Part shown: in pieces, positions 1 to 64,000 of the stretch
Layout: each line of letters begins with the position of its first letter
How positions within the stretch are numbered: position 1 is the stretch's first letter
NCBI GenBank assembly: GCA_017881075.1
Contig: JADGRH010000006.1
Coordinates: 117,666-181,665 of the forward strand
DNA from: Minisyncoccota bacterium
GTDB taxonomy: Bacteria; Patescibacteriota; Minisyncoccia; Phycocordibacterales; CAJBRS01
DNA: 64,000 nt
Reading direction: 5' to 3'
Made by a program: the position numbers and the translations under genes
The notes under the pieces: model-generated
The model's database searches: none
The model's input: the letters and a program-made list of their open reading frames with translations, nothing else
Told to the model about the DNA's origin: nothing

Positions 1-1
1 G

Positions 2-229
2 GACCCAAGAAATCCTACTCAAACCGCAAAATTCTATAGTAAAAGTAAATACTACGCCGCTTACTTGGCTGATCCGAATAATAAACTGAAAAAAGATAAG
101 TTATGGTATGAACTCCCCTCTTCTCAAGTAATAAGACAATTGGCTCCGGCGCATAGTATTGCTAAAAAAGATTTATATAAAGCTGATAATTACTGTTTAC
201 AACTTAAGCATCTGAATGAGGGTATATAA
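2..229 (+). CDS. partial CDS (C-terminal 75 codons of a gene starting upstream of the window), hypothetical
   Basis: Frame 2 is open from the window edge to TAA at 227-229. It ends just before the -10 box of the next gene. Confidence 0.3.
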   Translation, partial: DPRNPTQTAKFYSKSKYYAAYLADPNNKLKKDKLWYELPSSQVIRQLAPAHSIAKKDLYKADNYCLQLKHLNEGI

Positions 230-250
230 ATTGAATGATTCCAAATCGAG

Positions 251-256
251 TATAAT
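251..256 (+). promoter_or_regulatory. -10 box TATAAT 9 nt upstream of ATG 266, implying a leaderless or near-leaderless mRNA
   Basis: TATAAT at 251-256. The same arrangement recurs at 1506-1511, 2955-2960, 25463-25468 and 45736-45741. Confidence 0.4.
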
Positions 257-265
257 TAAACCATT

Positions 266-1495
266 ATGAGTAAAAAAGTCTCTGTGATTGGAGTTTTGGT
301 TCTATGTTTAATTATTTTTTCCTTAACTTTAACTTCTCTCCACTCCCAAACCTACACCTCCGTCCCTCCCACCTTCCAATTCACCCGTAACCTCGGCCTC
401 GGTAACCGCGGTCAGGATGTAGAGAACCTCCAGTGTATATTAGGAGTGACACAGACGACCGGATATTACGGTCCCATCACTGCAGCCGCCGTTCTCCAGT
501 TTCAAAACGCTCACCCTACAGAGGTTCTTACTCCGATAGGTTTAACCGCTGGCACTGGCTACATGGGCTCATCCACCAGAGCTTATCTAAACACACAAAT
601 CTCACAGAATGCTTCATCATCTATCCCAACTTGTCCGACCTATATTCCTCTCACGCCAACAGAACCAACACCTGCACCAATCACATATCAACCTCAGCCA
701 CTACCACAACCTACACAGCCGACACAACCGACCCAAAATACCCAACCACCTCAACAGTTACCTATCACCCCCATCATCAATCCAGATGGTACGGTGAGTT
801 ACCTCAATCCAAATGCAACCTCCACCCTTAATCCTTACGGAACAATTATTAGTCCATACGGAACTACCAACCCTTACAATCCCTACCAGTCAATTCTACC
901 AACTTATAGAAGTCTCAATTCTTCTAATAATTCTCAAGGCTATACAAATTCAAATGCAGCAAATGCAACGGCAGCAATAAATGTTTCGCAGGGTACCGGC
1001 AGTATTGCAGGCTTACCAACAGTCGGCGTCTATAATCCAACAATGAGAAGAAATGAACCGTATGCACACGTTGTCACGGATTCATCCGGGTCTCCTTTTG
1101 TTGGAGATATTGTTACCACTTTCGGAGGTCCAAGAGATCATGACATTGATCCAGTGACCGGTCATGATCTTAACCTCAACCATTTACCCATCTATCCTGC
1201 CTGCACCGCCCACAGTTTAAATCCAAATGCTTATTACATGGCCTTTAGGTGGGATTACACCAAACCACAAACAACTTTCGCTAAACTTCGAAGTTCTTAT
1301 GTTCGTTTTTATAATCCAAAAACCAGATTGTATGCTTTAGCTATGCCGGTGGATTGGGGGCCGTCCCCTGTCTCCCCATCAAAAGCCACCATAGATGTAA
1401 GCGAAGGAACTCTGAAAGCTTTAGGAGCTGAGGGTGGAGACAAGATCTATTTTCAAATGGTGCCCGCCAGCGGTCCTTTGAAGTCCCCGTGTTGA
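266..1495 (+). CDS. secreted protein: N-terminal peptidoglycan-binding (PG_binding_1-like) module, P/T/Q-rich linker, C-terminal RlpA-like double-psi beta-barrel (putative lytic transglycosylase)
   Basis: Signal-peptide-like N-terminus. Motif NLGLGNRGQDVENLQCILGV..GYYGPITAAAVLQFQ. C-terminus VDWGPSPVS.SKATIDVSEGTLKALG resembles the RlpA DPBB tail. Confidence 0.7.
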   Translation: MSKKVSVIGVLVLCLIIFSLTLTSLHSQTYTSVPPTFQFTRNLGLGNRGQDVENLQCILGVTQTTGYYGPITAAAVLQFQNAHPTEVLTPIGLTAGTGYMGSSTRAYLNTQISQNASSSIPTCPTYIPLTPTEPTPAPITYQPQPLPQPTQPTQPTQNTQPPQQLPITPIINPDGTVSYLNPNATSTLNPYGTIISPYGTTNPYNPYQSILPTYRSLNSSNNSQGYTNSNAANATAAINVSQGTGSIAGLPTVGVYNPTMRRNEPYAHVVTDSSGSPFVGDIVTTFGGPRDHDIDPVTGHDLNLNHLPIYPACTAHSLNPNAYYMAFRWDYTKPQTTFAKLRSSYVRFYNPKTRLYALAMPVDWGPSPVSPSKATIDVSEGTLKALGAEGGDKIYFQMVPASGPLKSPC

Positions 1496-1520
1496 ATTTT
1501 TCTGATATAATTAAAATATT

Positions 1521-2849
1521 ATGATGAGAAAATATTTCTTATTTGGTTTTCTAGCCATATTCTTAATTTCCCTCCCTCTCTCTATTAACTCCCAAACCTA
1601 CACCTCCGTCCCCCAAAACTTCCAATTCACCCGCAATCTAGGATTGGGTAACCGCGGTCAAGATGTGGAAAATCTTCAATGTATTCTCGGCGTTACCGAT
1701 CCGACTGGATATTATGGAACTATTACCTCTGCCGCTGTGCTCCAATTCCAAAATACTCACGCCGCCGATATCCTTACACCAGTAGGTTTAACCTCTGGCA
1801 CTGGCTACTTTGGTGCATCCACCAGAACTTACATCAACACCCAAATACAGAATGCTTCCTCATCCTCATCCTCATCCTCATCCTCATCCTCATCCTCATC
1901 CATTGTCCCAAGCTGTCCCACCTATACTCCTCCGACACCACTGCAGCCACAACAACCTCCTACCCCATATACTCCACCACCGCTTCCAACTCAACCGACA
2001 CAACCGACCACCCCACCCGGCACCGTCTCATGCCCGACAGGTTACAGCTGTATTCAGACTCCCAACCAAAACCAGAATCAGGGAGGGTTGCCGGCAGTTC
2101 CTTCCTTTGGACAGAATGGTGGGTTGAATGGGGGAAATCAGTATCAGCAACAACAATGCAATAGTTCGGAGGAAAATTTTTATGCTACGCATGGTGGCCG
2201 GAACGCATTGACGGAAGCGGCTTGGCAGTCTTGTTCTTACAATCAGCAGACTCAAAATACTCCTACCACCAATGCTCCACCACCGCCGGCCTCTAACGCG
2301 CCGGCACAGGATAATTTTTATGCAGTTAATGCGGATTCCTACATACTCGGACAATATAGGAATGGAGGTGATTGCTCACAGAATCAGGGTTACCAAAATT
2401 GTCCCGGACACCCACACTATTACACTACTCACCTTGCTAACCCCACACGTAGATGTGCCATTGACCCCACGATCGCATATTTAGAAAAAGACTTATTGCC
2501 CAAAGCTTTTCCTGGAGTTACTTTTAGCAGTGACTGTAGAACACCCAATGACAATCCTCCGAATCCTCCGGACAATGTGCATTATCCTGGCTTAGCAGTT
2601 GATATTCAGAAAAATGGTGGTCCTATAACAAAGGAAGTGGGTGACAAATTGGTAATTTGGGCTCAGAGGCCGGAAAATTTGATTTTAGGTTTAAAACAAA
2701 TTATTTTTGATGAAAAATCATGGAGATTCGTATCCTATAGCGATGCCTCCGGTCAACATTCTCACTGGATTGGCCCACTACAATTTGGTTGCCAAGGCGA
2801 AGGAGATAGTTGTCACCATGTTCACGTTCATTTTTCTGTAGGCGGTTAA
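1521..2849 (+). CDS. secreted protein: PG-binding module + poly-Ser/Pro linker + C-terminal LAS/M15-like zinc peptidase domain
   Basis: Paralog of 266-1495 with the same N-terminal module. C-terminal HYPGLAVDIQ ... CHHVHVHF matches the H-x(n)-D / H-x-H zinc ligand pattern of VanY/M15 peptidases. Confidence 0.65.
   Translation: MMRKYFLFGFLAIFLISLPLSINSQTYTSVPQNFQFTRNLGLGNRGQDVENLQCILGVTDPTGYYGTITSAAVLQFQNTHAADILTPVGLTSGTGYFGASTRTYINTQIQNASSSSSSSSSSSSSSSIVPSCPTYTPPTPLQPQQPPTPYTPPPLPTQPTQPTTPPGTVSCPTGYSCIQTPNQNQNQGGLPAVPSFGQNGGLNGGNQYQQQQCNSSEENFYATHGGRNALTEAAWQSCSYNQQTQNTPTTNAPPPPASNAPAQDNFYAVNADSYILGQYRNGGDCSQNQGYQNCPGHPHYYTTHLANPTRRCAIDPTIAYLEKDLLPKAFPGVTFSSDCRTPNDNPPNPPDNVHYPGLAVDIQKNGGPITKEVGDKLVIWAQRPENLILGLKQIIFDEKSWRFVSYSDASGQHSHWIGPLQFGCQGEGDSCHHVHVHFSVGG
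1857..1901 (+). repeat. hexanucleotide SSR (TCCTCA) x7.5 encoding poly-Ser inside CDS 1521-2849
   Basis: Direct tandem repeat read from sequence. It is in-frame, so copy-number changes vary linker length and do not shift the frame. Confidence 0.9.
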
Positions 2850-2965
2850 GAAAAGGGAGAAAATAGCAACGGCGATGCCCCCTTGCCACATCACCCACGT
2901 GCATTTCGGCATTAACTAAGCTATAATTTAAGCCGAGGGAAACACTTTCGTTTTTATAATAAACC

Positions 2966-4315
2966 ATGCAAAATAAACACTCTTTGGCCCGATATTTCTC
3001 TCTTCTTTTGATTATTGGTATTTTTTTCTCTCCAATCCCTGTTCTTTATGCACAAAATTCCCCAAATTACGACTATTCTCTGGTTCCAAACACCTACTCT
3101 TTTAATAGAGACTTTGGTAATCCTACCCAAGATCCGGCAGGCCAAAATGACGTTTCCTATTTACAATGTATTCTTGGCATGAGTCCAACCGGCTATTTCG
3201 GCTCGATCACCCAAGCCACCCTAAAAACATTTCAAGAGAATCACGCTGAAGCAGTTCTTACTCCGGTAGGTTTAACCACCGGTACTGGATATTTAGGTAG
3301 CAGTACCAGAGCTTACATCAATGCTCAACTAGTGACCGATGGTTCCACCACGGGTCCTCATTGCAGTGCTCCTACAAACACCACTGATCAATATGGTAAT
3401 CCAATCGGTACTCAATATCCTAACAATACCAACCCGTATCAAACGAATCCAAACAACAATAATCAACCCGCTAACAGTCAAAACTCGCTTCTCCCTCTCC
3501 TTCCCTACTTTATGATGATGTCACAAGGAGGAGGAGCACCACATTTGGTAAATCCAAATCAGCAGAATTCAACAAATAATCAAACTCCGTATTATCCACC
3601 AACAACTACTACCACTACAAATCCTCCAGCCGGTCCAGCTAATCCAGCTAATCCAGTTAATCCAGCTAATCCTCAACAAAATCCTCTAGCAAATAATTAC
3701 GGGAACCCACTATCATGTCAGTCGCCTAATACTTTTAATTACGCAACCGGAAAATGTGTAACTCCAGATGGTTGTAATTTGCCGCAAGTCTTTAATTTCC
3801 CAATGGGAAAGTGTGTAGATCCAAGTGGAACATCTCAGACTCCTCCGACCTCTAGCCAATCTAATCCGGACCACATCTTTGCTGGTCCAGTTGTTTATGA
3901 TTCTATGGATGCTGTTAACCGAGGTAATGAAATTTATTTGGGCAATGATGACAGACCATGTAGGCGCAGTGAGCCACACATGTTTTTAATTATCGTGAAT
4001 AATAGATATATATCTTCCGGTGATGGATCTCTTTACTTATTATTTGATGAAAATCAGACCAAGCTTGGAGGCCAACTAGTTGCTAGTCAAAATAATCTGG
4101 CTCCTGCGGCTGAACTTCTTAAAACAGGCCAGTGTATAACAGGTGACTTTATCCCCAACTCTACTCGTCTCAATGGATACCAAAGTAATTTTTGTCAGGA
4201 TTATACTCGATATGGCCAGCCACGCGTAGGTAGTACCGCTTGGCCGGTGGATGGGATTTTGAATAATATTGAAGTAAGTGCCAACGGAGCATGCTCTACA
4301 AATGTTCCACACTAA
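2966..4315 (+). CDS. secreted protein: PG-binding module + N/Q/P-rich linker with (PAN)n repeats + Cys-containing C-terminal domain of unknown function
   Basis: Third paralog. Motif VSYLQCILGMSPTGYFGSITQATLKTFQENH. TATAAT lies 5 nt before the ATG. Confidence 0.65.
   Translation: MQNKHSLARYFSLLLIIGIFFSPIPVLYAQNSPNYDYSLVPNTYSFNRDFGNPTQDPAGQNDVSYLQCILGMSPTGYFGSITQATLKTFQENHAEAVLTPVGLTTGTGYLGSSTRAYINAQLVTDGSTTGPHCSAPTNTTDQYGNPIGTQYPNNTNPYQTNPNNNNQPANSQNSLLPLLPYFMMMSQGGGAPHLVNPNQQNSTNNQTPYYPPTTTTTTNPPAGPANPANPVNPANPQQNPLANNYGNPLSCQSPNTFNYATGKCVTPDGCNLPQVFNFPMGKCVDPSGTSQTPPTSSQSNPDHIFAGPVVYDSMDAVNRGNEIYLGNDDRPCRRSEPHMFLIIVNNRYISSGDGSLYLLFDENQTKLGGQLVASQNNLAPAAELLKTGQCITGDFIPNSTRLNGYQSNFCQDYTRYGQPRVGSTAWPVDGILNNIEVSANGACSTNVPH
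3635..3670 (+). repeat. 9-nt tandem repeat CCAGCTAAT x4 (encodes PANPANPVNPANP)
   Basis: Read directly from the sequence. It is in-frame. Confidence 0.85.
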
Positions 4316-4345
4316 GATGATTAAAAGCTAATTAAAATTATATTT

Positions 4346-6199
4346 GTGAGAAAAATTATTCTTCAATCTATTAAATTTACCCTAGTTCTATCCATTGTTC
4401 TTTCCAACATCTTCTTTCTTCTCCCCTCCCAAACTCTAGCCGTCGTCGTCAACGGCACGGGCACTCCTCCGCCTACAAATATTCCTCCAGTCGCTGGCAC
4501 CGATCCACAGCAACCATTTAATGTTACTTCTAATCCGCCTGCTAACACTGCGAACCCGGCAATCATCAACTCAGTCATTCCCACCTACACTAATGATCGT
4601 TGGTCCGAGAGCACTCTTCGAAGTCAATTTAATCAATATGGCATTGATGTGAACAATGGTGTTCAACTTTATGGTCTTGGTAATTTTGCTGTCACCGGAG
4701 CAGTATCCCTGAAAAAAACTGTTGACTATTACACTAGCGCAGTGCGAGTAAGTAGCGTTCCTCTTTCAAATCTGACAGTCACAGCCGGAACCGATACTTA
4801 TAATACAGACCAGCCAGTTCTTGATATTACCAGTAATCCAAATCTTGATTATTTCATCAATCATCTCGCCACTTCTCGGGGGAGTAGTAATTACGGCCAG
4901 CTCTATCAATTAGGAGATGATTATTTTTTCCAGAACAATAATTCCTGGCATATAATTTTTGGTCCAAGCAATGGCGCCTTCGTTAAAAACACTATCAATT
5001 TCTTTGGTATCGTTCGAGACAATTTTGCCGTGCCTCACCCTGTCATTACCGATACCAACACTCCTTCTGTCGTTTCTTTTCCTCGCAATCTAGGCGTAGG
5101 TACTAAGGGTCAAGATGTTCACGATCTTCAGCAATTACTTAATGCTGATTCTTACACCACAGTAGCTAGCACAGGTGATGGTTCACCCGGCCACGAAACA
5201 CAATATTTTGGAGTGAAAACCCAAGATGCGGTGAAACGATATCAATATAAAGATAATGAGATCCTTGATGCGGCCGCTATCACCACTCCGACTGGTTTCT
5301 TTGGCACATTTAGCCGAGCGGCCATGGCTTCTTATGGAAATTATCTGAACGCTCTAAAGAACAATCAAAATAGAGCCACTCTAGCCTATCCTACTCCGAC
5401 GAAGCCATTAGAAGATATTCCGCTTAATGGTAATGCTCCTGTCAGCAATCCAAACAATGGTACTCCAAATAATAATCCCGCTCCGGCTACTCCAATTTCT
5501 CTAAACACTACTCCCACCGCCCCGACTTACAATTTCACTAATGGTCCGCCTAATCCATATGCTTCCACTACCGATCCTTACGCTCCTCTTCCGCCAGATC
5601 CGACTTTAAACAATACGCCGGTCTTTGATCAACCAAACTACGTTGGTATTCAAGATCCGAATATTGCTGTCAATCAGACTCCAAATTCTTCTCAACCAAC
5701 CTCACCTTCAAGCATAAATCAATATTTGCCAACGATTTTCTCGGTGATGCAGATGCTTCAAAGAGGAGGATTCTCCTTGCCGGGGCTGGGCGGGGCGCAT
5801 GCTCCGGGGGCGGGCGGGGCGCCGGCGGCTAGTGGGTTACCGGATTATGGCGGTAAGACTTCTTACAACTCTTTCTATTTTAAGAGTGATCCATATAGAC
5901 CTTGTGGCTGTAGCGCTCAAGAAACATATTTGATCATTAATGATAATTCCAGAAGTTCTACCAGGACACCTAGTCCGATTGTTTTGCTTCAAACTCAAGC
6001 AACCTCTTTGATCACTGGCCCCTTAATGATAGGAGCCTGTGCAATAGGTAAATATTTACCACCAACGGCCTGCAGTAGTTGGGTTCTAAGAGGTAATGTT
6101 AACGTTTGTCAGCCAGGTCCGGGAGATGAATTTCCGTGGGCCATACCTTTCGGAACTATAAAAACAGTAGAGTCTCAATCAAATTCTTGTAGCCAGTAA
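4346..6199 (+). CDS. large secreted protein with internal PG-binding module (GTG start)
   Basis: Hydrophobic N-terminus. Internal FPRNLGVGTKGQDVHDLQQLL...FGVKTQDAVKRYQ. P/N/T-rich low-complexity region. Gly-rich segment GLGGAHAPGAGGAPAASG. Confidence 0.6.
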   Translation: MRKIILQSIKFTLVLSIVLSNIFFLLPSQTLAVVVNGTGTPPPTNIPPVAGTDPQQPFNVTSNPPANTANPAIINSVIPTYTNDRWSESTLRSQFNQYGIDVNNGVQLYGLGNFAVTGAVSLKKTVDYYTSAVRVSSVPLSNLTVTAGTDTYNTDQPVLDITSNPNLDYFINHLATSRGSSNYGQLYQLGDDYFFQNNNSWHIIFGPSNGAFVKNTINFFGIVRDNFAVPHPVITDTNTPSVVSFPRNLGVGTKGQDVHDLQQLLNADSYTTVASTGDGSPGHETQYFGVKTQDAVKRYQYKDNEILDAAAITTPTGFFGTFSRAAMASYGNYLNALKNNQNRATLAYPTPTKPLEDIPLNGNAPVSNPNNGTPNNNPAPATPISLNTTPTAPTYNFTNGPPNPYASTTDPYAPLPPDPTLNNTPVFDQPNYVGIQDPNIAVNQTPNSSQPTSPSSINQYLPTIFSVMQMLQRGGFSLPGLGGAHAPGAGGAPAASGLPDYGGKTSYNSFYFKSDPYRPCGCSAQETYLIINDNSRSSTRTPSPIVLLQTQATSLITGPLMIGACAIGKYLPPTACSSWVLRGNVNVCQPGPGDEFPWAIPFGTIKTVESQSNSCSQ

Positions 6200-6988
6200 T
6201 TAAAGGGTTAAGTTTCTCCAATCTTCCAAACTCAAATCTTCCGCTCTGGCTTTTTCGGAGATTTGAGACCGCCGGAATTTCTCTTCCCAGGGAATTTCGG
6301 CGGTTTCTTTTAATTGGCGCAAATTACTGATCAAAAATTTGCGCTTGTGAGCAAAGCCAGCTTTTATGAGCTCAAAAAATTTTTCCTCTTCAATTTTGCT
6401 GTCGTGGAAAAATTTTTTGGAAATGTTCTCGATTAATAAAATAGCAGAATCTACTTTAGGTGCCGGCGCAAAATAGCGCGCCGACACCGTTTTGATGTAT
6501 TTCGGCTTGCCGTAAGCCTTAACACTAAGTGAGAGCAAGCTTTCTTTGCCGTCATTTGCCACAATTCTTTTAGCCACTTCTTTTTGAAGCATTAATACCA
6601 TTCGTTTTGGCTGGATGTCTCCAGAGAGAAACTTGCGTAAAAATATTCCGGTGATGTAATAGGGAATGTTGGCAACAATAGAATAGGTGTTAGGTTTTAG
6701 GTTATAGGTTTTAGGATTGAAGTTGAGGATATCGTCGTGCACCAATTCCAACTTTCTCGTCAATATCTCTTCCTTAAATTTTTCTTCCAGTAGAGGAACT
6801 AGCCGGTCATCCTTCTCTACCACCACCAACCGGGGCGCTGACGCCAATAATTCTTGCGTCAGCGCCCCTTTCCCCGGACCAACTTCCAGCACATTATCGC
6901 CACTTTTAATATCCGCTATCCGAACAATATCGGAAAGAATTTTTTTCGAATGTAGAAAATTTTGCCCCAATGATTTTTTTGCTCTCAT
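6200..6988 (-). CDS. rsmA: 16S rRNA (adenine1518/1519-N6)-dimethyltransferase
   Basis: Motifs LGQNFL, VLEVGPGKGALT and NIPY. Confidence 0.9.
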   Translation of the reverse strand: MRAKKSLGQNFLHSKKILSDIVRIADIKSGDNVLEVGPGKGALTQELLASAPRLVVVEKDDRLVPLLEEKFKEEILTRKLELVHDDILNFNPKTYNLKPNTYSIVANIPYYITGIFLRKFLSGDIQPKRMVLMLQKEVAKRIVANDGKESLLSLSVKAYGKPKYIKTVSARYFAPAPKVDSAILLIENISKKFFHDSKIEEEKFFELIKAGFAHKRKFLISNLRQLKETAEIPWEEKFRRSQISEKARAEDLSLEDWRNLTL

Positions 6989-8916
6989 ATATAAATAGTT
7001 TTTTCACTCAGATTTTCCTCGCTCTCTAGCGATTCTTCATCAAGATCAATAATAAACTCCGAAGGAATGCTAACCTGTTTTGCTCCAAAGATTGTCCGGA
7101 CTGATGCGTATGTAAGATAAAGTTTTATTTTAGCTCGGGTAAGAGCAACATAAAAAAGTCTTCGCTCCTCTTCCTCTTCTTCCCCACTCAATTCTTCCTC
7201 ACTTAATCTTTTGTGTGGAAACAAATCACTTTCAAGCCCACTGACAAACACATAAGAAAATTCCAAACCTTTGGATGCATGAACCGTCATTAATTTAACC
7301 GAGCTGGTTTTTTCTTCCATCTCGTCTTGATCCGACGCCAATGATGCGTCCGCCAATAACTTTTCAATTCCCTCTTCTGGTGGCAAGTAGTCGTACTTAG
7401 TGGCTAGTGTTGCCAACTCTTTAATGTTTTCCAGTCGATTCTCATCTTCTTCCTTCCCTTTTCTATACATTTCTTCCATACCGCTTGCTTTGATGACGTA
7501 TTTAATAGTGTCTGACGGCTTTGATTTCAAGGCCATCATTTGAATTTGTACTAGAAGATTGCGGAAATTTGCCAGCCTCTCCTTCATTGAGGTTGGCAAG
7601 CCCTCTTCTTGCTTTGCGGTAATCTTAAGCAAGGTCAATTTTCCAATGCCACGCGCCGGCACATTAATAACCCGTTTAATGTCCGAAAAACTATCCGGAT
7701 TGAGAGCCGCCCGAAGATATGAAAGCGTATCTTTTACTTCCTTTCTCTCAAAAAATCGAACACCTAAAATTTGATACGGCACCTCTCTCATTAAAAAGGC
7801 TTCTTCCAGTACGCGTGATTGAAAATTAGCCCGATATAGAACAGCGATCTCTTTCGGTGCCACGCCACTCTCAATTAACTCGGCCGATTTCCGAGAAATG
7901 AAATCGGCCTCGTCCGTCTCATCATATGCGGCATACAATCCGATCTTTGCTCCACCTTTTTTATTCGTAAAAAGTTTTTTATCTTTTCGATGAATATTTT
8001 TTTCGATAATAAGATTGGCCGCATTTAAAATTATTTCAGTCGATCGATAATTTTCTTCAAGTAATACTACTTTCGCTTCAGGATAATCTTCCTCAAAACT
8101 TAAAATGTTTCTAATATCCGCCCCACGCCAGCTATAAATATTTTGATCCACATCTCCCACCACACAAATATTTTTTTCTTTCCTAGCTAAGAGTTTAGCA
8201 ATAGTGTATTGAACTCGATTGGTATCCTGATACTCGTCAATGTGAATGTATTTCCAAATGTTTTGATAGTGAGCAAGGATCAAAGGGTTTCGTTTTAGTA
8301 AGTCCGCGCTTTTCAGAAGCAGATCATCAAAATCCAAAGCTCTTTCTCTTTTTAATATCTTTTCGTACTCGGCCCAGACCGACGATACAATCTTGCCGAA
8401 ATAATCCCGACCAGACTCTTCCTCATAATCCCCTTGGCTAATGTTGTCTCCTTTTTGGCGAGAAATGACATGAAGAATCTTTGTCGGCTCAAATTTTTTC
8501 GGATCCAGAGATAAAATCTCCAAACCCTCTTTCACCGCTCGTTTTGAGTCACTGCGATCATAGATGGAAAAGTGTCGTGGCAGATCAAGCAACTTTGAGT
8601 TTTCTTTGATGATGTGAACGCCCAAGGAGTGAAAAGTAGAGACAAAAGGGCGCTCCGATGACGAGATTGGCAGGTTCAATTCCTTGTCATTTTTTAAAAG
8701 TTCGTACACCCGCTCTCTCATTTCCTTGGCTGCTTTGTTGGTGAAGGTGATGGCCAGGATATTTGCCGGCGCTACCCCAGTTTTAATCAAGTGGAGGATA
8801 CGGTGGGTGATAGTCTTAGTCTTCCCCGCTCCGGCGCCGGCCAAAATTAAAAGAGGACCCTCCGTTTGGAGTACAGCGGCCTTTTGCCTTTCATTTAAGC
8901 CATTTAAATCATTCAT
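6985..8916 (-). CDS. pcrA: ATP-dependent DNA helicase UvrD/PcrA family
   Basis: N-terminus LNERQKAAV...GAGAGKTKTITHRI (Walker A). Length 643 aa. Confidence 0.9.
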   Translation of the reverse strand: MNDLNGLNERQKAAVLQTEGPLLILAGAGAGKTKTITHRILHLIKTGVAPANILAITFTNKAAKEMRERVYELLKNDKELNLPISSSERPFVSTFHSLGVHIIKENSKLLDLPRHFSIYDRSDSKRAVKEGLEILSLDPKKFEPTKILHVISRQKGDNISQGDYEEESGRDYFGKIVSSVWAEYEKILKRERALDFDDLLLKSADLLKRNPLILAHYQNIWKYIHIDEYQDTNRVQYTIAKLLARKEKNICVVGDVDQNIYSWRGADIRNILSFEEDYPEAKVVLLEENYRSTEIILNAANLIIEKNIHRKDKKLFTNKKGGAKIGLYAAYDETDEADFISRKSAELIESGVAPKEIAVLYRANFQSRVLEEAFLMREVPYQILGVRFFERKEVKDTLSYLRAALNPDSFSDIKRVINVPARGIGKLTLLKITAKQEEGLPTSMKERLANFRNLLVQIQMMALKSKPSDTIKYVIKASGMEEMYRKGKEEDENRLENIKELATLATKYDYLPPEEGIEKLLADASLASDQDEMEEKTSSVKLMTVHASKGLEFSYVFVSGLESDLFPHKRLSEEELSGEEEEEERRLFYVALTRAKIKLYLTYASVRTIFGAKQVSIPSEFIIDLDEESLESEENLSEKTIYI

Positions 8917-9045
8917 AACTCCGAAACTATATCACGAAATTAGTTATCCACACCCCTTTTTTGACCTCATTGACACCCTCTCTGAGGGAGCTATGATTAC
9001 TTTCATACCGAATTTCCGAGTGGTTTTGGGGGCAACCCCATTTTT

Positions 9046-10227
9046 TTGTGGAAATGGCAGAATGAGGGATTTATCATTAATCTTAGGCTTATTTTACCAT
9101 ACAGTAGGATTCCAAGCCGGTTTTCGGCCTCTCTAAAGCCCAAAAGTCTTATCACAAGCCTCTTCTATGGAAGGCTCATATTATCATTAGTATTACTAAG
9201 CTTGCCAGGCAATACCCAGGCAAGTGTTTTTTCATTTGTTGGCCATCTATTTGCTGGCACCAACGCCAACGCTAGCGCCTCGGATATAGTCCAAGAATCC
9301 TCCAATTCCCAGAAAATGCCTCTTCTCCAGCTGGCTCTAAACACTAATCCTACCCCATACAATAAAGAACCCGACTTAAATGTGGTGGGAGAGGCACTTC
9401 TCGCTGTAAGCGGTCCTGAAGGGGCGGCTTCCGAATCTTCCTCAGTCGTTCGTCCTTCTAATGATCAGATCAGCCTTTATACTGTCCGAGAGGGCGATAC
9501 TCTTTCAAGTATTGCCAACCTTTTTAATGTTACGGTTAATACCATTCGGTGGGCCAACGATCTGAATTCTGGCTCTACTATCAAAAAAGGACAAGTTTTA
9601 ATTATCTTACCGATCTCTGGAGTTAAATATACGGTTAAGAAGGGGGATACAGTTCAGAGTATAGCTAAGTCATACGGTGGTGATGTTGGTGAAATTAATA
9701 GTTTCAACAATCTCGAGGTAGGCCAAAAACTGTCAGTTGGAGATGAGGTTGTTATTCCCGACGGAGAACTTAGCAGTGGCGTCCAAACTTCTTCCGAAAA
9801 TTCATCAAATGGATCTAAAACTACGGTCACCAAGAGTGGTAAAACTACTGCCGGCCCAACTAGTGGCACCTATATTGATTCAAGCGGCTATTTCCGCCGA
9901 CCACTTGACGGAGGCGTTCGCACTCAAGGTATACATGGACACAATGGTGTTGACTGGGGATCTCCGGTAGGCACCCCGATCCACGCCGCCGCTTCTGGCC
10001 AAGTGATTATCAGTAAAAATAGCGGTTGGAATGGTGGCTATGGCGACTATGTGGTAATCAGCCACCCTAATGGTACGCAGACTCTTTATGCTCACATGAG
10101 CAAGACGGCAGTTTCTGGTGGAGCGAACGTGGAGAAAGGAGAAGTTATCGGCTACATTGGCCTGACCGGCGAAACCACCGGCCCCCATGTCCACTTTGAA
10201 GTTCGAGGAGCCAAAAATCCGTTCTAA
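9046..10227 (+). CDS. secreted LysM (x2) + M23 family peptidase (TTG start, uncertain)
   Basis: Two LysM motifs (YTVREGDTLSSIA, YTVKKGDTVQSIA). M23 motifs HNGVDWG...GYGDYVVISH...GPHVHFEV. A signal-like hydrophobic stretch lies ~40 aa in. Confidence 0.8.
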   Translation: MWKWQNEGFIINLRLILPYSRIPSRFSASLKPKSLITSLFYGRLILSLVLLSLPGNTQASVFSFVGHLFAGTNANASASDIVQESSNSQKMPLLQLALNTNPTPYNKEPDLNVVGEALLAVSGPEGAASESSSVVRPSNDQISLYTVREGDTLSSIANLFNVTVNTIRWANDLNSGSTIKKGQVLIILPISGVKYTVKKGDTVQSIAKSYGGDVGEINSFNNLEVGQKLSVGDEVVIPDGELSSGVQTSSENSSNGSKTTVTKSGKTTAGPTSGTYIDSSGYFRRPLDGGVRTQGIHGHNGVDWGSPVGTPIHAAASGQVIISKNSGWNGGYGDYVVISHPNGTQTLYAHMSKTAVSGGANVEKGEVIGYIGLTGETTGPHVHFEVRGAKNPF

Positions 10228-11795
10228 TCGATTTTCTTTGGTCTATATTGTAGAGCTTCTAGCATATGCTGGGGTTCCACATGTTCGGCTCCTTCGAGGT
10301 CGGCGATAGTTCGAGCTAATTTAATTAGACGATGGTATGCGCGGGCGGAGATATCCAATTTATAAGCAGCATTGTCTAAAATATCTTTTACTTTTTCTCT
10401 AAGTGGGATCAAATTCAAAATATTTTTTGGTTTTATTGCACTATTAGTTAGAATTTTAAGCCCATGTTTTCGAAAACGGGTTTGTTGGATGGCTCTGGCC
10501 TTGAGAATTCGTTTTTTTACTTCGTCAGTTTTTTCCCCCAGTCCTTTTAATCCCAACTTTTTATAATCAACTTCAGAAACTTCCAACCAAAGATCTACCC
10601 GATCAATGATTGGTCCGGAAATTTTGCGTCGATAGCTCTGAAGACTAACTTGTCTGCAGGTACATTCTTTATTTTTCGTTCCACGATTGCCACATGGGCA
10701 TGGATTCATTGCGGCAATCAAAATAAAATCAGCGGGGAAAATAGCAGAGCTTTTTGCTCTGGAAACACTAACGACCCTTTCCTCCAATGGTTCACGCAAA
10801 GCGTCTATTGCTCTTCTATCAAACTCCGGAAACTCATCCATAAAAAGAACGCCTCGATGAGCCAGTGTTACCTCCCCGGGCTTCGGAATAGTGCCACCGC
10901 CGATTAGTGATGGATACGAAGCGGTATGATGAGGCGAACGAAATGGTGGGTAGAGCACCAAGGGCTTATCCGACAAGGTCCCCGCAACCGAATGAATGGA
11001 GGTGGCCTCAAGTATTTCCTGGAAAGTAAGTGGTGGTAGGAGATGAGCAAAAGCCTTGGCTAGCATTGTTTTTCCCGTTCCCGGAGGTCCGAACATCAGG
11101 GCATTGTGGCCACCTGCCGCGGCGATCTCGAGCCCGCGCTTTGCCCCTTCCTGACCTTTAATATCGGCAAAATCTACCTCGTAATCACTCGTTTCATAAT
11201 CGATTTTAGTCACTGGTGTTGGTATTAGTTTGGGCGAAACCGGAACGGTTTCGCCCTCCCCCGTTTCTTCTTCCACTTTCTCATTCAGATGTTCAATCAC
11301 TTCACCCAGAGTAGCAAGACCAAAAATATTTATGCCCGAAATAATTGCTGCCTCTTTCACATTTTCCATCGGAACGTAAACCTCTCTGAATTTTCTTTTT
11401 TTTGCTTCTATCACCAAAGGCAACACTCCCTTAATTGGCCGCACTTTCCCGTCGAGCGATAATTCTCCCAAAAAAAGTTTTCCCTTGGGATCAAACTTAA
11501 TTTCTTCTGCCGCTAATAGATAGCCGAGAGCCATGGCCAAATCAAAACTCGGCCCCTCCTTTTTCAGATCAGCCGGAGCAAGTGAAATGACCACCTTTTG
11601 ATTTTTATGTTTAGGTGAAGTGAAGCCAGAATTTTTGATAGCCGCACCGATTCGGTCGCGAGATTCTTCCACTGCCTTGTCAGGAAGGCCCACCACTAAA
11701 AAAGAATAGAGCCCTTTTGAAAGATCAATCTCCACATCAATAATCCTCGCTTTTAAAAGATTACTTTGAGCGCTGAATACTTTGGCAAAACTCAT
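10224..11795 (-). CDS. YifB/ComM family Mg-chelatase-like AAA+ ATPase
   Basis: GPPGTGKTMLA Walker A. VLFMDEFPEF. C-terminal Mg-chelatase-like domain. Confidence 0.85.
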   Translation of the reverse strand: MSFAKVFSAQSNLLKARIIDVEIDLSKGLYSFLVVGLPDKAVEESRDRIGAAIKNSGFTSPKHKNQKVVISLAPADLKKEGPSFDLAMALGYLLAAEEIKFDPKGKLFLGELSLDGKVRPIKGVLPLVIEAKKRKFREVYVPMENVKEAAIISGINIFGLATLGEVIEHLNEKVEEETGEGETVPVSPKLIPTPVTKIDYETSDYEVDFADIKGQEGAKRGLEIAAAGGHNALMFGPPGTGKTMLAKAFAHLLPPLTFQEILEATSIHSVAGTLSDKPLVLYPPFRSPHHTASYPSLIGGGTIPKPGEVTLAHRGVLFMDEFPEFDRRAIDALREPLEERVVSVSRAKSSAIFPADFILIAAMNPCPCGNRGTKNKECTCRQVSLQSYRRKISGPIIDRVDLWLEVSEVDYKKLGLKGLGEKTDEVKKRILKARAIQQTRFRKHGLKILTNSAIKPKNILNLIPLREKVKDILDNAAYKLDISARAYHRLIKLARTIADLEGAEHVEPQHMLEALQYRPKKID

Positions 11796-11854
11796 CCCTC
11801 CATCTTAAATGGTTCGAGATGAGTTTTCGCTAAAACATTCTTAAATTTTTCTTT

Positions 11855-11875
11855 ATAAGAGGTTAAACCTCTTAT
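11855..11875 (-). terminator. 21-nt perfect palindrome ATAAGAGGTTAAACCTCTTAT immediately 3' of dksA (hairpin, weak U-tract)
   Basis: Palindrome read from the sequence. Confidence 0.35.
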
Positions 11876-11879
11876 TTAC

Positions 11880-12266
11880 CTAGACTAAACGAGCATTGAT
11901 ATCTTTCTTGCAAGTTCTGGCAGCGGGATTTGCTTCCAGCCTGTCCGTCTCAATAGCTTCTCCACAGACTTCACAAACTCCATAAGTACCATCTTCTATT
12001 TTCCCCAAAGCAAGCTTAACATCGTTCAACTGAGGCTCCAATTCTTTCAGAATAGCCGCATCGCCCTCAAAACTTTCAAATTTATCTGCCACTTCGTTTC
12101 GGTCCGCTCTCTCAATGTCCATATCTTCTGATTTAGCCTCCCAGTCGGCCGGATTAGAAGGATTCTTCTGAGCCACCTTTTGCACCTGGGAAAGAAGAAG
12201 AGCTCGCTCTTTTTGGAGTTTCTTTTTAAACACACTTAAATCGATATTGAGGTTATTTTTCTTCAT
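11880..12266 (-). CDS. dksA: DksA/TraR family C4 zinc-finger transcription factor
   Basis: C-terminal CEVCGEAI...ARTC four-Cys finger. Coiled-coil N-terminus. Confidence 0.75.
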   Translation of the reverse strand: MKKNNLNIDLSVFKKKLQKERALLLSQVQKVAQKNPSNPADWEAKSEDMDIERADRNEVADKFESFEGDAAILKELEPQLNDVKLALGKIEDGTYGVCEVCGEAIETDRLEANPAARTCKKDINARLV

Positions 12267-12320
12267 AAATTTATTGTCTTGGGTAGTATATCACACCACC
12301 TATCGGAGTCTATTTTAGTT

Positions 12321-13415
12321 CTATTTTTCCTGGCCAGTTTGAATATAACGCCCAACTATCTCTTTAAAAGCCTCTTCACCCTGGGTGAAAATAACGGTAT
12401 GTGGGTCTATAAAAGAATAAAGAAAGACAATTTTACCGCTTGAATCGGTAATGACTCGGGTGTCTCGGTTCTGAATTAGTCGATCTTTGAATGGCTCTGT
12501 CGGAGAAGTTCGAATAAGCGGAGAAAGAGTAAAGGTTGTATTTGAAGTGGTGGCAGTGCTACTCGAAGCTGTGGTGGTGCTGATCGAATTTGTAATGACA
12601 GGGGCTTGAAGAATGGAAAAGAGGGGTGTCATATCCTGCTGCAGAGTTCCTTCCCACTCAAGCATTCCGGCAAAGGCAATTTCATAGGAGTCGCTTCTCA
12701 ATATCATAAACACTTCGCTACTGTTATTACTCGTTTGGTAGATGCCAAGCATGTAAATATCTTGAATAGAACGAAAAATCGGGGCCGGAATGCGAGTGTT
12801 AAGAAGAGTGGTGAGACGACTGCCGGAAATAAGGTGCCTTGCTCCAAGTTCTATCGAAGTAGAAGTGCCTACATCTTTTTCGGTGACAATTAAATTCTCT
12901 ATTGTTCCTGATGGACGAGCGAGACGTTTTATCTTGCCAACTTCATTGACCAAAATATTCGGATCAGCTATATCCAATTTCAACTCTGTATTTTTTTCAG
13001 CGTAGACTAAATTTTTAGGGAGATTTAAAACATTGTTTTGATTAGTGCCACGCAGAAAAAAGAAATAACCGATTATGGCAATGCCAGCAATTACAAGAGC
13101 AGCACTTAGGACAAAGAAGAGCACTGATCTTTTTGAATCAATCGATACCGCTTCCTTGGTAAGGCCCTGTGCCTCCTGGCGTTTTTTTTCCGCTAAAGCT
13201 ATTTTGATTACCGAGACATTATCTTTCTTGATGGCCTCCGCCACATCGCTCTGATACGTCTTTAGAGGCCTCATCGGATCTTCCAGTTTCTTCTCCTTAG
13301 CATGAGCAACGGCCTCCTTCAGTTTTGCCGCTTGATCTACGGAAGGAGGCCGCACAAGACCAGGTTCTCTAATTGATCCTAGATTTGGATTTTTTTCATT
13401 TTCTAAAGGTGGCAT
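12321..13415 (-). CDS. hypothetical single-pass membrane protein
   Basis: Long ORF with one TM helix (VLFFVLSAALVIAGIAIIGYFFFL). No recognisable domain. Confidence 0.55.
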   Translation of the reverse strand: MPPLENEKNPNLGSIREPGLVRPPSVDQAAKLKEAVAHAKEKKLEDPMRPLKTYQSDVAEAIKKDNVSVIKIALAEKKRQEAQGLTKEAVSIDSKRSVLFFVLSAALVIAGIAIIGYFFFLRGTNQNNVLNLPKNLVYAEKNTELKLDIADPNILVNEVGKIKRLARPSGTIENLIVTEKDVGTSTSIELGARHLISGSRLTTLLNTRIPAPIFRSIQDIYMLGIYQTSNNSSEVFMILRSDSYEIAFAGMLEWEGTLQQDMTPLFSILQAPVITNSISTTTASSSTATTSNTTFTLSPLIRTSPTEPFKDRLIQNRDTRVITDSSGKIVFLYSFIDPHTVIFTQGEEAFKEIVGRYIQTGQEK

Positions 13416-13446
13416 GCGCTAATTTTACACTAGCCTGTTTCAAAAA

Positions 13447-15549
13447 CTAGGCGGTTGGTTTTTTGATGAAGTTTGGATCGGCTTGTTTGATGGAGAGGGC
13501 GATGCGGCCGCGTTCGTCTGTGCCTTTCACCATGATAGGCACGGTCTGGCCTTCTTTCAGAAATTGACCGATATTCTCTATTCGGAAGGAGGCAATTTCG
13601 GAGACATGCACCAATCCTTCAGTAGAGGTGCCGATCTTCACAAAGGCTCCGAAGTCCATGATCTTGACCACTACGCCTTCAAAACGCTCGCCAGGCATGT
13701 ATTCATGAGTCATTTCCTCCACAATAGCCTTGGCTTTCTCAGCCGAGCCGCCGGTTCCAGTGAAGAAGACAGTTCCGTCATCTTCAATATCAATTTCAGC
13801 GCCCGTCCTCTCTTTAATATCTTTAATAGTCTTTCCTCCCCCGCCAATAACTAGACCAATTTGATCTGGTTTAATTTTAATTGAGATAATTTTTGGTGCT
13901 CTTGGAGAAATATCGGCACGAGGGGCAACAATTTCTTTCTCGATCACATCAATAATTTGTAAACGAGCCGCTTTTGCTTTCTCCAATGCCTCTCCCAGAA
14001 TTTTTAGAGTAATGCCTCCGACTTTCACATCCATTTGCACTGCCGTCACTCCCGTTCGCGTTCCTGCTACCTTAAAATCCATATCACCATGATGGTCTTC
14101 TGGTCCTTGAATGTCAGTGAGCAGTACATAATTATCATCATCTTTCATCATCAGTCCCGAAGCGATGCCGGCAACAGGAGATTTAATTGGCACCCCACCA
14201 TCCATCAAAGCTAGCGTAGAAGCGCAGACAGAACCCATTGAAGTAGAGCCATTTGATGCCATTGATTCTGAAACGAGACGAATAGTGTAAGGAAATTCCT
14301 CCTTTGGAGGAAGAACCATTGAGAGAGCTTTTTCGGCCAGATTGCCGTGGCCGATCATTCGACGATTGGCGCCACCCATTCTACCGGTCTCACCCACTGA
14401 AAACGGCGGAAAATTATAATGATGCATAAAACGTTTCTTGGTTTGCAATTCCATACCATCAATTGTTTGTGAATCGCCCGGTCCGCCAAGAGTAAGAGCT
14501 GAAAGGACGTGAGTTCCTCCGCGATAGAAAATGCCGGAGCCATGAAGCATCGGAGAGATACCGCCGGCCTGGGCAAAGAGTGGCCTTAAATCGTCCATGC
14601 CGCGACCGTCAGGCCTGCGCTTCTTCTCGATCGCTTCCTTATGTATCAAATCATTCACCTTTTCTTCAAAATATTCTTCAGCCAAAGATTTTTTCTCTTC
14701 CGGAAGAGTTTCAACATAAAGAGCCATCCACTCCACCTTCAATTCTTCTGATTCCTTCTTCCCCGGACCGGAGAAAACGGAAGCTTCTATTCGGGACTCA
14801 ATCTTTTCTTTAAAAATAGCTACTGCTGCCCCATTTATTTCTATTGCTTCAATGATTTTTTTCTCTTTACCAACTTCCTTTATTATTTTTGTCTGAAATT
14901 GCTGTAATTTTTCTATTTCAGCAGAAGCAAACTGAAGAGCTGCCGATAGATTTTCATTAGAAGTCTCTTGTGCTCCTACTTCTATCATGTTTATCTTTCC
15001 ATCTTTGCCACAAGCTACTAAATCGAGAGTGGCGGTAGCTCTTTGGTTATAGGTAGGATTGAGAATAAAGCCCGTATTATCTGGAGATTTTACTGCTCGC
15101 ACCGCACTCACTGGTCCGTTCCATGGAATGTCGGAGGTACTAATAGCCAAGGATGTCGCTATTACAGCCAAAATATCCGGATCATCCTCGTCAATCGATA
15201 GAACAGTTATTACTACCTGAATATCATGTCTAATATGCTGTTCAAAAAGCGGTCGGATAGTTCGGTCCACAATTCGGCCGGACAGAATAGCTTCATCAGA
15301 CGGCCGGCCTTCGCGCCTTGTGAACTGCCCACCCAAAATCCGGCCGGCCGCGTAAAACTTTTCCTCGTAATCAACAGTCAAAGGAAAGAAATCAGAATCT
15401 TTCGGTTTCTTCGACATCACGGCAGTAGCAAAGACGACGGTGTTGCCGTATTTAACCATTACCGAACCATTGGCCTGATCCGCCAGGTCATTAAACTCCG
15501 CTGTTAAAGTTTTTCCTCCTACTTCAATCGAATATTCTTTTTTTTGCAT
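13447..15549 (-). CDS. pnp: polyribonucleotide nucleotidyltransferase (PNPase)
   Basis: Two RNase PH domains. KH (GGGGKTIKDI) and S1 domains at the C-terminus. Confidence 0.95.
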   Translation of the reverse strand: MQKKEYSIEVGGKTLTAEFNDLADQANGSVMVKYGNTVVFATAVMSKKPKDSDFFPLTVDYEEKFYAAGRILGGQFTRREGRPSDEAILSGRIVDRTIRPLFEQHIRHDIQVVITVLSIDEDDPDILAVIATSLAISTSDIPWNGPVSAVRAVKSPDNTGFILNPTYNQRATATLDLVACGKDGKINMIEVGAQETSNENLSAALQFASAEIEKLQQFQTKIIKEVGKEKKIIEAIEINGAAVAIFKEKIESRIEASVFSGPGKKESEELKVEWMALYVETLPEEKKSLAEEYFEEKVNDLIHKEAIEKKRRPDGRGMDDLRPLFAQAGGISPMLHGSGIFYRGGTHVLSALTLGGPGDSQTIDGMELQTKKRFMHHYNFPPFSVGETGRMGGANRRMIGHGNLAEKALSMVLPPKEEFPYTIRLVSESMASNGSTSMGSVCASTLALMDGGVPIKSPVAGIASGLMMKDDDNYVLLTDIQGPEDHHGDMDFKVAGTRTGVTAVQMDVKVGGITLKILGEALEKAKAARLQIIDVIEKEIVAPRADISPRAPKIISIKIKPDQIGLVIGGGGKTIKDIKERTGAEIDIEDDGTVFFTGTGGSAEKAKAIVEEMTHEYMPGERFEGVVVKIMDFGAFVKIGTSTEGLVHVSEIASFRIENIGQFLKEGQTVPIMVKGTDERGRIALSIKQADPNFIKKPTA

Positions 15550-15649
15550 AACGCTTGTTAGCGTTCAAATTATAAATCTGAAGAAAGATCTTCAAATCTA
15601 GGTATTTGGACGCTAAATTAACTTCTAATATCTAAATCCTAGCACAAAA

Positions 15650-16159
15650 TTATTTTTTATTCAGCAAGTACTTTTTAGGGTTGAGATCAAGATCAATGAA
15701 ATCATCCACCGTTTCCTTCAGTTTTCCGGAGGCGGATTTGCCGAATGAGACCCCTTCCACCTGACAACCATTCATTTGGAGGTATTCTACGAGGGGAATA
15801 AAGTCGCCGTCGCCGGAAACAATAACCACTGCATCCAGTTTTGCGGACAATTTAATAGCGTCAACAGCCAATCCAACGTCCCAGTCCGCCTTTTTACTGC
15901 CACTAGAGAAAATCTGAAGGTTTTTAGTCTTTGTTTCAATACCCATCTTTACCAAAGCCTCAAAAAAATTCTTTTCGTCCCCTGCTTCGGTGGTAATAAC
16001 ATAAGCTATAGCTCTGACCAAGATTCGTCCGGCCAAAGTATCCTTTAAAATGGCGCCAAAATTAACTCTGGCGTGATAGAGGTTCTTGGCACTATGATAA
16101 AGATTCTGGGCATCAATGAAAATCCCAACTCGCTGTTCTTTGTGTTTAATAACGGCCAT
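15650..16159 (-). CDS. NYN/LabA-like (DUF88) domain protein
   Basis: N-terminus VGIFIDAQNLYHSA... DGDFIPLV, typical of NYN nuclease folds. Confidence 0.65.
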   Translation of the reverse strand: MAVIKHKEQRVGIFIDAQNLYHSAKNLYHARVNFGAILKDTLAGRILVRAIAYVITTEAGDEKNFFEALVKMGIETKTKNLQIFSSGSKKADWDVGLAVDAIKLSAKLDAVVIVSGDGDFIPLVEYLQMNGCQVEGVSFGKSASGKLKETVDDFIDLDLNPKKYLLNKK

Positions 16160-16179
16160 TAATTAGGTTTTAGGAACGC

Positions 16180-16446
16180 TTATCTCTTAAGATCTAACTT
16201 CTTTAAAACCGCCTGATACCGTTTGATGTCCTTTTTCTGCAGATATTTCAAATGGCTCTGGCGATCGGCTACCAACTGTAGTAATCCGCGTCGAGAATGG
16301 TTGTCTTTGAGGTTTTTCTTCAAATGTTTAGCCAATTCATCAATCCTTTTGGAAATTATAGAAATTTGTACCTCCGGAGAGCCCGTATCGGTCTCATGTA
16401 CCCGTGTTTCCTTGATAATTCGCTGTTTTTTGGTCTTTGTTAACAT
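16180..16446 (-). CDS. rpsO: 30S ribosomal protein S15
   Basis: 88 aa. GSPEVQISIISKRIDELAKHLKKNLKDNHSRRGLLQLV. Confidence 0.95.
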   Translation of the reverse strand: MLTKTKKQRIIKETRVHETDTGSPEVQISIISKRIDELAKHLKKNLKDNHSRRGLLQLVADRQSHLKYLQKKDIKRYQAVLKKLDLKR

Positions 16447-16516
16447 TTGAGCATTCTAGCATAAAAGGCCATTTTTTGCAATTTTTAGCCTTTTTGGTCT
16501 CCTATTTGCTATAATA

Positions 16517-17461
16517 TTGTGCGACATGACTCTTCAAGAATTAAAACGTCAATATCTGGAACACATTGAGATAGAAAAGGGGCGGAGTTTAAATACGGTG
16601 CGGAATTATGAGCACTACCTGGATCGATTTTTGGAATTTTCAAAAGCGAAGAGTCCGAGTGATATTACAGACGAGGTTCTTCGCGAATATCGCCTGTGGT
16701 TGAATCGTCAAAGCGCCGGAGCGAAGAATATCAAAGAGACCGACACTCTAAAGAAGCGCACCCAAAATTATTATCTCATCGCTCTCCGGTCTTTCTTGAA
16801 ATACCTGGCCAAAAGAAAGATCACTTCCCTCTCACCGGAAACAATTGAGCTCGCCAAGGTACCCGAACGCTCGCTCGATCTCATTTCTGGTGATGATCTC
16901 AAACGATTACTCAAGGCCCCAGAGAAAGAAAAGAATGAGCTGAAAAAACTAAGAGATAGAGCCATTTTAGAGCTATTTTTCTCTACCGGTCTTCGTGTCT
17001 CCGAGCTCTGTTCTCTCTCGCGGGACCTCGATATGGGCAAGGATGAGTTCTCTATTCGAGGAAAAGGCGAGAAAGTAAGAGTAGTTTTCTTATCTGATGA
17101 AGCAAAAGCGGCAGTGAAAAAATATTTAGCCAAGAGAGTAGACGTGCAAGACGCCATGTTTGTTCAGCTGCAAAGTCCTATCGGAAAAAGTAAAGAAGCT
17201 AAAGAACTCAATCGTCTCACTCCCCGCTCTATTGAAAGAATCGTCAAAAATTACGCTATCAAGGCCGGTATTTCTAAAAAAGTAACCCCTCACGTTCTTC
17301 GTCACAGCTTTGCCACCGATCTTCTGGAAAACGGCGCCGACCTCCGATCCGTTCAGATGCTTCTCGGCCACGCCAATATCACCACTACCCAGATCTACAC
17401 CCACGTGACCGACAAACATCTGAAAGATATCCATAAAAATTTTCATAACAAGAGAAAATAA
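16517..17461 (+). CDS. xerC: tyrosine site-specific recombinase XerC/XerD family
   Basis: C-terminus HVLRHSFATDLLENGADLRSVQMLLGHANITTTQIYTHV. Confidence 0.85.
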   Translation: MCDMTLQELKRQYLEHIEIEKGRSLNTVRNYEHYLDRFLEFSKAKSPSDITDEVLREYRLWLNRQSAGAKNIKETDTLKKRTQNYYLIALRSFLKYLAKRKITSLSPETIELAKVPERSLDLISGDDLKRLLKAPEKEKNELKKLRDRAILELFFSTGLRVSELCSLSRDLDMGKDEFSIRGKGEKVRVVFLSDEAKAAVKKYLAKRVDVQDAMFVQLQSPIGKSKEAKELNRLTPRSIERIVKNYAIKAGISKKVTPHVLRHSFATDLLENGADLRSVQMLLGHANITTTQIYTHVTDKHLKDIHKNFHNKRK

Positions 17462-17520
17462 GTCGAAATAAACAAAAACACCTCCACGCACAAGGCACGA
17501 AGGTGTTCTGGGTCAATCCT

Positions 17521-17712
17521 TTAAGAAGCGGTTGCGCTTAAGCCGGCGCCGTCGTCAATGTCTTTGCCGTAAAGCTGCAAAAACAGGTTGTCTTTTTGCG
17601 GCTCATGGACGCGAGTCCCAGCACGTATCGGATGTTCCGGTTCTTGCGGTTCGGCTTGAGAAAACTGCACCACGTTTGATTCTGCGTCGGCATTGCTTCC
17701 AGATGTATTCAT
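17521..17712 (-). CDS. small hypothetical ORF (63 aa) in otherwise unassigned 410-bp gap
   Basis: ORF only, with no obvious SD. Confidence 0.2.
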   Translation of the reverse strand: MNTSGSNADAESNVVQFSQAEPQEPEHPIRAGTRVHEPQKDNLFLQLYGKDIDDGAGLSATAS

Positions 17713-17874
17713 CAGTTGGTTTTCTTCTTCATGGGTTTGGTTTTTTTGTGCTTACCTCTCGATTACTTGATCGAAAAGCTCTGGGGAATAATTATATGCT
17801 TATACTTGATAAGAACAAGTCAATAAATAAAAATGTTGGTGATAACTTTTTTCTTATTTTGATAAGATTAATTC

Positions 17875-18645
17875 ATGAAGATTATTTCCTGGAATGTTAA
17901 TGGCATAAGGGCGTGGCACAAGAAAGGTTATCTAGATTGGTTTCTCGCCGAGGATCTGGATATTCTCTGTCTTCAGGAAACCAAGGCTCATCCGGAGCAA
18001 TTAGTAGAGGAACTGCGGAACCCGAAAGGTTACCACTCCTACTTTGATCATTCAAAAGGTAAAAAAGGCTACAGCGGGGTCGCCGTTTACACTAAAATCA
18101 AGCCGGAAAAAATAGAATATGGTCTCGGAGTGGAAACGCTTGATCAAGAGGGTCGGTTTATCGCTCTTCACTTTAAGGATTTCGTTCTAATCAATACCTA
18201 CTTCCCTAACGGTGGAGGCGGGCCCATCAGACTTAAATACAAGCTCGATTATTACAAGGCCTATTTGAAATACGCCGAGAGCCTTAGAAAAAAAGGCAAA
18301 AAGATCATCTTCTGCGGAGATATAAACACCGCCCATACCGAGATCGACCTCGCCCGGCCAAAAGAGAACGCTTCACACACGGGCTTTCTGCCCATAGAGC
18401 GGGCATGGCTTGATAAAGTAGTAGAACATGGCTATATTGACGTCTTTCGTCATTTCTACCCCAATAAAAGAGAGGCTTATACCTATTGGGATATGTATAC
18501 TCATGCCCGAGATCGCAATGTCGGCTGGCGCATAGACTACTTTTTTGTCACTCCCAATCTCATCAAAAAAGTGAAAAAGATTGAAATCTTAAGGGAAGTA
18601 TATGGCTCTGACCATTGTCCTATTTTATTGGAAATAGACCTTTAG
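17875..18645 (+). CDS. xth: exodeoxyribonuclease III
   Basis: MKIISWNVNGIRA...LCLQETK...SDHCPI. Confidence 0.95.
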   Translation: MKIISWNVNGIRAWHKKGYLDWFLAEDLDILCLQETKAHPEQLVEELRNPKGYHSYFDHSKGKKGYSGVAVYTKIKPEKIEYGLGVETLDQEGRFIALHFKDFVLINTYFPNGGGGPIRLKYKLDYYKAYLKYAESLRKKGKKIIFCGDINTAHTEIDLARPKENASHTGFLPIERAWLDKVVEHGYIDVFRHFYPNKREAYTYWDMYTHARDRNVGWRIDYFFVTPNLIKKVKKIEILREVYGSDHCPILLEIDL

Positions 18646-18648
18646 AAA

Positions 18649-18668
18649 GTTATCCCCAGTTATCCCCA
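18649..18668 (+). repeat. tandem direct repeat GTTATCCCCA x2 (8/9 match to DnaA box TTATCCACA)
   Basis: Read from the sequence. Confidence 0.5.
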
Positions 18669-18672
18669 CAAG

Positions 18673-18707
18673 TGTCCTTTACATGTCCTATAGATGTCCT
18701 ATATAAT
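18673..18707 (+). promoter_or_regulatory. promoter TTTACA-N18-TATAAT overlapped by three 11-bp-phased direct repeats TGTCCT(T/A)TA
   Basis: TGTCCT at 18673, 18684 and 18695. -35 at 18678-18683 and -10 at 18702-18707. Confidence 0.5.
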
Positions 18708-18768
18708 AACCATCAGAGATTCGCTTTCGAGATTGGCCTTATCCCTCTGCCAGTTAAGAACTAGCGCC

Positions 18769-18784
18769 GTCCTTTAAAAAGGAC
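18769..18784 (+). promoter_or_regulatory. perfect palindrome GTCCTTTAAAAAGGAC sharing the GTCCT half-site
   Basis: Read from the sequence. Confidence 0.5.
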
Positions 18785-18852
18785 ATCTTGTAACAAGTTA
18801 ATTTATCCCATTTGGGACAAATTCGTTCAACTTCTACTTGGTGTCTCTTTGT

Positions 18853-18897
18853 CAAGAGCCACCTTCACCTTTAAAAATAGCTGATCGTGGCTCTTTT
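18853..18897 (+). terminator. hairpin AGAGCCAC...GTGGCTCT + TTTTT (plus-strand oriented)
   Basis: 8-bp stem, long loop and a T5 tract. Confidence 0.4.
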
Positions 18898-18905
18898 TCA
18901 TTTAT

Positions 18906-20402
18906 TTATTCCACCCAATATTTCTTTCTGATCTCTTTTACTTTTTCTTCTTCAAAGTCCTCCTTTTTTTCTTTGCCCTTCTCCCCCATTTCTTGTAATT
19001 CTTTTTCGGATAATTTACTTAGAGTTTTAGCCTGCCCCAAAAGATATTTTTTAGTATTTAAACTAGGGTTCTCTAGGACTTCTTCAAGTAGGGCGTGCAA
19101 AATATAACCAATCTTGGGTCCCGGAACCAAGTTAAGGTCTTCCATAAGAGCATTACCATTGACTTTCAGCATGGAAACTGAGACTGGATCGTGCATGACC
19201 TCCTCAATCATTGATTTATATTTTCGCAGGCGATACGGATTTTCTTTCGGCCGGCCGGTTCCTACCCTATCGCAGATTCGCAGATTCATTAGATCCCAGA
19301 CATGTTCCTTGCCGACATTTTTTACCAATCGTCGTACCGCAGACAAAGTGATCTGTTCTGTATCGGAGAAAAACATATGCCAACGAATTAATTTAATCAC
19401 CACGTCTATGGTTTTTTTAGAAAATCGGAGATCAGCCAAAATCTTTGTAGCTATTCTTGCTCCAACAACATCGTGTCCGTAAAAAGTCCAATCTTTTTTC
19501 TCATCCGACCAACGACGAGTAGCTGGTTTTCCAATGTCGTGAAGTAATGCCGCTAGCCGAATTTCCAATGGCCATTTTTTGTCGGCGGCACACTGAAGAC
19601 TTCTGAGCAAATGCTCAAAGACGTCATAGGTGTGCGCCTGATTTTGTTTAATGCCGATAGCTTTTTTTAACTCAGGAATAATGTAGGTCAAAATACCCAT
19701 ATTATTAGCCATAATTAAGGCTTCCATTGGTTTTTCCGATATGAGAATACGAACGAATTCGTCGTGAATTCTTTCTCGAGCAATGTTTTTCAGGAGCTTT
19801 CCGTGCGTCTCAATAGCTTTTTCTGTTCCCTTTTCAATACTAAATCCCAGTTCGGCCGAGAGTCTGACCACCCGCATTATTCGGAGACCATCTTCTTTGA
19901 AACGTTCGTTAGGGTCTTCCACTGTTCGGATAATTTTATTTTTAATGTCCTCTTCTCCTTTATATAAATCAACAACCTTTCCCTTATATATATTGCTTTT
20001 ACTTTTTTCAATGGAAAGGGCGATGGCGTTAATGGTGAAATCACGTCTTTTAAGATCATCTTCTAATTTATTACTGAAAATAACCTGATCAGGGTGACGG
20101 TTGTCCGAATATTTAGCTTCCAGTCGATATGGTGTCACCTCCACTACCTTTAAAGACTCATCTGCAACCTCTTCATTCACTACCCCTACCGTACCGTAAT
20201 CGTTTTCGTAAAAAGTTTTGGGAAATATGGCTACAATATCCTCGGGCTTGGCATTAGTAGTAATGTCCCAATCCCTCGGTATTTTTTTTAGAAGCAGATC
20301 TCGAACACATCCACCAATCAAATAGGCCTCAAAATCGGCACTTTTCAATTTGTCGGTTATTCGTGAAACCTCGGGAGGAATAGCGAATTCTTTATCTTTC
20401 AT
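18906..20402 (-). CDS. cca: CCA-adding tRNA nucleotidyltransferase with HD domain
   Basis: GGCVRDLLL...DWD polymerase-beta motif. HD motif LAALLHDIGKP. Start trimmed to MKDKEF because the upstream 33 codons of the ORF read through tRNA-Arg. Confidence 0.85.
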   Translation of the reverse strand: MKDKEFAIPPEVSRITDKLKSADFEAYLIGGCVRDLLLKKIPRDWDITTNAKPEDIVAIFPKTFYENDYGTVGVVNEEVADESLKVVEVTPYRLEAKYSDNRHPDQVIFSNKLEDDLKRRDFTINAIALSIEKSKSNIYKGKVVDLYKGEEDIKNKIIRTVEDPNERFKEDGLRIMRVVRLSAELGFSIEKGTEKAIETHGKLLKNIARERIHDEFVRILISEKPMEALIMANNMGILTYIIPELKKAIGIKQNQAHTYDVFEHLLRSLQCAADKKWPLEIRLAALLHDIGKPATRRWSDEKKDWTFYGHDVVGARIATKILADLRFSKKTIDVVIKLIRWHMFFSDTEQITLSAVRRLVKNVGKEHVWDLMNLRICDRVGTGRPKENPYRLRKYKSMIEEVMHDPVSVSMLKVNGNALMEDLNLVPGPKIGYILHALLEEVLENPSLNTKKYLLGQAKTLSKLSEKELQEMGEKGKEKKEDFEEEKVKEIRKKYWVE

Positions 20403-20413
20403 AATTAATTTTG

Positions 20414-20485
20414 TGCGCCTGGCAGGACTCGAACCCACAATACGACGTCCGAAGCGTCGCGTGATATCCATTTCACCACAGGCGC
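20414..20485 (-). tRNA. tRNA-Arg (anticodon TCG)
   Basis: Cloverleaf folded by hand. Acceptor GCGCCTG/CAGGCGC. Anticodon stem CGACG/CGTCG with loop CTTCGGA. T-loop TTCGAGT. Confidence 0.75.
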
Positions 20486-20575
20486 AATTGACCCTTATCA
20501 TACGAGAAATAAGGAATAAAACAAAATATGATTGAAATGAGAAGAAAATATATTATAATGATCGTCTTACTCATT

Positions 20576-20646
20576 GCGGGTATGGTTTAGTGGTAGAATG
20601 AGTCCTTGCCAAGGACTAGACGGGAGTTCGATTCTCCCTACCCGCA
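20576..20646 (+). tRNA. tRNA-Gly (anticodon GCC)
   Basis: Acceptor GCGGGTA/TACCCGC. Anticodon stem AGTCC/GGACT with loop TTGCCAA. T-arm GGGAG-TTCGATT-CTCCC. Confidence 0.85.
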
Positions 20647-20661
20647 CAGATCAGTTTTTTT

Positions 20662-20699
20662 AAAGACAAAAAGACCTATTTTCGGGTCTTTTTGTCTTT
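20662..20699 (+). terminator. rho-independent terminator (AAAGACAAAAAGACC / GGTCTTTTTGTCTTT), bidirectional
   Basis: 15-bp perfect stem flanked by A- and T-tracts. Confidence 0.8.
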
Positions 20700-20873
20700 A
20701 ATGAAACGGCCAACTTTATAGGTTTTTTGATAATAACTGTGGATAACTCAGTGGATATGTGTATAAAGGACATGTCTTTTAGTAATATATGTTTCACATG
20801 AAACTGTTATTTATGAAACATCATTTTAACTATATTTTAAGGCTTTTTCATATCGATATGCTTTAATTATCGG

Positions 20874-21254
20874 ATGTGGAATAAAGAAATAGGTAAGATT
20901 GGAGAAGATATTGCTTGTAAGTTTCTTGTGAAACGCCGATTTAGCCTTATTGATAGGAATTACCTCAAGAAATATGGTGAAATTGATATTGTGGCAAGTA
21001 AGGGCGGTTTAGTTCATTTTATTGAGGTGAAAACTGTTTCATGTGAAAACTTGGACTTTAATAGATCTTCGGATCGTTACCGACCCGAAGATAATGTTCA
21101 CCCATATAAAGTAAAACGACTCAAAAGGGTTATTCAGGTCTATTTGATACAGAAACGTGTCTATTGCGATTGGCAATTTCACGTTATCACTGTCCTTTAT
21201 GATCCCGTCAGAAGGGAAGCGAAGGTAGATTTTTTAGAGGATTTGATTTTATAA
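20874..21254 (+). CDS. yraN: YraN/UPF0102 family endonuclease-like protein (GTG start)
   Basis: GEDIACKFL...GEIDIVASKGGLVHFIEVKT. Confidence 0.7.
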   Translation: MWNKEIGKIGEDIACKFLVKRRFSLIDRNYLKKYGEIDIVASKGGLVHFIEVKTVSCENLDFNRSSDRYRPEDNVHPYKVKRLKRVIQVYLIQKRVYCDWQFHVITVLYDPVRREAKVDFLEDLIL

Positions 21255-21257
21255 ATG

Positions 21258-21330
21258 TCGGGGCGCCGGGATTCGAACCCGGAGTCGCTTGATCCCAAAT
21301 CAAGAATGTTAGCCGTTACACCACGCCCCG
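21258..21330 (-). tRNA. tRNA-Pro (anticodon TGG)
   Basis: Acceptor CGGGGCG/CGCCCCG. Anticodon stem CTTGA/TCAAG with loop TTTGGGA. T-arm CCGGG-TTCGAAT-CCCGG. Confidence 0.85.
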
Positions 21331-21432
21331 TTAAATAAGATGATGGCTAGTTTAACACGATAAAATAGAAATAACCATTCTAAATTGACTTTTCAGATAA
21401 CTTGTTGTATCTTCGTGTAAGGGAGGATAAGA

Positions 21433-21810
21433 ATGGCACATACATTTATAAAAAGAAGTGATAGGAGAAAGCTTTCTCAAGGTCGAGCGGCCCGCAGAGG
21501 TTCTTTGCGGGGCAGGGAACTTGAAAGGACGGTTACCGAACACCTGGAGAGAATGAAGAATTCTAAACAGATAACTGATTACATTGCTCATCAACCGAAT
21601 TCCAAAGAAGATCACGAGGGCAGAGACTTTACGGTAAGATTCGGAGAAGGGGAATGTGCTCAGGAACATTCGTTTGGAGTTACCATCTCCTTACGAAAAT
21701 TTCATCGAACACAAGGGCCGCAAAATCAGGTGAAACAATTCTGTTTCCCGATAGGCACTAACAGAGAGACCATTATCAAGAGGATTTTAGGTCTTAGGGT
21801 CCAGAACTAG
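21433..21810 (+). CDS. hypothetical protein (125 aa)
   Basis: Strong RBS AAGGGAGG 7 nt upstream of ATG. No recognisable domain. A competing antisense ORF was rejected. Confidence 0.45.
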   Translation: MAHTFIKRSDRRKLSQGRAARRGSLRGRELERTVTEHLERMKNSKQITDYIAHQPNSKEDHEGRDFTVRFGEGECAQEHSFGVTISLRKFHRTQGPQNQVKQFCFPIGTNRETIIKRILGLRVQN

Positions 21811-21878
21811 CCGTCGAAAGATGGCATTTTATTTTTTAGTCATTTAGTATATTATTAGTTAAATAATTTTTATTTACT

Positions 21879-22754
21879 GTGAAAATAGTCACCCATAGCG
21901 GTAGTTTCCACCAAGACGAGTTGTTTGCGGTGGCCACATTGCAGTTGGTTTATCCGGATGCCGAAATTATTCGGACTCGTGATCCGGAAGTTATTGCCAG
22001 TGGAGATATTGTGGTAGATATAGGGGGAATTTATGATCCGGCACAAAATAAATTTGATCATCATCAGGAAGGGGGAGCGGGGAAGCGTGGAAATGGTATT
22101 CCGTACGCCGCGTTTGGATTAGTTTGGAAAAAATTCGGCCGCCAAATCTGTGGCGGCCGAGCAGAAGCAGCAGATTTGATGGATAGAAAGATGATCCAAG
22201 CCATTGATGCCTCGGATAATGGAGTTTTGGTCTACACCCCGGTCAATCGTGAGATTCAGCCATATCTTTTTGATAGTTTTCTGAATGCCATTACTCCAAC
22301 TTGGCGAGAAGGGAAAAGTATTGATGACGCTTTTATACAAATATTAGCTATCGTTAAATTAGTGCTGACAAAAGAAATAGAAAAAGCCAGATATTTTTTT
22401 GAAGAGACGGAATTGGTGCGAAAAGCTTATAAAGAGTCGGAAGATAAAAGAATTATTGTACTTGATCATCCATATCCCTGGAAAAGCGTTCTGACAAAAT
22501 TTCCCGAGCCGCTCTATGTGATCTATCAGGATCAAAATACAAAAGAGTGGGTGATCATGGCCATGAAAAAAGATCCCCGAGCTTTTATTTATCGAAAACT
22601 ATTTCCTCAAAGCTGGGCCGGAAAGGTAGGGAAGCCACTGGCAGAAGTTACCGGCGTTCCAGATGCCGTTTTCTGCCACAATAAGCGCTTTATCGCCAAG
22701 GCATGGTCTAAAGAAAGCGCAATAAAGATGGCTAAAATGGCCCTGGATAATTAA
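21879..22754 (+). CDS. MYG1/UPF0160 family metal-dependent hydrolase (GTG start)
   Basis: N-terminus MKIVTHSGSFHQDELFAVATL matches the MYG1 signature THxGxFHxDE. Confidence 0.6.
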   Translation: MKIVTHSGSFHQDELFAVATLQLVYPDAEIIRTRDPEVIASGDIVVDIGGIYDPAQNKFDHHQEGGAGKRGNGIPYAAFGLVWKKFGRQICGGRAEAADLMDRKMIQAIDASDNGVLVYTPVNREIQPYLFDSFLNAITPTWREGKSIDDAFIQILAIVKLVLTKEIEKARYFFEETELVRKAYKESEDKRIIVLDHPYPWKSVLTKFPEPLYVIYQDQNTKEWVIMAMKKDPRAFIYRKLFPQSWAGKVGKPLAEVTGVPDAVFCHNKRFIAKAWSKESAIKMAKMALDN

Positions 22755-22757
22755 TTT

Positions 22758-24134
22758 ATGAACGAGAAGTATTCGGAAGCGATCGAGAATTACAAAAAAG
22801 ATCCCTCGCTTTTCTTATCGCATTCGTTGGTGGAAAATGATGAATTGCTTGCCTCTTTTGGCATCTCCATTCCGAACAAAAGTGCCCTACCGGAAGTTTT
22901 TTTGAAATTATATCCCCAAGATTTCATGGTGGAAGAGGTTCTGAAGAACGGGGAAGTCTGTACTGCCGAGTTTAAACCACTAGAGATGCTTAGCACTTCC
23001 GGAAAATCTTTTCATGTCACGTTGGTGAAATGCAATATCGGTACCTTGGAAGCGGCTGAGGAAATTGCCAAACAACTTGCTGTTCCGGTAAACTCTGTCG
23101 GCTACGCCGGCCTGAAAGACAACGACGCCATTACTTCACAGAGAATTTCTTTGACCAGTATTGCAGCGGAAAAGATTTCCGGCATCAGACATCCGTCTTT
23201 CTTTCTGAAGGACATTGAAGAAAACGGATTGATAATAAAAAAGGGCGAATTAAAAGGGAATCGATTCACCATTTTGCTTAGAACCAGAGGGAATGATCCG
23301 GCAGGAAAGAAGGCTTTATTGGACAGCTTAAAATTGATTCAGGAAAATGGATTTTATAATTTTTACTATCTCCAGCGGTTCGGGGCGCCTCGTTTGTTGA
23401 ATCATTACTGCGGGTTTCTGGTACTGCAGGGAAATTACAAAGAAGCCGTCCTTGCCGCTCTTTGTCAAAAAGGGAAAACGGACTTGAATCACATCAATAA
23501 AATCAGAGAAGAAGCCTCGGCCCATTTTGGAGAGTGGAAATATCTTCACGATCTTTTTCTTCCTCATGGAAAAGATCTCTATTATGAAATTCGGCTGGTA
23601 GAGCACCTCGCGAAGCATCCGGAAGATTTTGAAGGAGCTCTTCGCAATGTCCCAGACCTTGTCACCATCTGGGTTTACGCCTCTTCTTCTTGGCTATTCA
23701 ATAATAGACTGTCATCACTGATCAAGAGTTCAAATAACAAAATTCCAAAAACCCTTCCTTTGTTTTTAAGTAGTGATCAATCCAATTGGGAAAGTTATCG
23801 GTCTCTGCTTTCCAAACTTCTGGCCTACCCGCCCAACTTTGGAAATATTTTGAAGGTTTTGCCAGGGCTCGGGCTATGGTCGCGATACGTCAACACCAAA
23901 GCTAAATTTATTTTAAACGGAACTGAGACGATCGATGAGGGGATAGTTCTCTCTTTTACTCTGGGTAGGGGAGAATACGCCACAACTTTATTGGCTCATG
24001 TATGCAACATGATCTCTTATGCTCCTCCGCAGGACATCAGCTTCAATCCGGTAGATAGTATCTCATCCAATGGAAATCCTTTAAAAGAGACCTTTGAGGG
24101 CTTCGCCGAGGCCAAAAAGCCAGTCTTTGCTTGA
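22758..24134 (+). CDS. truD: tRNA pseudouridine synthase TruD/Pus7 family
   Basis: GYAGLKDNDAITSQ (catalytic Asp motif) and FYYLQRFGAPR. Confidence 0.7.
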   Translation: MNEKYSEAIENYKKDPSLFLSHSLVENDELLASFGISIPNKSALPEVFLKLYPQDFMVEEVLKNGEVCTAEFKPLEMLSTSGKSFHVTLVKCNIGTLEAAEEIAKQLAVPVNSVGYAGLKDNDAITSQRISLTSIAAEKISGIRHPSFFLKDIEENGLIIKKGELKGNRFTILLRTRGNDPAGKKALLDSLKLIQENGFYNFYYLQRFGAPRLLNHYCGFLVLQGNYKEAVLAALCQKGKTDLNHINKIREEASAHFGEWKYLHDLFLPHGKDLYYEIRLVEHLAKHPEDFEGALRNVPDLVTIWVYASSSWLFNNRLSSLIKSSNNKIPKTLPLFLSSDQSNWESYRSLLSKLLAYPPNFGNILKVLPGLGLWSRYVNTKAKFILNGTETIDEGIVLSFTLGRGEYATTLLAHVCNMISYAPPQDISFNPVDSISSNGNPLKETFEGFAEAKKPVFA

Positions 24135-24158
24135 CTTTTTCCTTGAATATGGTATACT
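24131..24158 (+). promoter_or_regulatory. near-consensus sigma70-type promoter TTGACT-N16-TGgTATACT (extended -10) overlapping the truD stop
   Basis: Read from the sequence. It drives the GC-rich gene downstream. Confidence 0.55.
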
Positions 24159-24370
24159 AGCGGGCAGAACTCCTAATAGGTTTGTTGAAGAAATTTCTCT
24201 GTATCTTGGCCACTAGCGGCTGAGAGCAGGGGTTCCGGACGGCGCTTCTGTGCCGTCAAATTGCTCCCCGCACTGTGTGCGGTACGACAATGGATATAAC
24301 GAGGGCGGAATAATTCCGTACAACAAAAATTCCTCTAAAATTTCAGAGAATTGATTTAGGACTGAACAAG

Positions 24371-25387
24371 ATGGTAAAACCAAATAGAAATCACAGGCAA
24401 GGCGGTGTTTTCGGAATGCTGATGGCGCGAGTCATCATCACCACCGACCGTATCGCGGGTAACAACTACACCGCGATCGGCGTCGTTCCAACGGAAATCG
24501 TGGACGGCGACACTCATCTCGGCGAACATCGTGACGAGATTATCGGTCAGGACCTTCAGCCCCACCACAGACTGCGTAATGCCGTCGTCGTGGTCGAGCC
24601 AAAAGGCAATCGGTTCGTTCCTCTACTTTCAAAGGATCTGACCGGTAACGACCCTCTCCCCGGAGTCGGGGAAGAGATCATGATGTTGTTCCGGGTCAAT
24701 AGTCCCGAAGGCGATAACCGCAGCATCGTTGAGCGGGCATTTGCCCTGTCGTGGTCGACGGTCGAGGCTTACAGTCGAGGCGGCGAAGAAGCGGCGAAGA
24801 AAAACGAGGACCTGCCCGAGCTCAAGAACGAGATCGATGTCGAATACCGCAGTCTCTGGCGGATGACGTCGGAGTCGGCGCGGATCACCATCGGATGGAT
24901 GACCCCGCAGAAGCTTGCGGACAAGCTGCACTTCCTCAATCGCGGCCTGGTGCCAGCGGACGCCAAGTGGTTCCGTCGGGACCCCGAGATCGGCAAGCAG
25001 CTGGTCGAAGCCGATGAGGACACCCGGAAGGCGATCATCCAACAGATGCAGACCGGCGTGGAATCGAGCGCGCGGCCGAAGGCGCTGACCATGATGCGGA
25101 CGGGCGTCGTCCAAAAGCAGGAACGCCGTTCTCAGCCGAAGCAGCGCACCGAGCGCCTCGGCCCAGTCGAGAAGGAGATCCTGGCAGAGCATCGGAGTGA
25201 TGGGCAACCTCACTCGAGCCTCATCCAGTTCCCTGCGACTGCAGAGCCGAGCGCAACGGCCAAGCGCCCCGCGCCAAAGGCCAAAGCCCCGCGCAAAGGC
25301 GACGGCAAGAAAAGCAAGAAGCGCGACCCTCGGCGCCGTTCGGATCAACGGATCGACGGTGACGAAGATGCGGCGATGATCGCCTAA
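24371..25387 (+). CDS. hypothetical protein encoded in a ~60% GC island, with a basic AKP-rich C-terminal tail
   Basis: AGGA RBS 8 nt upstream. GC3-rich codon usage unlike its neighbours. C-terminus KRPAPKAKAPRKGDGKKSKKRD. Confidence 0.5.
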   Translation: MVKPNRNHRQGGVFGMLMARVIITTDRIAGNNYTAIGVVPTEIVDGDTHLGEHRDEIIGQDLQPHHRLRNAVVVVEPKGNRFVPLLSKDLTGNDPLPGVGEEIMMLFRVNSPEGDNRSIVERAFALSWSTVEAYSRGGEEAAKKNEDLPELKNEIDVEYRSLWRMTSESARITIGWMTPQKLADKLHFLNRGLVPADAKWFRRDPEIGKQLVEADEDTRKAIIQQMQTGVESSARPKALTMMRTGVVQKQERRSQPKQRTERLGPVEKEILAEHRSDGQPHSSLIQFPATAEPSATAKRPAPKAKAPRKGDGKKSKKRDPRRRSDQRIDGDEDAAMIA

Positions 25388-25426
25388 ATAAGAAAAGTCC
25401 ACAGAGGTTCGAATCCAATGTGGCGA

Positions 25427-25460
25427 GCGGTTGAGTTTACGAACTCAGCCGCTTTTTTTT
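25427..25460 (+). terminator. rho-independent terminator GCGGTTGAGTT-tacg-AACTCAGCCGC-T8
   Basis: 11-bp stem with one G-U pair, followed by a T8 tract. Confidence 0.85.
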
Positions 25461-25477
25461 GTTATAATTTTAGGGCA

Positions 25478-25774
25478 ATGTCAAAGAAATTCATAAAAAA
25501 TGTAGAAGATTTTTTCTGCGATCACTGCGGAGAAGTTGTGAAAGGTAATGGTTATACCAATCATTGCCCGAAGTGTCTTTGGAGTAAGCATGTGGATGTG
25601 GATCCGGGGGATAGGGCTAGCGAATGTGGGGGAATGATGGAGCCGATTAGGATTGAAGAGAAGGGCGGGGAGCACTCTATTGTTCATAAGTGTATTAAAT
25701 GTGGTGCGGAGAAGAAGAATAAGATGGCGGTGGGGGATGATTTTGAGAAAGTTATCGATATAACAGGAAATTAA
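25478..25774 (+). CDS. RNHCP-domain zinc-ribbon protein
   Basis: CDHCGE...TNHCPKCLWSKHVD...CGGM...CIKCG. TATAAT lies 9 nt upstream of the ATG, so the mRNA is leaderless. Confidence 0.6.
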   Translation: MSKKFIKNVEDFFCDHCGEVVKGNGYTNHCPKCLWSKHVDVDPGDRASECGGMMEPIRIEEKGGEHSIVHKCIKCGAEKKNKMAVGDDFEKVIDITGN

Positions 25775-25784
25775 TCTCAATTGT

Positions 25785-25885
25785 CTGGTGTGGCCCGCAT
25801 CCTTTCCGTTCGTTTTTCTCCGCAGACTCCGAAGAAACGACCGTAAACTCTGCGGGAACAGCCTGGACCATTGGGTATTGCACAG
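25785..25885 (+). repeat. copy A of a ~105-nt GC-rich intergenic repeat family (shared termini CCTGGTCCCCCGCATCC ... CGGGAACAGCCTGGAC-TTGG-ATTGCA)
   Basis: Aligned by eye with copies at 32845-32947 and 34270-34378. Confidence 0.75.
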
Positions 25886-26085
25886 TTCTCATGTAGTGGT
25901 GCGGCTACTCTAGGTTCTAATTGATAAGCGAAAACCACCAGCATTTTCTTTAATGAGGAAACTGTTTGACGAGTTTACGAATTGCCTGCCGAAGGAGACA
26001 ACGGCTTCGACTCGACTGGAGGCGGTGCAATCGTTAACGAGGAGTTTTCCGAGTTAAAGAAAATGCTGGGGGTTGGAGCGAGAAG

Positions 26086-27339
26086 TTAATGAGGTAGATA
26101 CGAAACCAATTCCTGCTCGTCGTGTGCTTTGAAATTGGCGGCGACGGTGGAGAGGTTGCGATTTAAGAACGCAGAAAGAGAAAGTCCGGCGCTTCGTTGT
26201 AGGTCTCTATTTATATAGGAAAGAGTGAGGGCCTGGAGATCTTTCAGATTGGAATGAAGGTCGGGAATGGTAGTGGCAATAAGACCGATCAATTTCCCGT
26301 CGGTATTGACGATACCACCGCCGGAGGCGCCTCGCTCGGCGATAGGGGTACCAGTGGTGCGAATGAGATCGGCGCCTCCTCCGGAAGCAAAAGTGTAATT
26401 TGTGACGATGGAAAGATTATCAGTTTCAATTCTCAAATTTCTAATTACCTCATTGGAGCTTAGGGCCCCGGCCGGATAACCAACAGCCAAAATTGGAGTG
26501 TTATCGCCGAGCGAAGTATCAGTGGTATCGACTGGTATGGAAGAGAAATTTCGCGGTAGGGTATCACCATTGACTGCTCCGTTAACAAGAAGCAAGGCAT
26601 AGTCTCCCTCACCCGTCTCTTCCGATTGATTGCTTTGATTTACCTCACTGCCGTGCGCCCGAAGCCATGCAGGTGAGATATAGAGTACGGTCGCTTTGTA
26701 GAAAGAAACGGCCGGCGAGCCTTTGCGAATGAAGCAATTTTTATTTGGGTTATCTAAATAATCTGCTAGAAGGATTTGATCTGCCACGTGAGCGTTAGTG
26801 AGAATTACTCCACGATTGTCTATAACCACACCACTGCCGGTGACGATAGTAATATTGTTTCCTACTTGGGTAGTGCAATAAATATTGACGACGGATGCGA
26901 TGGGATTTGATGTAGTGGGCGGGTTAGGATTAGTAGAAGTGGAGGTTGAGGTTGGAGTTGCTGTTGGAAGTGTAGGAATAGCTGGTGCTTGAGGAGCAGT
27001 GGAAGAGGACGGCCCATTGCTGGAAAGAGGAATTGGAGTGAAGGTAGGCACTTGAATGGCTAATGTCGGAAGTTTTTGTTTTTTAGTAGGAGTAGGTTTT
27101 TTTAGAATATTTTCTGGTGAGCTAGTGCTGTATGCGGTAGGGAGAAGTGGGGCGTAAGTCTGGAACGTGGTACTAGCGGGCCCGCCTAGACTCGAAAAAA
27201 TGCTAGTCGAGGCTGGTCGCTCCAAACCGGGGAGAGTTATGGCTGGAGAGGGAAGATGAGTAGACAGAGGAATGTATGGTAACCCTAAGAACGAGCCGAT
27301 GCTGAGAAGAATGGAAATAAAATGAGATGCGGCATTCAT
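26086..27339 (-). CDS. secreted trypsin-like (S1C/HtrA-like) serine protease with P/T-rich linker
   Basis: TNAHVADQ (His), GDYALLLV (Asp) and GASGGG (Ser). Confidence 0.7.
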   Translation of the reverse strand: MNAASHFISILLSIGSFLGLPYIPLSTHLPSPAITLPGLERPASTSIFSSLGGPASTTFQTYAPLLPTAYSTSSPENILKKPTPTKKQKLPTLAIQVPTFTPIPLSSNGPSSSTAPQAPAIPTLPTATPTSTSTSTNPNPPTTSNPIASVVNIYCTTQVGNNITIVTGSGVVIDNRGVILTNAHVADQILLADYLDNPNKNCFIRKGSPAVSFYKATVLYISPAWLRAHGSEVNQSNQSEETGEGDYALLLVNGAVNGDTLPRNFSSIPVDTTDTSLGDNTPILAVGYPAGALSSNEVIRNLRIETDNLSIVTNYTFASGGGADLIRTTGTPIAERGASGGGIVNTDGKLIGLIATTIPDLHSNLKDLQALTLSYINRDLQRSAGLSLSAFLNRNLSTVAANFKAHDEQELVSYLPH

Positions 27340-27346
27340 ATGTATT

Positions 27347-27420
27347 TGGTGCGGGATGGGGGAATCGAACTCCCGACCACAGTTTGGAAAACTGTCGTTT
27401 TACCACTAAACTAATCCCGC
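27347..27420 (-). tRNA. tRNA-Gly (anticodon TCC), CCA encoded
   Basis: Acceptor GCGGGAT/ATCCCGC. Anticodon stem ACAGT/ACTGT with loop TTTCCAA. T-loop TTCGATT. 3' end ACCA. Confidence 0.8.
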
Positions 27421-27467
27421 TCTTCTTCGCCACAAATATAACAGATAAGGCCTTTTTTGCAAAAAAA

Positions 27468-27496
27468 GAGTCGCGCCGGAGGCGCGACTCTTTTTT
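27468..27496. terminator. bidirectional terminator GAGTCGCGCC-gga-GGCGCGACTC flanked by A7 and T6
   Basis: 10-bp perfect stem. Confidence 0.8.
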
Positions 27497-27520
27497 AAGT
27501 GGGCGAAGTTAAGATATTAA

Positions 27521-27793
27521 TTACTTAACAGCGTCTTTCAAAGCTTTAGCGGCTCTGAATTTTGGAACTCTCATGGCTTTGACCTGGATTGATTCGCCGG
27601 TTCGAGGATTTCGAGCGGTTCGAGCGGCTCGCTGTTTGGCGACGAAAATGCCGAGGCCGGAGATTGAAACTTCCTCACCTTTTTTCAGAGTATTAACGAT
27701 CGAGTCGATAACGGTGTCCATTACCTGTTCTGCCTGAACCCGAGTTCCCCCGAGGACCTGCTGAATGGCTTCTACAATTCCTGCTTTATTCAT
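27521..27793 (-). CDS. hup: HU family DNA-binding protein
   Basis: 90 aa. GLGIFVAKQRAARTARNPRTGE. Confidence 0.95.
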   Translation of the reverse strand: MNKAGIVEAIQQVLGGTRVQAEQVMDTVIDSIVNTLKKGEEVSISGLGIFVAKQRAARTARNPRTGESIQVKAMRVPKFRAAKALKDAVK

Positions 27794-27917
27794 CTTGCTT
27801 ATATTTATAGCTTATAAATACCTCGACCTCTTTAATGTTGATATAAATGATTATATATTAGGCCCTTTTTAGTGCAATAGGGTGATTTTCCACATACCAA
27901 TGGGCACCATTGGTATT

Positions 27918-29450
27918 CTATCTAGCAAATTCAATAGCTCGGTTTTCGCGAATAACTGTAACCTTTATTTCTCCAGGATATTTCAATTCCTGTTCAATCT
28001 TTTCCGCTATATCCTGAGCCATTTTTTTGGCGTCGAGATCAGAGACTTCACTTGGAGTAACAAAGATGCGGATCTCACGGCCGGCCTGAAGGGCGTATGA
28101 TTTCTCCACTCCTTTGAAACCCTTGGCAATAGCCTCAAGATCACCAAGTCGCTTCAGATAGTTCTCCATGCTGTCGCGGCGGGCGCCAGGGCGCCCGCCG
28201 GAAATAGAGTCGGCGGTTTGAACAATAATAGACTCAACGGTTTCGTAAGGATATTCTTCATGATGTGCCTGCATGGCCTTGACGATATCCTCATGCGCTC
28301 CGAATTTTTGCAGAATTCGGCGACCGATCTCCACGTGTGTCCCGGCTACTTCATGATCTACCGCCTTACCGATGTCGTGAAGAAGAGCGCCGGCTTTGGC
28401 TATTTGCACATTTGCTCCGAGCTCTTCGGCGAGCATACCGGCAATGTGAGCCATCTCAATTGAGTGTTGCAAAACATTTTGACCATAGCTGGTTCGAAAA
28501 TAGAGTCGGCCGAGAATGGAAATAATTCGTGGATCAAGATTAATGACGCCGGTTTCGTATACGGCCTGCTCACCTTTTTCTTTAATAATATTATTGATCT
28601 CCAGTTTGGCCTTTTCTACTTCCTTCTCGATCTTGGCTGGCTGAATACGGCCATCCAAAATGAGATTCTCCAAAGCCAGCCGTGCCACTTGTCTGCGGAC
28701 CGGATCAAAGGAAGAAATGGTAATGGAGCCAGGTGTATCGTCCACAATGATTTCCACACCCGTTTCGCGCTCAAAAGCCTTAATATTTCGGCCTTCCTTG
28801 CCGATAATTTTGCCTTTAATCTCATCCGATGGAATAGCAACGTGGGTGGTGAAGAGATCGGCGGATACGGACGTAGCCAGTCTTTGAATGGTAGTGGAAA
28901 GTATGTCTTTAGCTTTCTGTTCCAATTTATCTTGACCAAATATTTCCATTTTCTTCATTCTGGCCAGAATATCTTCCTCGTATTTTTTCTCCACACTCCC
29001 GAGGAGTTCATTTTTAGCTTCTTCCTGACTAAGGCCAGAGATTTTTTCAAGCTCTGCTCGCTTCTGGGCCTCCAGATTATCGACTTTTTCTTTGATATCC
29101 TTTATCTCAATGACTTTCACCTTGAGAGTTTCAACTTCTTTATCAATATCTCCTTGACGAGTATCCAGGAGTTCTTCTTTCTTGATCAGACGATCTTCAG
29201 TTTTCTTCGACTTCTCCTCCTTTTCCTTAATATCTTCGCGGATCTCTCTAAGGGTTTCAGTGGCCTCCTTTTCCGCGGCCAGGGTTATTTTCTTGGCCTC
29301 TTCTTTAGCATCAAGCATCATCTGCTTGATCTCGATCTCCATTGAACCTTTTTTACCAAGAGCAATAATCAGTCGGAGAAAATATCCGAGAGCAATGCCA
29401 ACTAAGCCGGTCGATGCCAGCATCAGAACTACTATTTTTAATGAAATCAT
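27918..29450 (-). CDS. rny: ribonuclease Y
   Basis: N-terminal TM helix, coiled coil, KH domain and HD domain (LLHDIGKAVDHE). Confidence 0.9.
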   Translation of the reverse strand: MISLKIVVLMLASTGLVGIALGYFLRLIIALGKKGSMEIEIKQMMLDAKEEAKKITLAAEKEATETLREIREDIKEKEEKSKKTEDRLIKKEELLDTRQGDIDKEVETLKVKVIEIKDIKEKVDNLEAQKRAELEKISGLSQEEAKNELLGSVEKKYEEDILARMKKMEIFGQDKLEQKAKDILSTTIQRLATSVSADLFTTHVAIPSDEIKGKIIGKEGRNIKAFERETGVEIIVDDTPGSITISSFDPVRRQVARLALENLILDGRIQPAKIEKEVEKAKLEINNIIKEKGEQAVYETGVINLDPRIISILGRLYFRTSYGQNVLQHSIEMAHIAGMLAEELGANVQIAKAGALLHDIGKAVDHEVAGTHVEIGRRILQKFGAHEDIVKAMQAHHEEYPYETVESIIVQTADSISGGRPGARRDSMENYLKRLGDLEAIAKGFKGVEKSYALQAGREIRIFVTPSEVSDLDAKKMAQDIAEKIEQELKYPGEIKVTVIRENRAIEFAR

Positions 29451-29591
29451 AGGCGAATGGATCTCGCTTTAGACTTTATGAAGATGATCTATGAAGTTTT
29501 TAGAATTAGTTTCATTGAAAAAAATGACATCTCTTTAGTGGTCAAAAGCTAAAATCAAAATTATATGTTTAATGTCTTTAGGATACAGCAT

Positions 29592-30197
29592 CTAAAGAAT
29601 CTTGTCTATAAGGCCGTATTTTTTGGCCTCTTCGGCATTCATGAAATAGTCGCGATCAACATCCTTGGCCACCTGGTCCAGGGACTTGCCGGTGTTTTTG
29701 GCTAGGATTTTATTGAGGTTTTCTCTGATGCGGACGATTTGTTTGGCGGTGATCTCAATGTCGGTGGCTCGGCCTTCGGCTCCGCCGGAAGGCTGATGGA
29801 TCATTATTTCGGCATTAGGCAGAGCAAAACGTTTTCCTTTCTTTCCGGCGGAAAGAATGATGGCGCCGCCGGAGGCGGCGAGGCCGACACAGATAGTGGC
29901 GACATCATTTTTGATGTAATTCATGGTGTCTAACATGGCGAGGGTGGCAGTGACTGATCCCCCGGGAGAATTTATATAGAGGTTAATATCTTTTTTGGGA
30001 TCCTCAAATTGGAGGAAAAGAAGTTGGGCGATAACGATATTGGCCATCTGATCATCAATGGCGCCGCCGAGGAAGATGACGTTCTCGCGAAGAAGGCGGG
30101 AGTAAATATCATAGGCGCGCTCGCCGAATTGGGATTTTTCGATAACTGTGGGGATTAACATATGGGGAAAGTATATTAAATCGGTTTTAAAATGCAA
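29592..30197 (-). CDS. clpP: ATP-dependent Clp protease proteolytic subunit
   Basis: [10 protein letters not shown]...MIHQPSGG. Confidence 0.95.
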
Positions 30198-30233
30198 ATG
30201 GCGCTCTGGCTGGACTTATGAAACAATTAAGGA

Positions 30234-30962
30234 ATGAGGCTACACCGGTTTTTAATTGAAGAGGTTATAGGGGGAGCGGAGGAGATCATGATTACCGACT
30301 CCGAGCTTATTCACCAGTGGAAGAACGTTTTTCGGTTTACGACCGGGACACGGCTAATCCTTTTTGATGGTTCCGGTTTTGAATATCTGGGTTTGATTGA
30401 TCGACTCTCTAATCTTGGAGCCAAGGTCAGAATCTTAAGCAAGGAAGACAAAAATAACGTTCCATATCCAGAAATTTGTCTTTTTGCCGCTCTGATTAAG
30501 AAAGATAATTTTGAGTGGATTATTGAAAAGGCGACTGAACTTGGGGTTTCACAAATTGTGCCGGTTCTCTGTGACCGAAGTGAGAAGAAGGGACTGAACA
30601 TGGTCCGAGCAAAGAAGATCATGAAAGAGGCGAGCGAGCAGTCGGGAAGGGTAAAGTTGCCCAGGTTGAATGAGCCTCAAGCGCTTGAGGATTTACTGAA
30701 AAGTATAAAGATTGGAGATGAAGAAAACTTAAAAATTTTCTCAATAGATCCGAAAGGAAAGATAAAATTTGGAAACTTAGCTTCCAAATGGAAAGAGGTT
30801 AAAGAAATTGGGGTTTTGGTGGGGCCGGAAGGGGGGTGGAGTGAAAGGGAATTGGAGCTTTTCCGTCTGAAAAAGATCCCAATCTATAGTCTCGGCCCTC
30901 AAATCCTCCGGGCCGAGACGGCAGCTATCGCAGTTGCATCTCTACTTATTTTAGGAGAATGA
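30234..30962 (+). CDS. rsmE: 16S rRNA (uracil1498-N3)-methyltransferase RsmE family
   Basis: MRLHRF... VLVGPEGGWSEREL. Confidence 0.65.
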   Translation: MRLHRFLIEEVIGGAEEIMITDSELIHQWKNVFRFTTGTRLILFDGSGFEYLGLIDRLSNLGAKVRILSKEDKNNVPYPEICLFAALIKKDNFEWIIEKATELGVSQIVPVLCDRSEKKGLNMVRAKKIMKEASEQSGRVKLPRLNEPQALEDLLKSIKIGDEENLKIFSIDPKGKIKFGNLASKWKEVKEIGVLVGPEGGWSERELELFRLKKIPIYSLGPQILRAETAAIAVASLLILGE

Positions 30963-30990
30963 ATTATCGAAGTCTGACTTCAATAATTCA
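30960..30990. repeat. palindrome family member: TGAATTATCGAAGTC-T-GACTTCAATAATTCA
   Basis: 31-nt near-perfect palindrome between the convergent rsmE and tig genes. Confidence 0.8.
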
Positions 30991-32025
30991 TTATTTCTTC
31001 TCCTCTAAAAATCGCCACACTAATTCATTAGTGAGTAACTGTTCGATGTAGATGCGGACACGAGACGGGTCGGCGTCTTTGTGGTGGGAGAGGAGATGCT
31101 TGGTTTCTTTTTCAACATCCTCTTTTGCCGGCTCAATCTTTTCGAGAAGGGCAATTTTCTGTAAGATTAATTCCATCTTGGCACGTTTTTCAGCTTCATT
31201 TTTCCATTCACCTTTTATTTCCTCTTCAGTCTTTCCGATCTGTTTAAAATAATCTTCAATTTTTATTCCCATACCACTAACATTGCTTTTGAATTGAGTG
31301 AGCATTTTTTCCTGTTCACTTTCCACCAGGATTTTCGGGACCACCACACTCGTGGCGGCAATAATTTTCTCAATAGTTTCTAAACGACGTTTTTCCCGCA
31401 GACGCAATTCTTTCTCGTTTCGTAAATTTTCTCGTAGTTGATTTTTAAAATCTTCCACGTCTTTGAATTCACCGAATTGTTTTACTAATTCATTGGTCAG
31501 CGGGGTGAGAGGCGGCGGCACGGCATTTTCCGCCGCCGCCTTTTCGGGCGATAGGTTCTTTTGAAAACGCAAAAGAGCCTCTTCAAATTCTTGATCGGTA
31601 ACTTCGGCTTTTTCATCTTTCCCCATGATTGCCTTAGCCAATTTTTTATAATCTGGCAACTTAACCTCTGGCACCATAGCCACTTTTATTTTAAAACCCA
31701 GAGGATTGCCGGCCGCAAGTTTAGTGATGGAAACTTGCGGCCGACCGACAGGGTTGATCTTTACTTCAATCAGTATCTTTAAATAAAAATTTTCTAGGGC
31801 GAGCGAGGCGGCTTCTTCAAGAATGCCGAGATCACCGACCTTCTCAATCAGCACCTTCTCCGGAATATGACCTTTGCGAAAGCCATCAATTGTTAGTCGC
31901 TCGTTCAATCTTTTAATGGCCTCAACGCGATGTCTAGCCACGGCTTCAACCGATATTTCTCCTTCAATTTCAATTTCCGAATCAGGCAACTGATTCGTCT
32001 TTAAGATTTTGAATTCCTCCTTCAT
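30991..32025 (-). CDS. tig: trigger factor (short form)
   Basis: IDGFRKGHIPEKV matches trigger factor IDGFRKGKVP. Adjacent to clpP. Confidence 0.75.
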   Translation of the reverse strand: MKEEFKILKTNQLPDSEIEIEGEISVEAVARHRVEAIKRLNERLTIDGFRKGHIPEKVLIEKVGDLGILEEAASLALENFYLKILIEVKINPVGRPQVSITKLAAGNPLGFKIKVAMVPEVKLPDYKKLAKAIMGKDEKAEVTDQEFEEALLRFQKNLSPEKAAAENAVPPPLTPLTNELVKQFGEFKDVEDFKNQLRENLRNEKELRLREKRRLETIEKIIAATSVVVPKILVESEQEKMLTQFKSNVSGMGIKIEDYFKQIGKTEEEIKGEWKNEAEKRAKMELILQKIALLEKIEPAKEDVEKETKHLLSHHKDADPSRVRIYIEQLLTNELVWRFLEEKK

Positions 32026-32219
32026 TAGGTAGTGGTAGCGCTTAGGCCAATGACAACGCCACTTGTGCTAGTCGAGGTAGGAAATGAGGAATGATTAATC
32101 CTTGGCCCAATTTTAAATCTCCAAAAATAATATGCGCCGAGAAGTAGCACTAAGACGACAATGATAATGCCAATTACTCCTCCGACAGATGAAGCTCCAA
32201 GTTTTAAATTTCTTTTCAT
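32025..32219 (-). CDS. small membrane protein (64 aa)
   Basis: One TM helix VIGIIIVVLVLLLGAYYFW. Start overlaps the tig stop. Confidence 0.4.
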   Translation of the reverse strand: MKRNLKLGASSVGGVIGIIIVVLVLLLGAYYFWRFKIGPRINHSSFPTSTSTSGVVIGLSATTT

Positions 32220-32222
32220 GAA

Positions 32223-32771
32223 TTACTTTGGAAATTTTTCTTGATAGATTTTTATGGATTTATTTACTGCTTCCATTGCCTCTGCTTTTCCTTTTATTTC
32301 ACCAATAGTAACAACATTACTCTCACCTTTTAAAGTTTTATATGTTTCAAAAAAGTGCTGAATTTCGCGAATAGTGTGTTTATTAACATCCTTCAGATCT
32401 TTAATCTCTTCCCAGCGTCTGTCTTTCACCGGCACGGCAATAACTTTACAATCCGATTCGCCGTCATCAATCATTTCCATCATTGCTACCGGTCTGACTT
32501 CCACTAACACTCCTACTTGAATAGGAAAAGTGGAGAGAACAATAATATCGAGAGCATCCCCATCTTCCCACAGTGTTTGCGGAGCAAATCCATAATCAAC
32601 TGGGTACGCAGCGGAGGAATAATTGGCACGATCAAGAGCGATAAGACCGGTCTTCTTGTCTATTTCATATTTATTATTTGAGCCTTTTGGAATTTCAATA
32701 ATGGTATTGAATTCTTCGGGGGCTTTGTCTCCTAGGGGCACATCGTGCCAGAGGTTCATTCCGTGTGTCAT
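32223..32771 (-). CDS. ppa: inorganic pyrophosphatase
   Basis: EIPKGSNNKYEIDK...DGDALDIIVL. Confidence 0.9.
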   Translation of the reverse strand: MTHGMNLWHDVPLGDKAPEEFNTIIEIPKGSNNKYEIDKKTGLIALDRANYSSAAYPVDYGFAPQTLWEDGDALDIIVLSTFPIQVGVLVEVRPVAMMEMIDDGESDCKVIAVPVKDRRWEEIKDLKDVNKHTIREIQHFFETYKTLKGESNVVTIGEIKGKAEAMEAVNKSIKIYQEKFPK

Positions 32772-32844
32772 GGTTTTATTATATCAAATATTAATTGACT
32801 CGCGCCACGAACGTACAATTTCAAGCGATATTAATAGGAATATC

Positions 32845-32947
32845 ACCCTGGTCCCCCGCATCCTTTCCGTTCGACTTTTCCTCCCAGAACCTCGGAAAAG
32901 CGACCGTAAACTCTGCGGGAACAGCCTGGACGTTTGGGCATTGCAAA
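32845..32947 (+). repeat. copy B of ~105-nt GC-rich repeat family (same orientation as copy A)
   Basis: Terminal 19 nt and 31 nt are identical to copy A. Confidence 0.75.
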
Positions 32948-32976
32948 ATGTTTATTTGGTGGCGGCGATAAACTTT

Positions 32977-34152
32977 TTACTTGGTTTCAGTATCACTTTT
33001 TTCAACTTCCCCTTCCGCAATCGTCTCACCCTTAGCTGATCGAATATCAATTCTCCACCCAGTGAGCTTAGCGGCCAATCTTACGTTTTGCCCACCTTTG
33101 CCGATAGCGAGTGACTGCTGATCTTCTGTCACTTCTACTACGGCGGTGTTCTCTTCCTGATTAATAGCGACATTCAGAACCTTGGCGGGGGAGAGAGCGT
33201 CCTCAATGAACTGCTCTGCTCCTGGTGACCATTCAATAATATCAATTTTTTCGCCGCCAAGCTCGCTCATAACGGTGGAAACTCGAACGCCACGTTGTCC
33301 TACCATTGAGCCTACCGGATCAATATGTGGATCATTGGAAGCAACGGCAATTTTAGAGCGGGAGCCAGCCTCGCGAGCAATAGCCTTTACTTCAACGCTA
33401 CCGCTCGGGATTTCCGGCACCTCGGATTCAAAAAGCTTAGCCAAGAATTTTGGATGAGCCCGGGAAAGCCGCAGAAAAATTCCGCGAGGGGTTTCCTCCA
33501 CTCTTGAAAGATACATTCTTACTCGCTCTCCTTGTCGGTAGTGCTCTCCGGGTATTTGCTCTTCGTAGGGAAGGATTCCGCTGGCTCGCCCCATATCCAT
33601 GAAGATGTTTCCGCGTTCTACTCTTTGGACGGTGCCACTAACTATCTCTCCCTCGCGTTTGCCGTATTCAGAAAGGACGGAAGTCTTTTCAGCTTCACGA
33701 ATTTTCTGAATGATCACTTGCTTGGCTGTCTGAGCGGCGATTCGGCCGTAATCACTCTTGGCCTCGAGTGGAAAAATTAATTCCTCACCGACTTCAACAC
33801 CCTTTTTAATTTTACGAGCATCGTCGATCAAAATGTGATGTTCCGGATTGAATCGCACCTTCAATTCGCCCTCGAGGCTCTCGGGGTGATCACTCCATTT
33901 CTCCGGTGTCTCTTCCCCTTCTTCTTCAAAAACTACTTTGGATTCGTCCACGACGATCTTTACCTGAAAGAAGTCGGCTTTACCGCTTGAGAGATCGAAT
34001 TTGGCCCGGATATATTGACCGCGTTTGCCATACTCTTTTTTATAAGCAGTAGCCAGGGCCATCTCAATAGCTTCAAGGATTTTCTCACGAGGAATACCTC
34101 GCTCTTCTTCAAGCTGATCTAAAACTGAATGAATAACTTTTAAGTCGAACAT
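32977..34152 (-). CDS. nusA: transcription termination/antitermination factor NusA
   Basis: NusA N-terminal, S1 and two KH domains. GGKGGQNVRLAAKLTGW. Confidence 0.95.
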   Translation of the reverse strand: MFDLKVIHSVLDQLEEERGIPREKILEAIEMALATAYKKEYGKRGQYIRAKFDLSSGKADFFQVKIVVDESKVVFEEEGEETPEKWSDHPESLEGELKVRFNPEHHILIDDARKIKKGVEVGEELIFPLEAKSDYGRIAAQTAKQVIIQKIREAEKTSVLSEYGKREGEIVSGTVQRVERGNIFMDMGRASGILPYEEQIPGEHYRQGERVRMYLSRVEETPRGIFLRLSRAHPKFLAKLFESEVPEIPSGSVEVKAIAREAGSRSKIAVASNDPHIDPVGSMVGQRGVRVSTVMSELGGEKIDIIEWSPGAEQFIEDALSPAKVLNVAINQEENTAVVEVTEDQQSLAIGKGGQNVRLAAKLTGWRIDIRSAKGETIAEGEVEKSDTETK

Positions 34153-34269
34153 GTTATAGCTGTTAGGAATTAGTAATAATTTTTTAAAAAAGAAGTTCGC
34201 CGGAAGGCGAACTAATAATTAAACTTTATTCTTTTTAAATCATTTGTCAATCCCCGCCACTAAAAGGTC

Positions 34270-34378
34270 TGCTGTGCAATATCCAAACGTCCAGGCTGTT
34301 CCCGGAGAGCTCGTGAACGACACTTCTGGAGTCTTCGGAAGAATGTCGGGCAGGAGCGATACGGGGGACCAGGGTTGT
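34270..34378 (-). repeat. copy C of ~105-nt GC-rich repeat family (inverted relative to A and B)
   Basis: The reverse complement ends ...GGGAACAGCCTGGACGTTTGGATATTGCACAG and starts CAACCCTGGTCCCCCG. Confidence 0.75.
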
Positions 34379-34393
34379 CCACATTCTTTAGAT

Positions 34394-34422
34394 TGCTTTA
34401 ATCACCAATTCTCTCTATTATA
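34394..34422 (+). promoter_or_regulatory. promoter TTGCTT-N17-TATTAT for gene 34448
   Basis: Read from the sequence. Confidence 0.45.
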
Positions 34423-34447
34423 TGAGCGTAATCTCTTTATCTAGATA

Positions 34448-35569
34448 ATGAAAAAAACTTCTTATCTTTTAGTCATTCTTCTCTCATTTGTGGTCTTTTC
34501 TGTAGTGGTTGCTACTACCACTACCCTTTATAATGTAAAGGGTTATTCATGGTCTTCTAATGTCGGTTGGGTAAAGGCTGATCCTACTAACGGAGGAGTT
34601 TTTATGAGTAACGACGGTACTCTTTCGGGTTATGCTTGGGCAAATCCTTACGATAGTCGTGACGGTAGCAAAAATCTTGGTTGGCTAAGTTTTAAAGCGT
34701 CCGACATTTCTGGCTGTCCTTCTGGTCCTGGTACTTGTCCTGCCACGGTAACCTCAACGACCACCAACAGCACCGTTACCGGCTGGGCTCGTTTTATAGC
34801 ACATGATGTTTTACCTAACACATATTATACCGGATGGGTCCATCTTAGCGGCACAGCTACTAACGGCTCTCCTTACGGCGTTACATATGATGCATCGGCT
34901 AAAACTCTTAATGGATATGCTTGGGGCGGTAATGTAGTAGGTTGGATTCATATAAGTTTCAGTATAGAGGGTACCTGTGAACTCGCTACTGCCCCAGCAG
35001 CGCCTACCGGCCTTCAGGCTTCGGCGGCCAGTTGCAACGAAGTGGATCTATCATGGATCGCACCACCCGCTACTAATCCTCCAGTATCAGGTTACTATAT
35101 TTATAGAAATGGCCAGTTAGTATTTAGTAGCATTTCACCTTCTGCTATAGACACCACTGTCATCCCAGGACAAAATTATAGTTATCGAGTCTCCGCCTAT
35201 ATCGGTGGCGCTTGTCAGTTCGTTGAAGGGGGACAAAGCTCTTTAGTGAACGTTAACACTCCGAATAGTTGCAATACCGGCCAACCGGCCCTGTCATTAA
35301 AATGTTTCCCAACCAATGTTATCAAAGGAGCATCAGCAACTCTTAACTGGACAGCTTCTTCCGGTGGTTCTTGCACTATCACCGGCACGGATCCTAAATT
35401 TTCGCCGGTAACTTTCTCTGTTGATGATAAAGGAGGCAGTGGATCTGTTCCGACAGGACCAATCACTCAAACTCGTGATTACAATATGACTTGTACTGGA
35501 GCAAAGGGCGCGGAAAGTGTCAGCACCAAGGGTACCTGCTACGTATCGGCTGAATATCAACATTTTTAA
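34448..35569 (+). CDS. secreted protein with fibronectin type III-like domain
   Basis: Signal peptide. PTGLQASAASCNEVDLSWIAPP...YYIYRNGQ...YSYRVSAY. Confidence 0.6.
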   Translation: MKKTSYLLVILLSFVVFSVVVATTTTLYNVKGYSWSSNVGWVKADPTNGGVFMSNDGTLSGYAWANPYDSRDGSKNLGWLSFKASDISGCPSGPGTCPATVTSTTTNSTVTGWARFIAHDVLPNTYYTGWVHLSGTATNGSPYGVTYDASAKTLNGYAWGGNVVGWIHISFSIEGTCELATAPAAPTGLQASAASCNEVDLSWIAPPATNPPVSGYYIYRNGQLVFSSISPSAIDTTVIPGQNYSYRVSAYIGGACQFVEGGQSSLVNVNTPNSCNTGQPALSLKCFPTNVIKGASATLNWTASSGGSCTITGTDPKFSPVTFSVDDKGGSGSVPTGPITQTRDYNMTCTGAKGAESVSTKGTCYVSAEYQHF

Positions 35570-35575
35570 ACCATC

Positions 35576-35884
35576 ATGAACGAAGATAATTCATTTTTTT
35601 TAAGATATAAAACAAGTATTCTAATCATAATAGTGGCTATCTTTGTAGTGGCGGGGATCCTGCTATGGATGGGCACATTGAAAAATATCATTCCCATAAA
35701 TCAAAAACAATCAGGAAACACTCTTACAGAGGAGCAAATTCAGGCTATAATAAAAGATCGGCCGATAGGACCGGGAACTCTGACCACCAAACAAAGGAGC
35801 GCTATTTTAAACGATAAGCCGACAGGGACATCAACTCTTAGTGCAGAACAAAGAAATCAAATTTTAAACGATAAACCAAAATAA
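35576..35884 (+). CDS. small membrane protein with tandem ILNDKP(T/K) repeats
   Basis: N-terminal TM helix. Repeated SAILNDKPTG / NQILNDKPK. Confidence 0.5.
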   Translation: MNEDNSFFLRYKTSILIIIVAIFVVAGILLWMGTLKNIIPINQKQSGNTLTEEQIQAIIKDRPIGPGTLTTKQRSAILNDKPTGTSTLSAEQRNQILNDKPK

Positions 35885-35904
35885 TTAATCATTAAAAAAT
35901 TAAT

Positions 35905-36519
35905 ATGAAAAATCTAAGCAAAAAATTATTAGGTCCGGTTCAGGTGGTGATTCTGGCAATACTATTCAGTGTTGGTGGCAGTTATCTCTATGCCGCCGTT
36001 TCGGGGTGGTCAGAACCGGGATGTGCCGCGCCAGGTTGTAATGCCACCGCTCCTCTAAATATTTCTACTGACCCGCAAATTAAAGATGGTCCATTATATG
36101 TAGGTAATGTTCCAATGCAGAGTGGCATTGGTTTTCAAGTAGTAAATGGTAATGTTGCAATTGGTAACATTACGCCAACAAATAAGCTAACTGTCGCCGG
36201 AGATATTGGTGCTACTGCTTTCTATTACAGTTCTGACAGAAGTTTGAAGACAAATATTACTCCACTCCAAGATTCTCTGTCAAAAATAACCGAACTCCAA
36301 GGTGTATCTTTTAATTGGAAAAACGGCGGAGCGAAAAGTGATGGATTGATTGCTCAAGATGTGGAAAAAGTTTATCCAGAGTTGGTAAATACTGATCCAA
36401 AGACTGGATTAAAATCATTAGAATATGCCAATCTTGTGGCTCCACTGATTGAGGCAATTAAAACACAACAGAAAGAAATTGATGATCTAAAAGTCCAGAT
36501 TAAAGCATTGCAGAAATAA
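35905..36519 (+). CDS. membrane-anchored Gly-rich protein with C-terminal Peptidase_S74 / tail-fibre intramolecular chaperone (CIMCD) domain
   Basis: SDRSLKTNITPL...GLIAQDVEKVYPELV...LVAPLIEAIKTQQKEIDDLK matches the endosialidase chaperone domain consensus. Confidence 0.75.
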   Translation: MKNLSKKLLGPVQVVILAILFSVGGSYLYAAVSGWSEPGCAAPGCNATAPLNISTDPQIKDGPLYVGNVPMQSGIGFQVVNGNVAIGNITPTNKLTVAGDIGATAFYYSSDRSLKTNITPLQDSLSKITELQGVSFNWKNGGAKSDGLIAQDVEKVYPELVNTDPKTGLKSLEYANLVAPLIEAIKTQQKEIDDLKVQIKALQK

Positions 36520-36552
36520 ATAGTTCGATGATTCTCACTATAAAAAACTAAA

Positions 36553-37560
36553 ATGAAATTTACTTTTTTCTCAAAAGTAAAAAAATGGAAGTCTGTTTAC
36601 GCCATTATTGGTGTGATTAGTTTATTTATATTGATAGGCGTGGCATATGCGGCAACCCAGATCCGTTGTAACGGGAATCCAACCAATATGAGCGGTCACT
36701 TATGGGATTGTTATAGAGTGAACAACGGTCAAACAGTCCGAGTAGGAGATCCGAATAGTCCGATAGCTGAATGGAATCACTGCCAAGATGTAACTTACAA
36801 TCCCAATCCAGTACCTCCAAATGTGGCTGGTATTTTTATTCCAACAGACAAAGCGGACCAATGGCAGAGACTATGGGATCCCACTTCTCGTAGCAATCCC
36901 TTACCGAATGGCTTGTCTCTGGCGAATTGTCCCAACCAGCCTCCATCAACCAACTACACTCTCACTGTCACAACATCTGGAACAGGCTCGGGTACTGTCA
37001 CGAGCAACGTAGGAAATATCAATTGCGGATCAATTTGTTCTCAACAATTCCCGAGTGGAACGGCTGTAACCTTAACTGCTAGTCCGTCGGCAGGTTCTAC
37101 CTTCACTGGCTGGAGTCTGGTAGGATGTCCTAACACAGGAACATGCCCCGTCACTTTAAACAGCGACATTACAGTCAATGCCACCTTCACTCTCACAGGA
37201 GGAACATGTTCGACTTATGAAGCCGTTGGATCCTCGGGAGCGATAGATGGTGCTGGAGGAGGGTCCGGGCCGCCATGTAATGATGGCCCAGCAAATGGAA
37301 GCCTTACTTGTGCAAGATTTCTTGCAAAGGGAGAAGTAGATACATGGGTGGGACCTTCATCTGACGAAAAAACTCTTGCATATGGGGCCATTGATAGTGT
37401 CATTTGGGGACTAGTTAACCCACCCCCGGGTAGTGTGTACAAAAATGGTACTGATCGTAACGGATATGCATGGGACACCGAAGCCGACTATGAGACTTCA
37501 AACGAAAAGGGTTCCAGATACGGCTATTTCCTGCACATATCAAAAGATATTTGTCTTTAA
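36553..37560 (+). CDS. secreted protein with divergent InlB B-repeat-like domain
   Basis: Signal peptide. TLTVTTSGTGSGTVTS...GSICSQQFPSGTAVTLTASPSAGSTFTGWS. Confidence 0.55.
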   Translation: MKFTFFSKVKKWKSVYAIIGVISLFILIGVAYAATQIRCNGNPTNMSGHLWDCYRVNNGQTVRVGDPNSPIAEWNHCQDVTYNPNPVPPNVAGIFIPTDKADQWQRLWDPTSRSNPLPNGLSLANCPNQPPSTNYTLTVTTSGTGSGTVTSNVGNINCGSICSQQFPSGTAVTLTASPSAGSTFTGWSLVGCPNTGTCPVTLNSDITVNATFTLTGGTCSTYEAVGSSGAIDGAGGGSGPPCNDGPANGSLTCARFLAKGEVDTWVGPSSDEKTLAYGAIDSVIWGLVNPPPGSVYKNGTDRNGYAWDTEADYETSNEKGSRYGYFLHISKDICL

Positions 37561-37593
37561 GAGTGAGATTGAGGTCTATGTTATAATTTCCGT

Positions 37594-39342
37594 GTGTATA
37601 TAAACGAAAAGCAGTTAAAGGAGTTCATTCTCGACTCTGGCTTAGTCACCCGGAAGGATTTTGATTCTTCAGAAAAAGAAGCGGAGGGAAAAAAGACCAG
37701 CATCGGGGAAATCCTAGTAAATAAAGGCAAGCTGAACGAAGATGATCTTCGTCGTATTCAGGCCTATGTCTTGGGAATCCCCTTTGTGGATCTGAAAGAT
37801 CAAAAAATTGATTTTCAAGTGCTCTCACTCATTCCAGAACCGATCGCCAGAAATCATAACATCGTCCCATTCAAGCAGTCGGGCGGTAACTTAGAAGTAG
37901 CTATGCTCGACACGGACGATTTGAGTGCCATTGAATTTGTTAAAAAGAAAGTAGATTTACGTATTCTCCCGCGTCTTACCAACACCGATTCCATGAAAGC
38001 CGTTCTTCTGCAGTATCAGAAATCTCTGAAGGCTGACTTCGGAGATATCATTCAAAAAGAAGCTACCATTCTTAAAAATTTAGCCGAAGGAGGGGATGGG
38101 GCGAGCGAGAGTGATCTAAAAAAACTAGCCGAAGATTTACCGGTAATCAGAATTGTGGATACTCTTTTAAAGCATGCCATCTTGCAGGATGCTTCCGATA
38201 TTCATATTGAGCCGCAAGAAACAGAGGTGTTGGTGCGCTATCGTATTGATGGCCTTCTTCATGATGCCATGGTCTTGCCGAAAAACGCCGGAGCGAGTAT
38301 TACAGCCAGAATCAAGGTTCTTTCAAGCTTAAAATTGGACGAAAAACGTCTACCGCAGGACGGCCGATTCAAGATTGATATGAATAGTGAAAAGGTTTCT
38401 TTTCGTGTCTCCATCTTGCCTACATATTATGGCGAGAAGACGGTGATGCGACTTCTGCGAGAAAACGTTTCCGGGTTCACCCTGGAAGGTCTTGGTTTCC
38501 ATGGTCCGGCTTTGGAGCTTGTTCATGAAGGAACTAGGCTGGCAAATGGCTTGATTCTCACTACTGGTCCTACCGGCTCGGGCAAAACCACCACCCTTTA
38601 TACCATTCTGGATATTTTAAATACTCCGGATGTTAATATTTCCACCGTCGAGGATCCGGTAGAGTATCAGATGAAAAGAATAAATCAAAGTCAGGTGAAG
38701 CCGGACATAGGCTTCACCTTTTCTTCCGGGCTCCGTTCATTAGTGCGTCAGGATCCGGATATTATTATGGTCGGAGAGATCCGTGATAATGAGACGGCTT
38801 CACTGGCTATTAATGCCGCCTTGACGGGCCACTTAGTGCTTTCTACTTTGCATACGAACTCGGCCGCCGGCGCCATCCCACGTCTTCTTGATATGAAAGT
38901 TGAACCATTCCTATTGGTTTCCACATTAAATATCGTTATTGCCCAACGTCTGATTCGTCGCTTGACTGCGAGCAAGGAAAAATATTTCCTGACCAAGGCC
39001 GAAGTCGTCAGTCTTTCAAAAACCATTAACCTTGATCGTGTTCTGAAGTCTCTAAAAGAAGAGAAGATCGTCGAGCCTGGAGCGACATGGGAAAAGATTC
39101 CGTTTTATAAGCCAAAAGCCTCAGCCGAATCGGAAGATGGCTACAAGAGTCGGTTGGGCATTCATGAAGTTCTGCGGGTAAGCCCGACTATTAAGGATCT
39201 TATTATTCGTGGCGCCACTTCGGCCGCGGTTGAAGAGCAAGCCAAAAAGGAGGGAATGCTGACCATGATTGAAGATGGTATCTTTCAATGTGTTCAAGGG
39301 GTGACCACTATTGAAGAGGTACTTAGAGTGGTGTCGGAGTGA
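37594..39342 (+). CDS. pilB: type IV pilus assembly ATPase PilB/GspE family (GTG start)
   Basis: N-terminal GSPII_E_N domain. Walker A GPTGSGKTTTLY. Asp and His boxes. Confidence 0.9.
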   Translation: MYINEKQLKEFILDSGLVTRKDFDSSEKEAEGKKTSIGEILVNKGKLNEDDLRRIQAYVLGIPFVDLKDQKIDFQVLSLIPEPIARNHNIVPFKQSGGNLEVAMLDTDDLSAIEFVKKKVDLRILPRLTNTDSMKAVLLQYQKSLKADFGDIIQKEATILKNLAEGGDGASESDLKKLAEDLPVIRIVDTLLKHAILQDASDIHIEPQETEVLVRYRIDGLLHDAMVLPKNAGASITARIKVLSSLKLDEKRLPQDGRFKIDMNSEKVSFRVSILPTYYGEKTVMRLLRENVSGFTLEGLGFHGPALELVHEGTRLANGLILTTGPTGSGKTTTLYTILDILNTPDVNISTVEDPVEYQMKRINQSQVKPDIGFTFSSGLRSLVRQDPDIIMVGEIRDNETASLAINAALTGHLVLSTLHTNSAAGAIPRLLDMKVEPFLLVSTLNIVIAQRLIRRLTASKEKYFLTKAEVVSLSKTINLDRVLKSLKEEKIVEPGATWEKIPFYKPKASAESEDGYKSRLGIHEVLRVSPTIKDLIIRGATSAAVEEQAKKEGMLTMIEDGIFQCVQGVTTIEEVLRVVSE

Positions 39343-39354
39343 TAGAATGATCTT

Positions 39355-40569
39355 ATGAAATTCAAATACAGCGCCACAAACAGCCAAGGAGAAACTCATG
39401 AGGGGATCAAAGATGCGCCTGATAAATTTACTTTCTACCGCAATTTAAAAAAAGACGGCGAAACAATCGTTTGGGTGAAAGAAGTAAGAGGAGGAGGACT
39501 TTCCTCTATTAATTTCAGCTTTGGTCTTTTTGGTCGGATCAAGATGCACGACAAGATCGTCTTTGCCAGAAATCTCGGAGGAATGATTGAGGCCGGGCTG
39601 TCCTTATCGCGAGGGTTGTCTGTTCTTGAGAGACAAACCAAGAACAAGAAGTTAAAAGCGACCTATAAATCGCTGAATGATTCCATTGCCGCCGGCAAAA
39701 CTTTTCATGATGCTATGGCGGAATTCCCAAACGTTTTTAACACCCTTTTTATTTCCATGGTCAAGGCAGGGGAGGAAGGAGGTAATCTTGCCGGCTCCCT
39801 AAAGCAGATCGCTTCGCAGACGGAAAAAACTTACCTGCTTCAGAAAAAAATTAAGGGGGCAATGATCTACCCAGCCGTTATTGTTTCAGTGATGATTTTG
39901 ATTGGGGTTTTAATGATGATCTTTGTGGTGCCGAGCCTGACCGCCACTTTTAAGGAATTGAATGCCCCACTCCCAGGTAGCACTCTTTTCATTATTGCCA
40001 TCAGTGATTTTCTGGCAAAAAATTATATTTTATCGGCTCTGATACTCATTATCTTGGTCGTCGGTATCTACTTAGTAGCCAAGACTAAAAAAGGCAAGAG
40101 ATTCCTTGATTATGTCATCTTACATATTCCGATTGTTGCGCCACTGGTTAAAGAAACTAATGCCGCTCGCACCACCAGAACTTTATCAGCCCTTCTTCGC
40201 TCCGGTGTTGATTTAATTCTGGCCGCTCAAATTACCGGCGAAGTTCTTCAAAATTCTTATTACAAGGAGGTTTTGAAGGAGGTGGAAGTGAAAGTGACCA
40301 AGGGCGATCCTATTTCCGGGTTGTTTTTAGAAAAAGAAAAACTTTATCCGGTTTTCGTTGGCGAGATGATTAGTGTCGGCGAAGAGACCGGCCAGCTTTC
40401 CGAAATGCTTGTCGGGGTAGCTGATTTTTATGAAGAAGAGGTGGAACAAAAAACCAAGGATATGTCTACAATTATTGAACCATTTTTAATGGTCTTTATT
40501 GGTTTAGTAGTCGGTTTCTTTGCTGTTTCTATGATCACCCCTCTTTATACCGTAATGAATAATATATAA
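39355..40569 (+). CDS. pilC: type IV pilus inner-membrane platform protein PilC/GspF
   Basis: Two GspF repeats and three TM segments. Confidence 0.85.
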   Translation: MKFKYSATNSQGETHEGIKDAPDKFTFYRNLKKDGETIVWVKEVRGGGLSSINFSFGLFGRIKMHDKIVFARNLGGMIEAGLSLSRGLSVLERQTKNKKLKATYKSLNDSIAAGKTFHDAMAEFPNVFNTLFISMVKAGEEGGNLAGSLKQIASQTEKTYLLQKKIKGAMIYPAVIVSVMILIGVLMMIFVVPSLTATFKELNAPLPGSTLFIIAISDFLAKNYILSALILIILVVGIYLVAKTKKGKRFLDYVILHIPIVAPLVKETNAARTTRTLSALLRSGVDLILAAQITGEVLQNSYYKEVLKEVEVKVTKGDPISGLFLEKEKLYPVFVGEMISVGEETGQLSEMLVGVADFYEEEVEQKTKDMSTIIEPFLMVFIGLVVGFFAVSMITPLYTVMNNI

Positions 40570-40580
40570 GAGCAGAGCTT

Positions 40581-42359
40581 ATGCTAAGAGCTATTCGTGG
40601 ATTCACTCTAATTGAGACTCTGGTCAGTATTGCCATCTTTGTTATTTTAGTGATGGTTGTATCCCAAACTAGTTTTACTATCGTTCGACAAGCGAGAGCC
40701 TATCGAGAAAACACTACGGTCTCGGGATTGGCAGATCAATATATAGAAATCGCCAGAAATTTACCTTATTCTCAAATAGGCACTTTGAGCGGTAATCCTC
40801 ATGGTAATCTTCCCGATCAACCAAATGCCACCAACGTTACATTTAATCTCAATACTTATCAAATTTACTATGTTGTAAATTACATAGATGATCCTGCAGA
40901 TGGAACAATCCTGGCTGGTACGGATCCCACCCCAAATGATTATAAACAGCTTAAATTGTATATAAAAAACACCGCTACCGGATTCACCAGCACTTTCTTA
41001 AGCAATATTTCACCCAAAGGTCTTGAAAATTTGAGTAGCGGCGGAGCCCTCAACATTAAAGTCTTTGACGCTGTTGGACAGCCAATTCCTAACGCCACCA
41101 TCAATATTACCAACACCTCCTTAACTCCAAATATTAATTTGACTCGGACAAGTGATGCTAACGGTAATTGGACTGAAGTGGGATTGCCGGATAGTGCCAA
41201 TAGTTATCACCTAGTGGTGACAAAAAACGGTTATTCGACCGACCGCACTTATGCCATAAGCGGCCAAAATCCCAACCCGACTAAACCGGATGGTACCATT
41301 TCAAATGGGCAGGTTACTCAGATTAGTTTCTCCATTGATCAATTAAGTAATCTACTATTCAATACTCTAGATCAGACCTGCAGTGCCATATCGGCAGTTG
41401 GTCTTCAGGTGCGTGGTTCGAAATTGATCGGCACGCCGAGTGTAGTGAAATTTGATAATTCCTATACATCAAATGGTGCCGGTCAGGTGTCGCTGAATAA
41501 TATTGAGTGGGATAATTACACTCCGGCCCTTAGCACTATAAGCTACATGATCTATGGTTCTTCTCCCATTCAGCAGATTAGTTTACTTCCCAACACTACA
41601 CAACAGTTTACTTTAATCCTTGGTCCGCACACCAGCAACAGTTTATTAGTCATTGTTAAAGACGCCTCGACTGGTAATCCGATCGAAGGAGCTAGTGTTC
41701 TATTAAACAAGGGAAATTCTCCCATAAATACTAAACTAACAGGAGGTAGTATATGGGCTCAGCAAGACTGGTCGGGAGGATCGGGACAAACTACTTTCAG
41801 TGATATGACTAAGTATGATCAAGATGATGGCAATATCAACACCACAGATACACCAACAGCTCTTCGTTTAAGGCACTCCGGATTATCTTACGCTTCCTCG
41901 GGGTTTTTGGTTTCTTCAACATTTGATACCGGGACGGCTTCAAGTTCTTACACTACTCTAAATTGGCAGCCTACTTCTCAAGATCCAACCACTCTTCTTA
42001 AATTCCAAATTGCCACTAGCAATAGCACCTCAACTTGGAATTTCCTAGGACCTGACGGTACGGTTAATACTTATTATAGTGTTCCGGGGACTACGATTAA
42101 CAGCTCTAATAATGGTAATCGTTTTGTCCGATATAAAGTCTATCTCTCTACAACAAATAGCTCCAAGACTCCGGTGTTGACTAGTCTTAGTCTTAATTAT
42201 GTTCCTGGTTGTTTTACCCCTGGGCAAGTAATGTTTCCCGGCCTTCAAACTGGTTCAGATTATGGAGTAGGGGTAAGTATGTCAGGATTTCAAACGGAAA
42301 CTATCAATAACTTGAATATTAACGGTTATAATGTATTAAATGTATTACTCGGCCATTAA
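40581..42359 (+). CDS. large prepilin-type (class III signal) pilin-like protein
   Basis: N-terminus RGFTLIETLVSIAIFVIL with the G/FTLIE cleavage motif. 592 aa. Confidence 0.75.
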   Translation: MLRAIRGFTLIETLVSIAIFVILVMVVSQTSFTIVRQARAYRENTTVSGLADQYIEIARNLPYSQIGTLSGNPHGNLPDQPNATNVTFNLNTYQIYYVVNYIDDPADGTILAGTDPTPNDYKQLKLYIKNTATGFTSTFLSNISPKGLENLSSGGALNIKVFDAVGQPIPNATINITNTSLTPNINLTRTSDANGNWTEVGLPDSANSYHLVVTKNGYSTDRTYAISGQNPNPTKPDGTISNGQVTQISFSIDQLSNLLFNTLDQTCSAISAVGLQVRGSKLIGTPSVVKFDNSYTSNGAGQVSLNNIEWDNYTPALSTISYMIYGSSPIQQISLLPNTTQQFTLILGPHTSNSLLVIVKDASTGNPIEGASVLLNKGNSPINTKLTGGSIWAQQDWSGGSGQTTFSDMTKYDQDDGNINTTDTPTALRLRHSGLSYASSGFLVSSTFDTGTASSSYTTLNWQPTSQDPTTLLKFQIATSNSTSTWNFLGPDGTVNTYYSVPGTTINSSNNGNRFVRYKVYLSTTNSSKTPVLTSLSLNYVPGCFTPGQVMFPGLQTGSDYGVGVSMSGFQTETINNLNINGYNVLNVLLGH

Positions 42360-42972
42360 AAACTCTAAACATACAGCATTTACTCTAATAGAGACTCTGG
42401 TATCAATATCCATCTTTACTATTCTGATGTTGGGTATCGGAGTTCTATTTAAAGGGGTTTACTCTAATTCAAATCAACAAAAGATATCAATAGACAATAC
42501 TGACCAAGCCAGAATAATTATATTCAACTTTGCCAATGAGTTAAGAAATGTTACTCTCGGAAACGACGGATCTTATCCTTTAAACCAGGCCGGCGATTCG
42601 CAGGTTATTCTATTTACAAGTTATGGCGCAACGGGTTCAAACGTCAATAGAGTTAGATACTATAGTTCCAGTACTAAATTATATAAAGGTATCGTCACTC
42701 CATCGGGCAATCCATTAACTTACAACCTCGCTTCTGAAGTGAACACTCCAATCCTGAATGGTCTTAGCGGCACCTCATCCATATTTTTTTATTACGATGG
42801 TAATTATAGCGGTACTAGCACCCCGCTTAGCCAACCGGTCAACCTCACCCAAGTGAAGTTTATTAAAATGAATTTAATTGTTCTTAAACAAGATGTCACT
42901 AATGCCACAGGCACCTTTTCAATCGCCGCCGGAGCAACCCTCCGAAATCTAAAAACTAATTTGGGTAATTAA
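42340..42972 (+). CDS. type IV pilin-like protein
   Basis: N-terminus KHTAFTLIETLVSISIFTIL. Confidence 0.7.
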   Translation: MYYSAIKNSKHTAFTLIETLVSISIFTILMLGIGVLFKGVYSNSNQQKISIDNTDQARIIIFNFANELRNVTLGNDGSYPLNQAGDSQVILFTSYGATGSNVNRVRYYSSSTKLYKGIVTPSGNPLTYNLASEVNTPILNGLSGTSSIFFYYDGNYSGTSTPLSQPVNLTQVKFIKMNLIVLKQDVTNATGTFSIAAGATLRNLKTNLGN

Positions 42973-42977
42973 TAGAG

Positions 42978-44369
42978 ATGAAAAGACCCGCACTTAAAAA
43001 AAATGGTGATACCTTAGTCTTACTTTTGATCATCGTCTTTCTTTTTACCGTCATGATGTTGCCAATCATTAATATCTTGATCCTAAAATCAAGAGTACTA
43101 AACTCTACCGTTAATAAAGAGAAGGCCTATCAAGTGGCAGAAGCAGGTATAAATTATTATCAATGGCATTTGGCTCACTACCCGGCAGATTATCAGGATG
43201 GCACTAACCACGGCGGTCCATACGTTCATAATTATACTGATTTTGATACAGAGAAAACTGTTGGACAGTACAGTCTTACTATCACACCCCCGGACGTCGG
43301 ATCAACCATTGTAACTATTCAATCAAAAGGTTTGACTACGGATAATCCGAATGTGACCAGAACCATAACTGCTCGTTACGGCATTCCTTCGCTTGCCCAA
43401 TATTCTTTTTTAAGCAATGACGTCATCTGGATCGGCAGCGACGAAACAGTCAGTGGGGAATTGCAATCAAATAACGGAGTACGATTTGATGGTGTCGGCA
43501 ATGCTCCTATCCAATCAGCTAAATCGACCTATACTTGTCCAAGTACCCAAGGAAGTCCGTGCCCGACTACCGAGAATGGGGTATGGGGAAGTGCAACACA
43601 GGCAGTTAAAAATTTTTGGCAATTTCCTGTGCCGGCGGTAGACTTTTCAACCCTAACATCCAATCTGGCCTCTCTTAAAAGTCTGGCGCAAGCTTCCGGC
43701 GGGATCTATCTTCCTCCCTCGAATGCCCAAGGTTATTCATTGGTTTTCAATAACGACAGCACCATAAGCATATATAAAGTCACTAGTCGTCTTTCAAATC
43801 CGACCGGCTGGGATGTTAATTCTAATCCTCATAATGAATATACCGATTACAACACTAGAACCTTGCTCTATAGCAAGGCCATGCCGACAAACGGCATTGT
43901 CTATATAGAAGACAATACCTGGGTTGAAGGCACTGTGAGGGGAAGAGTAATGGTCGCCGCCGCTCAATTACCATATAATCCTTCTACTGCACCGACGATC
44001 TATCTTCCCAAGAATATTGTCTATTCGGCCAAAGACGGAACAAATGTTCTAGGCTTACTCTCGCAGAAAGATCTTATCGTTACTTATCACGCTCCCAATA
44101 TTTTAGAGATTGATGCTGCTTTAATCAGTCAAAATGGTAGTGTCCAATTTTTATATTATCCGAATGATATAAAAACCAGTATTACTGTCTTTGGCTCGAT
44201 CATGACATTTGGGCAATGGACCTGGACCTGGGTTGATGGTTCCAATAATGTTGTGTCAGGGTATGCGACAACAAATGATACTTATGACGGCAATTTACTT
44301 TACGGTCCTCCTCCCAGTTTCCCAATATCAACATCAGGCTATCAACCCTTGAGTTTTACCAGTAATTAA
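42978..44369 (+). CDS. PilX_N-like minor pilin / pilus-associated protein
   Basis: N-terminal TM helix, then KEKAYQVAEAGINYYQWHL, resembling PilX_N. Confidence 0.5.
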   Translation: MKRPALKKNGDTLVLLLIIVFLFTVMMLPIINILILKSRVLNSTVNKEKAYQVAEAGINYYQWHLAHYPADYQDGTNHGGPYVHNYTDFDTEKTVGQYSLTITPPDVGSTIVTIQSKGLTTDNPNVTRTITARYGIPSLAQYSFLSNDVIWIGSDETVSGELQSNNGVRFDGVGNAPIQSAKSTYTCPSTQGSPCPTTENGVWGSATQAVKNFWQFPVPAVDFSTLTSNLASLKSLAQASGGIYLPPSNAQGYSLVFNNDSTISIYKVTSRLSNPTGWDVNSNPHNEYTDYNTRTLLYSKAMPTNGIVYIEDNTWVEGTVRGRVMVAAAQLPYNPSTAPTIYLPKNIVYSAKDGTNVLGLLSQKDLIVTYHAPNILEIDAALISQNGSVQFLYYPNDIKTSITVFGSIMTFGQWTWTWVDGSNNVVSGYATTNDTYDGNLLYGPPPSFPISTSGYQPLSFTSN

Positions 44370-44376
44370 AATATTT

Positions 44377-44715
44377 ATGAAATTAATGAAAATTTTAATT
44401 CTTCTATTCTTCGGTTTCCAATTGATCTACGCCACGAGCGCAATGGCGGCGAAATTGGCCCCTTTTCCAAGTAGCGCATCATTACAGCCAATCCCTGTCT
44501 TTACCCATCCTAATGTTTCTGGCAATGTCAATCATACCGGTATTAAGAGTACTGATTATCAGAATACTAACGCACCAATAGTAAATAATTCAAACGCAAG
44601 TAATACAGAAACAGAAACTAAGAGCTCTTATGGTGTGTGGTTTTGGTTTTCCATCTGGCTCGCTATTCTCTCCTTATTTTTTGCTCTGGTTCTCACAATA
44701 AAAAGGAAAAAATAA
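44377..44715 (+). CDS. small secreted protein with C-terminal TM anchor + KRKK
   Basis: Signal peptide. C-terminus VWFWFSIWLAILSLFFALVLTIKRKK. Confidence 0.45.
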   Translation: MKLMKILILLFFGFQLIYATSAMAAKLAPFPSSASLQPIPVFTHPNVSGNVNHTGIKSTDYQNTNAPIVNNSNASNTETETKSSYGVWFWFSIWLAILSLFFALVLTIKRKK

Positions 44716-44806
44716 ACCCCAAAAATTTAGACTAAGTCGGACCTCTTCTCATCTACTCTCCCTTGAGTTCGAGTCCTTGATCCCCGGGGAGAAATGTAAA
44801 AATAAA

Positions 44807-44848
44807 AAACGCTACCCTGGAGTCATTCAAGTAGCGTTTGTGTTGAAG
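44807..44848 (-). terminator. terminator AAACGCTAC...GTAGCGTTT + U-rich tract (minus-strand sense)
   Basis: 9-bp stem. On the minus strand it is followed by TTTTATTTTTAC. Confidence 0.6.
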
Positions 44849-45493
44849 TTAAGGACCTCGATAGCCCAGGTATTCTGATACCAGGTTGCTGCCCATTTCA
44901 TCACCATCCAGCATTATTAACTCCTGAAGCGGCGTCCGCCCAGAGCGCTGGTCTTGATGAACACTCTCTCTGCCCTTCCTTCTGTTTCCAAACCCTACGC
45001 ATCCGCGCATTTTTGAGGCAGAGAGGGGGAGGCAACCCCAGAGAGTACGGTCTTTAGCTCTGATGCTATTGGAATCAAGAGCTCCTGTCGAATCGACACA
45101 TTTACCCTCGTCGTCGAAGCAAAACTCGTAGGTAAACAGAGGAGTGTCAGACTGTGAGGTGTGACCCCGAACAGTAAGCACAACCTTTTCGTCTTTTCGA
45201 TGGAAGAAGAAACTCAATCTCTCCGATTGCAAGAGCCTATCGGTATAGGGCCTGGGCTCCCAGCTTTCCGCCCTCGTATTGTCTTGAGGACGAAACAAAC
45301 CCGCTGTGTGAGCAGCATTGAGTTCTCTCGACATCGTAAGCTGCTCCATAACGCCGCTTACCTCATAAGCTTGGATGTTTCCCATAAGTCGGAGGGCTGC
45401 AAGGTAAGCGGGGGTTGCTTTGGTTTCTTTTCGGCAGGCTTTTCGCCAGGTTTTCAGTTGCCTGCTACATTTCATATTTTCTGTCGTTATCAT
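44849..45493 (-). CDS. hypothetical protein (214 aa) in GC-elevated (~50%) island
   Basis: ORF with atypical composition. No recognisable domain. Confidence 0.4.
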   Translation of the reverse strand: MITTENMKCSRQLKTWRKACRKETKATPAYLAALRLMGNIQAYEVSGVMEQLTMSRELNAAHTAGLFRPQDNTRAESWEPRPYTDRLLQSERLSFFFHRKDEKVVLTVRGHTSQSDTPLFTYEFCFDDEGKCVDSTGALDSNSIRAKDRTLWGCLPLSASKMRGCVGFGNRRKGRESVHQDQRSGRTPLQELIMLDGDEMGSNLVSEYLGYRGP

Positions 45494-45599
45494 CGTGATT
45501 CTTCCTTTCGGTTTGGCTCACTATGGCCGTTTTGGGGACAGCATGACGCTGTCTTGTCTAAATTCAAATTATAATAAAAATTAGGTTTTGTCTAGACTA

Positions 45600-45725
45600 A
45601 AATCCGACACCCAGGTTCCAACATCGTACCTGCCCGCACTTGCGGTAGCTAGGCAGGCGGGCCAGCCCCCCAGAGTAAAACCCGATATCCGATGTCGGAC
45701 ATCTTGTGAGGGAACAGGGTTATAT
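45600..45725. ncRNA. candidate structured GC-rich RNA element (nested stems TCCGACA/TGTCGGA, CCTGCC/GGCAGG, CCGC-ACTT-GCGG)
   Basis: Hand-folded. Strand and function unknown. Confidence 0.25.
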
Positions 45726-45735
45726 ATGAGTGTGT

Positions 45736-45741
45736 TATAAT
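45736..45741 (+). promoter_or_regulatory. extended -10 (TGtTATAAT) 6 nt upstream of tpiA ATG; leaderless
   Basis: Read from the sequence. Confidence 0.45.
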
Positions 45742-45747
45742 TTCCTC

Positions 45748-46500
45748 ATGTCACGACGAAAAAAGATTGTTGTTGCTAATTGGAAGATGAATCCGGAGTC
45801 TTTGACTGAGGCTTTGAAGATTTTTACCGGCATCAAAAAAGCGGCTCGAAGAACAAATCAAGTTCAGACCATCATTTGTCCTCCGAATTTGTATTTAACT
45901 GAATTAAAAAAATATTATCACCCACTTGGCGCCCAAGATGTGTCTGTAGAAATCAAAGGAGCACATACTGGGGAAATTAGTGCCGAAATGCTTAAGAAAA
46001 GTGGTGCTGACTATGTTATTGTTGGTCACTCCGAGCGTCGAACGATGGGGGAAACAAATGAAGTAGTAAACAAGAAGATCCAGGCGGCGCTTAGTGAAAA
46101 GCTCAAGATCATTCTTTGTGTCGGGGAATCGGAGAGGGATGAAAATGGAGAATATCTTAATTTTGTTAAAATTCAACTGAGGCATTCTCTTAAACACATT
46201 AATCATAGACAAATAAAAAATATTTTAATTGCTTATGAGCCGATCTTTGAGGTTGGCCGGAAAGGTTTTCAAGCTATGGAACCTCATGATATTCATCAAA
46301 TGATGATATTCATTCGTAAACACCTGATTGAACACTTTAATGATCGCGCCGCCGCTCGAGTGCCAATTCTTTACGGTGGCTCGGGGAGCTCTGCGAATGC
46401 TGCGAAGATTGTGAAAGAAGGGGCAGTGGATGGGTTACTAATCGGCCGGCAGAGTTTAGATCCGGAGAAATTTAGTAAAATTATTAAATCAGTCAGTTAA
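45748..46500 (+). CDS. tpiA: triosephosphate isomerase
   Basis: VVANWKMN, IAYEPIFE and YGGS. Start moved to MSRRKK. Confidence 0.9.
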   Translation: MSRRKKIVVANWKMNPESLTEALKIFTGIKKAARRTNQVQTIICPPNLYLTELKKYYHPLGAQDVSVEIKGAHTGEISAEMLKKSGADYVIVGHSERRTMGETNEVVNKKIQAALSEKLKIILCVGESERDENGEYLNFVKIQLRHSLKHINHRQIKNILIAYEPIFEVGRKGFQAMEPHDIHQMMIFIRKHLIEHFNDRAAARVPILYGGSGSSANAAKIVKEGAVDGLLIGRQSLDPEKFSKIIKSVS

Positions 46501-46609
46501 TTTAAAACTAACCGCTCGCTCACGAACTTTTTTGGAGACCGCTCCGGGGCGCTTGCCCAAGTCTTAGTCTCCAAAAAAGTTGTAAGCTTCGCGTTCAGTT
46601 TCCTAAAAA

Positions 46610-47731
46610 ATGAAATTCGGATTAAAAAGTATTAAAGAAGTCGAAAATCTACAGGGAAAGAAAGTGATCCTGCGGCTTGATCTTAATGTGCCGGAAGAAA
46701 ATGGTCAGATAAAAGATGATTTTCGAATTTTGAAATTACTGCCGGTCTTGGATTTTCTACGAGAGAATGGGGCAATATCATTAGTAATTAGCCATCTTGA
46801 TGCCGTTGGCGAATCTTTGGAGCCGGTTGCCCAATATTTGAATCAGAAATTTCCAACCACTTTTTTTAAAGATATTTTTAGTGAAGAGGTGCAACAAAAA
46901 ATGAAGAGCGCCGAAAACGGAGAGGTTATTCTTTTTGAGAATATTCGTCAGTATCCGGAAGAAGAAAAAAATAATGAAGACTTTAGTAAGAAAATTGCCG
47001 CTCTTGGCGATCTTTATGTAAACGATGCCTTTCCAGCCTCGCATCGTAAGCATGCATCAATCATTGGCGTACCAAAATTTCTGCCGCATTATGCCGGTAT
47101 TCAATTTGAGAAAGAAATAGAGCATCTTTCTCTGCATGATAATCCGGAAAGACCATTCCTTTTTATTTTAGGGGGGGCAAAATTTGAAACGAAGCTTCCT
47201 TTGATTCAAAAGTTTTTGAGCAAGGCAGATAAATGCTTCGTGGCTGGGGCTCTAGCAAACGACTTTTTCAAAGCTAAGGGTTGGGAGGTAGGAAGGTCTG
47301 TTATTTCCGATATTCCATTTGATCGATCCATTTTGAAGAATGAAAAATTAATTTTACCCACGGATGTTGTGGTGGAGAACGGACAGGGAGTCGAAGCCAA
47401 GGATGCATCCCTAATCGCTGTAGGCGACAAGATCGTAGATGCCGGCCCGAAGTCGTTGCAGCAACTCAGAGGACTCATCAAGGAAGCGAAATTGATCATT
47501 TGGAATGGCCCACTTGGTTTTTACGAGAATGGTTTTAATCAGCCAACACTTGATTTGGCCAAAATGATCGGGGGAAGCGTAGCCACTTCCGTCATCGGTG
47601 GTGGCGACACCATCGCCGCTATTGAAACTCTCGGCATCCAGGACAAATTTACTTTTGTTTCCACTGGCGGCGGCGCGATGCTGGACTTCTTACTGGATGA
47701 AACCTTGCCGGGGATTGAGGCCTTGAAATAG
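46610..47731 (+). CDS. pgk: phosphoglycerate kinase
   Basis: VILRLDLNVP... GGGA..DF. Confidence 0.9.
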   Translation: MKFGLKSIKEVENLQGKKVILRLDLNVPEENGQIKDDFRILKLLPVLDFLRENGAISLVISHLDAVGESLEPVAQYLNQKFPTTFFKDIFSEEVQQKMKSAENGEVILFENIRQYPEEEKNNEDFSKKIAALGDLYVNDAFPASHRKHASIIGVPKFLPHYAGIQFEKEIEHLSLHDNPERPFLFILGGAKFETKLPLIQKFLSKADKCFVAGALANDFFKAKGWEVGRSVISDIPFDRSILKNEKLILPTDVVVENGQGVEAKDASLIAVGDKIVDAGPKSLQQLRGLIKEAKLIIWNGPLGFYENGFNQPTLDLAKMIGGSVATSVIGGGDTIAAIETLGIQDKFTFVSTGGGAMLDFLLDETLPGIEALK

Positions 47732-47796
47732 TGTCAAAGACTGTCTTTGACATGCCTGTAATGGTTTGTTAAGGTGAAAATAGAAAGATTCCACCT

Positions 47797-48057
47797 ATGA
47801 AATTTGTAAGGAAGTCGATTTGGGTATTAGTTGCGGCTCTTATACTCTCATTTAATATTGTTTGTTGGAGGCTGATACCCTATCTAATAAATCATGATGC
47901 CACGAAAGAAATTCTCGCGGTCGTCTTTGGGATCATAATTCTTGTTATCCTCCCTTCCGCATTTTTCTTTTTACTTCTTCTGCGCTATTCGCCCTGGAGA
48001 TGGCCAAGAATCCAAAAGAGTATAGAGCCTCTATTTGGAGAAGAACGGCGCGTCTAA
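47797..48057 (+). CDS. small membrane protein (86 aa)
   Basis: Two predicted TM helices. Confidence 0.4.
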   Translation: MKFVRKSIWVLVAALILSFNIVCWRLIPYLINHDATKEILAVVFGIIILVILPSAFFFLLLLRYSPWRWPRIQKSIEPLFGEERRV

Positions 48058-48098
48058 AAACGACGCCGATTTTATTTTTCTAATTCCTTTTTATTGAA

Positions 48099-48121
48099 TG
48101 ACCGAAGTCTGACTTCGGTCA
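48099..48121. repeat. palindrome family member: TGACCGAAGTC-T-GACTTCGGTCA (23-nt perfect)
   Basis: Lies between convergent genes and abuts the trmB-like stop codon. Confidence 0.85.
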
Positions 48122-48910
48122 TCACTTGTTGTCACTCATCTGCCAGAGAGTTTCATAAACAGCTTTCATGCTTTCGGCGATGCTTCGGCTTTGGATAATG
48201 ATTCCATGCTCTCTGCCTTTTGATAAAGACATAATGCCAATACGATCAGCATAAATATCAATTTCATTTTTGAAGTTGTATAAGTCCGGTGGTAAGAAAC
48301 GGACGGTGCGAAGCTCTTTCTGGTTTCGTTCTGTTGAAAATTCCTTCATTGCTCTTTCAGTTTTGGGAATAATTCCGCGAGTAGGAATAGCTAAAGCTGT
48401 TCGCCGCTCCCAATAATTATTTAAGAACTCTTCGCCGAAGCTATACTCTATTGATTCAACAGAGGAAAAAGACAAGATCTCTCGAGGCTTATTTTTTAAG
48501 GTATCGTTTAAAACCTCTCTCACTCCATCCACTCCTTCATAAAAAAGAACAACAGGCTTATCTTCGGCGGAAGAAAAATTCGCTTCAAATTCATTTTTTA
48601 ACGACTCTGCCCTTTTCAATAAGTCGGTGACGGCTTCCTGTTTTGATTCTAGCCTTGCCACAATATCCGAATATTCCATCGGCACGAAATACTTAGTCCG
48701 ATTATTCTTTTTAGCTCGTATCTTTACAAAGCCTTTAGCCGAGAGCCGTTTCAAGGCCTCATAGGCGGTGACTCTATTAAGGCCAGCTACTTTGGCGATA
48801 CCACTCGCCGAACCAGACCCAATATCTAAAGTGGCCAAATAAGCCCCAATCTCGGCCTTATTTAAGCCCAGTTCGGTTAAAAACTGTCTCATTTCCGGTC
48901 TAATATTCAT
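48122..48910 (-). CDS. TrmB-like HTH transcriptional regulator
   Basis: N-terminal winged-helix region ...IAKVAGLNRVTAYEALKRLSAKGFV. Confidence 0.5.
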   Translation of the reverse strand: MNIRPEMRQFLTELGLNKAEIGAYLATLDIGSGSASGIAKVAGLNRVTAYEALKRLSAKGFVKIRAKKNNRTKYFVPMEYSDIVARLESKQEAVTDLLKRAESLKNEFEANFSSAEDKPVVLFYEGVDGVREVLNDTLKNKPREILSFSSVESIEYSFGEEFLNNYWERRTALAIPTRGIIPKTERAMKEFSTERNQKELRTVRFLPPDLYNFKNEIDIYADRIGIMSLSKGREHGIIIQSRSIAESMKAVYETLWQMSDNK

Positions 48911-49081
48911 GTTTGTAGTATACGATTTACAACATAAAATGCAAGTATATATCTGATTTTATCTTTAATAATAAGCCGATTCTAGCTTTTTGGTCTTTTA
49001 ACTACTCATATTTGTAAATCATAATTTACTATAAGTGCTTATCGATGTACTCTTTACTCAGGAATTTGGCTTTAAATAGGT

Positions 49082-49588
49082 GTGCCATTGAACACCAGAA
49101 GAAGAAACTTGAAAATGAAATGGAAATCATATTCAGTAGTTCAGATTAAGACTCACAAAGTTACAACAATTGATGACCTCATCAGGGGGATAAGGATTTC
49201 CAAAATCCGAATGACTCCTAGCGGGCATCAACTTATAGAGAATGAACGACATTCCTCTTGGGAAGGGGAAGCCGAAGTTAGATTCTATAAGTGGAAAAAA
49301 GATTTGTATGTTGGTCGCATTCTGCTCTGTCAGTTAAGAGCACTTCTTTTACTTCAACCACAAGGAGGAAAAGGAGCCTTACTCACTGGAAAAGGCGAAC
49401 TGAATACTTTCAATATCCAAATGAGAAGTGGAGTGAGTTGGGCTATAGATGTGTGGTATGAAGACGGATGGAATATAACCGCATCTGATCCAAACATTGG
49501 TTCGAGTGACGATCGTTTCTCCACGATTGCTGTGGCGGAAGTGATGATGAGGTTAGAGTCTATCCCCGGCCCTCGCTACGAAAATTAA
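49082..49588 (+). CDS. hypothetical protein (168 aa)
   Basis: ORF only. Confidence 0.35.
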   Translation: MPLNTRRRNLKMKWKSYSVVQIKTHKVTTIDDLIRGIRISKIRMTPSGHQLIENERHSSWEGEAEVRFYKWKKDLYVGRILLCQLRALLLLQPQGGKGALLTGKGELNTFNIQMRSGVSWAIDVWYEDGWNITASDPNIGSSDDRFSTIAVAEVMMRLESIPGPRYEN

Positions 49589-49632
49589 AACGCTGTAACT
49601 AAAGACCTCGCATGAGAAATTGTGCGGGGATT

Positions 49633-50046
49633 TTATTTTTCTAATTCTTTTTTGATTTTTGCTGATACCGCTTTACTCTCACCTTCTTTGTAGATTAGAT
49701 GGCGGCCATGATAGCCGCCGTCATTACTGAATCGGGGGATAACGTGAATATGAGTGTGGAAGACATCTTGCCCGCCCGCTTTCTCGTTATTCATGACTAT
49801 GTTGATACCGTCGGCATCCAATCCATGTTTGATTGCCGTAGCCATTTTCTTGACAGTTAGCATTAAGCGGCAGAATTCTTCATCCGGGGTGGTGTAAATA
49901 TTCTCAAAATGATCTTTAGTTACTACTAAGGTGTGACCGAGGTTGTTCGGGTGAATATCAAGGAAGGCAAAAGTATATTCATCTTCATAAATTTTTTCTG
50001 AAGGAATCTCTCCTTTCACTATTTTGCAAAAGATACAATCTGACAT
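49633..50046 (-). CDS. HIT family (histidine triad) hydrolase
   Basis: CIFCKI... HTHIHVIPR. Confidence 0.9.
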   Translation of the reverse strand: MSDCIFCKIVKGEIPSEKIYEDEYTFAFLDIHPNNLGHTLVVTKDHFENIYTTPDEEFCRLMLTVKKMATAIKHGLDADGINIVMNNEKAGGQDVFHTHIHVIPRFSNDGGYHGRHLIYKEGESKAVSAKIKKELEK

Positions 50047-50081
50047 AATAGTATTTTAACATATCCATCATATCCTCCAGC

Positions 50082-50110
50082 AAAATAACGAAGTCAGACT
50101 TCGTTATTTT
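50082..50110. repeat. palindrome family member: AAAATAACGAAGTC-A-GACTTCGTTATTTT (29-nt perfect)
   Basis: Lies between the divergent HIT and recJ genes. Confidence 0.85.
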
Positions 50111-50126
50111 AGAACAAATTTAACTA

Positions 50127-51860
50127 TTGTTTATCCTGAATGTGTTAAGATGTTTCAAAATGAAGACCTACAAAGTTAGAGAAGAACTCAGAGATATTGA
50201 TCGAGAAGCTCTGAAATCCTACCCGGAATTTTTGCAACACCTCCTGTTTCATCGTGGCCTCCGGAGTGAGGAGGCCGCGGAAGAGTTTCTCTTTCCTCAT
50301 TATGAGAATGGCACTCACGATCCGTATCTGATGAAAGATATGGAGAAAGCGGTGAAGCGAATCATGAAGGCTATTGATAATGACGAAAAAACCATTATTT
50401 TCAGCGATTTTGATGCCGATGGTATTCCCGGCGCTGTCGTTCTGCACGATTTTTTTAAGAAGATCGGTTACAACAACTTTGAGAATTACATTCCGGATCG
50501 ACACAACGAAGGCTACGGTCTCAACGTGGATGCGATCACTAAGTTTAAAGAACTCGGAGCAACACTTCTCATCACTATTGATTGCGGCATTTCAAATTTC
50601 AAAGAAGTAGAGAAAGCTAATGAATTCGGTATTGACGTTATTATCACTGATCACCACTTACCTCATAAAAAATTACCAGCCGCTTATGCCATCATTAATT
50701 CCAAACAAGAAGATTGCGACTACCCGTTCAAAATGCTCTGCGGTGCCGGCGTGGTTTTTAAATTAGTACAGGCAATTCTGAAGAAAAAAAGATTCAGCAT
50801 TAAAGAGGGAATGGAAAAATGGTATTTAGACATGGTAGGTTTTGCCACTCTTTCTGACATGGTGCCACTTCACGGTGAGAATCGCATCTTTGCTCACTAT
50901 GGCTTGATGGTCTTGCGCAAATCTCCGCGCCTTGGTCTTTTGGAGCTTTTGCGTCGGGCGGATATCAATCCTCGCAATCTTTCCGAAGATGATATTTCCT
51001 TCAGCCTAACACCGAAGATTAATGCTGCTTCCCGCATGGGTTCGCCCCACTCCGCTTTTGAATTATTTAAGACGAATGACCAGGTACGAGCCAAAGAATT
51101 ATCGGAAGACCTATTCAAATTAAATGATGAAAGAAAAGGAGTGGTAGCGGCTATGTTGAAAGAAATGCGGAAGGTAATCGAAAAAAGAGAGATTGGTGAA
51201 GTAATCGTATTGGGAAATCCGAAATGGCGGCCAGGGGTTTTGGGCCTGGCCGCCAACAACCTTGCAGACGAATATCAGAAGCCGGTATTTCTCTGGGGAA
51301 GGGAAGGGAGCGGCCTGCTTAAAGGGTCAGGCCGCTCAAACGGATTGATTGACCTTTCTGTTTTGCTTAAGGAGGTCAATCCAGAAATCATTTCCGATTA
51401 TGGAGGTCACGCCTTCGCCGGCGGCTTCACTGTTGTTATCGATAAAGTCCATTTACTGGAAGAAGAATTAAATCGGGCATACGAGAAGACTAAAATGGTA
51501 ACAGTCTTGTCGGAAAATTTTGTAGACAAGAAACTTTCCATGAACGAGGTGAACTGGGAACTCTATAAATTGATTGCCAAGCTCGCTCCTTACGGAGAAG
51601 GGAATCCAAAACCAATGTTCTTGTTTGAAGGAGCGAAAATAAAAACTATGAAGCAATTCGGCAAGACCGCTAATCACCTTGAATTAATGTTTGAAAATGA
51701 AAAAGGCAAAAAGATCAAAGCTATCGGCTTTTTCATGAACGAAGGCAGTTTCAGTAAACCAATGAAGGCCGGTCAAAAAATCGATCTAGTGGCCACCTTT
51801 GAAAAATCCAATTTTCGCAATTTTCCCGAGCTAAGGCTACGCATCGTTGACATTTTATAG
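50127..51860 (+). CDS. recJ: single-stranded-DNA-specific exonuclease RecJ (DHH/DHHA1)
   Basis: IIFSDFDADGIPG and ITDHH. Confidence 0.85.
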   Translation: MFILNVLRCFKMKTYKVREELRDIDREALKSYPEFLQHLLFHRGLRSEEAAEEFLFPHYENGTHDPYLMKDMEKAVKRIMKAIDNDEKTIIFSDFDADGIPGAVVLHDFFKKIGYNNFENYIPDRHNEGYGLNVDAITKFKELGATLLITIDCGISNFKEVEKANEFGIDVIITDHHLPHKKLPAAYAIINSKQEDCDYPFKMLCGAGVVFKLVQAILKKKRFSIKEGMEKWYLDMVGFATLSDMVPLHGENRIFAHYGLMVLRKSPRLGLLELLRRADINPRNLSEDDISFSLTPKINAASRMGSPHSAFELFKTNDQVRAKELSEDLFKLNDERKGVVAAMLKEMRKVIEKREIGEVIVLGNPKWRPGVLGLAANNLADEYQKPVFLWGREGSGLLKGSGRSNGLIDLSVLLKEVNPEIISDYGGHAFAGGFTVVIDKVHLLEEELNRAYEKTKMVTVLSENFVDKKLSMNEVNWELYKLIAKLAPYGEGNPKPMFLFEGAKIKTMKQFGKTANHLELMFENEKGKKIKAIGFFMNEGSFSKPMKAGQKIDLVATFEKSNFRNFPELRLRIVDIL

Positions 51861-51896
51861 ATGTGAATTACCATTGAATTTAGAAAGATATTTCAT

Positions 51897-53504
51897 ATGA
51901 TAACTACATTAAAAACTCTCACACGAGAGGCATTTGCGGATATTAAGGAGGAAATGAAAGTTCGTCGGACCTCAGAGGTCTTTCTTCTTTTTCCTCTTGG
52001 CAGTCAGTTTGACCATCTGATTAAACTGGCCCTTGCGAAATTGGGAGTCTATTGTTTGGTGGCAGATCCGAAGACTCTCCGAGCAACCGACGTCAAAAAA
52101 CTCGCTCCTAAGGGAATCATTCTCTCCGGAGGCCCTGCTTCAGTTTATGCCGAGAACGTAGAATTTGACCGTGAAATTTTTGGTCTGGGTATTCCCGTAC
52201 TCGGTATCTGCTTTGGTTTCCAGATGTGGGCTCACCATGTTGGTGTTGAAGTTGTGTCATCCGACAAAAAAGAGTTTAGCGTTCACCGCCTAAATATTTT
52301 GTTGCCCGATTCACCACTATTTAAGGATTTCAAAAATCTGAATGTTCAACAAAATCATGGAGACAAGATTCTACCCAATGAAAAGATATTTCAAACATTA
52401 GCCGCCACAGACAACTCTCCCGTGGCGGCCGGTAGAAAAGGTCATTTGTGGGGTGTTCAGTTTCATCCGGAAGTCTCGGCTACGCCGGACGGCTTGAAAA
52501 TATTAGAGAACTTCTGTTTTTCCATCTGCGGAGCGCAGGATCGTTTTCCGGCGGTGGACGCGGCAAAGGAAAAAGTCTCTCACCTACAGGAAACTCTGGG
52601 AAGCGATAAGAAAGTGCTTCTGGCACTCTCCGGTGGATCCGATTCCTCGGTAGTAGCATATCTCTTAAAACAGGTGTTTGGTCAAACAATTGGACGCGTG
52701 CGGGCGATCTACATCAAAGGGATAGATCGTCCTGACGATGAAAAAGATGTCCGGAGATTCTTTGGTGGAGAACCTTGGCTGGAACTTCAGGTGGTTGACG
52801 CCACGACCGCATTTCTGGAAGTGCTTAGGGGTAAACCGAGCATGAAGGAAAAGAGAATTGCCATGCGAGGTGTTTATAAAAGGATATTGGAGGAAGAGGG
52901 GCAAAAATTCGGAGCGGATTTCATCGCTCAAGGAACTCTCTACACCGATATCTCCGAAAGCGGAGGAGGTTATGATGTTGGCTCGCGCAAAGCGGAGATC
53001 AAACTCCATCATAATACTAACCTCGGCTTCTCTATTCCGGAGCTAACGCCTCTAGACGAATATGTCAAAGACAGCGCTCGGGATATTGGCGCCGCAATCG
53101 GCGTGCCCAAGGAGCTTCTACTCAGGCATCCTTTTCCTGGACCCGGTTTGGTGGTTCGAATTGAAGGAGAAGTCACTGCGGAGAATCTCAAAGTCGCACG
53201 GGAGGTGGACTCTATCTATATTGAGGAACTTCGTAAGAGTGGTATTTATCAAACGGTCTGGCAGGCCGGAGCAGTGGTGACGCAATCTGTAACTACTTGC
53301 ACTCAAGGCGACGAGGCTGGTAATGGTCTAGTCATTGCTCTGTGGGCAGTTTGGAGTGTTAATGGTTTTACCGCTGAAGCAGCTGAACTGCCGTGGGAGT
53401 TTCTTTCCGGTCTCGCCAAGAGGATTACTAATGAAGTTCGCTCTGTGGGGTCGGTGGTCTATCGACTCACTGACAAGCCTCCGAGCACTATTGAGTGGGG
53501 TTAA
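51897..53504 (+). CDS. guaA: GMP synthase (glutamine-hydrolysing)
   Basis: GATase ICFGFQ...H.E. ATP-PPase SGGSDSSV. Confidence 0.9.
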   Translation: MITTLKTLTREAFADIKEEMKVRRTSEVFLLFPLGSQFDHLIKLALAKLGVYCLVADPKTLRATDVKKLAPKGIILSGGPASVYAENVEFDREIFGLGIPVLGICFGFQMWAHHVGVEVVSSDKKEFSVHRLNILLPDSPLFKDFKNLNVQQNHGDKILPNEKIFQTLAATDNSPVAAGRKGHLWGVQFHPEVSATPDGLKILENFCFSICGAQDRFPAVDAAKEKVSHLQETLGSDKKVLLALSGGSDSSVVAYLLKQVFGQTIGRVRAIYIKGIDRPDDEKDVRRFFGGEPWLELQVVDATTAFLEVLRGKPSMKEKRIAMRGVYKRILEEEGQKFGADFIAQGTLYTDISESGGGYDVGSRKAEIKLHHNTNLGFSIPELTPLDEYVKDSARDIGAAIGVPKELLLRHPFPGPGLVVRIEGEVTAENLKVAREVDSIYIEELRKSGIYQTVWQAGAVVTQSVTTCTQGDEAGNGLVIALWAVWSVNGFTAEAAELPWEFLSGLAKRITNEVRSVGSVVYRLTDKPPSTIEWG

Positions 53505-53511
53505 TTCAGCA

Positions 53512-53546
53512 AGCCGTGCGGGCAACTTTCTCGCACGGCTTTTTTA
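53512..53546 (+). terminator. rho-independent terminator AGCCGTGCG...CGCACGGCT-T6
   Basis: 9-bp stem followed by a T-tract. Confidence 0.8.
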
Positions 53547-53600
53547 ATTTGCTTATTTAAAACATAGCTGGTAGAGTCATATTTTAGAAGCCTCCTTAAT

Positions 53601-54089
53601 ATGAATATCACCAATTCTGAATCTAATCGGATTTCTTCGACGGCGTTGTCTCAGAGCCCCAGTTCCTTGTATGAATACATTAAGTGTCATTTCCTCTCCC
53701 GCAAATATCTTGGCGAAGAGATGAAGAATATGCCTTTAGAATTTTGTAACGGCATTACCGTTGTCAGATGTCGCTACTGCGCAGTGAGGGAGAGATGGGG
53801 AGAAAGATTTTTCATTATCCAAATCTTTCTTTTGGGCACTGAAGATTCTAAGAACCTTCACAATATTGAAGAATACAGTGTGGGGGAAGAGGGAATTGTC
53901 GGCATCCACGAAATTAATAATGCTCGACTAGTTACTTTTCCATCAGCCGATCAGTTTAGCTGGCCAGCACTTGTATCCAATAAAGTAAAAGAAGTGGCTG
54001 CGGTAGCAGTTCTAGTTTTCCTCAAGGGGGTCTTAGACCACCCGACGATGAAGTGCAAGAAGATTTCTCTGACGAGCTTATCGAGGTAA
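53601..54089 (+). CDS. questionable hypothetical ORF (162 aa)
   Basis: ORF only. Upstream sequence is CCTCCTT rather than an SD. Confidence 0.25.
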   Translation: MNITNSESNRISSTALSQSPSSLYEYIKCHFLSRKYLGEEMKNMPLEFCNGITVVRCRYCAVRERWGERFFIIQIFLLGTEDSKNLHNIEEYSVGEEGIVGIHEINNARLVTFPSADQFSWPALVSNKVKEVAAVAVLVFLKGVLDHPTMKCKKISLTSLSR

Positions 54090-54140
54090 TTCTCGATGGG
54101 CTTTTTAATTTGGGCTTGCATTAAATGATATAATTTTTTC

Positions 54141-54881
54141 ATGAATAAGATTGTCATTTTTACCGACGGCGCTTCGCGAGGCAATCCCGGTCCGGGTGGC
54201 TGGGGCGCTGTAATAGCTTATAGGAATCAGCTTATAGCTTATAGCAAAAAGGAAAGTGTAATTGAGTTGGGAGGAAGAGAGACTAATACAACCAACAACA
54301 GAATGGAATTAATAGCGGCAATCAAAGCTTTAGAATACATTTCCTATAAGCTAAAACCTATAAGCTATAAGCTAGATATTTACACCGACTCTTCCTATTT
54401 GATAAATGGCATCACCAAATGGGTAAGTGCCTGGCGAATGAATGATTGGCGCACAAAGGCCAAAAAAGAAGTTTTAAATCGCGAACTCTGGGAGGAGTTG
54501 GTAGAGCAGACGGAAAACAAGAATATTGAATGGAAATATTCTGGCGGTCATAGCGGCATCGCCGGTAATGAAAGGTGTGATGAGATCGCAACGGAATTTG
54601 CCGATGGTAAAGAAGTAAATTTACACAACAGCGCGCTTTCAAAATACCCGATTGATATTTTGAATTTTAATTTTAATGAGGCGAAAACTCAAAAAAAGGC
54701 GGCCCTTCGGCGGCACTCAGGGCTTGCAGCCTACTCCTACGTCAGTATGGTAGACGGTAAAATAAAAACCCACAAATCCTGGCCCGACTGCGAAAAGCGC
54801 GTCAAAGGCAAGAGTGGAGCAAGGTTTAAGAAAGCAACGAGTGCTGCTCAAGAAAAAGAAATTATTAGCGCTTGGGAATAG
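54141..54881 (+). CDS. rnhA: ribonuclease HI with C-terminal hybrid-binding (Cauli_VI-like) domain
   Basis: IFTDGASRGNPGPGGWG... C-terminus YSYVSMVDGKIKTHKSWPDCEKRVKGKSGARFKKATS matches the HBD consensus. Confidence 0.85.
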   Translation: MNKIVIFTDGASRGNPGPGGWGAVIAYRNQLIAYSKKESVIELGGRETNTTNNRMELIAAIKALEYISYKLKPISYKLDIYTDSSYLINGITKWVSAWRMNDWRTKAKKEVLNRELWEELVEQTENKNIEWKYSGGHSGIAGNERCDEIATEFADGKEVNLHNSALSKYPIDILNFNFNEAKTQKKAALRRHSGLAAYSYVSMVDGKIKTHKSWPDCEKRVKGKSGARFKKATSAAQEKEIISAWE

Positions 54882-54935
54882 ATTTTTTTATCTTCTCTTT
54901 AAATAAATTTTAACTCTTGCGCATAAACTTCAGGA

Positions 54936-56339
54936 ATGAAGTTTTACGTTTTTGTCTGGAGTTTTTTTGGCGTTGTTTTTCTTGCCTCGGTTTTCCATTG
55001 GCCGCTTTGGCCGTTTCACAATCACGATCCCAATTTCTATTCTCACCTTAATGAAGTCGTAACCATTCGCGGAATTATAGTGGATGAGCCGGATCAAAGA
55101 GAAAACAATACCAATCTAATAATTCTACCGACAAAAATTAATGACAAGTCTTTTTCTACTAAAGAAAAATTAATTGCTCGAGCTCCATCATATTCCACTT
55201 TTCAATACGGAGATGAGGTTGAAGTAAGGGGGAAGTTGGAATTGCCGGAAATGATCGATTCGGATAATGGTCGTACTTTCAATTATCCCGAATATCTGGC
55301 AAAAGATAATATCTATTATTTGATAAATAGGGCGGAGGTCAAGGTAATTTCAAGCGGCCATGGAAATATCGTTAAAAGAAATCTTTTCAAAATCAAGCAT
55401 GCCTTTCTCTCTAATCTCAATGAATTATTACCTGAACCGCATTCCGGTTTCATGGGTGGCTTGATTATTGCCGGAAAGAAATCTTTGCCGGCCGATATTT
55501 TGGCCGAATTTCAGAGAACTGGAACACTGCAGATAGTTGTTCTCTCCGGCTACAACATTACTATTGTGGCCGAAGCAATGATGAAAATGTTTTCATTTTT
55601 ACCAAGCGCCGGCGGATTGATAGCCGGCGCTGGGAGCATCATTCTTTTTTCAATTATGGCGGGTGGCGCGTCTACGATAGTCCGCGCCGCCGTCATGGCC
55701 TTGATCTCCATTCTCGGTAAGGCTACTCACCGTGTTTATGATGCCAAACGAGCCCTCTTTATGGCCGGTTTTTTAATGGTACTTCAGAATCCAAAGATAT
55801 TGACCTATGACCCTTCATTTCAGCTTAGTTTTATGGCTACTTTGGGGTTAATGGTTCTCTCGCCATTCTTCGAGCAACGTCTATTATGGATTCCAGAAAA
55901 ATTCCAACTTAGGGCAATGGCTTCAGCAACTCTTGCCAGCCAAGTTTTCGTCACTCCGATTATTTTCTACCAGATCGGCCAGGTTTCTCTTGTTTCCGTG
56001 CCAACCAACATGCTAATGCTCATTCTTGTTCCAACAATAATGTTGATCGGTTTTATCACGGGGCTTGTGGGGTTTGTCAGCCACTTGGTCGCAATGCCTT
56101 TTGCCTTCATTTCGTATTTTTTACTTTCATACGAGCTTTTTGTGTTAAAATTTTTTGCCAATATTCCTTTTGCTTTGATCTCAATTCCATTTCCGTTCTG
56201 GGTGTTAGCCGGCGTTTACGGTTTTTATGTTTTTATCTTTTTTAAGAGGAGAAAAAATACCAGCCAAATAACAAAAGAAAGCGCCGCCGTAGGCGGCGCT
56301 TTCTCAAGAATTAAAGACATTAAGATCCTAGAGGACTAA
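54936..56339 (+). CDS. comEC: ComEC/Rec2 family DNA-uptake channel (DUF4131 + competence domain; no MBL domain)
   Basis: Multi-pass membrane protein. LQIVVLSGYNITIV. Confidence 0.8.
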   Translation: MKFYVFVWSFFGVVFLASVFHWPLWPFHNHDPNFYSHLNEVVTIRGIIVDEPDQRENNTNLIILPTKINDKSFSTKEKLIARAPSYSTFQYGDEVEVRGKLELPEMIDSDNGRTFNYPEYLAKDNIYYLINRAEVKVISSGHGNIVKRNLFKIKHAFLSNLNELLPEPHSGFMGGLIIAGKKSLPADILAEFQRTGTLQIVVLSGYNITIVAEAMMKMFSFLPSAGGLIAGAGSIILFSIMAGGASTIVRAAVMALISILGKATHRVYDAKRALFMAGFLMVLQNPKILTYDPSFQLSFMATLGLMVLSPFFEQRLLWIPEKFQLRAMASATLASQVFVTPIIFYQIGQVSLVSVPTNMLMLILVPTIMLIGFITGLVGFVSHLVAMPFAFISYFLLSYELFVLKFFANIPFALISIPFPFWVLAGVYGFYVFIFFKRRKNTSQITKESAAVGGAFSRIKDIKILED

Positions 56340-56935
56340 ATTACTTTATCGAATCTCTCTTCCACTTTCTGCCAGTTGAGATTCTCAAAAAAAGCTTCAA
56401 TATATTTTTTCTTTTCCGACGGCGCATAATCCAACATGTAGGAATGTTCCCACATATCAAGGCCAAGAATGAATCGGAGGGAAGTAAGATGCCCCAAATG
56501 TTGTTCCTCCACCCAGGTATTGAGAAGTTTGCCGGTTCGTGAATCCAAGTAAAGAACTGCCCAGCCAATTCCTCGTGTCATAGCGACAGCCTTAAATTGA
56601 GAAAGCCAAGTTTCGAAACTGCCATACTGATCAACGATGCTTTTATAAAAAGTTCCGGCAGCGCTTGCCTCAATCGCCGATCCCTCAAACTGTTCAAAGT
56701 AGTATTCATGATTTCTCATTCCGTCGAACTCAAAGCCGAAGCGACGTTGTAGCTCACCCATAACGTAAGTATTTTTCTCTGTGTCGATAGAATACTCCTT
56801 AAGTTTTTCTCGGATGAGATTAGTGTGTTTGACGTACCCAGTGTAGAGCTTAAGGTGCTCCTCAATGGTCTTTTTCGAAATCCCCTTTAATTCCGGAATA
56901 TTAAATTTTTGCTCAACATAATTTTCTGGAGGCAT
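56336..56935 (-). CDS. sodA: Fe/Mn superoxide dismutase
   Basis: DMWEHSYMLDY plus N-terminal His motifs. Confidence 0.85.
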   Translation of the reverse strand: MPPENYVEQKFNIPELKGISKKTIEEHLKLYTGYVKHTNLIREKLKEYSIDTEKNTYVMGELQRRFGFEFDGMRNHEYYFEQFEGSAIEASAAGTFYKSIVDQYGSFETWLSQFKAVAMTRGIGWAVLYLDSRTGKLLNTWVEEQHLGHLTSLRFILGLDMWEHSYMLDYAPSEKKKYIEAFFENLNWQKVEERFDKVI

Positions 56936-57002
56936 AGTTTTTATATTAAATTAATAATAATTTCATCTCACATGTTTATAATATCAGATTCTGTCTGATC
57001 TG

Positions 57003-57091
57003 GTGCCCACTCGCATGCCTCCGTTCGACGTTCTTTCGGAAACCTCAAGAAGTCGCCCAGAGTCAAGCTCGCAACACCTCGGCCTTTAAGT
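57003..57091 (+). repeat. left copy of ~85-bp inverted repeat (~95% identical to 59064-59148 rc)
   Basis: Aligned by eye; the central ~70 nt are identical. Confidence 0.85.
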
Positions 57092-57147
57092 GATAAATTA
57101 TGTATTAATCACTTCACCAACGCACTAATATTATAGACGTTTCAAAC

Positions 57148-58014
57148 ATGAAATATTTCAAAACACATTTTTCTCTCGTTTTAATTGGTTTCTTAGTGCT
57201 ACTAAATTCAGCCATTTGGTACGCCACGATCTGGGAAGACCACGGCAATGTCTTAAAAGTGGCCTTTTTGAACATTGGCCAAGGCGACTCAATTTTCATT
57301 GAGTCGCCAAACGGCAACAAGATAATGATCGATGGCGGGCCGGTGGGGAATAAGACTGAAAGTGAGCTCGCCAAACAATTACCATTTTATGATCGTCATC
57401 TTGACTTGATCATACTGACTCATCCCGATGCCGATCATGTTGTTGGTTTCCAATCAATTTTAAATGATTACAAAGTAGATAAAGTAATGGAGCCTGGCTC
57501 AAACACTGATACGGCAACTTATAAAAAAATTGAGGAAACAATAACAACTGAAAAAATTCCTAAGACTCTGGCTCGGAGGGGAATGCGAATCGTTTTAGAT
57601 CAAAAGCGAAAAATATATCTAACCATTCTCTTTCCGGATCGCGATCCTGCAACCTGGGATACAAACACGAGCTCAATTGTGGCGCGACTCACGTATGGTC
57701 ACGATTCTTTTCTTTTTCAAGGAGATTCGCCTCAGGTAATTGAGAATTATCTCGTTTCAATTGACGGAACTACTCTCAAAAGTGATGTCTTGAAAGCTGG
57801 TCATCATGGTTCTAAGACATCCACCAGCGATTTATATGTTCAAACTGTTCAGCCAACCTACACTATTATCTCGGCCGGTCTGAACAATCGCTATGGTTTT
57901 CCTCATCAACAAACGATTGATATCTTAAATAAATATCACACTAAAATATTAAAGACCTACGAAATGGGGACGATAGTGATGAGGTCCGATGGGGAGAAAA
58001 TTTCAGTTAAATAA
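57148..58014 (+). CDS. MBL-fold metallo-hydrolase (ComEC C-terminal lactamase_B-like domain encoded separately)
   Basis: ILTHPDADHVVGF... GHHGSKTSTS. Signal/TM at the N-terminus. Confidence 0.75.
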   Translation: MKYFKTHFSLVLIGFLVLLNSAIWYATIWEDHGNVLKVAFLNIGQGDSIFIESPNGNKIMIDGGPVGNKTESELAKQLPFYDRHLDLIILTHPDADHVVGFQSILNDYKVDKVMEPGSNTDTATYKKIEETITTEKIPKTLARRGMRIVLDQKRKIYLTILFPDRDPATWDTNTSSIVARLTYGHDSFLFQGDSPQVIENYLVSIDGTTLKSDVLKAGHHGSKTSTSDLYVQTVQPTYTIISAGLNNRYGFPHQQTIDILNKYHTKILKTYEMGTIVMRSDGEKISVK

Positions 58015-58249
58015 CCCCCGCCTTCTTTAGGGTGGCGTAGGCGCCGTTCTTCTGGATGGTTTTGATAGCTTTAGTTGAAAGGGTGATGCTTACGAATTTT
58101 TTCAATTCAGGAATGTAGATTCTTTTCTTCTGGAGATTCGGATATTTACGCACTTTTCCGGTAGGGTTAAACTGCGTCGCTCGAGTGCGATTGCTGTAAC
58201 CTCCGGCCATCCGGGAACCCACCTTTGTAATTGCGCAAACTTTTGCCAT
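58007..58249 (-). CDS. rpmB: 50S ribosomal protein L28
   Basis: MAKVCAITKVGSRMAGGYSNRTRATQ. Confidence 0.85.
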   Translation of the reverse strand: MAKVCAITKVGSRMAGGYSNRTRATQFNPTGKVRKYPNLQKKRIYIPELKKFVSITLSTKAIKTIQKNGAYATLKKAGVI

Positions 58250-58290
58250 AAGATTTTCATGCTACCATATTAAATATATATTTAGCAAAC

Positions 58291-58908
58291 ATGGATCCCA
58301 CCTCATTAATTTTTTCGATAATAATTCTGCTCCTATCCGTAATAATTCACGAGGTCTCACATGGCTATGCGGCTGAAGCTTTGGGCGATCCGACGGCGCG
58401 ATATGCTGGCAGATTAACCATGAACCCTATTCCACATCTTGATCTTTTCGGCTCAATTCTTTTACCTTTCCTTCTTGTCATTACCGGATCGCCATTTCTC
58501 ATTGGTTGGGCTAAACCCGTACCATACAATCCATACAATTTACGCAATCAACGCTGGGGAGAGGCAATTGTTGCTGGCGCTGGTCCGGCTGTTAATATCA
58601 TCATTGCTCTTTTCTTTGGCTTGATTCTCCGCTTTGCCACCCTCTCCCTTTCCGCGTCGCTTGTTAGTATTATGAGCACCATTGTTATCATCAACATTCT
58701 CCTCGCCGTTTTTAATCTTGTTCCTATTCCTCCCCTCGATGGTTCTAAGATTCTTTTTTCCATTTTGCCGTATGGCGCTCGAGGCATCCGCTTCGGCCTC
58801 GAGCGCTACGGCTTTGTTCTCGTCCTGATCTTTGTTTTCTTCTTATGGCAATACGTTTCGCCAGTAATTTTCCATATCTTTTCTTTTATTACGGGGATCC
58901 AGGGGTAG
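58291..58908 (+). CDS. site-2 protease (peptidase M50) family membrane metalloprotease
   Basis: HEVSHGYAA (HExxH) and NLVPIPPLDGSKIL. Confidence 0.65.
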   Translation: MDPTSLIFSIIILLLSVIIHEVSHGYAAEALGDPTARYAGRLTMNPIPHLDLFGSILLPFLLVITGSPFLIGWAKPVPYNPYNLRNQRWGEAIVAGAGPAVNIIIALFFGLILRFATLSLSASLVSIMSTIVIINILLAVFNLVPIPPLDGSKILFSILPYGARGIRFGLERYGFVLVLIFVFFLWQYVSPVIFHIFSFITGIQG

Positions 58909-59063
58909 TCAGCCTCCAGCCGCATTAGTATTTCTTGCCTGCGGTGCGACGCTCTGGAAAAGGCAATTCTAGCAGTACTTTCGCTATCCTCGGCAGCGAA
59001 ATACTAATGCGACTTCCGGCTTCCTTTCCACATCAGTGATAGTGATAGGTAATAAAAATGTAA

Positions 59064-59148
59064 CTTAAAGGACGAGGTGTTGCGAGCTTGACTCTGGGCG
59101 ACTTCTTGAGGTTTCCGAAAGAACGTCGAACGGAGGCATGCGAGCGGA
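59064..59148 (-). repeat. right copy of ~85-bp inverted repeat
   Basis: See the left copy at 57003-57091. Confidence 0.85.
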
Positions 59149-59232
59149 CACGATCTGTATTTACAAGGTTGCATTTTCTGCTTCTCTGTATTACATTATT
59201 ACCTACGCCACGAGGCGCATTTTCATTAAGAA

Positions 59233-59646
59233 ATGCCAACAATCAACCAACTAATCAAACGAAAAAGAACCAAACCGGTCCGCAAAGTGCGAGCGGTCGC
59301 TTTGACGCGCACATTTAATACTTTGGAAAATCGACCCGGCTACAACCCATCTCCATTCAAACGAGGTGTCTGTACTAAAGTGACGACCAAGACTCCGAAA
59401 AAGCCAAACTCCGCTATTCGAAAGATTGCTAGAGTACGACTCACTAACGGCCTGGAAGTGACGGCTTACATTCCCGGCGAAGGTCACAACTTGCAGGAAC
59501 ACTCCGTAGTCTTGCTTCGCTCCGGAAAAGTAAAAGACATCGGCGTACGCTACACCATCGTTCGCGGAGTACTCGATGCTACCGGTGTGGAAAAAAGACG
59601 AAAGGTTCGCAGTATGTATGGGACAAAGAAACCTAAAAAATCATAA
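59233..59646 (+). CDS. rpsL: 30S ribosomal protein S12
   Basis: [12 protein letters not shown]... Confidence 0.95.
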
Positions 59647-59651
59647 TCTAA

Positions 59652-60122
59652 ATGCGAAGAAAAGTAAGAAATAGAAATATCGTTGGTCCGGATCCAACTT
59701 ATGAATCAGAGAAAGTCTCTAAGTTCATCAACTATTGCATGGAAAGAGGGAAGAAGAATGCCGCTCGTAAAGTAGTCTACGGCGCCATGGAAGCCATCAA
59801 AGAAAAGACTAAAACTGAGAATCCTATGGAAGTTTTTGACACTGCTCTAAAAAACACTGCTCCACAAATGGAAGTGCGATCTCGACGAGTGGGAGGCGCG
59901 AACTATCAAGTGCCACGGGAAGTGCGACCTGAAAGACGACAACAGCTCTCCATGCGATGGATTATTGATGCCGCCCGATCTAAAAAAGGCCAACCAATGC
60001 ATCTCAAATTAGCCGATGAATTGATTGCTGCCTCCAAAAACGAAGGCGAAGCTGTCAAGAAACGCGAAAATACTCACAAGATGGCCGAGGCCAACAAGGC
60101 TTTTGCCCATTTTGCGTGGTAA
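59652..60122 (+). CDS. rpsG: 30S ribosomal protein S7
   Basis: MRRKVRNRNIV... Confidence 0.95.
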   Translation: MRRKVRNRNIVGPDPTYESEKVSKFINYCMERGKKNAARKVVYGAMEAIKEKTKTENPMEVFDTALKNTAPQMEVRSRRVGGANYQVPREVRPERRQQLSMRWIIDAARSKKGQPMHLKLADELIAASKNEGEAVKKRENTHKMAEANKAFAHFAW

Positions 60123-60182
60123 TTTTCGCTTATTGATAAATATCGTCCAAAAAAGATCAAAAGCCAAGTAATTTAGTAAATT

Positions 60183-60201
60183 ATCGAAGTCAGACTTCGT
60201 T
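60183..60201. repeat. palindrome family member: ATCGAAGTC-A-GACTTCGTT
   Basis: Lies between rpsG and the inserted gene. Confidence 0.8.
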
Positions 60202-60230
60202 AAATCTAGAATGTGTGGTATTGTGTAGCC

Positions 60231-60974
60231 ATGAAATCCACCCAAAAAGGCTTTATTATTCCACTTCTCGTCGCTATCATTGCTGTTCTTGCTATTGGTG
60301 GCGGGATATATGTCTATAGCCAGCATCAGAAGATTGCAGAGCAACAGGCGGAATTGAATACTAACGCAACGCTTAACACCGATAATAGCGGCCCAGTACC
60401 GACGTTGAGGAATTATGATAATTCAACAACTACGATTACTACAAGTGCTTCTACTAACACTTCGGTAAATGGATCTGCGAATGTTAATTCAAATCCACCT
60501 CCTCCCGTGGCTGACACAGATGAAAGTATCTTTAATCGTGTTCGGTTTACTTTACCATCATTCAATAATCCAAATATAACAAATAGTTTTAATTTCAGTG
60601 ATGAGGTGAATTATGATGGGCGTACTATAAAAATTGCTCGTCCAGAGAATGGTAGCGCATATACACTTAACAGGTTTATCATTGATATGAAATCGGCAAA
60701 AGCAGTTACTGAGATTAGATTAAATGGCGGCGCTACGGCAGGTATGGATTATCTTGTGCTGGTGTCAGATCTCGGCTCTGTTCCTAAACAAATTGCGTAT
60801 AAAATGATTTCTGCTGGTTATTCTGTGAGGGTAAATTCAATGAATTTTGCTGACGATGTTGTCACAGTGAATGTGACAATAGTTGCTCCCAACGGAAATG
60901 GCGTAGCTGGTCCTTTCGAGACCAAAAATTGGAAATTTTCTACCAAAAATAATACTATCATTCAAATACAATAG
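60231..60974 (+). CDS. hypothetical N-terminally anchored protein inserted between rpsG and fusA
   Basis: TM helix FIIPLLVAIIAVLAIGGG. N/S/T-rich region. Start could alternatively be 60213. Confidence 0.5.
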   Translation: MKSTQKGFIIPLLVAIIAVLAIGGGIYVYSQHQKIAEQQAELNTNATLNTDNSGPVPTLRNYDNSTTTITTSASTNTSVNGSANVNSNPPPPVADTDESIFNRVRFTLPSFNNPNITNSFNFSDEVNYDGRTIKIARPENGSAYTLNRFIIDMKSAKAVTEIRLNGGATAGMDYLVLVSDLGSVPKQIAYKMISAGYSVRVNSMNFADDVVTVNVTIVAPNGNGVAGPFETKNWKFSTKNNTIIQIQ

Positions 60975-61046
60975 TTAGTTTGCCAACCTTCCAGATAAAT
61001 GCTATTTTATTCTCACGGCTCGAGGAGTCGTTTTATTTAACTTTTT

Positions 61047-63188
61047 ATGAACAGAGATTATCCATTAGAAAGAGTCCGAAATTTCGGAATTATAGCCCAC
61101 ATCGACGCCGGAAAGACCACTACTTCCGAGCGTATTCTCTTTTACACCGGTGAATCGCATAAGATCGGCGAGGTGCATGAGGGAAATACTATCACCGACT
61201 GGATGGAACAGGAGCGTGAACGAGGAATTACTATTACCGCCGCCGCTATCACTTGTTTCTGGAATCCGACTTACATGGGCGCGGATGTTTCGCTCAAGAA
61301 CCGTTTTAATATTATTGACACCCCCGGCCACATCGATTTCACCGCCGAAGTGAAGCGATCACTGCGAGTCCTCGACGGCGCCGTCGTTGTTTTTGATGGC
61401 GTAGCTGGTGTAGAGCCTCAATCCGAGACTAACTGGCGATATGCCGACGACGGAAACGTGCCTCGTATCTGTTTCATCAATAAGCTTGATCGTATTGGTG
61501 GCAGTTTTGAACGCTCATTTCAGTCAATCCTTGATCGGCTGACCAAGAACGCTATTCGTATGCAGATCCCGATGGGAGTGGAAGATAAATTCGAAGGGGT
61601 GATTGATCTCCTGAAAATGAAGGCCTACTATTTTGAAGGCACAATGGGTATTCAGATCCGCGAAGCGGAAATCCCGCCTGAATATTTGGAAGAAGCGAAA
61701 AAATACCGTCACGAATTAATTGAAAAGATTGTTGAGCAAGACGATATTCTTATGAGTGCCTATCTCGAAGGAAAGGAGCCATCGTATGAGGATCTGAAAA
61801 AAACCTTGCGTAAAGCCACTATTGAGGTGAAGCTCGTTCCTGTTTTCACTGGTTCTGCCCTGAAGAACAAGGGGGTGCAACTTATCTTGGATGCCGTCGT
61901 TGATTATCTGCCATCGCCACTTGATATTCCGCCGGTTCGAGGTATTGATCCAAAAACAGGCGATGAAATGTTTCGCAAAGCTTCGGATGAAGAACCTTTT
62001 GCCGCACTTGCTTTCAAACTGCAATCCGATCCGTTTGTCGGCCAGCTAACATTCTTTCGTGTTTATTCCGGAACGATTGAAGCTGGTTCATATATTTATA
62101 ATGCAACTACCGGTGATAAAGAACGGCTCGGACGAATCGTGCGTCTGCAAGCTGATAAGCGTGAAGAGGTGAAGAAGGTCTTTTCCGGAGAGATTGCCGC
62201 CGCCGTTGGATTAAAAAGTGCTAGAACTTCCCATACTTTTTGTGACGAGAACAATCCAATCATCATTGATCCTATTAAATTCGTGGATCCGGTAGTATCG
62301 CTTCGCATTGAACCAAAGACTAAGGCGGATCAGGAAAAGATGGGCATGGCCATGAAGAAACTTTCGGATGAAGATCCTACTTTTAAAGTAAGCACCAATA
62401 CCGAGACGATGGAGACGATTATTTCCGGTATGGGCGAGCTTCATTTGGAAATTATGATTGATAGAATGAAGCGGGAATTCGGTGTGGAAGCTAATGTCGG
62501 TAAGCCGCAAGTAGCTTACAGAGAAACTATTACCGGCACGGCAGAAGCGGAACATAAATACATCAAACAATCCGGAGGAAAAGGTCAGTATGGTCACGTT
62601 AAGATCATTTTGAAACCGATGGAGCCAGTTGAAGAAGGAAAGAAAATTCCCAAAAATGTCAGCCGATATGACGATTTTGAATTCATTAACAGTATTAAAG
62701 GAGGAGTTATTCCGATTGAATTTATTCCAGCTGTGGAGAAAGGAGTGCGTGAAGCGATGGAGAGGGGAATCGTGGCCGGATTCAAGATGGTAAATGTTTC
62801 TTGCGATCTTATTTACGGCTCCTATCACGATGTGGACTCATCCGAAATTGCCTACAAAATTGCCGGCTCCCAAGCCTTTCAAGATGCTGCTAAGCGCGCA
62901 CGACCGGTAATTCTTGAACCAATTATGAAATTGGAAGTAATCGTTCCGGAAAAATTCATGGGCGACATTACCGGAAATCTCAATTCAAAACGAGCTCAAA
63001 TCGATGGTATGGAAGATCGTGGAATGTTAAAAGTCATCCGAGCAAGCGTTCCTCTTTCGGAAATGTTTGGCTACATCACCTCACTCCGCTCCATGACCGA
63101 AGGCCGCGGCTCGGCAAATATGGAATTTGATCACTATGAAGTTGTACCACCCCAAGTAGAAAAATCTATAGTTGAAGCGAGAAAATAA
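61047..63188 (+). CDS. fusA: elongation factor G
   Basis: AHIDAGKTT and DTPGHIDF. Confidence 0.95.
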   Translation: MNRDYPLERVRNFGIIAHIDAGKTTTSERILFYTGESHKIGEVHEGNTITDWMEQERERGITITAAAITCFWNPTYMGADVSLKNRFNIIDTPGHIDFTAEVKRSLRVLDGAVVVFDGVAGVEPQSETNWRYADDGNVPRICFINKLDRIGGSFERSFQSILDRLTKNAIRMQIPMGVEDKFEGVIDLLKMKAYYFEGTMGIQIREAEIPPEYLEEAKKYRHELIEKIVEQDDILMSAYLEGKEPSYEDLKKTLRKATIEVKLVPVFTGSALKNKGVQLILDAVVDYLPSPLDIPPVRGIDPKTGDEMFRKASDEEPFAALAFKLQSDPFVGQLTFFRVYSGTIEAGSYIYNATTGDKERLGRIVRLQADKREEVKKVFSGEIAAAVGLKSARTSHTFCDENNPIIIDPIKFVDPVVSLRIEPKTKADQEKMGMAMKKLSDEDPTFKVSTNTETMETIISGMGELHLEIMIDRMKREFGVEANVGKPQVAYRETITGTAEAEHKYIKQSGGKGQYGHVKIILKPMEPVEEGKKIPKNVSRYDDFEFINSIKGGVIPIEFIPAVEKGVREAMERGIVAGFKMVNVSCDLIYGSYHDVDSSEIAYKIAGSQAFQDAAKRARPVILEPIMKLEVIVPEKFMGDITGNLNSKRAQIDGMEDRGMLKVIRASVPLSEMFGYITSLRSMTEGRGSANMEFDHYEVVPPQVEKSIVEARK

Positions 63189-63198
63189 AAAAGATAAA

Positions 63199-63226
63199 AG
63201 GGCGACCGCTACGCGGTCGCCCTTTT
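63199..63226 (+). terminator. rho-independent terminator GGGCGACCG-ctacg-CGGTCGCCC-TTTT
   Basis: Read from the sequence. Confidence 0.85.
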
Positions 63227-63333
63227 ATCTTTCCTTTAGCGAAAATTCATCTCGGATTAGTAGAATTACGGCAAATGATTGTCGATGTCATTTTGCCTTT
63301 GAGTTTACGTCTTTAATTGTGTATATTAATCAC

Positions 63334-63579
63334 ATGTCAAAAGAATTTGAATATAAAGTTGAATATGAAACCGATAAAGAGACCGGCCAGATCAGCGCTA
63401 CCATTCCGGAATTGAACTATCTATCCGATTACGGCGATACATTCGCCGAAGCGGAAGCCAACATTAAGGAGGCGGTAATAGGTTATCTGGAAGTCCTCCA
63501 GATGGAGAAGAGAGAAATTCCAAAGCCTGCCATAAGAAAAGAAGGCACTTATATAAAAATTTTGGTTCCAAGTCTATAA
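63334..63579 (+). CDS. hicB: HicB-like (UPF0150) antitoxin
   Basis: EYKVEYETDKETGQISATIPELNYLSDYGDTFAEAEANIKEAV. Start trimmed to MSKEF. Confidence 0.7.
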   Translation: MSKEFEYKVEYETDKETGQISATIPELNYLSDYGDTFAEAEANIKEAVIGYLEVLQMEKREIPKPAIRKEGTYIKILVPSL

Positions 63580-63806
63580 TGCCAAAACTCGGGCGGCTCT
63601 CCGCTCGCAAAGTGCTTCAGAAGCTGAAACGGGCTGGCTTTATTGAAACACATCAGCGCGGCAGCCATTTATATTTGAAGAGTGCTAACGGCGCTCGAAT
63701 TACGACTGTGCCGATTCATGGTTCAAAAGATATTGATATTGGAACACTTCATAATATTGTAGTAAAACAGGCGGGGTTGTCTGTGGAAGAATTTAATGAA
63801 TTATAG
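63579..63806 (+). CDS. hicA: HicA-like mRNA interferase toxin
   Basis: RKVLQKLKRAGFIETHQRGSHLYLK. TAATG overlap with hicB. Confidence 0.75.
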   Translation: MPKLGRLSARKVLQKLKRAGFIETHQRGSHLYLKSANGARITTVPIHGSKDIDIGTLHNIVVKQAGLSVEEFNEL

Positions 63807-63847
63807 AAATAGCCGAACTTGACTTCTATCTAAAAGGAGCTAATTTA

Positions 63848-64000
63848 ATGATAGAAATTGTCATTATGAAAATACCATTTTTGGCTGTTTTAGTGGTTCC
63901 CTTCGGCATCATTGTTTGGGACATGTTTTCGGCTCGGCTAATCGCTAAGTACCGTCCACGTTTTGATCTTGTTTTGGAGAAAGACAAGGACTACAAAGTG
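63848..64000 (+). CDS. partial CDS (N-terminus), membrane protein
   Basis: AAGGAG SD 8 nt upstream. Hydrophobic N-terminus. Runs off the window. Confidence 0.35.
   Translation, partial: MIEIVIMKIPFLAVLVVPFGIIVWDMFSARLIAKYRPRFDLVLEKDKDYKV

Follow-up and report, generated by a model that had tools for sequence, protein, structure and literature searches.

To what use would a Patescibacterium (CPR) of the Paceibacteria class, with its tiny genome, put a row of secreted proteins that share one wall-binding module and end in different heads? The question is raised by a chromosomal gene array at the left end of the 64,000-nucleotide stretch of DNA analyzed here (the window). A preliminary description had placed four consecutive same-strand genes at positions 266–6199, and we recovered their open reading frames at exactly these coordinates, all on the + strand: PgA (266–1495, 409 amino acids), PgB (1521–2849, 442 amino acids), PgC (2966–4315, 449 amino acids), and PgD (4346–6199, 617 amino acids). 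The count of four needed revision. Positions 2–229 (+) encode the last 75 amino acids plus stop of an upstream member, PgZ, a 382-amino acid protein cut by the window's left edge; the translation of this fragment is that of the upstream gene on a Logan contig. The array thus comprises five genes in the order PgZ–PgA–PgB–PgC–PgD, and the window holds its larger part. The GC content of the array region (0.43–0.44) equals that of the rest of the window.

The signal-peptide-like N termini described earlier are borne out in all four complete proteins, which carry two or three Lys or Arg residues among their first 10 residues and then a hydrophobic stretch (Kyte–Doolittle 15-residue maximum 2.4–3.0, compared with at most 1.65 later in the same proteins). 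Behind its signal peptide, PgA has the module (nucleotides 344–625), a P/T/Q/N linker (626–1021), and a predicted RlpA-like double-psi beta-barrel (DPBB) head (1022–1492). PgB has the module (1590–1859), a Ser16 and Pro-rich linker (~1860–2285), and a Cys-rich head of predicted M15/LAS type (~2286–2846). PgC has the module (3065–3355), an N/P/Q/T linker (3356–3871), and a Cys-rich orphan C-domain (3872–4312). PgD carries an orphan N-domain (4559–5053) between the signal peptide and the PG_binding_1 module (5054–5365), followed by a linker (5366–5830) and a Cys-rich orphan C-domain (5831–6196). In PgZ, a canonical PG_binding_1 domain follows the signal peptide, and a Pro-rich linker leads on to an orphan C-domain. 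Low-complexity spacers with repeat tracts had likewise been noted; a P/T/Q/S/N-rich spacer is present in all four proteins (P, T, Q, S, N, and G make up 52–55% of all residues), and we found in-frame tandem DNA repeats, namely a perfect (TCCTCA)x7.5 repeat at 1857–1901 that encodes the Ser16 of PgB and 9-nucleotide repeats at 705–736 and 3634–3672.

The module spans about 90 amino acids and is common to PgA–PgD, with 22 invariant columns in the alignment. It had been called almost identical at the N termini of three proteins and internal in the fourth. The internal position in PgD (residues ~237–340, with a 14-amino acid insertion after helix 1) is correct, but PgC reaches 50% identity and PgD 39%, compared with 82% over 93 amino acids between PgA and PgB, and "almost identical" therefore holds for PgA and PgB only. 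At the DNA level PgA and PgB are 76% identical over 266 nucleotides, which rules out recent duplication or gene conversion between them. Judged from its sequence, the module is a lineage variant of PG_binding_1 (PF01471), the family that had been proposed. PgD (26.4 bits) and PgZ (25.7 bits) exceed the PF01471 gathering score of 23, the PgZ match spanning profile positions 3–57 of 57; PgA (18.3 bits), PgB (17.8 bits), and PgC (17.2 bits) fall below it, with only the central helix aligned. Searched against the PDB, the module profile gave as its five best matches only PG_binding_1-bearing endolysins or a lytic transglycosylase. Aligned by hhalign to the canonical PG_binding_1 domains of neighboring paralogues, it covered the whole domain (63 columns, E 1.1e-4), and PF01471 matched 34 of the 35 metagenomic relatives retrieved via the module motifs (best E 1.9e-94). 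The only AF2 model that spans a module, that of PgD, has a pLDDT of ~30 in this region.

The nearest comparison is with the PG_binding_1 wall-binding domains of endolysins and autolysins (PDB 5nm7; phiKZ gp144, 3bkh/9xps; 4xxt). The module shares with them the motif series L-x-G-x-x-G-x-x-V-x-x-LQ ... G-x-(F/Y)-G-x-x-T-x-x-A(V/L)-x-x-FQ ... G-x-x-G-x-x-TR and, like them, would be a noncatalytic part joined to wall-active heads. Unlike canonical PG_binding_1 domains, it carries 8 extra residues (H-x-x-E-I/V-L-T-P) ahead of the last helix, and it stands at the N terminus (internally in PgD) ahead of a low-complexity spacer of 130–190 amino acids. Because the module's closest matches in the PDB are phage endolysins and the PHROG endolysin family phrog_1493 matches PgA, PgC, PgD, and PgZ, the genes could be thought to form the lysis cassette of a prophage or mobile element. 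We consider this highly improbable. The PHROG matches are confined to the binding module, and we therefore reject such an origin; in addition, phage structural, holin, and integrase genes are absent next to the array, endolysins do not typically carry signal peptides or long linkers, the GC content is native, and chromosomal synteny is kept in three genomes.

The heads bear more directly on function. For PgA, an RlpA-like double-psi beta-barrel had been suggested, and structure prediction agrees: with an AF2 model of the head (pLDDT 64, pTM 0.60), the best Foldseek match was PA4485 (4avr, E 1.9e-4), with kiwellin, expansin, p97-N, and designed DPBBs ranking next, every significant match being a DPBB protein, and a search of BFVD matched RlpA-like phage proteins. 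Profile alignment sets PVDWGP...DLSPGA of PgA against NDRGP...DVSRKA of PA4485, and the Asp of VDWGP aligns with the Asp of NDRGP, a motif that probably also includes D157, the catalytic residue in RlpA of P. aeruginosa. From this medium-confidence model and from profiles built on few homologues, the PgA head is predicted to be a DPBB of the RlpA/expansin/kiwellin fold class, closest to the RlpA-like PA4485. It has in common with the RlpA/PA4485 domain the modeled fold and a (V/N)D(W/R)GP ... (I)D(L/V)S ... LG motif, whereas the FGGP-D and Y-x-A-x-RW-x-Y motifs are its family's own. By its predicted architecture (PG_binding_1–linker–DPBB), PgA is not an RlpA orthologue proper: its signal peptide is not followed by a lipobox Cys, a SPOR domain was not matched, and a PG_binding_1 module is found instead.

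DPBB_1 (PF03330) did not match PgA at E ≤ 1, and the family to which its head is assigned is broad, uncurated, and barely detected by Pfam. We searched 1.84 billion proteins exhaustively with a chimera of the window-only domains as the query and obtained 159 proteins at E ≤ 0.001; the best 150, which are those listed, all match the PgA head, save the query's own protein, orthologues, and one PgC relative. Among 98 relatives scanned, the accompanying domains were Amidase_2 (9), CHAP (8), T4SS_pilin (7), M15_4 (6), and DPBB_1 (4, best E 4.3e-5). PG_binding_1 is fused to family members elsewhere as well, and the closest relatives of the PgA head are fusions of T4SS pilins with a DPBB. PgA keeps the family-invariant motifs FGGP-D, RW-Y, VDWGP, and D-S; an E-G-L-A-L loop found in 87–90% of the family is absent from PgA and from its Paceibacteria orthologue. 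This uncurated subfamily, with at least 140 cluster representatives, merits a Pfam entry. Of note, DPBB proteins can be noncatalytic binders (expansin, kiwellin), which counts against an enzymatic PgA.

The C terminus of PgB had been read as a LAS/M15 peptidase, and invariant ligand motifs and a family profile match uphold this. Four homologues, which we took from syntenic loci, keep H354-x6-D361 and H435-V-H437 without exception, and the H, G, A, and D of HxxGxAxD together with HxxHVH are likewise invariant among them. The family profile matched PDB 9flh ("LysM domain-containing protein") at E 5.7e-6 with both motifs covered; PDB 9fln is a His-to-Ala variant of the same motif. Peptidase_M15_3 matched two of the four aligned homologues (best E 1.4e-7) and not PgB itself, an orthologue scoring 16.9 bits where the gathering score is 23.2, and VanY and Extensin-like_C also matched homologues. 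Searched alone, the PgB head matched no Pfam or NCBIfam model, and no relatives of it turned up when 5.8 billion proteins were searched by a word index. From profiles that again draw on few homologues, we predict that the PgB head is a zinc peptidase of the M15/LAS type whose metal and catalytic motifs are complete. The H-x6-D and H-x-H zinc/catalytic motifs are those of Peptidase_M15_3, VanY, and 9flh, and an upstream S-x-C-R takes the place of the S-x-x-R of M15; unlike these proteins, PgB has an extra Cys-rich N-terminal extension.

The ends of PgC and PgD had been listed as two unrecognized domains. No known domain was matched by either, but on sequence comparison they form one Cys-rich orphan family rather than two; the N-domain of PgD, 165 amino acids long, is a second orphan domain. 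Sequence searches of PgA–PgD against Pfam, NCBIfam, and the PDB gave no match for any head, and profile searches of the PgC/PgD head and the PgD N-domain against the PDB found none. Aligned by hhalign to the DPBB and M15 profiles, both gave probabilities below 3%, so neither is a copy of another head in disguise. Among the matches listed from the 1.84 billion proteins, these two domains brought up only orthologues (plus the one PgC relative), and no more than a handful of genomes carry the orphan heads. A full-length AF2 model of PgD built with six orthologues (mean pLDDT 34) gave no Foldseek match at E ≤ 0.001, and we disregarded it. The PgZ C-domain showed no relatives in Pfam, the PDB, or the same locus. 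A degenerate 3D/DPBB domain was considered for this head and found no support (BLASTP against the 3D-domain paralogue of L003, E 1.4; no PDB match).

With no assignable function for three of its heads (those of PgZ and of PgC/PgD and the PgD N-domain), could the array encode surface proteins that are mostly nonenzymatic? The module would then anchor adhesins or structural proteins, the DPBB would bind glycan in the manner of expansin, the Cys-rich heads would serve adhesion or recognition, and PgB would be the only enzyme. The noncatalytic DPBBs among the Foldseek matches of PgA (kiwellin, expansin, p97-N) fit this picture, as do the absence of the E-G-L-A-L loop, the lack of similarity to any hydrolase in the PgC/PgD head and the PgD N-domain, and the fact that PrgB-like adhesins have not been found for Patescibacteria's type IV secretion system (T4SS) (PMC12102498). 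Nevertheless, PgA retains the invariant motifs of a family that accompanies catalytic wall hydrolases and PgB holds a full catalytic motif set, and we regard a mostly nonenzymatic array as rather improbable.

The surroundings of the array suggest a partner. A T4SS cluster of Patescibacteria type flanks it on one side and rsmA–pcrA on the other, both in its own genome and in two relatives. The cluster runs VirB4, TraC-like, PrgI, polytopic membrane protein, and secreted proteins, the first four of these lying 1.2–9 kb upstream of the array in the three genomes, and a flanking TSP3 protein directly adjoins PgZ. Across the three genomes the array numbers 5, 5+2, and 3 genes; every one of them retains PgB and PgD, while the remaining members change, with DPBB or 3D heads exchanged. 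None of 43 other metagenomic loci carrying the module, most of them short contigs, had VirB4 as a neighbor. The T4SS of Patescibacteria is of the monoderm MPF-FATA type, it is essential for epibiotic growth in the one Patescibacteria model tested, and canonical VirB1 is mostly unlinked to virB4 in this group; in Ca. Southlakia epibionticum, peptidase and lysozyme genes beside virB4 are essential for epibiotic growth (PMC12102498). Like these genes and like VirB1-type hydrolases (PrgK, TraG of pIP501), the array encodes predicted wall-active secreted proteins beside a monoderm-type T4SS. Unlike VirB1-type hydrolases, it is a multigene set with a common binding module instead of one multidomain enzyme, and its tie to the T4SS here is adjacency; no SLT, lysozyme-like, CHAP, or NlpC/P60 domain homologous to VirB1, TrsG, or CD419 was found by Pfam in any array member.

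The other side of the array would also fit a more ordinary role. The housekeeping genes rsmA, pcrA, and PNPase directly follow, and a LysM–M23 hydrolase lies 3 kb downstream; with this separate hydrolase nearby, the region could simply be a wall-maintenance neighborhood. The array proteins would in that case be hydrolases that the cell uses to grow and divide (a glycan cutter of RlpA type, a carboxy- or endopeptidase of family M15, and accessories), and the proximity of the T4SS would be incidental. Native composition and conserved synteny with rsmA–pcrA are in keeping with such autolysins, and RlpA-type DPBB and M15 proteins are classical wall-turnover enzymes (established knowledge; for RlpA, PMC6895207). 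Membership that varies so much among close relatives is unusual for core division enzymes, however, the PgA head has its closest relatives in T4SS-pilin fusions, and the orphan heads are restricted to few genomes; we think a housekeeping function unlikely.

The preliminary description had considered a toolkit for attack on or remodeling of the host cell wall plausible. On an attack reading, the proteins, released or displayed, would bind and digest host peptidoglycan where the epibiont attaches and so feed or anchor it. The products are secreted, modular, diversified, and equipped with long spacers, their heads turn over fast between relatives, and the PgA-type domain accompanies endolysin-type catalytic domains, all of which speak for this idea; in a Saccharimonadia model, moreover, epibiotic growth requires wall hydrolases encoded near virB4 (PMC12102498). 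Yet Sec signal peptides deliver proteins to the cell's own surface only, and the sequences hold nothing that would tell foreign from self peptidoglycan. Among cultured Paceibacteria, at least one lineage is a parasite of archaea, which are murein-free, and this too counts against attack on a host wall, a reading that we find doubtful.

We instead propose, with confidence that goes about halfway, that the array encodes Sec-exported, murein-tethered wall-remodeling proteins allied with the neighboring T4SS, of which PgA and PgB would open the wall locally. After Sec export, the module would tether each protein to murein and the spacer would give the head reach to its target. PgA may cut or loosen glycan strands and PgB may cut peptide stems or cross-links, so that the two would jointly open the wall; the orphan heads would probably add binding or further wall-active functions. 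Most probably the proteins would play a VirB1-like part for the adjacent T4SS/pilus apparatus where the cell touches its host. A bolder version, which we offer tentatively, is that the orphan domains (PgD N-domain, PgC/PgD head, PgZ head) are new folds that form a lineage-specific accessory T4SS layer of wall-anchored adhesins or new wall enzymes acting between epibiont and host and that the PgA-type DPBB family is the missing VirB1 equivalent.

One wall-binding module with many heads is a design well known from other bacteria. The CWB2 "Cwp" proteins of Clostridioides and the choline-binding proteins of pneumococci are tandem families with one anchoring module and diverse heads. The array resembles them in its single anchor, its many heads, its clustered genes, and its Sec signals and differs from them in its anchoring module, its Patescibacterial bearer, its place beside a T4SS, and the orphan domains among its heads. 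We regard it as a variant, specific to its lineage, of this known design rather than as a system of a new kind, and the yield is modest (two enzyme predictions, PgA and PgB, one uncurated DPBB subfamily, and three orphan domains). Its interest lies in the fact that Patescibacteria rely on host-cell contact while VirB1 and adhesins are mostly missing from their T4SS clusters (PMC12102498). A conserved yet variable array beside a T4SS is a concrete candidate for the missing wall-opening and adhesin functions, and the PgA-type DPBB family, which also occurs as pilin fusions, is a candidate wall-opening enzyme.

Finally, a -10 box within 10 nucleotides of all four start codons had been claimed. 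Exact TATAAT hexamers precede PgA (251–256, +, 9 nucleotides before the ATG), PgB (1506–1511, +, 9 nucleotides), and PgC (2955–2960, +, 5 nucleotides), but PgD has only TAAAAT or TATATT, and no Shine–Dalgarno (SD) motif is present upstream of any of the four starts. Each array gene appears to be served by a separate -10 element placed right ahead of its start codon, which suggests leaderless mRNA, and the PgA mRNA is probably leaderless. The arrangement is a genome-wide leaderless trait and not specific to the array genes: a -10-type hexamer lies by the start codon in 21 of 58 ORFs and an SD motif in 4 of 58. Between PgB and PgC, a short terminator-like hairpin with a T-run (2934–2950, +) is followed by the -10 element of PgC. 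A second hairpin, with an 18-bp stem and a T-run (6265–6307, +), lies within the 3′ end of the convergent rsmA and is probably the terminator of the PgD transcript.

The best-supported reading of the array is that it specifies a set of Sec-exported, murein-tethered proteins. Four same-strand genes had been described, and the ORF listing agreed exactly: PgA (266–1495, 409 aa), PgB (1521–2849, 442 aa), PgC (2966–4315, 449 aa), and PgD (4346–6199, 617 aa), all on the + strand. The array runs to five genes and is truncated at the window edge, because window positions 2–229 (+), translated against a Logan contig, code for the last 75 residues of a further member, PgZ. This contig contains the exact PgA sequence and reaches upstream past the edge; on it, the 382-aa PgZ gene ends 36 nt before PgA. 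Its product has a putative signal peptide and a canonical PG_binding_1 domain that matches over its full length at 25.7 bits, followed by a Pro-rich linker and a C-domain that could not be assigned. Two relatives carry versions of the array: L002, a 'Candidatus Paceibacteria' MAG that alone among 185,579 species genomes has a related locus, and L003, a JGI metagenome contig. Among the window, L002, and L003, PcrA is 79–81% and RsmA 65–68% identical, which assigns the window to a Patescibacterium of the class Paceibacteria.

As the preliminary description proposed, all four proteins have signal-peptide-like N-termini: 2–3 basic residues precede a strongly hydrophobic 15-residue stretch, and a hydropathy scan of PgA–D found no second membrane-like segment past it, which fits putative Sec signal peptides. 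The low-complexity linkers were likewise evident, P/T/Q/S/N/G making up more than half of all residues of PgA–D. In-frame tandem repeats with periods of 6 and 9 nt code for linker at 1857–1901, 705–736, and 3634–3672, the first being a perfect (TCCTCA)x7.5 in the PgB spacer that encodes Ser16; slippage in such repeats could change spacer length with the frame kept. The exact PgB sequence (1521–2849) was absent from a 15-billion-protein collection in which PgA, PgC, and PgD of the same contig are present; the gene was probably called with another start, or left uncalled, in the source records.

The wall-binding module (~90 residues) is common to all four proteins and, as noted before, internal in PgD, where it has a 14-residue insertion. 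The near-identity claimed for it holds only between PgA and PgB (82%), whereas the PgC and PgD modules are 50% and 39% identical to that of PgA. Because the PgA and PgB modules are only 76% identical at the DNA level, recent duplication is ruled out, and selection preserves their likeness. PG_binding_1 was the sole Pfam match in each of PgA–D, with PgD scoring over the PF01471 gathering score (26.4 bits) and PgA–C under it (17–18 bits, central helix alone aligned). The five best PDB matches of the module profile all bear PG_binding_1 (AP3 endolysin 5nm7, phiKZ gp144, 4xxt, and two endolysins) at marginal E values of 0.01–0.4, while hhalign against the canonical domains of neighboring paralogues aligned the whole domain (E 1.1e-4), with 8 extra residues inserted in the variant ahead of the last helix. 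We also scanned 35 module-bearing proteins from 46 metagenomic loci pulled out by the module's own motifs; 34 matched PF01471, and the other domains found were NlpC/P60, M23, Hydrolase_2, Amidase_5, 3D, PKD, and solute-binding. The whole-domain alignment, the PF01471 matches, and the varied partners together argue that the module is a lineage variant of the standard wall-binding domain, shuffled onto many heads, in keeping with the original assignment to the PG_binding_1 type. One metagenomic protein (L020, 144–1844, +) fuses the module to the domain of a 632–638-aa secreted protein that is one of the array's T4SS-side neighbors.

A first profile of the PgA head, the globular end beyond the spacer, combined the PgA sequence with that of the L002 orthologue and turned up nine relatives that have the domain linked with CHAP, Amidase_2, or GH108. 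An AF2 model from ten sequences (pLDDT 64, pTM 0.60; core 70–90) returned only double-psi beta-barrels (DPBBs) among its significant Foldseek matches, namely PA4485 (E 1.9e-4), kiwellin, expansin EXLX1, p97-N, and designed DPBBs, and a BFVD search gave RlpA-like phage proteins; an RlpA-like barrel had been suggested for one C-terminus. In the profile comparison with PA4485, PVDWGP...DLSPGA..LG aligned with NDRGP...DVSRKA..LG. PgA retains the family-invariant FGGP-D, Y-A-RW-Y, VDWGP, and D-S motifs, but the E-G-L-A-L loop of most family members is absent from PgA and its Paceibacteria orthologue. We regard the DPBB fold as demonstrated, infer catalysis, and consider a non-catalytic, expansin-type glycan binder possible.

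When 1.84 billion representatives were searched exhaustively with phmmer, all queried domains together gave 159 proteins at E ≤ 0.001. Among the 150 listed, ~140 match the PgA head, the rest being self or orthologue hits and one PgC relative. Partners in the 98 PgA-head relatives scanned, P0025–P0027 among them, were Amidase_2 (9), CHAP (8), T4SS_pilin (7), M15_4 (6), SH3_3 (6), and PG_binding_1 (4), and only four of the 98 reached Pfam DPBB_1. The three closest relatives among the matches listed are fusions of T4SS pilin, linker, and domain. In six of the 98, the domain is unexpectedly joined to an nSTAND1 NTPase and WD40 repeats.

The PgB head as a lone query gave no match in Pfam, NCBIfam, PDB, or a word-indexed protein search. 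Aligned with three homologues taken from syntenic loci, it has invariant H354, G357, A359, and D361 (HxxGxAxD), invariant H432, H435, and H437 (HxxHVH), and an invariant upstream S-x-C-R, a motif set that constitutes the established LAS/M15 signature. The profile matched PDB 9flh across both His motifs (E 5.7e-6), whose sister entry 9fln carries a His-to-Ala change within HYDHVH; two homologues match Peptidase_M15_3 (best E 1.4e-7), and others VanY and Extensin-like_C. The zinc ligands read earlier in one C-terminus were thus borne out, and we accept PgB as a predicted, divergent M15-type zinc peptidase.

The other two C-termini, previously treated as separate unknowns, belong to one family: those of PgC and PgD share weak but specific similarity (E 2e-4) and with their orthologues form a family of ~125 aa with four conserved Cys. 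PgD has an additional 165-aa N-domain, which shares 62–63% identity with the orthologues in L002 and L003 (86 invariant among 168 columns in three sequences). Among the matches listed, the exhaustive search of 1.84 billion representatives returned only orthologues of these orphan domains (P0003, P0006, and P0024 for PgD; P0034 for PgC), and a word-indexed search of 5.8 billion proteins gave six PgD orthologues. Profiles of the PgC/PgD heads and PgD N-domain had no match in PDB and no relation to DPBB or M15 profiles, and a fold search with the low-confidence full-length PgD model (pLDDT only 34) found no match. We can describe the orphan domains as putatively extracellular, probably disulfide-bonded, and confined to the window lineage.

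A −10 box had been reported near all four starts. For PgA, PgB, and PgC, an exact TATAAT ends 9, 9, and 5 nt upstream of the ATG, respectively, whereas PgD has weaker versions only; no Shine-Dalgarno (SD) motif precedes the array starts inspected. The arrangement is general in the window and not peculiar to the array: a −10-like hexamer ends ≤14 nt before the start codon in 21 of 58 long ORFs, often as TATAAT + 6 nt + ATG, and an SD-like motif precedes only 4 of 58. Leaderless mRNAs seem to be in general use in this organism. At the other end of the array, the PgD stop codon abuts that of convergent rsmA (6200–6988, −) with zero intergenic space, and a hairpin (18-bp stem and T-run; 6265–6307, +) lies within the 3′ end of the rsmA ORF.

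Upstream of PgZ, the window genome encodes, in order, a VirB4-type ATPase (P-loop_TraG), a TraC-like protein, PrgI, a 23S-rRNA-IVP protein, proteins of 249, 799, and 638 aa, and a TSP3-repeat protein; the T4SS-side order is identical in L002 and L003. By analogy with the L002 and L003 homologues, which have multiple hydrophobic spans, the 799-aa protein would be polytopic. The 23S-rRNA-IVP gene (PF05635, four-helix bundle) sits between prgI and T4SS membrane-protein genes, at 2212–2589 (−) in L049, the genome's own upstream region, and 2741–3118 (−) in L003. We see about an even chance that the array is allied with the adjacent T4SS, evolutionarily and probably functionally, either opening the wall locally in the manner of VirB1, or acting where the cell meets its host, or both. 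At least two heads would be wall-active, that of PgA on glycan strands and that of PgB on peptide stems. In a 2025 survey, this T4SS type was widespread in Patescibacteria, derived from monoderm conjugation systems, and usually without relaxase, with canonical VirB1 seldom linked to virB4 (PMC12102498). PrgB-type adhesins were not found there (PMC12102498). In Ca. Southlakia epibionticum, virB4-adjacent peptidase and lysozyme genes are reported to be essential for epibiotic growth (PMC12102498). Among other readings of the array, housekeeping autolysins and a host-wall attack kit each strike us as unlikely, and mainly adhesive surface proteins as less likely still.

Downstream of the array lie rsmA, pcrA, and, 3 kb away at a position conserved in both L002 and L003, a LysM-LysM-Peptidase_M23 gene (9046–10227, +), predicted to be a further wall hydrolase of the neighborhood. 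We all but exclude a prophage lysis cassette: the array has no phage genes next to it, phage-family matches are confined to the module, and array GC content is native to the window. The design, in which one anchoring module serves many heads encoded side by side, has precedent, as do wall hydrolases linked to a T4SS. What is new is this specific combination in Paceibacteria, together with three orphan domains and a DPBB subfamily, as yet uncurated, that includes pilin fusions.

PgB and PgD alone occur in all three genomes. The window has PgZ and PgA–D; L003 has PGB+3D domain, B, and D; L002 has canonical PGB+M15, PGB+middle domain+DPBB, B, C, and D, and on its opposite strand, among the hydrolase genes, lie two small paralogues that resemble lipoproteins (7223–7645 and 9428–9817, both −; lipobox ...VGC / ...IGC). 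These two match no Pfam family, are absent from the window, and could be inhibitors or immunity proteins. Elsewhere in the window, 24001–26000 is GC-rich (52.6% versus ~43%) and matched no Rfam family; its ORF at 24371–25387 (338 aa, no Pfam family) is overlapped by a 257-aa antisense ORF.

Follow-up and report, generated by a model that had tools for sequence, protein, structure and literature searches.

Several groups of small, non-autonomous intergenic repeats, namely ERIC/IRU, BOX, RUP and Correia/NEMIS, are known from enterobacteria, pneumococci and Neisseria. REP sequences are imperfect palindromes of 20-40 nt, often arranged as an inverted doublet with a short spacer, with a RAYT gene flanked by REPs. 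IS200/IS605 PATEs insert 3' of a fixed target of 4-5 nt and carry subterminal hairpins at both ends, and neither these nor RAYT-mobilised REP/REPIN elements make a target duplication. Some repeats of this kind act within transcripts: REP and BIME hairpins shield the mRNA upstream of them, and Correia elements are substrates of RNase III. Integron attC sites form same-orientation arrays, each 3' of a cassette ORF and next to an integron integrase, and retron msr-msd is a structured RNA with a long hairpin that adjoins a reverse transcriptase gene and has a1/a2 inverted repeats. The repeat family described here, found in a Paceibacterota (CPR) bacterium with a very small genome, shares features with several of these systems.

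Results

The original prediction had placed three copies of a repeat in the window, that is, the whole 64-kb stretch of DNA analysed, and all three (A, B and C) were found at the noted places, far above chance (Table 1). The three are real but do not complete the family, as two diverged copies, D and E, had been overlooked, and the window holds five copies in two subfamilies. All five have nhmmer E values of ~1e-29 to 1e-33, and a search of the 64-kb window with covariance model R1, filters off, matched only copies A-E, at 120-130 bits. An HMM trained on A-C alone recovers copy E (E value 0.0013) and copy D (0.0023), the next match being at 2.4, so that the link between the subfamilies is independent of model training. 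Copies D and E are ~88-92% identical and A and B ~77-84%, the latter pair sharing the two identical blocks of 19 nt and 31 nt already noted, whereas similarity between subfamilies 1 and 2 is weak. The 16-mer CGGGAACAGCCTGGAC, invariant across subfamily 1 and not conserved in subfamily 2, occurs exactly three times in the window; with up to three mismatches 0.34 matches are expected, and three were reached in none of 100 shuffles. B/C and D/E form inverted pairs around genes, 1.3-1.9 kb apart, and copy D is one arm of inverted repeat I1.

Table 1. Copies of the repeat family and associated features in the window. Strand labels of the copies follow the sense of the original prediction; the hairpin folds better on the opposite strand.
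Feature	Position	Strand	Subfamily or composition	nhmmer E value	R1 score or folding energy
Copy A	25785..25915	+	subfamily 1	4.5e-31	119.9 bits (minus strand)
Copy B	32843..32969	+	subfamily 1	1.1e-33	130.3 bits (minus strand)
Copy C	34251..34374	-	subfamily 1	3e-31	125.8 bits (+ strand)
Copy D	56989..57135	+	subfamily 2	4.5e-29	
Copy E	59030..59165	-	subfamily 2	1.3e-29	
Whole insertion, site A	25776..26085		310 nt, copy A plus long hairpin		
Long near-perfect hairpin adjoining copy A	25933..26074				MFE -61.5 kcal/mol (+ strand)
Probable whole insertion, site B	32789..32967		~179 nt, copy B plus ~54 nt extra		
Long near-perfect hairpin adjoining copy E	58911..59021				MFE -54.7 kcal/mol (minus strand), z = -5.4

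The unit had been put at ~105 nt, which is too short. In copies A-C homology extends ~30 nt further 3', to (T/A)GTGG(C/T)G(G/C)(G/C)G, so that their unit is ~125-135 nt, and that of the family as a whole ~125-145 nt. The 3' consensus given earlier is true for A, B and C, but the 5' motif CCTGGTCCCCCG(C/T)ATC is present in B and C only, copy A having CTGGTGTGGCCCGCATC. Similarity begins and ends at the unit edges; flanks, candidate -10 boxes and -10 spacing are not common to the copies, and no promoter or intrinsic terminator common to them was found. GC enrichment and intergenic location both hold, the core having 57-61% GC vs ~43% in the window and all of copies A-E lying between genes. Judged by its reading frames the element is non-coding: open frames over the copies are on different strands, and A and B are mutually frameshifted.

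The sole conserved structure is a ~70-nt imperfect hairpin with compensatory changes, which covers about half of the unit. The core does pair, as had been proposed, but the hairpin CCGCAGA..TCTGCGG is peculiar to copy A, and the conserved pairing is a longer imperfect one, from CCCGCA to TGCGGG. A covariation check, recommended with the original prediction, bore the pairing out: the observed score was reached by 0 of 500 shuffles, 83.9% of cells in the hairpin alignment are paired vs 39-54% with the partner slid, and both-sided changes affect 10 of 25 pairs vs 1-4. The fold is better, by 2.5-12 kcal/mol (z down to -4.1), on the strand opposite to that of the original prediction. The hairpin is also asymmetric between strands, with 11 G-U vs 5 A-C cells and a purine content of 80% in the internal loops of one strand; the apical loop is GGAGU or GAGGU in all five copies (ACUCC/ACCUC on the other strand). 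The folding energy of the whole element is not better than that of shuffles (z -0.6 to +0.6).

An assembly artefact can be dismissed: an independent Logan assembly (SRR10489828) contains an exact match to window positions 32909-34318, including parts of B and C, and a second contig from it, L016, begins ~118 nt upstream of rpsL, inside copy E, as placed by the rpsL position and by its first 41 bases, which match the family HMM. Independent Logan contigs terminate within copies B, C and E, which was counted as repeat behaviour.

The statement that the repeat had not been described for this lineage holds for Rfam 15, for the sequence collections searched and for a full-text literature search, which gave no description of such a repeat in Paceibacterota. 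No Rfam 15 family matches the copies, even at E values up to 10, and only four tRNAs pass in the window. The tested motifs gave no match in ~186,000 species-representative genomes, JGI metagenomes, IMG/VR, phages or plasmids, the query for the genome and metagenome collections being the 3' motif of subfamily 1 only. Further copies, whose absence had been named as evidence against the family, are thus the two in the window, and none was found outside one strain. The same genome has a second lineage-specific palindrome family, with four copies and none in the fetched loci.

Gene order is kept in six related genomes, represented by the syntenic loci L005/L006/L019 (GCA_035652395), L007/L020 (GCA_038215155), L012, L013, L018 and L038. 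NusA identities of 89-93% within a group of four relatives, and of 86-90% between these and the window, place the window lineage just outside that group, and L038 is an outgroup at 80% in which B and C are absent. All five sites are empty in every relative that covers them, the outgroup included for B and C, and the family model found no match in ~105 kb of relatives' DNA. Since these sites are empty in the covering relatives and, for B and C, in the outgroup, all five copies are, on syntenic comparison, gains in the window lineage.

Copy A lies between the convergent stop codons of an RNHCP gene (25418-25774) and a trypsin-like protease gene (26086-27339), and the insertion is bracketed by an exact duplication of TTAAT (25771-25775 and 26086-26090). 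In the filled site each gene retains its own stop codon within one TTAAT, whereas in the empty site (L005, L007) no sequence separates the stop codons, which overlap within one (G)ATTAATGAGG or CTAATGAGG. The long hairpin adjoining this copy (z = -6.4; matched by none of 200 shuffles), with arms of 29 nt and 86% complementarity, is not present in relatives. Copy B separates ppa from the nusA stop (32977-32979); in the sense of the original prediction it is on the other strand from these two genes. The nusA-ppa spacer measures 205 nt in the window vs 18-35 nt in L007, L012, L013 and L038; that of L005 is 116 nt, of sequence unrelated to the element. The boundaries of the insertion at B, drawn by eye from the comparison with L012, are flanked by ATCAAA (32783-32788) and AT-AAA (32968-32972), and the empty site in L012 has TTATCAAACTTTC once.

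Copy C is inserted between the divergent -35 boxes of the promoters of nusA and an fn3-domain gene, with TGGACAA (34375-34381) and TTGACAA (34244-34250) as flanks. The empty site has one TTGACAA in L012 and one TTGACA in L013; L005 and L007 have two TTGAC(A) motifs and lack the element, as does L038. Copy D occupies the space between the divergent sodA and MBL-fold (ComEC-C-like) genes, which is 212 nt in the window vs 63 nt in L018; the empty site there is TATAATAGCAGACGTTTT, and the window has TATAATATCAGA and GACGTTTC separated by ~147 nt. Copy E is found between the stop of an M50 peptidase gene (58908) and the rpsL promoter, in a spacer of 324 nt vs 51 and 54 nt in L019 and L020. The long hairpin beside it has no significant similarity to 25916-26085, the hairpin side of A, and is not present in relatives. 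The insertion points are permissive intergenic ones: between convergent stops, from a stop to the next promoter, and between divergent promoters.

Short A/T-rich direct repeats flank A, B and C, site D having only AGA, and each flanking repeat at A-D is single in one or more of the relatives' empty sites. They are 3-7 bp long, unequal and mostly imperfect (T(G/T)GACAA at C; exact only at A), and chance in A/T-rich DNA may be their source. By eye, the ends defined by empty sites (25776/26085 at A, 34374/34251 at C and 56989/57135 at D) have no terminal inverted repeats; subterminal complementarity is limited to 6-9 nt (TCCCCG/CGGGGGA in C, for instance), varies from copy to copy and overlaps with the internal hairpin. 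What was inserted also varies, A and E having unrelated long hairpins and B the additional ~54 nt, so that the copies may not be a single clean mobile unit. A Pfam search of the 64-kb window found no transposase, reverse transcriptase or RAYT, and only a XerC/D-like recombinase.

Discussion

The original prediction offered a structured ncRNA or a MITE/REP-like element, and of these the insertional option is favoured, though not as a classical MITE, the RNA option retaining the covarying hairpin. On balance, and with moderate confidence, we consider the copies to be a previously undescribed, lineage-restricted, non-autonomous interspersed repeat family with MITE/ERIC/BOX-like behaviour, probably co-transcribed into neighbouring mRNAs. 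Insertion between housekeeping genes in one lineage only gives it the look of a new miniature mobile element and not of a conserved RNA gene. Insertion would probably proceed by a transposition-like event that duplicates a few bp of an A/T-rich target, with a mobilising enzyme presumably supplied in trans and encoded outside the window. Copies within transcription units (B, E and A, which follow nusA, the M50 peptidase gene and the protease gene respectively) would be carried into mRNA, where, by analogy with ERIC, BOX and Correia, they may fold as a rod-like hairpin that could affect 3'-end stability or processing. As no copy was found in other genomes, mobility rests on five sites in one strain.

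The main rival, which we regard as unlikely, is a set of paralogous sRNA genes that originated in the window lineage, each transcribed on its own and acting in trans or binding a protein; the functional parts would be the rod-like hairpin with its GGAGU/GAGGU loop and the invariant 16-mer. Like structured sRNAs of Rfam 15, the family forms a GC-rich island in an AT-rich genome and has a covarying hairpin and a conserved loop motif, kept here in five of five copies. Its invariant blocks adjoin a variable stem whose pairing survives through compensatory changes, and both the strand asymmetry (G-U vs A-C cells, purine internal loops) and the better folding of the purine-loop strand are consistent with an RNA. 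An independent sRNA gene would, however, have its own promoter and terminator conserved among paralogues; none is common to the copies, whose similarity starts at the unit boundary, and the whole element folds no better than shuffles. Moreover, the family differs from those sRNAs in having no Rfam match and in being absent from all relatives, syntenic sites included, and promoter conservation at C suggests that a copy lying between divergent promoters would have no neighbouring promoter to transcribe it.

The compensatory changes and the invariant 16-mer suggest purifying selection, which would be no less in keeping with a functional element than with a decaying transposon. In a further reading, quite unlikely in our judgement, the family would be no junk DNA but an RNA module specific to this lineage and with a function, which spread by insertion and has since been maintained by selection. 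Its rod-like form, with G-A-rich internal loops and a conserved Shine-Dalgarno-like GGAGU/GAGGU apical loop, would serve to bind a protein or the ribosomal anti-SD, or to steer RNase processing of housekeeping mRNAs such as those of nusA, ppa and rpsL; if true, an ultra-small CPR genome would harbour a mobile regulatory RNA. A low probability is likewise given to a cis-acting RNA module of any origin, retained as a useful 3'-end stabiliser, processing site or insulator in housekeeping-gene UTRs. Read on the strand that folds better, B and E have the same sense as the co-directional genes on either side of them, no terminator being predicted ahead of either copy, and B begins 7 nt past the nusA stop. 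Copy A follows the protease stop and E the M50 stop, a long hairpin preceding each, and genes for RNase Y and PNPase are nearby. However, orientation is informative for two copies only, so that chance would give this arrangement 1 time in 4; C, and probably D, fall outside transcription units or right at their start, the better fold of the long hairpins adjoining A and E is on the other strand, and relatives lack the element at every site.

A DNA-level site dispersed in intergenic DNA and recognised by a recombinase, a nucleoid protein or the DNA-uptake machinery is highly improbable: it would account for the 16-bp block invariant in subfamily 1, for the XerC/D-like tyrosine recombinase, ComEC and type IV pilus genes encoded in the window and for the inverted pairs B/C and D/E, but the block is not kept in subfamily 2, a ~130-nt unit with a covarying hairpin is far larger than dif sites or uptake sequences, and the genes between the inverted pairs have the order and orientation seen in relatives, which indicates no inversion.

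Returning to the interspersed repeat family that we favour, several known systems resemble it in part. REP/REPIN (RAYT, Y1) and IS200/IS605 PATEs have in common with it an imperfect palindrome with compensatory change, an intergenic location, strand asymmetry and some inverted pairs. REP/REPIN are rejected, as the unit of ~130 nt with one ~70-nt hairpin is much longer than a REP, there is no REP doublet, the pairs being 1.3-1.9 kb apart, and the window has no Y1 transposase or RAYT. A PATE derived from IS200/IS605 is discounted by the flanking duplications at A and C, by the lack of a common target tetranucleotide (the bases adjoining the five copies are TTGT, ATCA(C), ACAA(C), TGAT and AGAT) and by the absence of TnpA from the window. 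Integron attC sites do not fit the mixed orientations among syntenic housekeeping genes, with no integron integrase context. For a retron msr-msd, the window has no reverse transcriptase, a long hairpin accompanies two of the five copies, and by eye there is no a1/a2 complementarity around A. MITEs are similar in being small, non-coding and multi-copy, with filled and empty sites and target-site-like duplications, here at three or four of the five sites; the family differs in the absence of terminal inverted repeats at the mapped ends, which rules out a classical MITE, in having no known parent insertion sequence and in the non-uniform lengths of its flanking repeats.

The ERIC/IRU, BOX, RUP and Correia/NEMIS elements are dissimilar to the family in sequence, and ERIC, RUP and Correia have the terminal inverted repeats that it lacks; its internal hairpin spans about half of the unit, its host belongs to the CPR and it is known from one strain only. 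The likeness lies in a unit of ~100-150 nt with no encoded enzyme, in a strictly intergenic location, often just after stops or in promoter regions, in presence or absence between related genomes, and in probable co-transcription with neighbouring genes, indicated here by position and strand alone; BOX elements share with it a modular, variable make-up. Taken together, the family is, as in the ERIC/BOX/Correia class, a small non-coding intergenic element, variably present among related genomes and carrying a long imperfect hairpin.

Results

The feature is real and larger than was reported. Its sequence is new, and the category to which it belongs, that of structured intergenic repeats, is a known one. 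The three copies of the original prediction (A, B and C, subfamily 1) are correctly placed, with a mean column identity of 78% over approximately 165 columns of the alignment, and every copy lies between genes. The block CGGGAACAGCCTGGAC occurs exactly three times; at up to 3 mismatches, 0.34 matches are expected, and 0 of 100 shuffles reach three. The blocks of 19 and 31 nt said to be shared by A and B are indeed identical, the 3′ consensus is borne out in A-C, and the GC enrichment is genuine, with 80-nt maxima of 57-61% against ~43% for the window. The proposed 5′ motif is found in B and C and not in A, and the CCGCAGA/TCTGCGG helix is restricted to A. The 3′ ends had been drawn too early, given that similarity extends ~30 nt past them, and the copy number was too low, as two further copies bring it to five in the window.

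These additional copies (D and E, subfamily 2) form a 111-nt inverted pair (57003-57113 and 59041-59151), detected by a repeat scan of the whole window. They have in common with A-C the stretch CTGGTG...CGCAT.C.TCCGTTCGAC; compared with A-C, their hairpin is in the same place and is followed by AACA(G/C)C. The next best matches of a profile built from A-C only were E (E = 0.0013) and D (E = 0.0023), in the same orientation and the same model region, with background from E = 2.4. The five-copy profile recovered every copy at E = 1e-29 to 1e-33, with no other match in the window, and the covariance model run with filters off scored the five copies at 120-130 bits, a sixth being absent from the window. 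A coding ORF was rejected, the frames being inconsistent between copies.

Positions, genomic context and predicted hairpin energies of the repeat copies, and positions of other features in the window
Feature	Position (strand)	Neighbouring genes or location	Spacer in window (nt)	Spacer in relatives	Hairpin, opposite strand (kcal/mol)	Hairpin, originally predicted strand (kcal/mol)
Copy A	25785-25915 (+)	convergent RNHCP-domain / trypsin-like protease	311	the two stop codons overlap (L005, L007)	-19.2	-12.4
Copy B	32843-32969 (+)	nusA stop on one side, ppa on the other	205	18-35 nt (L007, L012, L013, L038); 116 nt, unrelated sequence (L005)	-19.7	-17.2
Copy C	34251-34374 (-)	divergent nusA / fn3-domain			-30.6	-18.7
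Copy D	56989-57135 (+)	divergent sodA / MBL-fold (ComEC-C-like)	212	63 nt (L018)	-27.1	-15.6
Copy E	59030-59165 (-)	M50 peptidase / rpsL	324	51 and 54 nt (L019, L020)	-29.2	-17.7
Long hairpin	25933-26074	adjoins A
Long hairpin	58911-59021	adjoins E
Palindrome family	30968-30982, 48103-48117, 50089-50103, 60185-60199
nusA leader	34186-34250 (-)	L005 9888-9952
GC-rich leader	24135-24370 (+)	precedes 338-aa ORF
338-aa ORF	24371-25387
GC-rich spacer	45595-45725	upstream of tpiA
Trigger factor	30991-32025
Tandem paralogous ORFs	266-4315	repeat tracts 689-742, 1857-1901, 1943-2018
Inverted repeat	54213-54374	within RNase H ORF
TAGGTTTTAGGTTATAGG units	6691-6714

Syntenic regions were compared in six genomes, namely GCA_035652395 (loci L005, L006 and L019), GCA_038215155 (L007 and L020), those represented by L012, L013 and L018, and the more distant L038. 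These regions share the gene order of the window and have short spacers; all five sites are empty in the relatives that cover them, and neither the profile nor the covariance model found a repeat copy in ~105 kb of the relatives' DNA. The NusA whose gene lies between B and C shares 86-91% identity with proteins source-labelled Candidatus Paceibacterota or Parcubacteria, and NusA identity places the window's lineage just outside a cluster of four relatives. Since sites are empty in this cluster, and sites B and C also lack the element in the outgroup L038 (80% identical), the elements were gained in the window's lineage rather than lost elsewhere.

The junctions at sites A-D are suggestive of target-site duplication, as judged from flanking repeats that are short, unequal and A/T-rich. 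At site A, a single (G)ATTAATGAGG or CTAATGAGG in the relatives contains both overlapping stop codons, and the window has GGAAATTAAT[310 nt]TTAATGAGG, so that TTAAT is duplicated and both genes retain their own stop. Site B is flanked by ATCAAA and AT-AAA, against one ATCAAA in L012, and site C reads TGGACAA[124 nt]TTGACAA, against one TTGACAA (the nusA -35 box) in L012; at site D the repeated flank is AGA only. Upstream of nusA, L007 (~9895-9920) carries a tandem ATTTGACAA-G-ATTTGACAA exactly at the position where TGGACAA and TTGACAA flank copy C in the window. It could be the footprint of an excision or no more than a pair of -35 boxes; in L005, too, there are two TTGAC motifs at this place. 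The ends mapped from the empty sites show no terminal inverted repeats, and the element therefore fails the definition of a MITE.

The inserted segments are heterogeneous. Site B holds ~54 extra nt, rejected as a hairpin because they do not fold (z ~0), and near-perfect long hairpins, absent in relatives, adjoin A (z = -6.4) and E (z = -5.4). No sequence relation was found between these two hairpins, which may be either separate elements that occupy permissive sites together with the copies, or variable modules belonging to the insertions themselves.

Folded whole, the elements do not outperform shuffles (z between -0.6 and +0.6). All five copies contain an imperfect hairpin of ~70 nt, spanning CCCGCA to TGCGGG in subfamily 1. 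In the alignment, 83.9% of hairpin cells are paired, compared with 39-54% when the partner is slid by 1-3 columns, and 10 of 25 pairs changed on both sides, compared with 1-4; the hairpin score was equalled in 0 of 500 shuffles. These pairing counts, from five sequences that are effectively three lineages, support the predicted hairpin as DNA or RNA alike. Its predicted energy is lower on the strand opposite to the one originally predicted in every copy (Table), with z there down to -4.1. This opposite strand has 11 G-U against 5 A-C cells, internal loops that are 80% purine (GA/GA, GAG/GGA, GAGA/GAUA) and an apical GGAGU or GAGGU in every copy; it is sense to the surrounding co-directional genes at B and E, and no other copy is informative in this respect. 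The long hairpins next to A and E fold better on the other strand, and copy C appears to lie between two conserved divergent promoters, so that transcription would not be uniform.

Rfam 15 gave no match for either region, whether at the gathering threshold or at E up to 10. Exact scans with the subfamily 1 motif GGGAACAGCCTGGACNNTTGG returned 3 matches in GTDB representative genomes, 4 in JGI metagenomes and 1 in IMG/VR, all unrelated, mostly in GC-rich, apparently coding sequence, with the element absent around the motif. In viral scans the subfamily 2 core had 0 matches, and 0 of 17 matches to the 5′ motif fitted the model. No match was obtained by blastn of copy B against phages or of copy D against plasmids (one copy per collection), or by a protein search with a chimeric six-frame translation of the copies, designed to detect homologous elements over which ORFs had been called spuriously. 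The search for further copies thus added two in the window and none outside the strain in the collections scanned, and the family has so far been seen in a single strain. The only other occurrence found is this same strain in the Logan run SRR10489828, where one contig ends inside B and C and another starts ~118 nt upstream of rpsL, inside E, its first 41 bases matching the family HMM. De Bruijn graph assemblies are broken at repeats in this manner. These independent contigs carry copy sequence, and the copies in the window are therefore not an artefact of assembly.

Other intergenic elements were also observed. The palindrome CGAAGTC(A/T)GACTTCG, with AT-rich flanks, forms a second repeat family with 4 copies against none expected by chance, all in short inter-ORF gaps or overlapping ORF ends by a few bases; it was found in 0 of 37 loci compared, syntenic relatives included, and looks REP-like or like a bidirectional terminator. 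The nusA leader, kept also in L007, L012, L013 and L038, has a TTGACA promoter, then an (A)GTTCGC(C)-loop-GCGAAC(T) hairpin with small variations among relatives and a U-run ~40 nt ahead of the nusA start codon. This arrangement resembles an attenuator or terminator, located in the 5′ UTR of a termination-factor gene. Two GC-rich regions were rejected as family members, neither matching the covariance model R1. The one preceding the 338-aa ORF (GC-rich, no Pfam match) is conserved in L007 and is therefore a different thing; it is a structured leader (z = -3.6 on the + strand) after a promoter, TTGACTTTTTCCT(T/C)GAATATGGTATACT, that differs from L007 by one base, and represents a candidate cis-regulatory RNA unmatched in Rfam. 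The other, upstream of tpiA, is 65% GC and contains GGGAACAGGG and CCCAGGTTCC, reminiscent of the element's motifs; the family profile does not match it either.

The trigger factor is only 344 aa long, with N- and C-terminal domains but no Pfam match to the central PPIase domain; those of relatives are likewise short (337-357 aa) and lack a PPIase match. Three paralogous ORFs in tandem (409, 442 and 449 aa, none with a Pfam match) contain DNA blocks 70-77% identical and proline/threonine-rich and TCC/TCA repeat tracts. An inverted repeat of AGCTTATAG units within the RNase H ORF has arms of up to 35 nt, ~90 nt apart, and resembles the TAGGTTTTAGGTTATAGG units elsewhere in the window.

Discussion

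CPR/Patescibacteria genomes are tiny and compact, and are generally held to contain few repeats and little mobile DNA. In this case, a structured repeat has entered 34 kb of core housekeeping genes (nusA, ppa, sodA, rpsL) at five sites, accompanied by two long hairpins unrelated to each other and by a family of short palindromes; intergenic DNA has been recently remodelled in one lineage, and the relatives remained compact. Repeats of this type are uncommon in CPR genomes, and the filled sites here contrast cleanly with the empty ones in sister genomes. A full-text search of the literature on structured intergenic RNAs, MITEs and REPs in this group yielded nothing relevant and no description of a small interspersed repeat. 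There is also a practical effect: short-read assemblies of these MAGs fragment at such repeats.

The best-supported reading, which we hold with moderate confidence, is that permissive sites between genes in a single Paceibacterota lineage were colonised by a new interspersed repeat of the non-autonomous type. Copies within operons would probably be co-transcribed with their neighbours. If mobile, the element points to a trans-acting enzyme new to this group. The 64-kb window has no transposase, reverse transcriptase or Y1/RAYT gene, and its sole recombinase is XerC/D-like. DGR template/variable repeats, attC sites, retrons and self-cleaving ribozymes were rejected, their defining partners or Rfam matches being absent.

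The main rival, a lineage-specific family of sRNA genes, would agree with the compensatory changes, invariant blocks and strand asymmetry, but it is unlikely, given that promoters and terminators are not common to the copies and that the family is missing from all relatives examined. An exapted cis-acting mRNA module is a slightly more doubtful explanation still. If the element is kept for an RNA role, it would offer a natural experiment of a rare kind, since operons that contain the module here are found without it in sister genomes. A protein site at the DNA level is improbable.

Between the structured ncRNA and the MITE/REP-like element offered by the original prediction, the five empty sites favour an interspersed repeat, yet not of the classical MITE or REP kind. 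The interspersed repeat described here is no classical MITE, REP or PATE, and behaves instead like the ERIC, BOX, RUP and Correia elements.

Follow-up and report, generated by a model that had tools for sequence, protein, structure and literature searches.

The window analysed here, a stretch of 64,000 nucleotides from an ultra-small bacterium of the CPR (Patescibacteria), carries on its + strand (35905..36519) a gene whose predicted product is a secreted, S74-terminated mini-fibre precursor of 204 aa, recognised from the list of open reading frames, a match to PF13884 and an identical public protein. The ATG at 35905 is the first start codon past an in-frame stop, the stop codon occupies 36517-36519, and the identical protein (P0001) lies on a public contig among the same neighbours. 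Immediately upstream, also on the + strand, are the gene that we call up2 (34448..35569), encoding a secreted 373-aa protein with conserved N-terminal GYAWSxNxGWxxF repeats and an fn3 domain matched by Pfam, and a gene for a small TM protein (102 aa) in which the repeat TL[ST]xEQ…[IL]xD[KR]P occurs three times in tandem (35576..35884), defined from the open reading frames and locus comparison. Downstream on the same strand follow five genes assigned by Pfam, namely that of a secreted protein of 335 aa whose InlB B-repeat (Flg_new_2) domain is divergent (36553..37560), pilB (T2SSE+MshEN, 37594-39342), pilC (T2SSF, 39355-40569) and two type IV pilin genes (N_methyl) encoding a 592-aa protein with CarboxypepD_reg (40581-42359) and a 210-aa protein (42340-42972). 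The original prediction of a run of four secreted proteins directly upstream of pilB, pilC and the pilins describes this neighbourhood correctly, and the genes are closely packed on one strand. From 34448 to the pilins the same-strand gaps measure 6-33 nt and hold no intergenic terminator-like site, those on the + strand falling inside genes, and promoter-like sites are no commoner than in shuffled sequence, both scans being uninformative for CPR. The target gene appears to be co-transcribed with the genes of the GYAW-repeat/fn3 protein, the InlB-repeat protein, pilB, pilC and the pilins.

Parts of this cassette recur elsewhere. Homologues of up2 adjoin the S74 gene in ~15 loci, one of which has a different wider context, and homologues of the InlB-repeat protein occur near S74 genes in two loci (L030 and L050). 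The slot of 35576-35884 holds a protein of ~90-116 aa in close relatives, with no homology detectable across loci by phmmer. The target itself has no second copy among all six-frame ORFs of the window, searched with the family and N-module HMMs.

The target gene is not prophage-borne, and the 64-kb window is ordinary chromosome. Capsid, terminase, portal and tail genes are all absent from the 64 kb, as judged by Pfam on the 46 main ORFs and by PHROGs on 10 of these, comprising the cassette and neighbours without annotation. The sole tyrosine recombinase (16517-17461) has XerC/D-type architecture and lies 19 kb away among housekeeping genes, so that the earlier statement that no prophage is present holds. 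Housekeeping surroundings were found at the target locus and at all nine of the nine relatives' loci inspected, and the slot between S7 and EF-G that houses a family member in one relative (L011) contains an unrelated 253-aa ORF in this window. The GC content of the gene is only slightly below that of the window (0.393 vs 0.431) and therefore gives no sign of recent transfer.

Peptidase_S74 (PF13884, MEROPS S74), the only Pfam domain in the target, matches aa 110-161 over profile positions 1-57 of 58 with an E-value of 4e-16 and 59.5 bits against a cut-off of 22, and an NCBIfam search returned sub-threshold noise only. This profile search bears out the proposal of an S74/CIMCD domain at the C-terminus, and the motifs quoted in its favour are present, with SDRSLK at aa 110 followed by GLIAQDVEKVYPELV and LVAPLIEAIK. 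The domain (aa 110-204; 36232..36516, + strand), including a C-terminal coiled-coil helix at aa 175-203, is delimited jointly by PF13884, AF2, Foldseek, profile matches and PHROGs. It opens with the predicted catalytic motif S110-D-R-S-L-K115 (36232..36249, + strand), in which the Ser would be the nucleophile and the Lys the base, following the SDxxxK Ser-Lys dyad defined for S74 (PMC10769870). S110, D111 and K115 do not vary in an alignment of 47 sequences, and every one of the 120 homologues listed retains [ST]DxxxK. A search with the family profile reached the structures 6f45 (5e-13), 8jov (8e-10) and 7dc3 (9e-7). In PHROGs, aa 80-203 match 39 phage tail-fibre families, always at their extreme C-terminal ends, and aa 1-79 match none. 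Judged by its sequence, the C-terminal half is indeed an S74/CIMCD domain, and its Ser-Lys dyad is intact.

Structure prediction points the same way. The AF2 model of the target is a single chain of moderate quality (mean pLDDT 70, pTM 0.30, aa 100-109 below 50) whose N-terminal half is not to be interpreted, and in it the helix at aa 175-203 is predicted with pLDDT 83-96. With this model Foldseek finds the MyRF ICA domain 7dc3 as its best match (E 2e-4, probability 1.0, target-normalised TM 0.53-0.56) and the endoNF CIMCD 3gw6 as a weaker one (E 0.03). Because the model is a monomer, the support for a CIMCD/ICA-like fold is moderate.

At the other end of the protein, aa 1-34 (35905..36006, + strand) form a predicted Sec-type signal peptide, identified by the hydropathy maximum at aa 8-32 and by the residues found family-wide at -3 and -1. 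It has a basic n-region (K2/K6/K7), a hydrophobic core at aa 11-30 and a predicted cut at V-S-G|W35. Across 213 family members a signal-peptidase I-type (AxA-type) site stands just before a conserved Trp, whose distance from the start is constant (median position 27); the -1 residue is Ala in 143 of the 213 (67%), and Val or Ala is dominant at -3. Gly at -1 is uncommon (5/213), making the V-S-G|W of the target a minority variant.

The residues that follow the predicted cut constitute what we term the CPR N-module (aa 35-64; 36007..36096, + strand), recognised from residue conservation and a module profile search. Its pattern in the target is W35-x2-P38-x7-N46-x3-P50-x-N52-x5-Q58-x-K60-x-G62, or as a consensus W..P...P...N...P[IL]N....Q.K.G. 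In the family alignment W35, N46, P50, N52, Q58 and K60 are invariant and P38 and G62 are at least 90% conserved, and the module of the target also contains a Cys40/Cys45 pair. No Pfam or NCBIfam model covers it. A profile search with the module found 9,384 protein clusters, most without S74, and placed it at the N-terminus in 150 of the 150 matches listed. These sister proteins mostly carry other C-termini, including collagen, Gly-rich, TSP1-like and Cys-rich domains. The six invariant residues and the number of clusters argue for selection acting on the mature part of the protein.

Between the N-module and the S74 domain lies a single putative stalk/capping-loop repeat (…NGNVAIGNITPTNKLTVAGDIGA…; aa 65-109; 36097..36231, + strand), assigned from profile recurrence, its alignment with the pre-cleavage loop of the MyRF ICA domain and its likeness to a motif of the mosaic adhesive trimer (MAT) fibres of Bdellovibrio. 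The repeat VAIGNITPTNKL is close to the MAT capping loop V-G-G/N-pi-x-x-P-x-x-x-L. The unit corresponds to family profile positions ~68-103 and recurs 1-13 times between the N-module and the S74 terminus, in proteins of 187 to ~940 aa, while relatives without the N-module reach ~2,800 aa. What had been described as a Gly-rich repeat region is hence, in the target, one copy only of this unit. Species-representative genomes contain at least 466 relatives, and NCBI already gives relatives the name 'tail fiber domain-containing protein'. By sequence comparison, the target is the minimal form within a large CPR family of fibre-like surface proteins.

How closely is this family tied to type IV pili? 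The gene order GYAW-repeat protein (up2), S74 fibre, pilB, pilC recurs across CPR lineages, at distances of 0.6-4 kb in Paceibacteria, Saccharibacteria and unclassified Patescibacteria. A pilB gene lies downstream on the same strand within 10 kb at 12 of 30 N-module loci vs 2 of 56 other S74 loci (Fisher p 3e-5), a set of loci that are phylogenetically non-independent and in part cut by contig ends. When the NusA-syntenic clade is collapsed, pilB is near 8 of 25 loci against an assumed background of 6% (p 7e-5), this binomial background being an estimate and not a measured control. Some relatives are pilin-S74 fusions, combining S74 with N_methyl at 28.8 bits (L079) or 20.1 bits (L049); another (L070) has a prepilin motif, judged by eye, and two family members (P0017 and P0026) contain a PilV (Shufflon_N) segment. 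Nevertheless, the link is missing in more than half of the family loci. No T4P genes lie within 8 kb of L010, which sits among housekeeping genes, or of L011 and L012, which sit between S7 and EF-G in the S12-S7-EF-G operon. In three loci (L002, L004 and L013) 7.7-9.7 kb and further genes separate the cassette from pilB, and in L002 and L004 the intervening ~8 kb includes genes on the opposite strand. The suggested co-occurrence with type IV pili is thus upheld by its recurrence in several CPR lineages and by the fusions, but it is not universal. We also considered whether the target could be a pilin. It gives no match to N_methyl (PF07963) even at E<=0.1, a domain that does match the neighbouring pilins, L079 and L049; it has no G|FxxxE, and its 'LLG|PVQVV' lacks a Glu at +5. 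Lacking a class III (prepilin) signal and an N_methyl motif, the target cannot itself polymerise into a pilus. The gene probably serves the host-contact apparatus encoded by CPR episymbionts together with their type IV pili.

On balance, we think it probable that the target is a Sec-exported, self-processing trimeric stub belonging to a cell-surface or pilus-associated host-contact apparatus, and the minimal member of a CPR-specific, cell-encoded family resembling phage tail fibres. The precursor would be exported by Sec and cut by signal peptidase I before Trp35. The S74 chaperone and its coiled coil would then align three chains into the predicted trimer, allowing the single triple-beta-helix/capping-loop rung (aa 65-109) to fold, as is expected from the family. 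The Ser110/Lys115 dyad would next cut Ser109|Ser110 and free the 95-aa chaperone, a cleavage inferred by homology to endoNF, T5 pb1, MyRF and Bdellovibrio Bd3182. This would leave a trimeric stub of 75 aa per chain, whose N-module (W35…G62) may attach it to a conserved cell-envelope or pilus-associated partner and whose newly exposed C-terminal tip may contact a ligand or partner protein. Against this account counts the small size of the mature product, which at ~75 aa and with one repeat has no obvious receptor-binding tip.

Other fates of the two ends of the protein have to be weighed against this account. The original prediction took the hydrophobic segment for a membrane anchor, and if it were an uncleaved signal anchor, three TM helices would hold the trimer at the cytoplasmic membrane. 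The ~20-residue core at aa 11-30 is long enough for a bilayer, the V and G at -3 and -1 belong to the minority variant, and aa 9-34 form one unbroken helix in the AF2 monomer. Cleavage is nevertheless more likely than anchoring, because a classical signal-peptidase I site precedes the conserved Trp in the 213 relatives, with Ala at 67% of the -1 positions, and the start of so conserved a module right at the predicted cut points to a free N-terminus. We regard membrane anchoring as unlikely. At the opposite end, the S74 domain could be retained uncleaved as a permanent trimerisation/coiled-coil module, in which case either the trimer at full length or its C-terminal part would be the functional product. 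In favour stand the size of the domain, close to half of the protein, and the very small stub that cleavage would leave. A purely structural role would not need SDxxxK, however, so the invariance of S110, D111 and K115 in 47 relatives, together with the conservation of [ST]DxxxK throughout the 120 matches listed, counts against retention, as does the self-cleavage of all S74 proteins tested (PMC10769870); retention is accordingly quite improbable.

The origin and the setting of the gene can likewise be read differently. It might be a decaying remnant of a prophage tail-fibre gene, a C-terminal fragment with no cellular role left after loss of the prophage, in keeping with the match of aa 80-203 to phage tail-fibre C-termini and the slightly low GC content. 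This idea, to which we give very little credence, is largely refuted by evidence in hand: phage genes are absent from the 64 kb, the reading frame is unbroken and carries a signal peptide and a conserved N-module that is not of phage type, several species have orthologues (187-204 aa) next to NusA in conserved synteny, related clusters number in the thousands and the catalytic residues are invariant. A less remote prospect, and one that we consider possible if rather doubtful, is a fibre that stands alone on the surface or is secreted and has no functional connection with type IV pili; the locus would then be a 'surface-protein island' whose proximity to pilB reflects envelope-gene clustering or shared synteny ancestry. 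The loci without T4P genes within 8 kb (L010, L011/L012), the 7.7-9.7 kb and intervening genes that separate L002, L004 and L013 from pilB, the want of a prepilin motif in the target and the other C-termini of most N-module proteins all fit such a fibre. They are opposed by the up2, S74 fibre, pilB, pilC order that recurs with distances of 0.6-4 kb in the three groups named above, by the enrichment of 12/30 vs 2/56, and by the covalent pilin-S74 fusions.

The self-processing surface or pilus-associated stub that we favour can be extended into a more specific proposal, which we put forward tentatively and consider unlikely. The ~30-residue N-module may be a docking tag by which a very large, mosaic set of trimeric tips (at least 9,384 clusters, with S74 fibres and with collagen, Gly-rich, TSP1-like and Cys-rich domains) is loaded onto one surface structure that CPR have in common. 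In the pilB-linked subclass this structure would be the type IV pilus or a complex at its tip, comparable to the docking of PilY1 on minor pilins. The 204-aa target would then act as the smallest adaptor, with a cleaved tip to which the GYAW/fn3 or InlB-repeat proteins encoded next to it might bind. A parallel for neighbours binding a freshly cleaved tip is found in T2/S16-type phages, in which gp38 binds processed gp37. If the proposal is true, CPR episymbionts recognise their hosts via exchangeable phage-like receptor-binding fibres shown on pili. The N-module could serve as a tool for annotating thousands of 'hypothetical' CPR surface proteins.

CPR bacteria, or Patescibacteria, make up a large share of bacterial diversity, and how they find and hold their hosts is a central question. 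The only structures implicated to date are type IV pili and a handful of minor pilins, in Saccharibacteria, whose T4P bind the host by means of modular adhesive minor pilins (PMC11623550); in that paper the word 'tail' is absent and 'fiber' refers to curli only. Searchable literature yielded no paper on Peptidase_S74 or endosialidase in Patescibacteria, in the candidate phyla radiation or with pilin. The locus points to a second host-contact layer of phage-tail-fibre-like, self-processing trimers that is not described in that literature, within a very large CPR family that combines a conserved N-module with swapped C-terminal tips, is often encoded right upstream of pilB/pilC and parallels the MATs of Bdellovibrio. 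The target and the pilin-S74 fusions are testable candidates for host-range determinants.

Among known systems, modular minor pilins and PilV shufflon adhesins (S. sanguinis PilB, PMC8179133; Saccharibacteria PilX1/PilX2, PMC11623550; PF04917) likewise lie in or next to T4P operons and present adhesive modules at the pilus. The likeness runs via relatives of the target, through the pilin-S74 fusions L079 and L049 or the PilV constant-region segment, whereas minor pilins have a class III signal and N_methyl and the target has neither. The JGI name of two relatives (P0013 and P0035), 'trimeric autotransporter adhesin', appears to be an automatic mis-annotation; in the target PF13884 is the sole Pfam match, with no YadA-type beta-barrel membrane anchor at the C-terminus and no head or stalk domains.

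The phage CIMCDs (endoNF/K1F, 3GW6; T5 pb1, 4UW8; S16 gp37, 6F45) have the Pfam family and the catalytic motif in common with the target, as well as the C-terminal position with a terminal helix and a preceding beta-helix rung. Unlike phage fibres, the target is associated with neither a virion nor adjacent phage genes, has a Sec signal peptide and a non-phage N-module, and its mature part would be far shorter than any phage fibre. The eukaryotic MyRF ICA (7DC3), the best structural match, shows that the domain trimerises and self-cleaves outside viruses. MyRF is an ER-membrane transcription factor whose cleavage frees a DNA-binding trimer, and its biology is unrelated to that of the target.

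Among the closest counterparts are the 13 S74-terminated MAT fibres of Bdellovibrio bacteriovorus, a predator that grips its prey with such fibres. They are cell-encoded, carry a signal peptide and locate to the surface, and one of them, Bd3182, has been shown to cleave itself at S782 (PMC10769870). Like the target, they are encoded by the cell and not by a phage, and they combine a signal peptide, a family-conserved N-terminal module, a stalk of tail-fibre-like repeats in which the capping loop reads V-G-x-G…P…L, and an S74 domain with SDxxxK at the C-terminus. Both families are split into S74 and non-S74 members, since sister proteins keep the N-terminus but bear other tips, and both are hosted by bacteria living by attachment to other cells. 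However, the MAT N-terminal domain is beta-rich and ~130 aa long, whereas the target module is Pro/Asn-rich, ~30 aa long and different in sequence; MATs measure ~1,000 aa, the target 204 aa with a single repeat; the envelopes of CPR differ from that of Bdellovibrio, a diderm; and MATs have no reported tie to T4P operons. Membership of the target in the MAT family was rejected, the ~130-aa beta-rich domain being missing and the Bdellovibrionota relatives failing to match the N-module: MAT-like proteins of Bdellovibrionales and Peredibacter (L076 and L092) match the family profile from ~26-52 onward only and have no W..P…N…P[IL]N motif. The target may thus work like a MAT or a phage tail fibre through an analogous architecture, N-terminal homology not being supported. 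The original prediction had called this non-phage use of S74 unusual, a view that does not survive comparison with the Bdellovibrio MATs, MyRF and the at least 466 relatives in species-representative genomes. Cell-encoded S74 fibres were already established by experiment in Bdellovibrio, and the structure of the S74 domain had been solved in MyRF.

The protein encoded at 35905-36519 (plus strand; 204 aa) was predicted to end in the self-cleaving intramolecular chaperone of phage tail fibres, Peptidase_S74 (PF13884), and the Pfam model indeed matches aa 110-161 (E 4e-16, 59.5 bits, curated cut-off 22). Its dyad is intact: Ser110 is the first residue of the SDRSLK motif, S110, D111 and K115 are invariant in an alignment of 47 relatives, and [ST]DxxxK is retained in all 120 homologues listed. 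Compared with solved chains, the family profile matched the phage S16 long-tail-fibre (6f45, 5e-13), another tail fibre (8jov, 8e-10) and the eukaryotic S74-type domain MyRF ICA (7dc3, 9e-7). An AlphaFold2 monomer model (mean pLDDT 70; C-terminal helix 83-96) has 7dc3 as its best Foldseek match (E 2e-4, probability 1.0) and the endoNF chaperone 3gw6 as the next. In PHROGs, aa 80-203 match the last ~100-145 positions of 39 phage tail-fibre families, and aa 1-79 match no phage family. Together, the Pfam, dyad, family-profile, Foldseek and PHROGs results make the domain call secure, and the target belongs to the Peptidase_S74 family by sequence, dyad and fold.

A prophage-encoded tail fibre is one possible source of such a domain, and the genomic setting decides against it. 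Upstream lie UvrD, an M23/LysM peptidase, ComM, PNPase, the CCA-adding enzyme, four tRNAs, TruD, RNase Y, ClpP, trigger factor, pyrophosphatase and NusA; downstream lie pilB, pilC, two pilins, TIM, PGK, RecJ, GMP synthase, RNase H, ComEC, SOD and EF-G. The only recombinase found in the window (16517-17461) has an XerC/D-type domain architecture and sits 19 kb away without phage neighbours, and unannotated neighbours gave no phage-like match in PHROGs except an fn3 domain. These observations rule out a prophage, as the original prediction had held, and a public contig carries the identical protein with the same neighbours. The JGI label "trimeric autotransporter adhesin" on two homologous proteins (P0013, P0035) offers another identity, but no autotransporter anchor domain is present and the label is probably an automatic mis-annotation. 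Nor is the target a pilin, because it lacks a prepilin signal.

Two other parts of the window differ from their surroundings or from relatives. Positions 24001-26000 have a GC content of 0.526 against ~0.43 elsewhere; neither Pfam nor PHROGs matches the ORFs at 24371-25387 (338 aa) and 25418-25774, and an Rfam search of this region gave no rRNA. The stretch 54936-63188, compared with relative loci L011 and L012, is syntenic with L011 (ComEC, SOD, MBL, M50, S12, S7, X, EF-G), where slot X is occupied by a family member of 247 aa and a 351-aa protein; the window has an unrelated TM protein of 253 aa (60213-60974) there instead. This slot within the str operon seems to accommodate differing surface-protein genes.

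As a chromosomal, non-phage S74 protein, the target belongs to a sizeable modular family. A word-indexed search returned 212 homologues, which where source-named are "tail fiber domain-containing protein" entries from Candidatus Parcubacteria, Paceibacterota or Taylorbacteria, and species-representative genomes, when scanned, yielded at least 466 confirmed relatives. Their common plan is a signal peptide, an N-module, a stalk repeat, and the S74 domain with a C-terminal coiled coil. Among 213 family sequences a conserved Trp stands at median position 27, with Ala at -1 in 143 and mostly Val or Ala at -3, which is a classical signal-peptidase I site. The equivalent in the target is V-S-G|W35, and its signal peptide is probably cleaved before Trp35; the uncleaved membrane anchor proposed earlier is less likely. 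The N-module follows at 36007-36096 (plus strand; aa 35-64), a stretch of ~30 residues with six invariant positions and the pattern W35-x2-P38-x7-N46-x3-P50-x-N52-x5-Q58-x-K60-x-G62, over which there is no Pfam or NCBIfam model. The stalk repeat (consensus GNVGIGT..P.YKL.V.G) aligns with the MyRF loop preceding the cleavage site and resembles the "capping loop" motif found by Caulton et al. in MyRF and in the mosaic adhesive trimer (MAT) fibres of Bdellovibrio (PMC10769870). Across the 80 loci kept, it occurs in 1 to 13 copies in proteins of 187 to ~2,800 aa. The target has exactly one and is the minimal form of its family, so that the predicted Gly-rich stretch exists as a single stalk-repeat unit, not as a repeat array. 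Two N-module positions are replaced by Cys40 and Cys45 (WSEPGCAAPGCN; 36022-36039); since the C-x4-C variant is shared with L055 (FTEPACAPTGCN) and one further homologue (WVNPACGPTGCN), a putative disulphide-stapled version appears to recur.

The N-module reaches well beyond S74 proteins. A profile of 61 positions covering only signal peptide and N-module, searched against 1.84 billion cluster representatives, matched 9,384 proteins (50%-identity clusters) at E<=1e-3 and 3,860 at E<=1e-10, with an N-terminal location in all 150 matches listed. Only 13 of the 115 new top matches at least 170 aa long end in S74; other termini are collagen triple helix, Gly-rich (Gly_rich_2), TSP1-like, PilV-like and unassigned Cys-rich domains. 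The N-module thus marks a family much larger than the S74 relatives, including proteins P0121-P0265. Source-named members are all CPR (Nomurabacteria, Parcubacteria, Yonathbacteria, Curtissbacteria), with annotations that go no further than hypothetical, "collagen" or "PE-PGRS", and N-module genes without S74 adjoin S74 genes at L016, L043, L050 and L091. Bdellovibrionales and Peredibacter relatives match the family profile only from the stalk onward.

The closest S74 relatives (L013-L092) come mainly from CPR lineages, DPANN archaeal MAGs (Nanoarchaeota, Woesearchaeota, Pacearchaeota), and Bdellovibrionota/Oligoflexia/Peredibacter plus Omnitrophota, a pattern biased by search patterns and MAG taxonomy labels and only a lead. 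Many of these lineages probably live attached to other cells or prey on them. In Gracilibacteria/Absconditabacterales (L031, L033, L039, L057, L073) a table 11 stop splits the S74 ORF at the invariant Gly147 (…K.I*VIAQEVE…); because this fits genetic code 25 (UGA=Gly), the sequences are best read as intact genes, not pseudogenes.

The proposed closeness to type IV pilus (T4P) genes is borne out in the window, where a same-strand run of eleven genes (34448 to 44715) takes in pilB, pilC and two pilins. Intergenic gaps around the cassette of secreted-protein genes are 6-33 nt, a scan of the run found no intergenic terminator-like site there, and co-transcription is plausible. Close relatives conserve the cassette next to NusA: a GYAW-repeat protein, a ~90-116-aa protein, the S74 protein and another secreted protein. 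The first of these (34448-35569; homologues include L026:497-1837, L055:6076-7464 and L056:6077-7330) represents a secreted family without a curated model, with 3-5 "GYAWSxNIGWISF" repeats, followed in the window by fn3; it accompanies N-module S74 genes more consistently than any other neighbour, including at L010, where the surroundings at large are different. The second, a small TM protein (35576-35884), has three tandem ~17-aa repeats (TL[ST]x[EK]Q…[IL]xD[KR]PxG) and no family match; relatives encode a protein of similar size in the equivalent place. In L002, L004 and L008, DsbA-like genes are found close to the cassette. Genes for PMT_2-type (protein O-mannosyl/ArnT-like) glycosyltransferases repeatedly accompany it (L002:11464-12915, L004:11629-12774, L008:5609-6985 and 11144-12586, L010:12073-13590), which hints at glycosylation of its secreted proteins or of pili.

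Across relatives, the T4P link is not obligatory, yet clearly enriched. It is not obligatory because the cassette is ~8 kb from pilB in L002 and L004, and no T4P genes are in range of more distant members, which have housekeeping genes around them (L010) or lie between S7 and EF-G (L011). Of 30 distinct N-module S74 loci, 12 have PilB no more than 10 kb away, in every case downstream and on the same strand, versus 2 of 56 other S74 loci (Fisher p 3e-5); with the NusA-syntenic clade collapsed, the count is 8/25 against an assumed 6% background (p 7e-5). The gap shrinks to 0.6-3 kb in Paceibacteria (L021, L055), Saccharibacteria (L026) and unclassified Patescibacteria (L056, L091), and directly upstream in such loci is usually the GYAW-repeat partner with conserved repeats. 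Domain fusions lend independent support to an S74-pilus link. A prepilin N-terminus, tail-fibre repeats and a C-terminal S74 are combined at L079:5284-6288, L049:1701-3227, L070:3474-7091 and L048:9032-10375, in MAGs of Oligoflexia, Saccharibacteria, Paceibacterota and Bdellovibrionaceae. The N_methyl motif exceeds the Pfam threshold in L079 (Oligoflexia), falls below it in L049 (Saccharibacteria; textbook "KAFSLIELL", 20.1 bits, cut-off 21.2) and was seen by eye in L070 (prepilin-like DGFSLMELLVYTGIF). Family members P0017 and P0026 carry a PilV shufflon adhesin constant-region segment above threshold.

Signal-peptide statistics suggest Sec export of the target and cleavage before Trp35. By analogy with endoNF, T5 pb1, MyRF and the MAT fibre Bd3182, the C-terminal domain would drive trimerisation, after which self-cleavage before Ser110 would release the chaperone. 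In Bd3182, A781 is the last residue of the mature fibre and S782 the catalytic residue (PMC10769870), and on this analogy the cut should fall between Ser109 and Ser110, leaving a mature chain of 75 aa (W35-S109) and freeing a 95-aa chaperone. More speculatively, the N-module might attach the trimer to a conserved component of the envelope or pilus, and the tiny stub could be an adaptor for neighbouring secreted proteins. We consider it rather unlikely that the N-module is a docking tag by which CPR pili or envelopes are loaded with exchangeable, phage-like tips. In Saccharibacteria, host binding is driven by T4P that bear modular adhesive minor pilins, and further close-range surface adhesins were proposed by the same authors (PMC11623550); the target's fibre family is a candidate for such a role.

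Non-phage use of S74, originally put forward as unusual, was known before, and automatic annotation has already picked up relatives. Four points appear new as far as the searchable literature shows: a CPR-specific family built on the N-module, together with its size; the minimal architecture, with one repeat; a conserved gene order of GYAW-protein, S74-fibre, pilB; and the pilin-S74 fusions, an architecture not found there. The target would function as a MAT or phage tail fibre does, although it does not carry the MAT-defining N-terminal domain and the two N-terminal modules are not homologous. The logic is nevertheless the same: a shared N-terminus carries either S74 or a different tip, and 13 of the 21 Bdellovibrio MAT members are S74-terminated (PMC10769870).
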